Shown piece after piece: positions 1-32,000 of a stretch of DNA of 32,000 nucleotides. The DNA lies in NCBI RefSeq assembly GCF_000284455.1, contig NC_017039.1, positions 600,001-632,000 of the forward strand, given 5' to 3'. The stretch's first letter is position 1. Each line of letters begins with the position of its first letter. The notes below the pieces were generated by a model. It did not search any database, was not told the origin of the DNA, and worked only from the letters and a program-made list of their open reading frames with translations. The DNA comes from Synechocystis sp. PCC 6803 substr. PCC-P. Lineage in GTDB: Bacteria > Cyanobacteriota > Cyanobacteriia > Cyanobacteriales > Microcystaceae. The translations under genes were made by a program, and so were the position numbers.

Positions 1-11
1 AAACAAATTGC

Positions 12-935
12 TTAAAAATCAAAGAACTTTTGCCGGGGGTTAAAGGTTTCCTTTTCCCGAATTCTACGGTAAAGCTCCAATTCCTCTGGGCTGGGTTCCG
101 GGGGAATTTCCACCCGAATTTCCACTAACTGGTCTCCCCGATCGCCTTGGTTGTTGGGAAAGCCCTTTTTGGCCAAACGTAGTTTTTGACCATTTTTTAA
201 ACCCGCTGGCACAGTCATTTTCACCAGGCCGTCAATGGTCATCACCTCAATAGCGCCCCCCAAAATGGCTTCACTGGGAGTTACGGGCACCTGGCAAGCA
301 ATGTCCGTCCCCTGGAGAGTAAATAACGGGTGGGGAGAAAGGTTGATTTTTAGATATAGATCGCCCCCATTAATGCCCTGTTGCTTGAGGCGAATCCGTT
401 GCCCATCCCCCATGCCCCCAGGCATTTCCACCTCCAAAGAACGGCCATCTTCCAAACGAATTCTTTCCTTGCCTCCCCGGTAGGCTTTTTCCAACGGCAG
501 GGTCAAATTGGCTTCCACATCCCTGGGCACAGGGCGGGCGGGGGACACCACTTTCGTGCGTCTAGTTTCACTAAAATCTTGCCATGACTGCGCCGGCTGA
601 CGGGTTCCAGTGCGCCCAGTGGGGGTACGAACTTGGCCATTGACACTTGTTCCGTTAGGCGATCGCCCACCGTTACTATTGGGGCTAAAACGACTGGTGG
701 GGGGACGGCGGAATCGGCCAAATAAACGACTATCTAATTCCCGGCGCTTGGTTTCATCGGAAAGGACATCGTAGGCTTCGTTAATATCTTTAAATTTCTC
801 TTCCGCTGTTTTATCGTTGGGGTTAACATCAGGATGATACTGACGAGCTAGCTTCCGAAAAGACTTTTTAATCTCTTCAGCAGTGGCATTGCGGGGAACT
901 CCCAAAATTTGATAATAATTCCGCACTTGTTCCAT
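12..935 (-). CDS. dnaJ: DnaJ-family co-chaperone with a J domain and DnaJ C-terminal domains but no zinc-finger region
   Basis: 307-aa ORF with ATG at 935-933. The J domain has an intact HPD motif (YYQILGV...[11 protein letters not shown]...[10 protein letters not shown]). The C-terminal part is DnaJ_C-like ([39 protein letters not shown]). The linker is S/T/P/R-rich with no CxxCxGxG repeats. It lies 108 nt downstream of the dnaK paralogue on the same strand. Recalled as dnaJ3 (sll1933). Confidence 0.9.
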
Positions 936-1043
936 AGGGTTGCCAGAAAATACTCGCTCAATCCACTCAAACTAACTCAGGTCGAGGTTACAGGGGTAAA
1001 TCATCAACGGTTTTTACCGTCTTTGGTCAACGAACTTTTGACA

Positions 1044-3359
1044 TTAGAACCAATCATCATCGTCATCATCCCAACCGTTTTGTAATGGGGCATTGCGACC
1101 GGGCTGGGCAGGCCGTTCCCCATAGCGGCCATTGCCTCCCCGACCAGAACGACTGGGGGCATTTTCCCGATAATCGTAATCCTTCTGGCGATCGCCTCTA
1201 GAGTAATCATCCTGGGGGCTAGAACGGCGATCGTCGTAGGTACCCCCTAAACTCTCTCCTTGGTAAGGTCGTTGTCTGGTGACCCTGGACTGGTCCCAAT
1301 CAGCATAGGCGGTGGAACGGTAATCTTTGCTCAAGGAAGGGCCCCGGCCAGCGCCAGCCCTGGGCATGGGTGCCTCTCGACGGGAAGGGGCGTTGTAGTT
1401 GTAATCGTCATAGCGACCGTAGTCATTACCTCCCCGATAATCATCCCTGGGAGCAGGGCGACGGTTGTAGTAATCATCATCGTCATCGAAATCGCCAGTG
1501 AAGGTTTTCTTAATCGCTTCGAAAAAGCCTTCTTCCTTGTCGTCATACTGCAGACGCACTTCCCGATTTAACTCGTACAACACATCCTGCAAATCTGCCT
1601 GGGCCCGGTCTAACCGACGCTCATCATCTTTTTCCAGACTGTCTAAAATTTCACTGCACAACGCATCCACTTGACGACGGTAGGACACGGTGAACGCACT
1701 GCCGAAATCCAGGGTAACTTCCTTGAGCCGCCGCTGAGCCTGATCCGTTAATGCCTTAGCACTGTTGCGTTTTTCAATGCGTTCCCGCCGTTCCCGGTCC
1801 TGGGCGGCAAAGGTTTCTGCTTCTTGGATCATGCGATTGACTTCCCCTTCACTGAGGATGGAAGCCCCTTGGACTGTAATGCTTTGCTCCCGGCCGGTGG
1901 TTTTGTCCCTCGCTGTCACCTGCAAAATACCGTTAGCGTCAATGTCGAAGGAAACCTGCACCTGGGGCACTCCCCTGGGAGCCGGCGGAATACCGCTCAG
2001 TTTAAAACGACCGAGGGAAATATTATCGCTGGCCATTTCCCGTTCCCCTTGGAGCACGTGGACTTCCACTACGGTTTGATTATTTTCCCCGGTGGAAAAA
2101 ATGTCCGATTTACGCACTGGAATGGTGGTGTTGCGGGGCAGTAATTTTTTCATCACGCCGCCAATGGTTTCCAACCCAAAGGAAAGGGGGGTTACATCCA
2201 GCAGCAAGATATCTTTCACTTCCCCGTCCAAAATGCCCGCCTGGATTGCCGCTCCGATCGCCACTACTTCATCGGGGTTGACGTTTTCGTTGGGTTCCCG
2301 GTCAATGAAACTACGGACAAGGCCTTTGACCATGGGCATACGGGTGCCACCTCCCACTAGCACCACTTCATCGATTTGTACCGGACTCAAGCCCGCATCT
2401 TTCAGCACCCGTTTAACGGGTCTTTGCAGACGAGTAACTAAATCTCCACATAAATCTTCAAATTCCGAACGGCTCAACTGGGTTTCCAAATGTTTGGGAC
2501 CGTCTTCCGTAGCGGTGATGAAGGGTAAATTAATTTCCGTAGTACCGACCCCAGAAAGTTCAATTTTGGCCTTTTCCGCCGCTTCGGTTAACCTTTGTAG
2601 GGCCTGGCGATCCTGCCGTAAATCCACTTTCTCCGCTTCTAAAAACTTTTCCGCTAGCCAATCCACAATGCGGCGATCAAAATCGTTACCCCCCAACTGG
2701 GTATCACCGCTGGTGGCCTTAACTTCAAAAATGCCGTCCCCCACTTCCAACACAGAAACATCAAAGGTGCCGCCCCCTAGGTCAAACACCAGGATTTTTT
2801 GTATCCGCCCCTGGTCTAAGCCGTAAGCTAAAGATGCCGCTGTGGGTTCGTTGATAATCCGTAGCACTTCCAGCCCGGCAATTTTCCCCGCATCTCTAGT
2901 GGCTTGCCGTTGGGAATCGTTAAAGTAGGCAGGCACAGTAATCACAGCTCCGGTGACCTTTTCCCCCAGGTAGCGGCTGGCTTCTTCGGCCAACTTCCGC
3001 AAAATCATGGCGGAAATTTCTTCCGGGGCAAAGTCTTTTTTCAGCCGGGGACAACGCACTTTAATGTTATCCCGGTCATCCCGCCGGATGGTGTAGGCTA
3101 CTCGTTTAGATTCTGGAGTTAAATCAGTGTAACGCCTCCCCATAAAACGTTTGACGCCATAGAAAGTATTTTGGGGATTGAGCACCGCTTGCCGCCGGCC
3201 CATCTGACCCACCACCAATTCCCCTTCTTTGTTGAACCCCACCACGGAGGGGGTAGTACGCATGCCTTCCGCATTGGCGATGACAATGGGTTTGCCGCCT
3301 TCCATGACGGCCACAACTGAATTGGTAGTTCCAAGGTCAATTCCGACGACTTTTCCCAT
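1044..3359 (-). CDS. dnaK: Hsp70 chaperone DnaK paralogue with a long low-complexity C-terminal tail
   Basis: The ORF track gives 793 aa from an alternative start. I place the start at the ATG at 3359-3357, giving [14 protein letters not shown] (771 aa). Hsp70 signatures are present: [26 protein letters not shown]. The last ~150 aa (1044-1496) are D/R/Y/G-rich and end in WDDDDDDWF. Recalled as dnaK3 (sll1932). Confidence 0.95.
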
Positions 3360-3476
3360 GTTGTTTTCTTTGCTCCCAAAATTTGCAGAGCGGTTAATAC
3401 TCGTTAACACTAGGCACTTGCCCAACCATTATAGGAGTTTGGGGCGGGACCCTGGGCAAACTTCAACCTAGACCAT

Positions 3477-3504
3477 AAAACCCCAACCAATGGGCCAGGG
3501 TTTT
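3477..3504 (-). terminator. Candidate intrinsic (possibly bidirectional) terminator downstream of glyA
   Basis: Minus-strand RNA reads AAAACCCUGGCC-CAUU-GGUUGGGGUUUU. The stem has GC pairs plus three G-U pairs, flanked by A4 and U4. It lies 41 nt after the glyA stop and upstream of the dnaK paralogue start. The U tract is short. Confidence 0.45.
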
Positions 3505-3544
3505 ACAGACAAATTAGCAGATTGGGGAACGATGTTAATTCAAA

Positions 3545-4828
3545 TCAGGCGATCACCGCTACGGGAATGCGGAGATGATCATAGAGGGGGAAACCAGCAC
3601 AAAGTTCACTGACCCGGCGCAGACAATCCGCTTTTACGCCTTCATCTTCCGGGGACAACAGGCGATCGGCAATGATGTTGGCAATGGTGCGGAATTCGTC
3701 TTCCTGCATACCCCTGGTGGTCATGGCAGGGGAGCCCAGGCGCAAACCACTGGTGACAAAGGGAGATTCGGGGTCAAAGGGCACCGTGTTTTTGTTGGCG
3801 GTGATGTTGATTTCTCCCAACAGTTGATCGCCCACTTTGCCGGTCATGGCGATTGAGCGCAGGTCTACCAACATTAAATGGTTATCGGTGCCGCCGGATA
3901 CCAGGTCAAAGCCCCGTTTTTGTAACTGGTCGGCCATGGCTTGGGCGTTGGCGATTACCTGGCCAGAATAAACCTTAAATTCTGGTTTCAGCGCTTCCCC
4001 AAAGGCCACTGCTTTAGCGGTAATGACGTGCTCCAAAGGGCCGCCCTGGGTGCCAGGAAAGACGGATTTGTCGAATTTTTTGCCTAATTCCTCATTATTG
4101 GTCATGATCAAACCACCCCGGGGACCCCGCAGGGTTTTATGGGTGGTGGTGGTGACGACATCGCAATAGGGCAAGGGACTGGGATGGTGTCCTGAAGCCA
4201 CTAAACCGGCAATGTGGGCAATGTCTGCCATTAGGTATGCTCCCACTTCGTCGGCGATCGCCCGGAATTTATCAAACTCGATTTGTCGGGGATAGGCAGA
4301 GTAGCCACAAATCAACAGTTTGGGTTTAACTTCCAGAGCCTGTTGGCGGATTTTGTCGTAATCTAACCGACCCGTTTCCTTTTCCACACCGTAGTGGGCC
4401 ACTTCGAACCATTTACCAGAAACGTTGACAGGGGAACCGTGGGTTAAATGGCCGCCGTGGGAAAGGTCCATGCCCATAATGGTGTCGCCGGGCTGGAGCA
4501 GGGTTAAAAATACGGCAAAATTGGCCTGGGCCCCGGAGTGGGGTTGGACGTTGGCGTGGGCAGCCCCAAATAACTCTTTGACTCGACTGATGGCTAGCGT
4601 TTCCGCTTGGTCCACAAATTCACAGCCGCCGTAATAGCGTTTACCCGGCAGACCTTCGGCATACTTATTGGTTAAGACGGAACCCTGGGCCGCCATTACT
4701 GCTGCTGAAGTGAAATTTTCGCTGGCAATCAATTCAATGTGGGTGCGTTGCCGTTGTAATTCCCGGTCAATGATGGCCGCAAGGGCGGGGTCGCTGGTGG
4801 CTAAAAAGTCGAGGTTGGTTTGATTCAC
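3545..4828 (-). CDS. glyA: Serine hydroxymethyltransferase
   Basis: 427-aa ORF with GTG start at 4828-4826. The SHMT family pattern runs throughout ([25 protein letters not shown], the PLP-lysine region [23 protein letters not shown]). Confidence 0.95.
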
Positions 4829-5058
4829 GTCTTATCTTCCTGTAAACAGTGCTGGGGGCGGAAAGCACCGCGCTTCTTGAGTATTTACTAAGTTTATCGG
4901 AAAACCGGGTCTAAAACCCCGTCTTTCAGAGTGTGATATCTACAAAGCCACCTGTTACGGAGCGTGAAGCCGTTGTGACACTGAGTTGTCAAAAGATATT
5001 CGAGATCCGGACACTGAGGTCTACCTGAGTACAGTTTCCGTCTGGGAAGAAATTGTCA

Positions 5059-5614
5059 AGAGTTTCAAGAAAGTAATGAGAGGCGCCAGTTGTGTAGTGG
5101 TTCTATGTTACCACTGACCCTGAATTTGGCAAATATTGCCATGGTGATATCCACCATGTAGGCTGACCTGGAGAAAACTTTCGTGCGGCGATGAAATCTA
5201 GCAAACCAATGGCGATTATCTGAGTTGTTTCTCTCAATTCCTACTGTTTCTCTTTTGCTAATCCCATGAAACGCATCGGGATGTTCATCCAGTAGTTGTT
5301 GATAGGGCCCCCAGTCATCGGTGTAGTACACGGTCACTTTCCACTTTGCCAGTCTCTCCAGCAAACGACTCAGGGTTTGAATATCACGATCAATCAACTG
5401 AATGGTGAAAAGCCCAGTAGTTTTTACTATATCCAAATTTCATACAAAAGCAACCTAAATAGCTCAGAGGTACTATTTCTGTCCCGGCTCTCATCTTTTT
5501 TGAATTTTCACTACATAGATAACACTGATAATAGTACCTTTGTTTTATTCTACCTACGATAATAGAAGAGCGATAACTTCGGCAGTGCAAAACTCCGGTT
5601 TGAATTACAAAGCA
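5059..5614 (-). mobile_element. Degenerate IS1-family (ISY120-like) insertion sequence remnant, left copy, interrupted at its 5' side by ISY100
   Basis: Minus-strand reading gives an IS1 InsA-like zinc-finger stretch (CRSYRSSIIVGRIKQRYYYQCYLC). A frame-shifted InsB-like C-terminal part follows (YYTDDWGPYQQLL...GIERNNSDNRHWFARFHRRTKVFSRS). Positions 5059-5316 are about 85-90% identical by eye to the reverse complement of 9078-9334. Family name is from memory. Confidence 0.7.
5065..5436 (-). pseudogene. IS1-family transposase C-terminal fragment (123-aa ORF)
   Basis: The ORF covers only the C-terminal third of an IS1-type transposase. The upstream Zn-finger part is in another frame and the HTH segment seen in the right copy is missing. 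Confidence 0.65.
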
Positions 5615-5616
5615 TA

Positions 5617-5640
5617 TAGTAGTTTCAAATAAAGCTGAGA
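5617..5640. repeat. ISY100 terminal inverted repeat (transposase 3' side)
   Basis: Pairs with 6539-6562 at 19/24 positions. The TA target dinucleotide is immediately outside. Confidence 0.85.
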
Positions 5641-5642
5641 CG

Positions 5643-6137
5643 CTAAACGCCACGGTAAGAACGGATAATTTCATCAAGAGACGTGTCAATAGGAGCGTAC
5701 ATTCTAGCTCGTTTCAAGGCACTAAAGTCATGCTCAATATCATTTAAATCAGGAGAATATTTCGGCAAAAAAAGAACTTCATGACCTGCTTCTTTAGCCA
5801 ATTCTTTAATGGCAGTTTTACGATGAATAGGAGCATTATCCACTATTAATATTGATGGAATGTCGAGGGAGGGTAGCAAATATAATTTTAACCATCCTTC
5901 AAAGCCTTCTGCATTCAAACTCCCGGTAAAAACCATCGGCGCAATCAAATCTTTTTTTCCTTTTCTTCTCCCTGCTACTAGATTTTCTCTGACTCCCCTT
6001 TTTCCTTGTCTATCTCCATAAACTTTTTTTCCTTTTTTTGACCAGGCATAAATACAAGCCTGGATTGCTTCGAATCCAGATTCATCTATGTAAACTATAG
6101 CTTGACTACCATAGAGCTTAATTAGTTCTCTTAACAT
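5643..6137 (-). CDS. ISY100 transposase, DDE catalytic portion (downstream frame)
   Basis: 164-aa ORF carrying the motifs VYIDESGF, LIVDNAPIH and LFLPKYSPDLNDIEHDF, typical of the IS630/Tc1 catalytic domain. This frame stays open upstream of the first ATG, back to a stop at 6330-6332. Confidence 0.85.
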   Translation of the reverse strand: MLRELIKLYGSQAIVYIDESGFEAIQACIYAWSKKGKKVYGDRQGKRGVRENLVAGRRKGKKDLIAPMVFTGSLNAEGFEGWLKLYLLPSLDIPSILIVDNAPIHRKTAIKELAKEAGHEVLFLPKYSPDLNDIEHDFSALKRARMYAPIDTSLDEIIRSYRGV

Positions 6138-6490
6138 TCTATAGTACTTAACTCGTTCCTCCCGGTTTCTTTCTCGATAACGTAGTTCTTTTTTTTTCTG
6201 TTTATTTTCATTTTCTTTAATGCGTAATATACGGCACTCGGCCTCACTCCAAATTTCTTGGCTCTGTCTATCAATCTTGCATCGGGATTTTCTTCTACGT
6301 CTTTTTTTAGAGCTTCCCAGTCTAATTTCCTATGGCGACGCTCTACTTTTGTTGGGCTTAAATCTACTCTATTTAACCATCTGTATATCGAGGCTTTTCC
6401 TATTTTATATATCTTGGAAGCCTCAGTTATTTTTCCTCCAGCTTCTATATAAGCTACTACCCTTTGCCTTAAATCTAAACTGTAAGCTAT
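6131..6490 (-). CDS. ISY100 transposase, N-terminal HTH portion (upstream frame, no canonical start codon)
   Basis: Hand translation from 6490 gives IAYSLDLRQRVVAYIEAGGKITEASKIYKIGKASIYRWLNRV...VYYALKKMKINRKKK, then runs to a TAA at 6133-6131. The frame opens just after a TAA and contains no ATG, GTG or TTG near its 5' end; the first plausible codon is ATA at 6490-6488. It overlaps the downstream frame, which is offset by -1. Confidence 0.65.
   Translation of the reverse strand: MAYSLDLRQRVVAYIEAGGKITEASKIYKIGKASIYRWLNRVDLSPTKVERRHRKLDWEALKKDVEENPDARLIDRAKKFGVRPSAVYYALKKMKINRKKKNYVIEKETGRNELSTIEC
6189..6197 (-). other. A9 homopolymer (T9 on the plus strand) at the junction of the two transposase frames; candidate -1 slippage site or inactivating 1-nt deletion
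   Basis: Nine consecutive T at 6189-6197. One extra A in the mRNA, or a -1 ribosomal shift here, fuses the two frames into ...INRKKKELRYRERNREERVKYYRMLREL..., giving 282 codons. Confidence 0.55.
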
Positions 6491-6538
6491 TGTTTAAACC
6501 TGTTCATTTTGTACACTCCATAATTTTACATTAAATTC

Positions 6539-6562
6539 TCTCATCGTTAATTGAAATGACTA
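6539..6562. repeat. ISY100 terminal inverted repeat (transposase 5' side)
   Basis: Pairs with 5617-5640 at 19/24 positions. The TA target dinucleotide is immediately outside. Confidence 0.85.
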
Positions 6563-6566
6563 TAGT

Positions 6567-8696
6567 TCAAAAATTAACCGAAGAATTAAAGCTCTCGCGT
6601 GGATTCCATTGGATAGCTCCCTGTCCCGTGACCCACAATTGACCTCGATATTTTCCTATTGCTTGCTCCAAATTTTTGCTTACATAGGGTGCAATGGCGA
6701 TCGCCGTGGGAGGTCGTAAACTATCCAACCAACTGTAGGGAAAAAACTGACCAACCCAGATGATAATTTGGGGTCGTTGATCCAGCGGCAACTTCAAAGC
6801 AGTTTGATCTTTCTGGGGAACTTGTAGAAAAATCCACCAGCGTTTTTGAGCAAATTCCAGTTGCAAAATCCCTGGGCTGATGGCTACCCAACTCAGATGG
6901 GCGCAGGAAGGCGGTAGCGGTTGACCAATTATGGCGGGGGTGATGGTTAGTTTACAGTCAACTTGATTAATGCCCTTTTGAGCTAGGAAGGGAGCTAACA
7001 ATCTTGGTGCAGATTGATCCTCCGCCCTAGTAATGGTGGTTACTGCGCCTGGACTCTGGGCCACAATGACAGGAAATTCTTTACTATCAAAAATGGTCAA
7101 TTCCACCCTAGTTTGCAGGCTAAAAATCAGGGGTAAAATAATGGTGCCCAGTAAAAATGTGGAAACCAAACCCCAACGCCGTCGCCACCAGGGAAAGGCC
7201 CAGATCAAACAAAAAGCGCCGTACATTATGACCACTTGTCCTAAGCCCACTTCCCCCACTGCCACGGTGGGTAATTGTTGAAATTGGTCGGCGATCGCCA
7301 TTAACCAACGGGCAGGGAAAGCTAGCAACCAACCAGTGGCACTACCCAGGGGGGGAAAAATGAGCGCACATAGAGCACTGACCATTCCCCCCAAGCTCAA
7401 CAGGGCTAACAAAGGGGTAATTAGAATATTAAGGGGTAAGGCAGCAGGGATAAAATAGCCAAATTGTTGCAGAAGTATGGGTGTAGTCCAAACACTTGCT
7501 GCTAAGGGCACTGCTATCACCCCGGCAATTTTTCCTGGCAAAAAATCCAGCCGTTGCTGTAAGGGAGGCACCATCACCACAATGCCTAAAGTGGCTAAAA
7601 AACTGAGTTGAAAGCCCAACGCTTGGCTCCAGACGGGGTTAACCAATAGCATCACTGTGGCAATGAGCAATAACGCCCCCACGGTGTTTAATTTTTGTTC
7701 GCTGGCCAGGGCCGCCATTACCCCCACCCAGAGTAAACTAGCCCGGATTACTGAAGGTTCCAGCCCTGTTAAGCCCAGGTAAAATGCCAGGGTAATTAGC
7801 CCGACGGCGATCGCCAATTTAGAACTGACACCGGCCTTTTTGCCCAGGAGCAATACAGTCCCCACCAGTAGGGAAACTTGATAACCAGAGGCAGCCAGGA
7901 AATGGGAAAGCCCCACCGATTGGAAAAGATTGCGTAATTCCGTGGGCAAATTAACCGCTTTGGCGCCCAAGACAATGGAACTAATTAGCAAGCCAGGCCA
8001 TTGCCCTTGCCCCTGGACTGGTAACCAGGCTGTCTGGGCGTTGACAATTCTTTGTCGCAGGGGATTGAGACCGCAAAATTTTTCCCCCACTAGAGTCGCC
8101 GTTTCTCCTCTTAACCCGGCAAAAATACCCTGACGGGCCAAATATTGAGCAAAATTAAAGGCCCCCGGATTCTGGGGGGTACTGGGACGGTACAGCAAAC
8201 CTGTAACCCGTATTTGCTGGCATTGTTGCCAGGGTTGTTCTCCCATGGGCAAAGTCAGGTAAACAGTGCCAGAACGGGGCCGAAATTCTTTTTCGGGCGG
8301 CCGTTGCAGCTGCTCTACCTTGAGCCAAAATTGTTGTTGCCCTTGGGCGTTTTCTCTCCCTCCAGCCTTCAATGTACCGATCGCCGTGATGGTCTGAAAA
8401 CTTTTGGCCGGAGGATCTAGAAGGCGGCTAATGTCAGTTAAACCAGGCTGGGGCATGCGCCAAAGGGCGTAATAACTGGCCAGCAACGCAATTATTCCCG
8501 CCAGTAACCATTGCCATCTGGTTGGGCCCCGTCGCCAAACTAAGGGTAGAAAAATAATGGCGATCGTCGTAGCAAAAAACCACAGCCCAGCCAGCACAAT
8601 CAATTGATTAAGATTGAAAAAATCAACATCAAGCCCCGTCCCCAACAATCCCAGAATAAAGCTAAGACAAATTAAGGCCAGGGGATGGAAGCGCAT
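6567..8696 (-). CDS. comEC: DNA internalisation/competence channel protein ComEC (ComE/Rec2 family)
   Basis: 709-aa polytopic membrane ORF with an N-terminal OB-like region and a central competence-domain pattern (FQSVGLSHFLAASGYQVSLL, LEPSVIRASLLW). The C-terminal 180 aa look like a metallo-beta-lactamase fold but lack HxHxDH. Recalled as sll1929, required for natural transformation. Confidence 0.9.
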   Translation of the reverse strand: MRFHPLALICLSFILGLLGTGLDVDFFNLNQLIVLAGLWFFATTIAIIFLPLVWRRGPTRWQWLLAGIIALLASYYALWRMPQPGLTDISRLLDPPAKSFQTITAIGTLKAGGRENAQGQQQFWLKVEQLQRPPEKEFRPRSGTVYLTLPMGEQPWQQCQQIRVTGLLYRPSTPQNPGAFNFAQYLARQGIFAGLRGETATLVGEKFCGLNPLRQRIVNAQTAWLPVQGQGQWPGLLISSIVLGAKAVNLPTELRNLFQSVGLSHFLAASGYQVSLLVGTVLLLGKKAGVSSKLAIAVGLITLAFYLGLTGLEPSVIRASLLWVGVMAALASEQKLNTVGALLLIATVMLLVNPVWSQALGFQLSFLATLGIVVMVPPLQQRLDFLPGKIAGVIAVPLAASVWTTPILLQQFGYFIPAALPLNILITPLLALLSLGGMVSALCALIFPPLGSATGWLLAFPARWLMAIADQFQQLPTVAVGEVGLGQVVIMYGAFCLIWAFPWWRRRWGLVSTFLLGTIILPLIFSLQTRVELTIFDSKEFPVIVAQSPGAVTTITRAEDQSAPRLLAPFLAQKGINQVDCKLTITPAIIGQPLPPSCAHLSWVAISPGILQLEFAQKRWWIFLQVPQKDQTALKLPLDQRPQIIIWVGQFFPYSWLDSLRPPTAIAIAPYVSKNLEQAIGKYRGQLWVTGQGAIQWNPRESFNSSVNF

Positions 8697-8817
8697 CAGT
8701 TTAACTCCATATCAAGTTTCCGAAAATTTCCTTGATTAGGGGAAATAACGGGAGACAAGTTTTTACAGTGGTTAGGGTATTTGCGTGTCACAGTAAAAAC
8801 TCAGCAGAATAAGCGTT

Positions 8818-9334
8818 ATGACAGCTTTATCGGTGTCAAGTTGCCAATATCAATTCACTAATCTCTCCAAGGAATGGGGTAAACCTCTCTGGATGAAACT
8901 AGAAGCGGTCTTAATGTACATGAGTGGCATGTCAATGAATGCTACAGCAAAACTATTGTGAGTTTCTACTCAGTCAGTGCTCAACTGGATTAGGGATTTT
9001 GGCGAAGCAAACTACGAGAAACCAGCTCCAGACTCAGCAATCGTAGTAGAATTAGACGGACTGTGGCATTTTCTTCTGACTGGAGGCCCTATCAATAACT
9101 GCTGAAGAACATCCCGATACTTTTCATGGGATTAGCAAAAGAGAAACAGTGGGAATTGAGAGAAACAACTCAGATAATCGTCATTAGTTTGCTAGATTTC
9201 ATCGCCGCACGAAAGTCGTCTCCAGGTCAGCCCACATGGTTGATATCACCATGGAAATCTTTGCTAAATTCAGGGTCAATGGTAGTATGGAACTATTGCC
9301 CAACTGGTACTTCTCATTACTTTCTTGAAACTCT
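8818..9334 (+). mobile_element. Degenerate IS1-family (ISY120-like) remnant, right copy, with internal deletion and in-frame stops
   Basis: Reading from the ATG at 8818 gives InsA-like ...CQYQFTNLSKEWGKPLWMKLEAVLMYMSGMSMNATAKLL. A TGA at 8959-8961 follows, then VSTQSVLNWIRDFGEANYEKP...VVELDGLWHF. A deletion junction joins this directly to DWRPYQ-type sequence (9078 onward), and a TAG interrupts RH*FARFHRRTK. The 5' boundary is uncertain and may extend to about 8716. Confidence 0.75.
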
Positions 9335-9531
9335 CTAAATTCCCGGCAAGGAACAGGGAAAAACTGAATGAAGGCAAACTTTATCCCCGCTTAGGTGTTT
9401 TACCGAAAACCGTCGTAAAGCTTCTGGTTTGAGCCATGGGTAATATAGTGTGTCAACGTTTAAATATCTGACCATGGCCCGTCAGCAAACTGCAAATGGA
9501 GCCCAGTCTCCTCGGAGTAAAAAAATTTTTG

Positions 9532-9537
9532 TATAAT
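9532..9537 (+). promoter_or_regulatory. Candidate -10 box (perfect TATAAT, preceded by TG) for the GNAT gene
   Basis: TTGTATAAT lies 34 nt upstream of the ATG at 9571, after an A7/T5 tract. There is no convincing -35. This hexamer occurs by chance several times in 32 kb, so position is the only support. Confidence 0.3.
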
Positions 9538-9570
9538 TCCGGGAACGGTATTTCTCCTTACTCCGCCTGA

Positions 9571-10155
9571 ATGGTCAAGTCCACCCCTTCTCCTCTCCTC
9601 TCCGTTGCAATTCGTGCGGCTACGGTGGAAGATATTCCGCCCCTGGCCAATCTCCTAATTAAAAGTTTCCATCCCCCCCAAAACTGGTTGATGTGGAGCT
9701 ATCCTTTTTTGCGCCTGGGCATCACAGAAGATCTGAGGCTACGCATGCGCCATGGCGATAATGCCTACCATTGCCTCATTGCGGTTAATTCAGATAACGG
9801 AGAAATACTTGGCACCGCTGAAGTTTCCCTCAAACACTGGTTCACCCGCCCCAAAACCACTGCCTACATTTCTAACCTAGCCGTGAGCCCCCAACATCGC
9901 CGCCTAGGGATCGCCAAGCAATTAATCCAAAAATGTGAAGCCATTGCCGACCAGTGGCAGTGCCGTCGCCTTAGTCTCCATGTGATGGAAAATAATTTGG
10001 GCGCCCAAAATCTCTACCAAACCTTGGGATTCATTTATCAAGAAGCAGAATGGAGTTGGCGGGCTTGGCTATGGCAGAAACCCCGACGGTTACTATGGGA
10101 AAAGATTCTAACCACGGAAATTCTTTGTCCCACCCCTGTCCACCAAACCCCCTAA
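9571..10155 (+). CDS. GNAT-family N-acetyltransferase
   Basis: 194-aa ORF with the acetyl-CoA binding motif A (ISNLAVSPQHRRLGIAKQLIQKCEAIA) and motif B (NLGAQNLYQTLGF). Confidence 0.85.
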   Translation: MVKSTPSPLLSVAIRAATVEDIPPLANLLIKSFHPPQNWLMWSYPFLRLGITEDLRLRMRHGDNAYHCLIAVNSDNGEILGTAEVSLKHWFTRPKTTAYISNLAVSPQHRRLGIAKQLIQKCEAIADQWQCRRLSLHVMENNLGAQNLYQTLGFIYQEAEWSWRAWLWQKPRRLLWEKILTTEILCPTPVHQTP

Positions 10156-10589
10156 TGACTTCCGCCGAAGCCTTACTGGAGCAGATCCAAAACAAACAAT
10201 CCCTAGTGATCAACCCCCGTCGTCGCAATGGGGTTATTTTAGTGAAGCCCTACCATGCTGAATTTGCTGGGCCAGGGGCCTTTGTGGGGGGAGACCTAGA
10301 CCAAGATGTGACCTTTTGTTACCCGGTGGGTAACCTTGCTTGGTTAACTCCTCCATCCTCCGCAGAGCAAATCAAGGCTTATCTAATTCGCCGACAGTGG
10401 ACTGTGTTAATCAAACAAATTGTTGATAATCCCATCGCCATGGAAAGGGCCCAGGTGATTTTAAATCAGCTAGAAAATTGGTTTGATGATGCCACGGTGG
10501 CGCTTTTGCCAGATTCTGCGGTGGCAACTTTAGTGGGGGTTTTACCTTCTACGGTACGGAGTGCCCGCACCAATGCAACGGTGTTTTAG
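10155..10589 (+). CDS. Hypothetical protein (144 aa), translationally coupled to the GNAT gene; C-terminal HTH-like stretch
   Basis: The track ORF 10050-10589 overlaps the GNAT gene. The in-frame ATG at 10155-10157 overlaps the GNAT stop as TAATG, so I start here (MTSAEALLEQ...). The C-terminus DSAVATLVGVLPSTVRSARTN resembles a short HTH. No family recognised. Confidence 0.6.
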   Translation: MTSAEALLEQIQNKQSLVINPRRRNGVILVKPYHAEFAGPGAFVGGDLDQDVTFCYPVGNLAWLTPPSSAEQIKAYLIRRQWTVLIKQIVDNPIAMERAQVILNQLENWFDDATVALLPDSAVATLVGVLPSTVRSARTNATVF

Positions 10590-11139
10590 CTCCTTTTCAG
10601 CCTGAGACAGTTTATTTGCTTGCCTGTCAATGGAAATGATGATGATTTCCCGATTATTAGGATTAGGCCGTTGCCCAAAATGTTGGTCGGTCAACAAAAT
10701 CTCTGACCTATAAATGTTAATCAACTGGATAACTTTTCCTGGAGTATTAGGTATAGTTTGCTGGCAAATATTTTTTGACCAACAACTAAAAGTTAAGTAA
10801 AGGTTAAGGATCCGTTAAGCAAAGTTTAATGCTCCGGGTCACTTATAAAAATATTTTATGAATAACGTCGTAGCAGATATGAAATTACCAAACTCGGGGC
10901 GGAATTCTAGAGGGAGCGATGGCTCAAACTAGGTAAATTGGTCAGCCAAAGCCCTTCTCTGTCGAGGTTATACGTTTTTTGCATAGCTTTTAGTCGGTGC
11001 CCTTGGAATTGTTCAAAATAGGTGCTAGAATTCTCACTGAGGAATTTCTTGGTCTTCGCTGATCAAGAATCAGGTCAATAATCCAAGTTTCAACTGCTAT
11101 TCAATTTATCGGTTGTGCCTGGCTTGATTAATGTAATCG

Positions 11140-11148
11140 GTGTGAGGA
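11140..11148 (+). promoter_or_regulatory. Shine-Dalgarno region of the porin gene, embedded in GTGTGAGGA (9-nt complement of the Yfr1 sRNA core)
   Basis: GGTGTGAGGATCC ends 10 nt before the ATG at 11159. GTGTGAGGA is the reverse complement of UCCUCACAC. Confidence 0.35.
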
Positions 11149-11158
11149 TCCCTTTGTT

Positions 11159-12934
11159 ATGAATAAGTTGACCAGTCATTTACTGAAATTATTTCCGTTG
11201 GCCCTAGGTAGCTCCTTGGCTATTGTTCCCGGCGCCATGGCCCAGTCCACAGGTGAATTGGCCACCCCTGGAGATTTCCCTAGAATTAGTAATCAGGGTG
11301 ACAGTCTGGAACTGATGCGTCGTCGTCAGAATGCCGGTACCTTCAATGCGGCTACCCCAGATATCACCGACATGTCCCAGGTAACTAGTGTGTCCGAGTT
11401 GCGGGATGTGCAACCCACCGCCTGGGCCTATGAAGCATTAAAAAGTTTAGTAGAACGCTACGGTTGTATTGTTGGTTATCCTGACCGGACTTTCCGCGGC
11501 GATCGGGCCCTTTCCCGTTGGGAATTCGCCGCTGGTTTGAATGCTTGTATGAACGTGATGGAGCGTTTGATTCAGGAGAACGTGGCGGTCCTACGGGAAG
11601 ACATTGATAAACTCAAGCGCTTGATGCAAGAGTTTGAAGCGGAATTGGCCGCCCTTGGTGCTCGTATTGATAACCTGGAAACCCGCACGTCTTTCCTAGA
11701 AGATCATCAATTCTCCACCACCACCAAGCTGAACGGGGTCGCCGTTTTTGCCTTGGTTGACCAGTGGGGCGGTGATAAAGCTGTGGATTGGCGGCAACAG
11801 GACAACATTGACAACTTCGGCGCTGCCGCTCCGGCTCCGGTAGAAGAGAATGCTACCCTCTCCAGTAGGGTTCGTTTAAACTTTGACACTAGCTTTACTG
11901 GTAAGGACTTACTACGTACCCGTTTGCAGGCTGGTAGTGTGCCCAACTTGTCTGGTCCTACTGGCACCAACATGGCTCGTCTTTCCTTTGACGGTTCCAG
12001 CCCGGACAATAACGTTGATATTAACAAGTTGTTCTATCGCTTCCCCATGGGTAACCTTACCACCTGGATTGGCGGTACTGGTTTAGCTCTGGACGATGTG
12101 TTCAAAACCTATAATCCCTACCTAGAAAGTGGGGACAGTGGTGCTTTGAGTCGCTTTAGCCGCTATAGTCCCTTTGTAAACCGGGGTCCTGAGGGGACTG
12201 GTGGAGCTTTGCGTTATAAATTCAATGACGTTTTCACTGTCAGTGCGGCCTATTTGGCTGATACAGGCCAGGCTAGCACCCCCTCCGATGATGTTTTCAC
12301 TAGTGGAGGCAATACCTTCCGTAGTGGTAATGGCTTCTTTAACGGTAGCTATAGCACTGGGGTTCAATTTGACATCAAACCAGTCGACAACTTCAGCTTT
12401 GGTATTTCTTACTTGCACAAATACTACAGCCAAGGGGATGTTAACCTGACCGGCAGCACCGGTAGCCGCATTGCTAGTAATCCCTTTTACCAGGCGGCTA
12501 CCACCATGGATACCTATAACCTCCAAGCTACCTGGCAGATCACCGACAAGTTTAATCTTTCCGGTTGGTTTGGCTATGCCAATGCCACAGCCCAAGGTTT
12601 CAACACCGGTGGTAATCCCCAAAACCGTGATGGTTTAGGCGCTGACCTCTGGACGTGGAATGCAGCTCTGTCCGTCATTGATGTGTTCAAAGAGGGGGCG
12701 GTGTTGTCCCTGAGTGGTGGTTTGATGCCCTATGCTCCCTACGTTGGTAGCTTGAGCGGCGATCGCATTAGCAATGACCGCAACTCCCCCTATATCATCG
12801 AGGCTCAATACCAGTTCCCTGTGAACAAAAACATCCAAATTACCCCTGGTGCTTACGTAATTCTTAGCCCCGAAGCCAACAGCAACAACAGTGCCATTTG
12901 GGTTGGTGTACTCCGCACCACCTTCAAGTTCTAG
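11159..12934 (+). CDS. Outer-membrane porin with an SLH domain, a coiled coil and an OprB-like beta-barrel
   Basis: 591 aa. Signal peptide (LAIVPGAMA-QS). SLH motif (WAYEALKSLVERYGCIVGYPDRTFRGDRALSRWEFAAGL). Coiled-coil segment (LREDIDKLKRLMQEFEAELAAL). The remainder has the alternating aromatic/polar pattern of a beta-barrel and ends in F. Recalled as slr1908. Confidence 0.9.
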   Translation: MNKLTSHLLKLFPLALGSSLAIVPGAMAQSTGELATPGDFPRISNQGDSLELMRRRQNAGTFNAATPDITDMSQVTSVSELRDVQPTAWAYEALKSLVERYGCIVGYPDRTFRGDRALSRWEFAAGLNACMNVMERLIQENVAVLREDIDKLKRLMQEFEAELAALGARIDNLETRTSFLEDHQFSTTTKLNGVAVFALVDQWGGDKAVDWRQQDNIDNFGAAAPAPVEENATLSSRVRLNFDTSFTGKDLLRTRLQAGSVPNLSGPTGTNMARLSFDGSSPDNNVDINKLFYRFPMGNLTTWIGGTGLALDDVFKTYNPYLESGDSGALSRFSRYSPFVNRGPEGTGGALRYKFNDVFTVSAAYLADTGQASTPSDDVFTSGGNTFRSGNGFFNGSYSTGVQFDIKPVDNFSFGISYLHKYYSQGDVNLTGSTGSRIASNPFYQAATTMDTYNLQATWQITDKFNLSGWFGYANATAQGFNTGGNPQNRDGLGADLWTWNAALSVIDVFKEGAVLSLSGGLMPYAPYVGSLSGDRISNDRNSPYIIEAQYQFPVNKNIQITPGAYVILSPEANSNNSAIWVGVLRTTFKF

Positions 12935-12985
12935 GAACTTTGTTGGGGTAAAACCAATACTCACACCAGTAACTTCCAGATATTT

Positions 12986-13014
12986 AGCCCCCACTTTATT
13001 GCTGGGGGTTTTTT
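12986..13014 (+). terminator. Rho-independent terminator of the porin gene
   Basis: AGCCCCCA-CTTTATTGC-TGGGGGTT forms a stem with six Watson-Crick pairs, a G-U and an A-U, and a 9-nt loop. The T6 run (13009-13014) begins within the 3' arm of the stem. It starts 52 nt after the stop codon. Confidence 0.75.
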
Positions 13015-13203
13015 CAATACTAATCTTGGCGATCGCCTGCTGGTGGGATGAAAAACTCCATATCCGGCAAAACTATTTAGACGGTACAGTTCGTCGGTTA
13101 GGATTATTTAGGGATGATGGTAGTCGGAAAAATTCTCAGATAAACCTTAGTTTTACCCCCGATCGCCAAGGTCAACCTGGTTAACCTGCAAAAATTAATC
13201 GCC

Positions 13204-13845
<642 letters not shown>

Positions 13846-13902
13846 GGTTCTTTGCCACTGGTTTTCTAGTGGGCCAGCACCAATTAGAAAAACAACATAT
13901 TC

Positions 13903-14919
13903 ATGAACTACTTTTCCTGTTCCCTGCCGAAAAGTTTGGGTCTAATTTGTGCCAGCTTGCTGAGTCTCCCGGCCCTGGCCCCGCCGGTCTGGGCTGGCTC
14001 CTTGGAATATTGGAAATTTGATCTGCGGGATAGTCGTCTGGACATCATTACCGATGAAGATGTCAGACCCCAGGTAAATGTGCTGCGAAACCCCACCAGG
14101 GTGGTGGTGGATTTACCAGGTATCGAACACCGGGGCCCTACCATTTATAAGCCCCTTACCCAGTATGTTAAAGAAGCAAGGGTTGGTCGATGGAATAATA
14201 ATTCGACTCGCATTGTCTTGGAATTGACGGAACCTTTCACGGTCAAGCCCTGGGAAGTGCAGGTGCGGGGGTTAGCACCCAATCGTTGGTATGCCCGCCT
14301 ACCCACCATCCTCCAACCTTCGGAATATAGTTTGCCCCAGGAAACGGTGGCGGTTAATGTGCCAGCCCCAGCCCCCAGGCCCCTACGACGCTTTACGGTG
14401 GTTCTAGATGCGGGCCATGGCGGTCAGGATCCAGGGGCGATCGGGCAACGGGGCATCCGAGAAAAGGATGTGGTGTTGGCCATTACCAGGGGGGTGGCTA
14501 GGGAGTTGGAAAAACAGGGCATTGAAGTGGTGATGACCCGCAACAGTGATATATTTGTTTCTCTGCAGGGTCGGGTGCAGAGGGCAGCGGCGGCCCGGGC
14601 GGACATTTTTGTTAGTATCCATGCGAACTCCATCGGGTTGGGGCGGCCGGAAGTCAATGGGGTGGAAACCTATTATTTCCAAACGGGGCGTTCCTTAGCC
14701 CAAACCATTCATCGCAGTATCCTACAGCGGCTTAATGTGCGCGATCGCCGGGTGCGCCAGGCTAGATTTTATGTGTTGCGCCGTACTTCCATGCCTTCTA
14801 CCCTAGTGGAGGTGGGTTTTGTCACGGGGAGTCAAGATAGTCGCAATCTTAGTAATCCCCGCTTTCAACAGCAAATGGCTGAGGCGATCGCCGCCGGTAT
14901 CGTACAGTATTTGAAGTAA
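13903..14919 (+). CDS. N-acetylmuramoyl-L-alanine amidase (AmiC-like) with an N-terminal AMIN domain
   Basis: 338 aa. A signal peptide is followed by an AMIN-like segment (LEYWKFDLRDSRLDIITD...TRVVVDLPGIE). The Amidase_3 catalytic domain has VVLDAGHGGQDPGAIG, EKDVVL, FVSIHANS and LVEVGFVT. It starts 57 nt after the response-regulator stop. Confidence 0.9.
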   Translation: MNYFSCSLPKSLGLICASLLSLPALAPPVWAGSLEYWKFDLRDSRLDIITDEDVRPQVNVLRNPTRVVVDLPGIEHRGPTIYKPLTQYVKEARVGRWNNNSTRIVLELTEPFTVKPWEVQVRGLAPNRWYARLPTILQPSEYSLPQETVAVNVPAPAPRPLRRFTVVLDAGHGGQDPGAIGQRGIREKDVVLAITRGVARELEKQGIEVVMTRNSDIFVSLQGRVQRAAAARADIFVSIHANSIGLGRPEVNGVETYYFQTGRSLAQTIHRSILQRLNVRDRRVRQARFYVLRRTSMPSTLVEVGFVTGSQDSRNLSNPRFQQQMAEAIAAGIVQYLK

Positions 14920-14942
14920 GTTCACCCCCCGACCGCAGTCGA

Positions 14943-15371
14943 ATGTTTTCCCCCGACCCCATACTTCCCGACGACGGCCAACATCCCTGGCGTTACCGAC
15001 TAGACCAGTTCACCAAGGAGGAACAAACCGCCCTAGGGGCCCTGGCCTGGGCGTTTTACCAACAATGGCCAGCCAAAGAACAGTATTTAGGTTTGGACCT
15101 CCATCCTCAAGCCCATTTCATTAGCTGTGCTCCCCAGGCGATCGCCCAACTCAATGACCAGGTGAACGGCCGCATCCAAGAAATGGTGGGAATTTTGTAC
15201 GGTTATGACCCGAGAACAGAAGTGGCCATTTTTGTCATTGGCCCCACCCAATTCAAACTGCTCTTTTTCCAGCCAATTCCCGACCCCGCCAGTTGTTTTG
15301 CCGCATTGGGACTGACCATTGAGGAACTCAAACACAGGCTGGAAAAGACACTCCAGGAAAAACTAGCCTAG
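14943..15371 (+). CDS. Hypothetical protein (142 aa)
   Basis: The ORF starts 23 nt after the amidase stop with coding-like composition. No family recognised. Its stop overlaps the stop of the convergent gene. Confidence 0.6.
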   Translation: MFSPDPILPDDGQHPWRYRLDQFTKEEQTALGALAWAFYQQWPAKEQYLGLDLHPQAHFISCAPQAIAQLNDQVNGRIQEMVGILYGYDPRTEVAIFVIGPTQFKLLFFQPIPDPASCFAALGLTIEELKHRLEKTLQEKLA

Positions 15372-15805
15372 GGACTAGTGGACTCAATCAATTCTAGATT
15401 GGCGCCTGGGTTGATAAATGTTTGATTATTGCCCCCTGCATTGCGGCACACAGCACCACTGTCCGATTGAAAGACGGTGAAGCGGTCATTGACTTGGCAT
15501 AGTTTGATGGACTCACTACCTGCCATCTCAGCAATGGCTTTGCGGTTCGGAGCCACCCCATCGCTAATTTTGAAGTAGGTAAAGGCACTGTCGGAATAGA
15601 CCACACACTCCCCCGGTTCTACCACCCACCAACCTTCACTCACCCAAATCCCATTGGGATTTTCGTAGCCCTGAGCCATGAATAAGTTGGTGTTGAGATA
15701 ATTGCAGCTTTTTCCGGCGATCGCCGGGGTTGGGGCAAAAACACTGCCTACCAAGGTGGATCCTAGTACCATCACCGCCGCAGACCATAACCCTTTATTA
15801 ACCAT
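15368..15805 (-). CDS. Secreted protein, DUF1036-like
   Basis: 145 aa. Signal peptide (AVMVLGSTLVGSVFAPTPAIA-GK). The pattern CNYLNTNLFMAQGYENPNGIWVSEGWWVVEPGECVVY matches what I recall of DUF1036 (CN.T...GW.S.GWW.I.PG.C). Confidence 0.6.
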   Translation of the reverse strand: MVNKGLWSAAVMVLGSTLVGSVFAPTPAIAGKSCNYLNTNLFMAQGYENPNGIWVSEGWWVVEPGECVVYSDSAFTYFKISDGVAPNRKAIAEMAGSESIKLCQVNDRFTVFQSDSGAVCRNAGGNNQTFINPGANLELIESTSP

Positions 15806-16054
15806 AAAAACTCCTCAAACCACAGAAATTGTTAACGCCAATCTTACTAGAACTAGGCTGGCTTTGCCCACGGCCAGGGATGGGCTTACCCTGGGGATAA
15901 ATAGTTTTTTGGTATTAAACTAAACAGGCCGTAACGGACAATACGGAAATTGTCGCTCCCAAAACACAAAATAGTCAGCACATCGACATAATTGACGGCG
16001 ATCGCCTAAATTACTAGAGTTGAGGCCAGTTTTGCCGTTGCCTTTTTTTCTTTT

Positions 16055-16065
16055 GTGTGAGGAGT
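16055..16065 (+). promoter_or_regulatory. Ribosome-binding region of the STAS gene; exact complement of the Yfr1 undecamer
   Basis: GTGTGAGGAGT at 16055-16065 contains the SD GAGGAG. It ends 4 nt before the ATG at 16070. Its reverse complement is ACTCCTCACAC. Confidence 0.4.
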
Positions 16066-16069
16066 CAGC

Positions 16070-16426
16070 ATGATGTCGTTTAACCCCCAGATTGTGACGA
16101 GGGATGTTTTCTATCCCCAAGGCACATTGAGTGCCGCTGTCACCCAAGCTTTCCAAGCTGATTTAGCAAGCTGGTTAGCCACTACCTCCAGTCCGGTGAT
16201 GGTGATTGACTTTAGCCAGGTGGACTTCCTCGACAGCGCTATTTTGGTGGTTTTGGTCAACACCTACAAAGAACTCCAGAGTCAAAACAGAACCTTGCTG
16301 TTAAGTGGGGTTTCCCCAGAACTGAAAATCATTTTTGAGTTGACCCAACTAAATCGAGTTTTTCCCATCTATAGCAACCCGGAAGTCGCCCTGGCCAACG
16401 GGGAAAAACCTGCCCTGGCCGCCTAG
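16070..16426 (+). CDS. STAS-domain anti-sigma-factor antagonist (SpoIIAA/RsbV-like)
   Basis: 118 aa with the pattern VMVIDFSQVDFLDSAILVVLVNTYKEL...LLLSGVSPELKIIFELTQLNRVFPIY, including the DS(A) position that corresponds to the phosphorylatable Ser. Recalled as slr1912. Confidence 0.85.
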   Translation: MMSFNPQIVTRDVFYPQGTLSAAVTQAFQADLASWLATTSSPVMVIDFSQVDFLDSAILVVLVNTYKELQSQNRTLLLSGVSPELKIIFELTQLNRVFPIYSNPEVALANGEKPALAA

Positions 16427-16557
16427 AACTTCGGAACTAATAAGAGGAGCTGGATTTGCCTCCCTGGTCAATTTTTATCAGGGTCGCTGGGGTTGCATGG
16501 ACTTTGGGGACTAAAATCTAGGTAATCCGCCCGGTTCATTGTTATTTTTTTGCCATC

Positions 16558-16911
16558 GTGTCTTCCCCGAAAAGCAAAGCCATCACTGTTCGTCCCACTC
16601 CCCCCCTGTCCCCGAGATTAGCTGCAGAGGAAAAGTTTAAGCAAGAAAAACTCCACGATACGGAGCTACTGTTGCAGGATATGTTTATTCGGGAGGAAGC
16701 CACCGTTAAATTGATTTTTGACTCCCTCTACGACATTGGTGCCATCAATATAATCAATAAAAAATTTCCCTTTCCCCCCCTAAATCGCTTTCTTAAATCC
16801 ATTGTTGGGGTACCAAAGCCCATTGCTAAAATATTGCTATTTCGTTGGTTTGTGGCCAATTGCCCTAGCTTGCTCACTAATTGGCTCCACAGTAAAGTCC
16901 GCTTCAAGTAG
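16558..16911 (+). CDS. Hypothetical protein (117 aa, GTG start)
   Basis: ORF with a 12-nt gap to the next ORF on the same strand. No family recognised. Confidence 0.5.
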   Translation: MSSPKSKAITVRPTPPLSPRLAAEEKFKQEKLHDTELLLQDMFIREEATVKLIFDSLYDIGAINIINKKFPFPPLNRFLKSIVGVPKPIAKILLFRWFVANCPSLLTNWLHSKVRFK

Positions 16912-16923
16912 GGGAACAGTGTA

Positions 16924-17280
16924 GTGATGGTAGGTTCGGGGCAATGTGAACAACTACGGTGCGGCAGACCAGGGCATTGGGCCCTATTGCTTCTGTTGTC
17001 GACTTCCAGTCCCATGGTTTTTTCCTTGGACCCTGGTTGGGCCCAATCTCCAACCTTGCCGCCCCCAGATGATATTCCCGAAGAAATTTTACGCACAGAA
17101 ATCATCCTTGAAGGGCGATCGCCTCTGGATGGGGAACCCTTGACCGCGACAGAATACGCGGAATTAATGGAAGCCCTGGCAGAAAATCCTAACCCGCCCC
17201 AACTTAGTCCCAGAATTCGCCATCTGGTGTTTTTGTTGAGGGTGAGGAAATTTTTTCGGACTTTGATTCCATTTTTGTGA
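16924..17280 (+). CDS. Hypothetical small secreted protein (118 aa)
   Basis: N-terminal hydrophobic signal-like segment (HWALLLLLSTSSPMVFSLDPGWA-QS), a proline/acidic mature part, and a basic hydrophobic C-terminus. The start codon (GTG 16924 or ATG 16927) is uncertain. Confidence 0.5.
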   Translation: MMVGSGQCEQLRCGRPGHWALLLLLSTSSPMVFSLDPGWAQSPTLPPPDDIPEEILRTEIILEGRSPLDGEPLTATEYAELMEALAENPNPPQLSPRIRHLVFLLRVRKFFRTLIPFL

Positions 17281-17491
17281 CTTTTGGTTGCCCTGACAAG
17301 GGCATAGCTAGCCCAATTAGCAATGAATCAATATGTTCAGCGAAGAACATGTTTGGAAAGTTTTATTCTGCTCCCTAAATCTGCCAATACTGTAGGGTCT
17401 GAAAGGCTTTCAAAACAAGTCTTGGGATGCCTTTAACAGCAGTTTTGCACAAAAAATTACTGTCCTGGTTTTATTGCAAGTGGCCATACCC

Positions 17492-18289
17492 CTATTCCAA
17501 AATCAGAGTATCTTTGGTTTTTTGCCGACGCTGCCTGTCTTTATCTTGATATTCTTGGATGCAATTATCCTGTTCGACCATTACACAACTGAGGTAATCT
17601 GTGATCTCGACCAATCCAGCCCTTAATGCTTTGCCCACAGGAGCCCTGGAAGTGCTTTGATTATCCTGACCCGTATTAACAATGCCCAAAATATTGACGT
17701 TATTAGCGGAACTAGCAGCAGTATCGGTGGCACGTCCTTCCACTGTTCTGGCATAAACTACTTCCCCTGTGCTGCTGTCAACCACCCGCAGGTCTATGGC
17801 AACATAGGCTTCTTGCTTGGCCTGACGCTCGCTGTTCCCAATACTAAAAAGACCCAGGTTAAGTCCAAAGTTGTTACCCCCAGATTCCGAGCTTACCCCT
17901 TCCTCATAGGCGGTAACTCTCCCCAAAACAATATACTGAGCCCCAGTCAACTGTCCTCTTTGAGCAGAGGTTTCTGGTCTCGTTAATCCTAATTCTGCTA
18001 ATTCCTGTTCCGACAAAACACTACCTAGATTTTGTCTTTCCACTACTTGAAAGTTACCAGTGGAGGTAAGTTCGTTACTGAGTGCATCGGCTAATTCCCT
18101 GGAGGTATTACCACTCCACCACCACCAACTCATGTTGGTATCATTTTTAAACTCTGGTACAGAAATGGTCGGTTTACCTTGCGCCTGGGCCGCTAAGGTC
18201 CCCGAGAACATGCCCGCCAACACCAAGAAAAATGGGAAAAGCTTTGATATCAAGGGAGCAGCCACCCTGTCTAGGTTGTGAGTTGCCAT
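17492..18289 (-). CDS. CsgG-family (curli secretion channel-like) periplasmic/outer-membrane protein without a lipobox
   Basis: The track ORF starts at a TTG (18316). I prefer the ATG at 18289-18287 (MATHNLDR...). The signal peptide ends AAQAQ-GK with no Cys. The CsgG pattern is present: ISVPEFKNDT...ELADALSNELTSTGNFQVVERQNL..EQEL, GAQYIVLGRVTAYEE, and VAIDLRVVDSSTGEVV (compare E. coli IAVNLRVVNVSTGEIL, from memory). Confidence 0.8.
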   Translation of the reverse strand: MATHNLDRVAAPLISKLFPFFLVLAGMFSGTLAAQAQGKPTISVPEFKNDTNMSWWWWSGNTSRELADALSNELTSTGNFQVVERQNLGSVLSEQELAELGLTRPETSAQRGQLTGAQYIVLGRVTAYEEGVSSESGGNNFGLNLGLFSIGNSERQAKQEAYVAIDLRVVDSSTGEVVYARTVEGRATDTAASSANNVNILGIVNTGQDNQSTSRAPVGKALRAGLVEITDYLSCVMVEQDNCIQEYQDKDRQRRQKTKDTLILE

Positions 18290-18412
18290 GGCGTTTATAG
18301 CTGATTTTTTAACCAAGGCTACAGTAGTGACGAGACAACAGTCAATAAAATATTTAACTTTTGGTTAACCAGATTTTTTGAGCGCAACTACGAAACTGTT
18401 TTAATCGGGCAT

Positions 18413-18817
18413 TTAGCCCAATAATTGTCTACGTTTTTGTTCAAATTCGTATTCTGTGAGTAGTCCTTCTAGTCGCAACTGTTCCAACTCCCGCATAGCT
18501 TCGGCCATGGTAATAACCTGTTGGGACGGTTGCAGGCTGTCTCCATTTTGGTGCCAGGCTCCCCCAAGATCGTTGAACTGTCGGTTAAAATCCTCTTCTC
18601 CCTGGACGAAATACCACACTGCATCAATGGCGCAGGCAATTCTAGGTATGGGGGTGTTCCACAGTAACCAATAGATTCCTGCCCACACGGGTTGCCCCAG
18701 GTAAAGCTTGTGGAGACCAGCAATGGGCCAAGGTAGTACCGCCGATGTCACCGCCAAGGCGATCGCCCAGTAGCGACGTTTTGGCAAAGATAACAAGGGA
18801 CTTAAAAAAGACATCAT
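18413..18817 (-). CDS. Membrane protein with an N-terminal TM2 domain and a C-terminal SHOCT domain
   Basis: 134 aa. The TM2-like motif is AGLHKLYLGQPVWAGIYWLL, with two hydrophobic helices. The SHOCT-like C-terminus is ELEQLRLEGLLTEYEFEQKRRQLLG. It lies 123 nt upstream of the preferred CsgG-like start at 18289 (96 nt from the TTG track start at 18316), on the same strand. Confidence 0.75.
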   Translation of the reverse strand: MMSFLSPLLSLPKRRYWAIALAVTSAVLPWPIAGLHKLYLGQPVWAGIYWLLWNTPIPRIACAIDAVWYFVQGEEDFNRQFNDLGGAWHQNGDSLQPSQQVITMAEAMRELEQLRLEGLLTEYEFEQKRRQLLG

Positions 18818-19316
18818 TTCAACTCTGAACAGGATCTGAATCAGTTGTAATTTTAGCCTTAGTCAGGGGGAATGTCGGCAGGAAAAACTGGCCTATGGGC
18901 TTGTTTCAAGACCGGTCTGCCAACCACAATCCTGGCGATCGCCGGCAAATTCGGGAAACCGTATTTTGCTAGGCAAAAATAAGTTTTACAATGGGAAGAA
19001 CTCCATGGCACGGGGTCTTCTGTCAATACAGAGGGTCTTTGTGCCCCTTTAGTTCCCCCAGGGGTTGGGCACGATTCGACTGAGGCACCCAAGCTAAGGT
19101 CTCCCAAAAATCCCATTTTCAACAAATCTTTTGCCTCTATTATTTTAGATTTTCACAAACTTTTGCTAAATTACTAAATTTTCATAGTTGATCGAGGTAA
19201 ATTATTGGTTTTTAATTGGTTACTGAACTGGGTTACATTTTTCCCTTGTGTCCAATAACTTTAATTAAATAATTAGATTTTACTTGACCATATCATTCAC
19301 CCTAGATGTCATAGTT

Positions 19317-19631
19317 ATGAGTTTTTTTGATTCAGATATTATCCAACAAGAAGCCAAACAATTGTTTGAAGACTATCAATCCCTAACCAAATTGGGTGGT
19401 GACTATGGAAAATTTGATCGGGATGGCAAAGTGATTTTCATCGAGCAAATGGAGGCTTTGATGGAACGCTACAAAATCTTTATGAAGCGCTTTGAGCTTT
19501 CCGATGACTTCATGGCCAAGATGACTGTTGAGCAAATGAAAACCCAACTGGGCCAGTTTGGCATCTCCCCTCAGCAAATGTTCGACCAAATGAATTTGAC
19601 ACTGGAAAGAATGAAAGCCGAAATCAAGTAG
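19317..19631 (+). CDS. Small conserved cyanobacterial protein (104 aa; possibly DUF1825)
   Basis: The track ORF begins at a TTG (19284). The in-frame ATG at 19317 gives MSFFDSDIIQQEAKQLFEDYQSL... The protein is helical and charged. Family assignment is from memory only. Confidence 0.6.
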   Translation: MSFFDSDIIQQEAKQLFEDYQSLTKLGGDYGKFDRDGKVIFIEQMEALMERYKIFMKRFELSDDFMAKMTVEQMKTQLGQFGISPQQMFDQMNLTLERMKAEIK

Positions 19632-19719
19632 ACTTCACGGTGTCGAAATTGTCTAGCCAGACGTTCCTCACCAATGTCAGAATGATGGGAGTAGGTTCCC
19701 CGTAGCAATTGCGAGAACT

Positions 19720-20571
19720 ATGCCCACCCTGGATCTTTTGGGTTTTCCTCACCACTATCAACAATCTGGCTCTGATCGACAGGGAGCTGCCCCCAGCTTA
19801 ATTTTTGTCCATGGTTGGCTCCTTAGTCACCATTACTGGTTGCCCTTGATGGAACTTTTATCCGGGCAATATTCCTGCGTTAGCTATGACCTGAGAGGGT
19901 TTGGTGCTTCCCAGAGTTTAGGCCATCCCCGTTCAGAATATGACCTGGAAGCCTATGGTCAAGATTTGATTGATCTATTGGAAAAACTAAACATTGAACA
20001 AGCTTGGCTAGTGGGCCATTCCTTAGGGGGGAGTGTGGCCATTTGGGCGGCCCACCTTTGTCCGGAGCGGGTTAAGGGGGTAGTTTGCGTGAATGCTGGG
20101 GGGGGAATTTACCTAAAGGAAGAATTTGAAAAGTTTCGCTCTGCTGGGGAAAAGTTATTGGATTTTCGTCCCCCTTGGCTAGGAAGATTGCCGTTGTTGG
20201 ATTTGGCTTTCAGTCGGATGATGGTGGAGAAACCCTTAGCTAGAAAGTGGGGCAGACAACGGTTATTGGATTTCTTGCGAGCGGATCAGCAAGCTGCCCG
20301 GGGGTCGTTACTGGAAAGTACGACGGAAGCGGCGGTGCATTTACTCCCCAAGTTGGTGGCAGAATTACCCCAGCCAATGTATTTCTTGGCGGGCCAAAAT
20401 GACCGGGTGATGGAATTGCAATATGTCAAATATTTGGCCAGTTTCCATGGTTTGTTTGCCCAGTTGGGAACTAATGTGGTGGAAATAGAGAACTGCGGCC
20501 ACTTTGCCATGTTGGAACAGTTGCCAGTGGTGGCGAATAAACTCCAACAAATCCTGGCTACGGATCACTGA
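19720..20571 (+). CDS. Alpha/beta-fold hydrolase (esterase-like)
   Basis: 283 aa. Oxyanion region LIFVHGW, nucleophile elbow GHSLGG, C-terminal catalytic His in ENCGHFAMLEQ. Recalled as slr1916. Confidence 0.85.
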   Translation: MPTLDLLGFPHHYQQSGSDRQGAAPSLIFVHGWLLSHHYWLPLMELLSGQYSCVSYDLRGFGASQSLGHPRSEYDLEAYGQDLIDLLEKLNIEQAWLVGHSLGGSVAIWAAHLCPERVKGVVCVNAGGGIYLKEEFEKFRSAGEKLLDFRPPWLGRLPLLDLAFSRMMVEKPLARKWGRQRLLDFLRADQQAARGSLLESTTEAAVHLLPKLVAELPQPMYFLAGQNDRVMELQYVKYLASFHGLFAQLGTNVVEIENCGHFAMLEQLPVVANKLQQILATDH

Positions 20572-20661
20572 ATGGGGGCAATTGTTGGCCGTTGACAATG
20601 CTTTTATCGGAAAATTCGGTCACCATAGAAATCAATGCTCCCCCCTTGATTTGGCTCTGCT

Positions 20662-21570
20662 ATGGTCTCCCTGGAATCTTCCCCCCCAGCCCTATCTCCC
20701 CACACTCCTCCCCTGTTTTGGCAATGGCGTAACCAGGCGATCGCCTATCAACAAAGGGGAGATCGAGGGCCAGCTGTGGTACTAATCCATGGCTTTGGGG
20801 CATCCTGGGGCCATTGGCGCAAAAATATCCCTGTCCTGGGGGAATATTGCCGTTGCTACGCCATTGATCTGTTAGGCTTTGGTGCTTCCGCCAAACCTCT
20901 CCCTAGTCAAGCATTGGGTTACACCTTCAGCACCTGGGGCGACCTGGTGGCGGACTTTTGCCGGGAAGTAATTGGTGGCCCGGCCGTACTTATTGGCAAT
21001 TCCATCGGCTGTGTGGTGGCCATGCAAACTGCCACCGACCACCCAGAATTGGTCACCGGCCTGATTGCTCTTAACTGTTCCCTGCGGTTACTCCATGATC
21101 GCAAGCGGTCAGCGTTGCCTTGGTACCGTCGGGTAGGGGCAGGGGTCTTGCAAAAGGTGCTGGGCTATCCCCAGATTGGCAAACTTTTCTTCCGACAGGT
21201 GGCCCGGGCCAAAACCGTTCGTCAGGCCCTCTGCCAAGCCTATGGGGACAAAAATGCGGTGACCGATGAGTTGGTGGCCATGCTCCTGCGGCCAGCCCAG
21301 GATGAAGGGGCGGCGGAAGTATTTTTGGCTTTCACCAGCTATTCCCAAGGCCCCCTACCGGAGGATTTACTACCCCGCATCCATTGCCCAACGGTGCTGA
21401 TTTGGGGGGAGGCTGATCCCTGGGAACCGATCGCCTTGGGGAGAGCTTTGGCAAACCATAACTGTGTGGAGCAATTCATTAGCTTACCGGGGTTGGGGCA
21501 CTGTCCCCAGGACGAAGCTCCGGAGGTAATTAATCCAATTTTGCGACAATGGATTACAGAGTGGAGTTAG
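20662..21570 (+). CDS. Alpha/beta-fold hydrolase, plant PPH/CLD1-like subtype
   Basis: 302 aa. The N-terminal region reads WQWRNQAIAYQQRGDRGPAVVLIHGFGASWGHWRKNIPVL...YAIDLLGFGASAKP. Nucleophile elbow GNSIGC. C-terminal His in GLGHCPQDEAPE. It starts 90 nt after the preceding hydrolase. Confidence 0.85.
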   Translation: MVSLESSPPALSPHTPPLFWQWRNQAIAYQQRGDRGPAVVLIHGFGASWGHWRKNIPVLGEYCRCYAIDLLGFGASAKPLPSQALGYTFSTWGDLVADFCREVIGGPAVLIGNSIGCVVAMQTATDHPELVTGLIALNCSLRLLHDRKRSALPWYRRVGAGVLQKVLGYPQIGKLFFRQVARAKTVRQALCQAYGDKNAVTDELVAMLLRPAQDEGAAEVFLAFTSYSQGPLPEDLLPRIHCPTVLIWGEADPWEPIALGRALANHNCVEQFISLPGLGHCPQDEAPEVINPILRQWITEWS

Positions 21571-21719
21571 ACCTACCATAGCCACCATTGGTTAGGGATA
21601 GAAAATGGCTTTCCTCCCTAGGGAGCCGAGGATGTCAATGGTAAGATCTTTGGGCATACTGGATGTCAGCACTCCCAATCAAGCATTCAAGGAAATTCAA
21701 CCAGAGGAGGTTTAGGACA

Positions 21720-22349
21720 ATGGGTGAACAAACTCCCTATCAGACGCTGGGTATATCAGAGGAAGCAACTTTTGAAGATATCCAAGCAGTCAAAACTCGG
21801 CTGTTTCGGGAACATGAGGGGAACACCCAGCTTTTAGAAGAGGTGGAGGCCGCCTACGACGCCATTATTATGGAACGGCTCCGTCTGCGTCAGGAAGGAA
21901 AAATCAAAGTGCCGGAAAAAATTCGTTTCCCCGAACGTCAGGTGGAAAGTACCGGCAATGGCTTCCCTTCCCTTCCAGCCCCCACAGCCCCCAGTTGGCT
22001 AGCCAATTCCCTAGATACTCCTTCCCAAAACGATATTCTTTGGCCCGCTGGCTTTTTTGCTGGCTTGATCTTGATCAGTTGGCTCACCCAAGGAGCGGGG
22101 GGATCAGTCCAATCCTTACTATTGGTGGTGGGGGTGTTTGGTAATATCTTCTTTCTCAATCGTAAACAGCGCAAATTTGGTAAGGCCCTACTGCTTAGTT
22201 TAGGAGCCCTTTTGGTGGGGATAATTTTGGGCACTGTCTTGGGTCAGTTGCTCTTGGGAGCTAATGTGGCGATCGGCCCTAACTTGGAACAAATTTCTGC
22301 CACTATTGCCTTTATTATCCTTTGGTTGATCAGCAGTTTTGTGCGGTAA
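21720..22349 (+). CDS. J-like domain membrane protein (HPD-less), CPP1/CDF1-like
   Basis: I start at the ATG at 21720, preceded by GAGGAGG (21704-21710); the track start is 21663. The J-like N-terminus is PYQTLGISEEATFEDIQAVKTRLFREHEGN...VEAAYDAIIMERL, with HEG in place of HPD. Three to four C-terminal transmembrane helices follow. Recalled as slr1918. Confidence 0.75.
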   Translation: MGEQTPYQTLGISEEATFEDIQAVKTRLFREHEGNTQLLEEVEAAYDAIIMERLRLRQEGKIKVPEKIRFPERQVESTGNGFPSLPAPTAPSWLANSLDTPSQNDILWPAGFFAGLILISWLTQGAGGSVQSLLLVVGVFGNIFFLNRKQRKFGKALLLSLGALLVGIILGTVLGQLLLGANVAIGPNLEQISATIAFIILWLISSFVR

Positions 22350-22401
22350 CAAATAGTCCCGACGGCCCACACACCTATGGGTCCATTTCCTCGGAGCCAA
22401 G

Positions 22402-24225
22402 TTATTGCGGTTGGGAAGGGGGAATACCCTTAATGGCAATTAGGGCCTCCATAACGTTTTTAACCACCGGGGCAGCCACGGTCCCCCCATAGGCATTGGC
22501 CCCCTTGGGTTCATCGATAATGGCCACCACCACATAGCGGGGATTGTCCACCGGCAAGATAGACACGAAGCTAGTGATTTTGGCGTTGGCTAAATAGCCC
22601 CCTCTGGGGCCAGCTTTTTGGGCTGTACCAGTTTTCCCACCCACCCGATAACCGGGAATCAGGGCCGCCTTGCCGGTACCCCCATCGCCGCTAACCACGG
22701 ATTCCATCATTTGCACCACGGAATGAGCTACTTCCGGCTTCACCACTTGTTTAACGGGGTGATCGGGTTGCCAGTGGAGATGGTTGCGGGCATCCACCAG
22801 ACCTTTAACCACGTGGGGAGTAACTAATTTGCCACCGTTGGCTAACATGGCGTTGAGTTGCAGTAATTTGATCGGAGTGAGGGAAAGACCCTGACCAAAG
22901 GAAGTGGTGGCCTGTTCAATGGGGTCATCCATAAAACTTTGCCTGGGCTTGAGATAACTGGCTGCTTCTCCGGGCAAGTCAATGCCTGTACGACTGTCTA
23001 ACCCCACCCCCTGCAATAATTCATAGTATCGTTCCGGCTTGAGACGACGGGCGATCGCCACCATGGCCACGTTACTGGAATAGCGGAGCACCTGGGTGAT
23101 GTTGATCATACCTGCGCCACTTTTGCTGGCATTGGAAATGGTCCAAGGCCCTACCCGCACCGAACCACTATCATTAATCCTGTCCTCTGGTTTCAACACC
23201 CCTTCATTCATCGCTAGGGCGACAATCACCGGCTTAAAGGTTGATCCCGGCTCGTACAGATCGCTCACGGACCAGTTTTTGAAATACTCCACCTTGGCTT
23301 TGTAGTATTCGTTGGGATTGAAGGTGGGCTCATTAACCATGGCGAGGATGGCTCCGTCCTGGGCATCCATGACCAAAACTGTGCCCCGCTTAGCTTTTTG
23401 TTGGGCAACCTGGGCCTTGAGCAATTCCCGGGCGGCCCGCTGCAAACGCATATCAATGGTTAACTGTACCTGCCAATCGTTGGACTGCAATAGGTTATCT
23501 GGCAAAGAATCCGGCAGCACAACCCCTTTCCCCGTGCGCCGAATGGCATAGGTCTCCACTTCTCGCTCCAAAATTTCTCTCTGACTGAGTTCTAGGCCTG
23601 CCTGGCCCTGGTGCTCCCCGTCTACGTAGCCAACAACATCGGCGGCCATTTCATCCTGGGGATAATAGCGACTATATTGTTTTTCCAAATCCACCCCCCC
23701 CATCCGTAAAGAGCCAATGCGGACAGCCTGGGACTCGTTGAGGCCGGTGGCCAGTTTGATGCCCGATTCCTTTTCTTTGAATTTTTCTTTTAGTTGGGCT
23801 GGGGTAATATCCCCCAAAATTGCCGATAGTTCCCTGGCAATGTAGTCAGTGGGATCGGTAATTTCCTTGGTGGCTTCAAAGTAACGGGGATGGACAAACA
23901 GAGTATAAGTTAGGCGATCGGTGGCTAAAACATTACCCTGGCTGTCCACAATGGAACGGCGGGGCACGTAGGGTTGCATGCTGGTGCTCTGTTGAGCCTT
24001 GGCCATGCGTTGCAGTTGGTTAGCTTCCACCACCTGGAGCCGGTAAAGACGATAAGCAAGCCCTCCCATGGCTACAAATAAAAACCCCCAGACCAAAAGC
24101 AAGCGCACTACCGGCACCCCCTGTTGTTGGGTTTTTTGTCTGTGCCTTTCCTGACGGGAAATATGCTTGGTAAAGGGAGATGAATTGGCAGTTGAAGAAT
24201 TTAGTTTTGGGTGGGAGGAGTCCAT
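22402..24225 (-). CDS. ftsI: Class B penicillin-binding protein / septal transpeptidase FtsI
   Basis: 607 aa. An N-terminal TM anchor and PBP dimerisation domain are followed by transpeptidase motifs STFK (YEPGSTFKP), SSN (RYSSNV) and KTG (GGKTGTA). Recalled as sll1833. Confidence 0.92.
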   Translation of the reverse strand: MDSSHPKLNSSTANSSPFTKHISRQERHRQKTQQQGVPVVRLLLVWGFLFVAMGGLAYRLYRLQVVEANQLQRMAKAQQSTSMQPYVPRRSIVDSQGNVLATDRLTYTLFVHPRYFEATKEITDPTDYIARELSAILGDITPAQLKEKFKEKESGIKLATGLNESQAVRIGSLRMGGVDLEKQYSRYYPQDEMAADVVGYVDGEHQGQAGLELSQREILEREVETYAIRRTGKGVVLPDSLPDNLLQSNDWQVQLTIDMRLQRAARELLKAQVAQQKAKRGTVLVMDAQDGAILAMVNEPTFNPNEYYKAKVEYFKNWSVSDLYEPGSTFKPVIVALAMNEGVLKPEDRINDSGSVRVGPWTISNASKSGAGMINITQVLRYSSNVAMVAIARRLKPERYYELLQGVGLDSRTGIDLPGEAASYLKPRQSFMDDPIEQATTSFGQGLSLTPIKLLQLNAMLANGGKLVTPHVVKGLVDARNHLHWQPDHPVKQVVKPEVAHSVVQMMESVVSGDGGTGKAALIPGYRVGGKTGTAQKAGPRGGYLANAKITSFVSILPVDNPRYVVVAIIDEPKGANAYGGTVAAPVVKNVMEALIAIKGIPPSQPQ

Positions 24226-24237
24226 GGCTCGAATTGT

Positions 24238-24696
24238 TTAGTAGGCAACGGGCCTAGTGGTGATGTTGAAATTGCTGGCGGAGGCAACGGTGGATTTATC
24301 AACGGAAGCAGGGGGAACACTAGCCTGGGCTGGCAGAAAAATATTCTGGCCAGGACTGGCCTTAACCAAACCAGAACTTGGTTGATTTGCTTCTTGGGCT
24401 AGTTGATGTTTGATGGCTTCAGTGTTGGTGATCAGTTGGCGTTCCGTTTGCTGGAGCGCTTTAAGTTGTTGATATTCCTTGCTCCAGAGGGTGGGGGTGT
24501 ACACCGTCCAACCATAAACCCCTAAAACCGTCGCCACTATTCCCAAGGTAAGGCAAGAAGTGGCCTGTTGAAACCGCAACAAGACCTGTAGAGAAGTGGG
24601 TAAAGATTCCTGGGGAGAGGTAATTAGGGGCGTAGGTTGGGAGGCAACTACGGTGGTACGGCGGGAGGCAAAGGCCGGTTTGGGTAAGGCAGACAT
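24238..24696 (-). CDS. Bitopic membrane protein with a periplasmic coiled coil; FtsL/DivIC-like candidate
   Basis: 152 aa. It has one TM helix (CLTLGIVATVLGVYGWTVY) followed by a heptad-like segment (EYQQLKALQQTERQLITNTEAIKHQLAQEA). It ends 12 nt before the ftsI start on the same strand. Confidence 0.6.
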   Translation of the reverse strand: MSALPKPAFASRRTTVVASQPTPLITSPQESLPTSLQVLLRFQQATSCLTLGIVATVLGVYGWTVYTPTLWSKEYQQLKALQQTERQLITNTEAIKHQLAQEANQPSSGLVKASPGQNIFLPAQASVPPASVDKSTVASASNFNITTRPVAY

Positions 24697-25000
24697 ATAA
24701 AAGTTAGTTAGGACTACAAAGGTGCGGTGGGTGAATTGTCTTCACTTTAACGGCAATGGGACAGAATTGGGTCTTTGAGGGGAAACTTTTAGGAGAATGT
24801 CGATAAAAACGACTTTTTGGTTTCCATACTCTGTTAGTTAATGGCTCTGAATGGGGTTCGAGATGGACAGTTTTGCTAGTGCAAATTTCGTAGCACAACT
24901 ACGTGTTTTGATGTCAATAAATTGGGGATCACTTATTATGACCAGGTTTCGCTGCATTGATACCATTCTTGGATTCATCCATCTGGGCTAAAGAATTTTC

Positions 25001-26383
25001 CTAAAGACCAGTTAACTTTTCCCCCCGCAGGGACAGATCAAGCAATTGGATGGGATGAATAACCCCTAGATTCTGGCCTTGTTTTCCCAGATGTTTTTGG
25101 ATTTGCAAAGAGCAGCCAGGGTTGGCGGAAATGATTAATTGGGCACCGGTTTGACAGAGATTGTTAACTTTTTGCTGCCCCAGTTCCTCTGCTACGGCTG
25201 GTTGGAGCATGTTATAGACCCCGGCACTGCCACAACAGAGGGCCGCATCCAAGGGCTCCCGCAACTGTAAATGGGGAATTTGGGCAATCAACTGTCGGGG
25301 TTGGAGACTAATTTTTTGACCATGGATCAGATGGCAAGCATCTTGATAAACCACAGGGGTTAATTCCTCAGTGACGGGGTGGAGGGTTTGATTTAACCCT
25401 ATCTCCATCAGAAACTCATTAATGTCTCGTACTTTACTAACAAAGGCTTGGGCTTTGGGTAAATATTCAGCATCGTCGGCCAAGATATGATGATATTCCT
25501 TCAGTGTGTGACCGCAACCGGCGGCATTAATAATGATGTAGTCCACCTCCGTATTAGCAAAACTGTCGATCATTTGTCTGGCGATCGCCTCGGCTTGATC
25601 TGTTTGGCCTTGGTGGGCGGGGAGGGCGGCGCAACAACCTTGGGATTGGGGAATCACTACTTCGCAACCATTGGCAGTTAAAACCCGGACAGTGGCTTCA
25701 TTGACGGGGGAGAAAAATAATCTTTGTACACACCCAAGAATTATCCCCACTCGGTAACGCTTTTCCCCCTGGGCAGAAATTTCCGTTGGATAATTATCCC
25801 GAAAAGAAGCGGCGGTCACCCTGGGCAAAATACTTTCCATGGCCGCTAAACGGGGAAAAAATCTGCTCAATAAGCCCGTTGCTTGCACTAATTTTTGCAA
25901 ACCACAATTTTGGTAGACCCAGAGCAGGGGCAACAATAACCGCAACCGCCAGGGATAGGGAAATAAGTTAAAAATGATCCCCCGCAAGAGGCGATCGCCA
26001 AAGGGACGGTCATGATTTCGTTCCACCTGGGGCCTGGTGGCGGAGATCAACTGGTCATACTGCACCCCCGAAGGACAGGCACTGACACAGGCTAAGCAAC
26101 CTAAACAACTGTCAAAATGCTGGATGGTGGTGGCATCTAAACTGGCTTGGCCTTGGTTAATGCCATTCATTAGATAGATGCGGCCCCGGGGGGAATCGGT
26201 TTCCTTGCCAATGACCCGGTAGCTCGGGCAGGTATTCAAACAAAAACCGCAATGGACACAGCTATCCAACACGGCCTGGGGAGGGGGATTTTGGGAATCA
26301 AAGCCGATTTTGGGCTGGTTGACGGCCTGGGCCAAGGCGGTGAAGGAGGGAGGAGCCGACATAGGGACCATGGGGAAAAACAC
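25001..26383 (-). CDS. glcF: Glycolate dehydrogenase/oxidase iron-sulfur subunit GlcF
   Basis: 460 aa (GTG at 26383; an alternative ATG at 26371). Two ferredoxin-type clusters are present (CVHCGFCLNTCPSY, CLGCLACVSACPSG), along with two CCG-type Cys-rich domains (GCCAALPAHQG, ALCCGSAGVYN, NPGC). Recalled as sll1831. Confidence 0.88.
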   Translation of the reverse strand: MFFPMVPMSAPPSFTALAQAVNQPKIGFDSQNPPPQAVLDSCVHCGFCLNTCPSYRVIGKETDSPRGRIYLMNGINQGQASLDATTIQHFDSCLGCLACVSACPSGVQYDQLISATRPQVERNHDRPFGDRLLRGIIFNLFPYPWRLRLLLPLLWVYQNCGLQKLVQATGLLSRFFPRLAAMESILPRVTAASFRDNYPTEISAQGEKRYRVGIILGCVQRLFFSPVNEATVRVLTANGCEVVIPQSQGCCAALPAHQGQTDQAEAIARQMIDSFANTEVDYIIINAAGCGHTLKEYHHILADDAEYLPKAQAFVSKVRDINEFLMEIGLNQTLHPVTEELTPVVYQDACHLIHGQKISLQPRQLIAQIPHLQLREPLDAALCCGSAGVYNMLQPAVAEELGQQKVNNLCQTGAQLIISANPGCSLQIQKHLGKQGQNLGVIHPIQLLDLSLRGEKLTGL

Positions 26384-26450
26384 TGTCCCCTATGATCACA
26401 CTTTTTTCTAGTCTGAAACCGTCAACTTACCCTTAACTTAATCAATGGCC

Positions 26451-27527
26451 TCAGTAGCGTAAAACCAAGGCAATACGTTGATGTTGAGAGAGGGTGCCAT
26501 CTTCGACTAAAGCCACTTCCCCACCATTGGCTAACACCACTTCGATGATTTCGTCCACTGCGTCGTCGATGACTTCCGTGCCACCGGGTTCCGCCACCAA
26601 TTCAATGCCTCCGTTAGTGGAGATAATGGCAGGCTCATGGTAGCTTTTCTCCACCACCAGCAATTTACCTCGACCTTCCTGGGCTAAACGCCAGGCTTCC
26701 CCCACGGTGGAAACAAATTTTTGCGCACTAACTGCTTCATCCAAGGAGGTTAAGGCTTGATTTTGTTTAGCTTCCCTGACCGTTTGCATAATCTCCCACA
26801 CCTGGGGGGTAAGTTCGCTGATGCTGGCCCGGTCAAAATTCCCCAGTAACGTACCGGCGATCGCCGCTGAATGCTGGGACACTTCTTGGAAAAAGGACAC
26901 TAAACGATCCACACCGCCCACCACTAACGGTAAATTTTCCCCTTCGTTATAGGTACTAAAAGCCCGGTCCACTTCCTGGATAAAACGACGCTGGCGATCG
27001 TCTCGATAACTGGAATCAGTGTCCGCTGGTAACGCTTCTGTTCCCCCAGGTCCCGTCATGGCCAAGGTGAAGTAATCATCTTCCACTTCCTCCAAAATAT
27101 CCCCAGTACCGGCCAGTAAACGACTTGATCCTCGGCTCAATAACAGTACCCAATATTGCAATTGCCGATGCAAACCATAGACCAAATCCCTGGTGGCGAA
27201 GGTTTTATCGATCACAACTCGAGCTTGAACAGGAAATGGTAAATAGTACAATTTGGCAAAATCGTGGCTCACATACAAAGCCAAACCACAAAGACCATAA
27301 CTGTAATCAATAGTCTCCACCAAGTTGTCTAAATTCTTTAGCAGAGGCTCCAATTCCCGCTGGGAATACTCTTCCCCCAATCGAGTTTTAGCTTCACTAA
27401 CCAAATTCTTAACCACAATGGGGTCTTGTTTATTGCCCGGGGAAGTGCGGTGGGTGGGCAGCAGAATGGAGAGGGCGGGAACAGGAGTTAAGGACTGTAA
27501 CTGCTTGAGGTCCTGACGATTGATCAT
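26451..27527 (-). CDS. Bacterial eRF1/Dom34(Pelota)-like protein (baeRF-type), function unknown
   Basis: 358 aa. N-terminus: DLKQLQSLTPVPALSILLPTHRTSPGNKQDPIVVKNL. Centre: LPLVVGGVDRLVSFFQEV. C-terminus: EAWRLAQEGRGKLLVVEKSY...VLANGGEVALVEDGTLSQHQRIALVLRY, which resembles the end of eRF1 domain 3 (GGIGAILRY type). No GGQ anywhere. CDS confidence is higher than the family call (about 0.5). Confidence 0.7.
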   Translation of the reverse strand: MINRQDLKQLQSLTPVPALSILLPTHRTSPGNKQDPIVVKNLVSEAKTRLGEEYSQRELEPLLKNLDNLVETIDYSYGLCGLALYVSHDFAKLYYLPFPVQARVVIDKTFATRDLVYGLHRQLQYWVLLLSRGSSRLLAGTGDILEEVEDDYFTLAMTGPGGTEALPADTDSSYRDDRQRRFIQEVDRAFSTYNEGENLPLVVGGVDRLVSFFQEVSQHSAAIAGTLLGNFDRASISELTPQVWEIMQTVREAKQNQALTSLDEAVSAQKFVSTVGEAWRLAQEGRGKLLVVEKSYHEPAIISTNGGIELVAEPGGTEVIDDAVDEIIEVVLANGGEVALVEDGTLSQHQRIALVLRY

Positions 27528-27673
27528 TTTGTCTTTACATAGGTCGATCCCCTAAGCTTACTGCCGGGGTCAGCAATGCTAACATTAAGAAAAATGTCGC
27601 GGTTTTTACATTTCTTTAAGTTTTAGGTAGTTAAAAATTCTAGTCAAAAGTCCATAAATCCCCCGCTAGCACC

Positions 27674-29374
27674 GTGCCTAACCCCAAACCCCTGCCACCC
27701 CAATCTGAATTGGATAATATTCGTCGCTACAATGCCCAGGCGATCGCCAACTATTACCGTCGTCGTCCCTGGAAAGTGCTATGGCGGGCCTTGGAAGTAG
27801 TTTGGTCCTTTGGTTTTTTCCTCACCTGTTTGCTCTGGGATCAGTGGACTGGTCAAGTGGAATACTACAAACGGCAACGGGCGGAGGATTTACGGGAATT
27901 GTTGACCAAACTGGGCCCCACTTTTATTAAAGTCGGCCAGGCTCTCTCCACCCGACCGGATCTGGTGCGGCGAGATTTTTTAGAAGAATTAATCAAACTC
28001 CAGGATCAATTACCCCCGTTCGATAACGACTTGGCTTTCCAGCTAATGGAAGAGCAACTGGGCATGAAAGTAGACGAAGCCTACCGGGAAATTTCTGCCC
28101 ATCCCGTGGCCGCGGCTAGTTTGGGGCAAGTGTACCGAGCGATGCTATTTAGTGGTGAAGAAGTGGCAGTAAAAGTACAACGGCCCAATTTAAGACCAAG
28201 GCTGAGTCTAGATTTATATTTGATGCGGTTGGGAGCACAGAAATTCGGGCGCTTTTTACCTTTAAATTTAGGTCATGACTTAACCTTAATTGTGGATGAA
28301 TTTGGTATTAAACTGTTTGAAGAAATTGATTATTTGAACGAAGGTCGCAACGCTGAAAAATTTGCGGAAAATTTCCATGGGGATGCGGAAGTCAAAGTCC
28401 CTTGCATTTATTGGCAATACAGTAATCAAAAAGTTCTCACCCTCGAATGGATTCAAGGTTTTAAATTAACTGATACAGATAAAATTCGGGCGGCGGGCCT
28501 CGACCCCAGTGATATTATTCGGATTGGGGTTACTTCGGGTTTAAGACAACTGTTGGAACATGGTTTTTTCCACGCCGATCCCCATCCCGGAAATCTTTTT
28601 GCTACCCTAGATGGTCGCATGGCCTATATCGACTTCGGCATGATGGATCAACTGGAGCCAGGGACAAAAGAAACCATTGCCAGCTCCATTGTCCAGCTAA
28701 TTAACAAGGATTACCTGGCCCTCACAGAAGACTTTATTGCCCTCGGTTTTCTTGCCCCCAACACGGACATTACCCCCATCATTCCTGCCCTAGAAAATGT
28801 TTTTGGTAGCGCCATTGGTCAAAGTGTCCAAGACTTTAACTTTAAAACCATCACCGACGATTTTTCTGAGTTGATGTACGATTACCCTTTCCGGGTTCCG
28901 GCCAAATTTGCCTTGATTATTCGTTCTTTGGTCACCCAGGAAGGATTAGCTTTAAGCTTAGATCCTAATTTTAAAATTGTTGAAGTGGCCTATCCCTACG
29001 TGGCCCGGCGTTTATTAACCGGAGAATCACCCCAACTACGTCGTCAACTCATTGATGTGCTGTTTAAAAATGGCAAATTCCAATGGCAACGGTTGGAAAA
29101 TATGCTCAGCATTGCCCGTTCGGACACCAAATTCGATCTTCTGCCCACTGCCCAATTAGGTTTGCAATTCCTTTTTTCCGAGGAAGGTCTATATTTACGG
29201 CGGCAAATTTTACTAGCTTTAACGGAAGATGATCGCCTCCATACCGATGAAGTACAACGGATTTGGGGTTTGGTAAAAGATGACTTTAAGCCCCAGGAAC
29301 TGGTCAATGTCGCCTGGAATGCAGTGCGGGAATTTTCCCTGGCCGGCGTGAGCACCATTCTGCCGCAACGATAA
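27674..29374 (+). CDS. ABC1/UbiB-family atypical protein kinase
   Basis: 566 aa with a GTG start. Motifs: LGPTFIKVGQALSTRPDL, AAASLGQVYRA, VAVKVQRP, FFHADPHPGNL, IDFGMM. Recalled as slr1919. Confidence 0.92.
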   Translation: MPNPKPLPPQSELDNIRRYNAQAIANYYRRRPWKVLWRALEVVWSFGFFLTCLLWDQWTGQVEYYKRQRAEDLRELLTKLGPTFIKVGQALSTRPDLVRRDFLEELIKLQDQLPPFDNDLAFQLMEEQLGMKVDEAYREISAHPVAAASLGQVYRAMLFSGEEVAVKVQRPNLRPRLSLDLYLMRLGAQKFGRFLPLNLGHDLTLIVDEFGIKLFEEIDYLNEGRNAEKFAENFHGDAEVKVPCIYWQYSNQKVLTLEWIQGFKLTDTDKIRAAGLDPSDIIRIGVTSGLRQLLEHGFFHADPHPGNLFATLDGRMAYIDFGMMDQLEPGTKETIASSIVQLINKDYLALTEDFIALGFLAPNTDITPIIPALENVFGSAIGQSVQDFNFKTITDDFSELMYDYPFRVPAKFALIIRSLVTQEGLALSLDPNFKIVEVAYPYVARRLLTGESPQLRRQLIDVLFKNGKFQWQRLENMLSIARSDTKFDLLPTAQLGLQFLFSEEGLYLRRQILLALTEDDRLHTDEVQRIWGLVKDDFKPQELVNVAWNAVREFSLAGVSTILPQR

Positions 29375-29499
29375 TTTTTCCTGCTTGTTGGCGGATGAAT
29401 AGAGTTTAAGCAATCATAACGCTTGATGTTACAAAACGTCGGCGGCTTTTTAAGCTATCATAATAGCCTTACTTTCATCTGTCCTAGGGAAGAGTTGAT

Positions 29500-30606
29500 A
29501 TGTTTCTCAAGATTTTTCAAAAGAAGAACAATATTGATGCTACCCCAGAGGCTCCGGCCCCCGAGGAACAGAATGCCAAATCTACCTTGCCTGGTGTGCC
29601 AAGGGTGCCCATTGAAGAGCAAAAGCTTCTCCGTCGTCAGTGCAAACAGTTTGTCATTGATGAATTTGGTAAGTCTGTCATTAATCTTCGTCTCCAGAAG
29701 GGCATACTAACTCCTCTACACATTGTTGATCTTCATAAGGTGGTAGTGCCCCGGGAGTATTATCAAAATCCCCAGCGTTTGATTGAGCAAAGGGTACAAG
29801 AATGTTTGGAAATCCATCGCCAAAATCTGGGACAAAAACTTTATCGAGAATCTTTTAACCTTCAGCCGGGACATCTATTAGTTGCGATTAAGGACATTCG
29901 CAAAAAATCGATTGTATCTTTCAAGGATTACGCTGATAACCTGGACAAATTTTTAGAAATTTTTAACCCCGCTATCCATCAACTGCTACTAATTCGTTAC
30001 TTCATTCCCCCAGTTCCGGATGATATGCATCAGTTTGATAATATTGAACTGCCGCCTCAATTTGAGAAAATTTTGACTGATGTGATCAACTTTTGTGACC
30101 TCAATTATAGTCTGGATAATTTGACCTACGACAAATGGCAGGCTTTAGTCCATGCCCTAGATGAGACCGGGGTTAGCCTCAATTTAGTTAATAAACACCA
30201 GGAGTATCCTTTCCGGGAGATGTTTACCTTTGACTACGGAGAAATTGGCTACCGTAAAGTGTTAGCTAAATTATTACTAAAGGAAAAAGTGGAAAAACGA
30301 ACAGTGGTAATTCCCCTATTTGTGATTATGTTAGCTTTCTTTTGTTCGGAACCCAATGCCAGAGTTAGTTTTCCCTACCATTTTCTCTTTACTGCCACGG
30401 GGGATGCTAAGAAGCGTTCCATGGAAAAAGGTAAAATATCCTTCTTTAAGCTCTTTAATCAATTGTTGGATGAATCCTTAACCCAGGATCAACTAAGCAA
30501 GTGTTTAGCTGTAATTCACAATGAAGTTTTCCAAATTCACCAAATGGAAATTGATGATTTGCTCCTCGGTTACCGGCAAAAGCACAATGCCATGAGCGGA
30601 GTTTAA
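29500..30606 (+). CDS. Orphan hypothetical protein (368 aa), low-GC
   Basis: Long uninterrupted ORF in an AT-rich segment. No motif recognised. There is one hydrophobic stretch (VVIPLFVIMLAFFC). Recalled as slr1920 (unknown protein). Confidence 0.6.
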   Translation: MFLKIFQKKNNIDATPEAPAPEEQNAKSTLPGVPRVPIEEQKLLRRQCKQFVIDEFGKSVINLRLQKGILTPLHIVDLHKVVVPREYYQNPQRLIEQRVQECLEIHRQNLGQKLYRESFNLQPGHLLVAIKDIRKKSIVSFKDYADNLDKFLEIFNPAIHQLLLIRYFIPPVPDDMHQFDNIELPPQFEKILTDVINFCDLNYSLDNLTYDKWQALVHALDETGVSLNLVNKHQEYPFREMFTFDYGEIGYRKVLAKLLLKEKVEKRTVVIPLFVIMLAFFCSEPNARVSFPYHFLFTATGDAKKRSMEKGKISFFKLFNQLLDESLTQDQLSKCLAVIHNEVFQIHQMEIDDLLLGYRQKHNAMSGV

Positions 30607-30656
30607 GTTGTTTTCCGATTAAACTTGAATGTCCAACTTGTCTTAAATTGGTCTGT

Positions 30657-31694
30657 TTAAGTAACCGAGTCGATTTCAATGCTCCCTTTGCCGTCCTTGC
30701 CATCCCCTTGGCGATCGCCGTTATTGGAGCTGTAGGGATTAGCGAATAACCTTTCCGGGTCGAGGGCATCGGGATGGGTAGAAAATTGGGGCAATACTTC
30801 CCGAATGAAAGCGGCGGAAGCCTTAGAACGGTAACGGTTAGGGTTAATGATGACGGAAAGAACCCGGCGAATTTCCACATTTTTAATCGGAGCGATATGG
30901 AGCACATTCATCTCCAATTCCTTTTCGATTGCCGTGGTGGAGACAAAGGCCGCCCCCAAACCAGACTGCACCGCATTTTTAATCGCCTCAATGGAGTTAA
31001 GTTCCATTTCAATTTTGAGACGCTTGGTATCAATTTCCCCCTGGCTCAACACCTTATCAATCACTTTGCGGATGGTGGACTGGGAATCGAGGCTAATAAA
31101 CTTGAGCTTGTATAAATCTTCTTTTTGGATAGTCTCTGCCTGGGCTAGGGGATGGAGCACCGGCAAAATCAAGGCCAATTCGTCTTCAGCGTAGGGCAAC
31201 ACGGTCAGAGTTTCCTGCAACTCCGCCGGTACTTCGCCGCCGATAATGGCCAAATCCACCTGGCCATTGGCCACGCCCCAAGCTGTCCTACGGGTGGAAT
31301 GGACCTGTAATTGCACCGTTACGTCAGGATATTGCTGCCGGAACATGCCGATCATCCGAGGTAGGAGGTAGGTGCCCGTAGTTTGGGAAGCCCCCACAAT
31401 CAGGGTGCCTCCTTGTAAATTCTGTAAATCTTCGATCGCCCGACAGGTTTCTTGGCAGAGGGTAATAATCTTTTCGCCGTAATTGAGGAGCAAATGCCCT
31501 GCCTCCGTCAACTGGGCCTTGCGTCCTCCCCGGTCGAATAGGGGCACACTCAACTGTTTTTCCAGGTTTTGCACCTGCAAACTAACCGCCGGTTGGGAAA
31601 CGTACAATGTGTCTGCCGCCCGTTTAAAACTGCCTTCCGAGGCGATCGCCTTGAGGATGCGAAGTTGATCCAGCGTGAACGGGATATCCGACAT
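30657..31694 (-). CDS. rbcR: LysR-type transcriptional regulator RbcR (Ycf30-like)
   Basis: I start at the ATG at 31694 ([48 protein letters not shown]); the track start is a TTG at 31706. A LysR substrate-binding domain follows, then a C-terminal extension of about 30 aa rich in G/D/K ([22 protein letters not shown]). Recalled as sll0998. Confidence 0.9.
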
Positions 31695-31902
31695 AGATCC
31701 AGCCAAACGATGAACAAGACAGGGACAGCCCTATTGCACTGACAGTACCACAATTAGAGCCTTTGCAACGGTATCGCCCAGGGTCTAATTCGTTAATGGG
31801 AACCTAGTTAATATCAGGACTGATCCCGCTTAAAAAAAAGTTAATCTACTATGGTCGACGCAAAAAAGAGGGCAGTTGATTCACTCCCTCCCTTTGCAAA
31901 AT

Positions 31903-31916
31903 CCACCAAATGGTGG
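31903..31916 (-). terminator. Weak candidate terminator hairpin for the gene entering from the right edge
   Basis: CCACCA-AA-TGGTGG is a perfect inverted repeat. On the minus strand it is followed by ATTTTG. It lies 18 nt downstream of the putative stop at 31936-31934. The loop is very small, so the effective stem is about 5 bp. Confidence 0.3.
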
Positions 31917-31933
31917 TTATTAGCTTATTTTTG

Positions 31934-32000
31934 CTACTCCGCCGACCCCAGCTGGGCGCTAAAGCCTTCAGCATTAAACACCCTGGTCAAAGTGAAACTA
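31934..32000 (-). CDS. Possible 3' end of a CDS continuing beyond the window
   Basis: The minus-strand frame is open from the window edge (..SFTLTRVFNAEGFSAQLGSAE) to a TAG at 31936-31934. Only 21 codons are visible, so support is weak. Confidence 0.3.
   Translation of the reverse strand, partial: SFTLTRVFNAEGFSAQLGSAE

Follow-up and report, generated by a model that had tools for sequence, protein, structure and literature searches.

Gene content of the sll1830 locus

The window analysed here comprises 32,000 nucleotides of Synechocystis sp. PCC 6803 substr. PCC-P (NC_017039.1, positions 600,001 to 632,000) and contains an ORF whose translation is identical, residue for residue, to the Synechocystis sp. 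PCC 6803 protein Sll1830 (BAA17146.1; Table 1). A first-pass annotation, made from the DNA sequence alone, had recognised this 358-residue ORF without giving its strand; we find it on the minus strand with an ATG start, and all of the peptides quoted for it could be located in its translation, namely LTPVPALSILLPTHRTSPGNKQDPIVVKNL at residue 13, LPLVVGGVDRLVSFFQEV at residue 199, GKLLVVEKSY at 287, GGEVALVEDG at 335, and QRIALVLRY at 350-358. Homologues from many cyanobacterial orders share 65-87% identity, and close members of the Sll1830 cluster carry the NCBI/UniRef name "AOC03_06830 family ribosome hibernation factor". A search of the Synechocystis plasmids identified no second copy of sll1830, and Rfam and tRNA scans found nothing across the window.

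Downstream of sll1830 lies a GlcF-like ORF, separated from it, as annotated, by 67 nt when the GTG start is used; the gap becomes 79 nt if glcF starts at an ATG 12 nt further on, as in one public gene call. A consensus scan found no terminator-like site in the 67-nt gap, and its folding energy was no better than that of shuffled sequence (z = -0.27), with no stable hairpin. Given this short gap and the lack of a terminator-like site, sll1830 and glcF may possibly be co-transcribed in Synechocystis PCC 6803, which a scan of this kind neither proves nor excludes. The ABC1 kinase ORF on the other side was confirmed to be on the opposite strand, and hence divergent from sll1830. The intergenic region between them presumably carries the sll1830 promoter; a consensus scan of this region found no sigma-70-type site. 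The Synechocystis primary-transcriptome text that was searched mentions neither sll1830 nor sll1831. Also, sll1830 is not part of a stress operon: no raiA/hpf or other stress gene adjoins it, and LrtA is not encoded in the window.

Table 1. Features of the sll1830 locus (feature, position in the window, strand, basis or remark).
GlcF-like ORF	25001-26383	-	GTG start; downstream of sll1830
Gap from sll1830 stop to GlcF-like ORF, 67 nt	26384..26450	-	without terminator signal
sll1830 CDS, probable Balon-family ribosome hibernation factor	26451..27527	-	358 aa + stop, ATG start
C-terminal Pelota/eRF1-domain-3-like domain, ~269-358	26451..26723	-	model, alignment, Foldseek
Middle domain (release-factor core, RNase H-like) and long connecting helix, ~121-268	26724..27167	-	PF18845 match at 124-286 and model
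GGQ-loop equivalent and Arg-rich start of the next helix, residues 148-181 (VEDDYFTLAMTGPGGTEALPADTDSSYRDDRQRR)	26985..27086	-	model and alignments
N-terminal domain, ~residues 1-120, putatively decoding-centre-binding	27168..27527	-	aligns with P. urativorans Balon 4-118
Conserved N-terminal loop P24-T-H-R-T-S-P30-G-N-K-Q-D-P-I-V-V-K-N41	27405..27458	-	alignments
Intergenic region sll1830/ABC1 kinase, 146 nt, presumed sll1830 promoter	27528..27673	.	ORF coordinates
ABC1 kinase ORF	27674-29374	+	divergent from sll1830, 146 nt away

Family membership and predicted fold of Sll1830

Residues 7-358 of Sll1830 aligned to the entire NCBIfam equivalog NF052287 (profile positions 1-361 of 361), a curated NCBI model for the "AOC03_06830 family ribosome hibernation factor", scoring 377.1 bits, above the model's cutoff of 330. 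The Pfam baeRF_family3 model PF18845 was likewise matched over its whole length (residues 124-286 to profile positions 1-168 of 168; E 9.9e-41; 140.3 bits against a gathering cutoff of 31.5); Balon from Psychrobacter hits this model as well (E 4.6e-30). Searching PDB sequences with phmmer aligned residues 6-358 of Sll1830 to 4-369 of 8rd8_B, 8rdv, and 8rdw (E 1.8e-38), and BLASTP against Psychrobacter urativorans Balon returned 29% identity (E 1e-49), which accords with the "only 30%" that a preprint gives for Balon of Synechocystis (bioRxiv 10.64898/2026.07.03.736309). As judged from the scores for PF18845, NF052287, and 8rd8_B, the family match is far beyond chance. Psychrobacter Balon (PDB 8RD8/8RDV/8RDW) and Sll1830 fall within the same NCBIfam equivalog and the same Pfam family, and align end to end.

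The Pfam models eRF1_1, eRF1_2, and eRF1_3 matched neither the whole protein at E<=1 nor any of its domains at E<=10, there was likewise no Pelota hit in Pfam, and only baeRF models were detected; the profile comparison proposed for this ORF thus succeeded for baeRF_family3 and NF052287 but not for eRF1_1/2/3. A profile constructed from 16 family sequences reached Balon and, at E 1.2e-4, the mycobacterial Balon Msmeg1130 among PDB sequences, but no aRF1 or Pelota chain at E<=10, so that Pelota and eRF1 are tied to Sll1830 by fold comparison only. When Foldseek was applied to the predicted structure of Sll1830, Balon ranked first (E 6.5e-23), followed by Msmeg1130 (E 2.4e-15), aRF1 (4af1; E 3.6e-12), and then eRF1 and Pelota/Dom34, with all 45 matches at E<=1e-3 belonging to the Balon/aRF1/eRF1/Pelota superfamily. 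The matches to Balon, Msmeg1130, and aRF1 span full three-domain chains, and the isolated aRF1 C-domain 3ir9_B was also among the structures matched. Together, the Pfam baeRF_family3 and Foldseek results bear out the earlier assignment of this ORF to the bacterial eRF1 superfamily (baeRF), and the predicted model, with its three blocks, reproduces the three-part layout and release-factor-like fold that had been read from the sequence.

These structural relatives differ in how closely they resemble Sll1830. Msmeg1130 and Rv2629 (PDB 8V9J/8V9L/8V9K), for which an A-site-binding hibernation role is described in the literature, possess the same fold (Foldseek E 1.3e-09 for Rv2629) but are distant in sequence, at 13-18% identity in structural alignment, and a PDB search with the single Sll1830 sequence did not find either of them. 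The three-domain architecture and fold are also shared with aeRF1/eRF1, and A-site binding is common to aeRF1 and the Balon family; unlike Sll1830, however, aeRF1/eRF1 possess GGQ and NIKS motifs, and identity is only ~11-14%. From its sequence, Sll1830 would be neither a stop-codon reader nor a hydrolase. Pelota/Dom34, a non-catalytic A-site binder, has middle and C-terminal domains folded like those of Sll1830.

In the AlphaFold model of Sll1830, residues 1-38 and 74-118 fall below a pLDDT of 50, and assignment of the N-terminal domain therefore rests on its sequence alignment, with the decoding-centre role taken from work on the N-domain of Balon (PMC10901736). The middle domain is modelled with a pLDDT of 73-93 and comprises strands 124-130, 134-141, 144-147, and 201-205, and helices 172-193 and 236-267. 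In the C-terminal domain (pLDDT 65-92), strands were predicted at 287-293, 300-302, 308-310, 337-341, and 352-356; this domain holds a two-strand insert (~298-312), a D321-D-A-V-D-E-I-I-E329 block, and the ...IALVLRY terminus. Within the block, an alignment of 16 sequences drawn from several phyla shows no variation at D321, D322, A323, V324, I327, and E329. The model further places strand 201-205 followed by helix 207-216 at the LPLVVGG... segment, and the terminal strand 352-356 at the C-terminus; as predicted elements, these are consistent with, and no proof of, the likenesses to the Pelota/eRF1 patterns I.AGPGF.K..F and GGI.AILRY that had been noted for these two segments. At 358 aa, Sll1830 is 2 aa short of the range quoted in the authors' preprint for the Balon family, which has a three-domain aeRF1-like architecture of 360-420 aa.

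Conserved loops and comparison with Psychrobacter Balon

A motif scan of Sll1830 detected no GGQ, NIKS, or NIKL, in accordance with the earlier observation that the ORF lacks a GGQ tripeptide. Psychrobacter Balon similarly possesses neither GGQ nor NIKS, and a GGQ anywhere in the sequence was found in just one of 43 cyanobacterial homologues. Features common to Balon and Sll1830 comprise a T-H-R-x-x-P-x-N-x-Q-D-P-I loop, a DDAV...E block, and a C-terminal IAL..RY. The first of these is part of the conserved N-terminal loop, in which P30 is invariant among 16 sequences of several phyla including Psychrobacter Balon, conservation reaches at least 90% at P24, T25, H26, R27, N32, Q34, D35, and I37 in the same alignment, and the loop is nearly invariant in the 43 cyanobacterial sequences. 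Upon alignment, the only His-Pro of the Psychrobacter Balon chain, H27-P28, corresponds to S29-P30 of Sll1830, which thus has Ser in place of His; position 29 is Ser in 36 of the cyanobacterial sequences, Phe in six, and Trp in one. The "HP motif" of Balon is described, with no residue numbers given in the papers, as an N-terminal insertion that binds the decoding centre (A1492/A1913), and the decoding-centre contacts of Synechocystis Balon use residues unlike those of Psychrobacter (10.64898/2026.07.03.736309).

The equivalent of the GGQ loop (residues 148-171) is positioned in the model between strand 144-147 and helix 172-193, the start of which is rich in Arg. Across the 43 cyanobacterial sequences this segment is of fixed length and its M-T-G-P-G..P..D..Y.DDR.RR pattern is nearly invariant; Sll1830 has no Gln within 148-171, and no conserved Gln column was found among the cyanobacterial homologues. 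The corresponding loop of Psychrobacter Balon differs in sequence, having an 11-residue insertion at its start and scattered small gaps elsewhere. None of the 15 other family members in the alignment has this insertion, and that includes Sll1830, whose loop on the side of the PTC has the M-T-G-P-G signature instead. In Balon, a loop of the middle domain encircles A2602 like a lasso, and the same domain provides a trap for bL27 (PMC10901736). The two-strand insert of the Sll1830 C-terminal domain (300-302, 308-310) can be aligned with Balon, with a single offset of one residue; in Psychrobacter, the C-terminal beta-loop of Balon contacts EF-Tu(GDP) (PMC10901736).

Probable function of Sll1830 and alternative readings

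Balon of Psychrobacter urativorans (AOC03_06830) was characterised in 2024 by cryo-EM, genetics, and biochemistry as a protein occupying the A site of dormant ribosomes, and defines a family of non-hydrolysing, A-site-binding hibernation factors (Helena-Bueno et al., Nature 2024, PMC10901736). A July 2026 preprint subsequently reported cryo-EM of a Balon homologue from Synechocystis on LrtA-bound, non-translating 70S ribosomes, where it was found on a minority of ribosomes only, always together with LrtA, and where neither contact between EF-Tu and Balon nor binding to translating ribosomes was seen (bioRxiv 10.64898/2026.07.03.736309); part of the Psychrobacter mechanism may consequently not apply. 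We infer that Sll1830 is the Balon chain of this map (deposited model pdb_000031TX), for which the preprint text read gives no locus tag. Furthermore, a pull-down of Ssr3189, a protein associated with the ribosome, enriched Sll1830 along with all ribosomal proteins (August 2026 preprint, 10.64898/2026.08.10.743958), and high light and singlet oxygen both repress the sll1830 transcript (10.1101/2023.09.22.558817). Neither knockout nor overexpression of sll1830 produced an alcohol-tolerance phenotype (PMC5946031).

The first-pass annotation had considered this ORF the best candidate in the window for an uncharacterised system, stating that baeRF families have no demonstrated function. That view is out of date, as Balon is a baeRF_family3 member, and the claim of an uncharacterised system is refuted: Balon has been characterised, Sll1830 passes the cutoff of a curated NCBI model, and a homologue has been seen on hibernating ribosomes of the same organism. 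The ORF was called correctly, but belongs to a family already known and described in 2024, and carries little weight as a discovery. The proposed class, a non-hydrolysing ribosome-binding factor, was right in view of the missing GGQ and the A-site binding of the Balon family; of the two roles suggested for it, rescue and hibernation, only the latter has evidence behind it.

We consider it very probable that sll1830 encodes a cyanobacterial Balon-family hibernation factor, a catalytically dead three-domain relative of aeRF1, acting at the A site as follows. Upon shutdown of translation, Sll1830 would move into the vacant A site of 70S ribosomes already carrying LrtA, an HPF-type factor, and its C-terminal domain would lie close to the L7/L12 stalk, on the side where factors bind. 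Its contacts would jointly obstruct the A site and prevent factors from binding, shielding the active centres until growth returns. Such A-site binding and contacts have been shown in the literature for Psychrobacter and mycobacterial Balon, and are presumed, residue by residue, for Sll1830. LrtA (HPF/RaiA-type) has an unrelated fold and another binding site, and acts as a functional partner of Synechocystis Balon, both sitting on one hibernating 70S ribosome (10.64898/2026.07.03.736309). Its gene, lrtA, is named for a "light-repressed transcript" (PMC11102965), and the similar repression of sll1830 by high light suggests that Sll1830 acts, like lrtA, in darkness or low energy.

The fold common to Sll1830 and Pelota/Dom34 (Foldseek E 1e-10 to 1e-6) could instead point to a rescue factor, which would enter the A site of stalled ribosomes and promote subunit splitting or recycling rather than storage. 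A non-catalytic Dom34-like role was among the options proposed for baeRF proteins by Burroughs and Aravind (PMC6514570), and the discussion of the 2026 preprint draws parallels with Pelota and chloroplast RRF (10.64898/2026.07.03.736309). Nevertheless, Foldseek places Balon and aRF1 above Pelota, the Balon family lacks loop A, which Pelota inserts into the empty mRNA channel (PMC10901736), and Synechocystis Balon was seen solely on idle 70S ribosomes with LrtA as opposed to translating or stalled ones. Considering also that Psychrobacter Balon preserves peptidyl-tRNA, keeps the catalytic centre inert, and does not split ribosomes (PMC10901736), we regard a rescue function as very unlikely. Membership of the aeRF1 superfamily with its full three-domain architecture might likewise be taken to indicate an active alternative release factor, hydrolysing peptidyl-tRNA under special conditions, particularly as a small number of baeRF families, among them notably family 10, retain the catalytic Gln (PMC6514570). 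With the best Pfam match to family 3 and an E of only 0.069 for family 10, the loss of GGQ and NIKS, the lack of Gln in the loop or of a conserved Gln column described above, and the exclusion of Balon itself from the catalytic centre (PMC10901736), the probability of such an activity is close to negligible.

A further reading, in which Sll1830 is tied to GlcF and photorespiration through co-transcription, its dosage following carbon or light status, draws on the same-strand arrangement, on the 67-nt gap without a terminator-like site, and on the high-light response of sll1830. Comparison of 80 related loci, including those of an 81%-identical Synechocystis MAG and of Snowella and Microcystis genomes, nevertheless offered no support for the functional link to glcF suggested earlier, as glcF, the ABC1 kinase gene, and ftsI were each missing from the surrounding ~6 kb in all of them (0/80). 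Clustering of flanking ORFs over these loci revealed no family present in more than 12, the recurrent neighbours elsewhere being DUF308/HdeD-like (12 of 36 cyanobacterial loci) and glutaminase (6/36) genes instead. With none of the neighbours in the window recurring, a conserved operon was rejected, and the adjacency of glcF is an accident of the strain lineage; a role linked to photorespiration is accordingly given only a slight chance. Many database records name the family of Sll1830 as chemotaxis proteins ("Methyl-accepting chemotaxis protein" in the PDB, "Chemotaxis protein" in UniRef, and in plasmid annotations), but this reading has names only in its favour: Pfam identified no chemotaxis domain at E<=1, and the PDB chain so named is Balon on the ribosome. 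We discount it entirely, and treat the label as a legacy misannotation.

For the Balon-family reading of Sll1830, what interest remains lies in the clade-specific differences from Psychrobacter Balon. Tentatively, and less likely than not, the baeRF family 3 clade of cyanobacteria (together with Chloroflexota and allied groups) might represent a mechanistically distinct Balon subtype, having a short, almost invariant M-T-G-P-G loop of fixed length on the peptidyl-transferase side and Ser for His ahead of the invariant Pro in the decoding-centre loop, requiring LrtA-stabilised 70S ribosomes, and engaging neither EF-Tu nor translating ribosomes, with read-through from sll1830 into glcF coupling expression to light and carbon status in Synechocystis 6803. 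In the cyanobacterial clade, a strictly conserved loop of its own stands in the place of the longer one of Psychrobacter Balon, and marks residues at which to ask what sets hibernation of the Balon type apart in phototrophs, whose translation is switched off every night.

Family assignment and predicted fold of Sll1830

The first-pass annotation had read a 358-aa ORF as an eRF1/Dom34-like protein and as the best candidate in the window for an uncharacterised system. We recovered this ATG-started frame (table below), and its product matches Sll1830 of Synechocystis sp. PCC 6803 (BAA17146.1) at every residue; the 3.57-Mb chromosome CP129343.1 carries the identical protein beside the same genes, so the window comes from the chromosome of this model cyanobacterium. 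All peptides quoted in that annotation are present, starting at residues 13, 199, 287, 335 and 350, and GGQ is indeed lacking, as are NIKS and NIKL in a motif search of the whole protein. Near-identical proteins of other Synechocystis strains in its 90% cluster bear the name "AOC03_06830 family ribosome hibernation factor" (NCBI, UniRef), and the sole NCBIfam match is the equivalog of that name, NF052287 (377.1 bits, the cutoff being 330; residues 7-358). AOC03_06830 of Psychrobacter urativorans was renamed Balon by Helena-Bueno et al. (Nature 2024, PMC10901736), with 8RD8, 8RDV and 8RDW as its ribosome complexes, and 8rd8_B (also in 8rdv and 8rdw) was the only significant chain in a PDB sequence search with Sll1830, aligning end to end (E 1.8e-38). 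By BLASTP the two proteins share 29% identity (E 1e-49).

In Pfam, Sll1830 matches baeRF_family3 (PF18845; E 9.9e-41, residues 124-286), with weaker matches to baeRF families 7, 6, 8 and 11. Because PF18845 also matches Psychrobacter Balon (E 4.6e-30), the two belong to a common Pfam family and not just a superfamily. Conversely, no Pfam match to eRF1_1/2/3 was found, even domain by domain at E<=10, and the family profile, searched against PDB chains, reached the mycobacterial homologue Msmeg1130 (E 1.2e-4) and neither aRF1 nor Pelota chains. The link of Sll1830 to classical release factors is thus invisible at the level of sequence profiles.

This link emerges from structural comparison. An AlphaFold2 model built from an alignment of 43 cyanobacterial homologues had a mean pLDDT of 70.5, with 73-93 in the middle and C-terminal domains and poor values in the N-terminal domain (<50 at residues 1-38 and 74-118). 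Foldseek against the PDB placed three Balon chains on top (E 6.5e-23 to 1.5e-21), followed by Msmeg1130 (2.4e-15), archaeal aRF1 (4af1, 3.6e-12), many eRF1 chains, Pelota/Dom34 and the mycobacterial homologue Rv2629; all 45 matches at E<=1e-3 belong to this eRF1/Pelota/Balon superfamily. This structural comparison, which the first-pass annotation had suggested, bears out the release-factor-like fold. Both that fold and the function class initially read from sequence were correct, whereas the system no longer counts as uncharacterised: the Balon family was described in 2024 (PMC10901736).

Sll1830 as the probable Synechocystis Balon and its sequence differences

The baeRF families were defined computationally in 2019 by Burroughs and Aravind, who predicted that these proteins insert into the A site, are catalytically inactive and are linked to shutdown mediated by HPF (PMC6514570). 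Balon homologues occur in ~20% of representative bacteria. An "HP motif" docks the N-domain of Balon at A1492 and A1913 of the decoding centre, and the mRNA channel stays untouched. The middle domain, in which GGQ is missing, forms a lasso-like loop round A2602 and traps the tail of bL27, with the catalytic centre left inert, and the C-domain is in contact with EF-Tu(GDP); RaiA and Balon can bind together (PMC10901736). For Synechocystis, a July 2026 cryo-EM preprint (bioRxiv 10.64898/2026.07.03.736309) reports a "homolog of Balon", "only 30%" identical to that of Psychrobacter, on non-translating 70S particles with LrtA (an HPF/RaiA-type factor) and E-site tRNA, constituting 7% of all classified particles and, in the text, 10% of hibernating ribosomes. 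As described there, contacts with uS12 and the L7/L12 stalk resemble those of Psychrobacter Balon, different residues contact rRNA at the decoding and peptidyl-transferase centres, no EF-Tu-Balon contact is seen, and Balon was not found on translating ribosomes.

Given that the 29-30% identity figures agree, that the family model is passed and that a search of the Synechocystis plasmids found no second copy, Sll1830 would be the Balon chain of this preprint, and we consider it very probably the Synechocystis Balon. Independently, a pull-down of Ssr3189, a protein that associates with ribosomes, enriched Sll1830 along with all ribosomal proteins; the study describes Sll1830 only as resembling a release-factor subunit (bioRxiv 10.64898/2026.08.10.743958). 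High light and singlet oxygen repress sll1830 at the mRNA level (10.1101/2023.09.22.558817), and existing knockout and overexpression strains have no alcohol-tolerance phenotype (PMC5946031).

We aligned Sll1830 and Psychrobacter Balon with four further cyanobacterial sequences and with ten homologues of other origin, Chloroflexota among them. Best kept among these 16 sequences were the N-terminal loop P24-T-H-R-x-x-P30-x-N-x-Q-D-P-I, F110-x-T-R-D/E-L, the strand-helix unit P200-L-x-x-x-G205-x-x-R208 (modelled as strand 201-205 and helix 207-216), D321-D-A-V-D-E-I-I-E329, and the C-terminal I-A-L-x-L-R-Y (terminal strand 352-356). The modelled strand and helix at 201-216 and the terminal strand would fit the equivalences that the first-pass annotation drew to the I.AGPGF.K..F motif of Pelota/eRF1 and to the GGI.AILRY ending of eRF1. 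In Sll1830, S29-P30 falls in the alignment columns of the sole Psychrobacter His-Pro (H27-P28); the Pro is invariant, while position 29 is Ser in 36, Phe in 6 and Trp in 1 of 43 cyanobacterial sequences. Across the same 43, the GGQ-equivalent loop (residues 148-171) is fixed in length and nearly invariant, with the signature F-x-x-x-M-T-G-P-G-[AG]-T-x-x-[LIV]-P-x-x-x-D-[ST]-x-Y-x-D-D-R-x-R-R and no conserved Gln; it is followed by the Arg-rich helix pointed out for baeRF proteins (PMC6514570). In Psychrobacter Balon this loop opens with an 11-residue insertion (EFDTDNAKQNN; alignment columns about 150-160, window position about 27086) absent from all 15 other aligned members, including Sll1830. 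These differences agree with the preprint's remark on different rRNA-contacting residues (10.64898/2026.07.03.736309); apart from them, the finding repeats known facts. The cyanobacterial clade may represent a distinct Balon subtype, LrtA-dependent and EF-Tu-independent, with its own invariant peptidyl-transferase-side loop.

Alternative functions and the glcF neighbourhood

Four other readings, taken together, are very improbable. A Pelota-like rescue factor is suggested by the Pelota/Dom34 fold matches, which rank behind Balon, and an active release factor by those to aRF1 and eRF1, set against a loop devoid of GGQ. The third reading, a chemotaxis protein, comes from database labels: this is the usual name of family members encoded on Moraxella osloensis plasmids or on large plasmids of Streptomyces and Kitasatospora. 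The label, also on Balon's PDB entry, is a legacy misannotation.

The fourth, a glcF-coupled function, derives from the proposed co-transcription with glcF. The spacing holds, with 67 nt between the sll1830 stop codon and the GTG start of the GlcF-like ORF, as does the divergent ABC1 kinase gene on the opposite strand. Since no terminator-like site lies in this gap and its predicted folding is no stronger than that of shuffled sequence, read-through from sll1830 into glcF would be possible. An NtcA-bound internal transcription start reported inside glcF (PMC5714215) shows that the region downstream of sll1830 has its own promoters. A functional tie fails the comparative test: in 80 loci encoding relatives with 37-81% identity, of which 36 were of cyanobacterial type and most others from Chloroflexota, no homologue of GlcF, the ABC1 kinase, FtsI, orf152 or orf368 lay within ~6 kb; this neighbourhood was seen only on the two PCC 6803-type contigs. 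Recurrent cyanobacterial neighbours were instead a same-strand DUF308/HdeD-like membrane protein gene within a few kb (12/36; e.g. L009:10250-10882 in one surveyed locus), a Microcystis-specific radical-SAM enzyme and MoaE pair (10/36), and a same-strand glutaminase gene (6/36, five just downstream at a median distance of 15 nt). The Balon paper lists HdeD among neighbours related to stress (PMC10901736); in the window neither the DUF308/HdeD-like nor the glutaminase gene adjoins sll1830. The closest non-cyanobacterial relatives among the loci fetched were Chloroflexota (Anaerolineae, Caldilineae; 45-50% identity).

Other features of the window

Features of the window, with coordinates as window positions
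Feature	Coordinates	Strand	Remarks
Region of dnaJ, long dnaK and serine hydroxymethyltransferase gene	12-4828	-	DnaK 793 aa, C-terminal extension past Hsp70 domain (NF009946)
Serine hydroxymethyltransferase gene	3545-4828		follows dnaJ and dnaK
Low-GC patch	5001-7000		GC 0.40 against ~0.50 on both sides
DDE_3 transposase fragment	5643-6137	-	164 aa, inside low-GC patch
ComEC-like competence gene	6567-8696		
FtsI-type penicillin-binding protein gene	22402-24225		
orf152	24238-24696	-	152 aa, 12 nt upstream of FtsI-type gene
GlcF-like ORF	25001-26383	-	GTG start, 460 aa; two CCG domains and 4Fe-4S dicluster; top NCBIfam match GlcF
sll1830	26451-27527	-	ATG start, 358 aa
ABC1/UbiB-type kinase gene	27674-29374	+	divergent from sll1830, 146 nt apart
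orf368	29500-30606	+	368 aa, 125 nt downstream of kinase gene

The GlcF-like ORF scores 299.8 bits with the GlcF equivalog model, under its cutoff of 333, so that the name glcF rests on best match and domain content; public gene calls differ on its start, with 460 aa from the GTG or 456 aa from an ATG that lies 12 nt further in. Neither orf152, which matches no family in Pfam or NCBIfam, nor orf368, an orphan with nothing significant in either library, could be assigned. By eye, orf152 has a single hydrophobic segment, CLTLGIVATVLGVYGWTVY, then a Gln/Leu-rich stretch. Genes for FtsL/DivIC-type division proteins usually lie immediately before ftsI, and its position and layout are reminiscent of these. 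The low-GC patch with its DDE_3 fragment is probably an insertion-sequence remnant adjoining the ComEC-like gene. With serine hydroxymethyltransferase, ~20 kb from glcF, the window encodes a second enzyme related to photorespiration.
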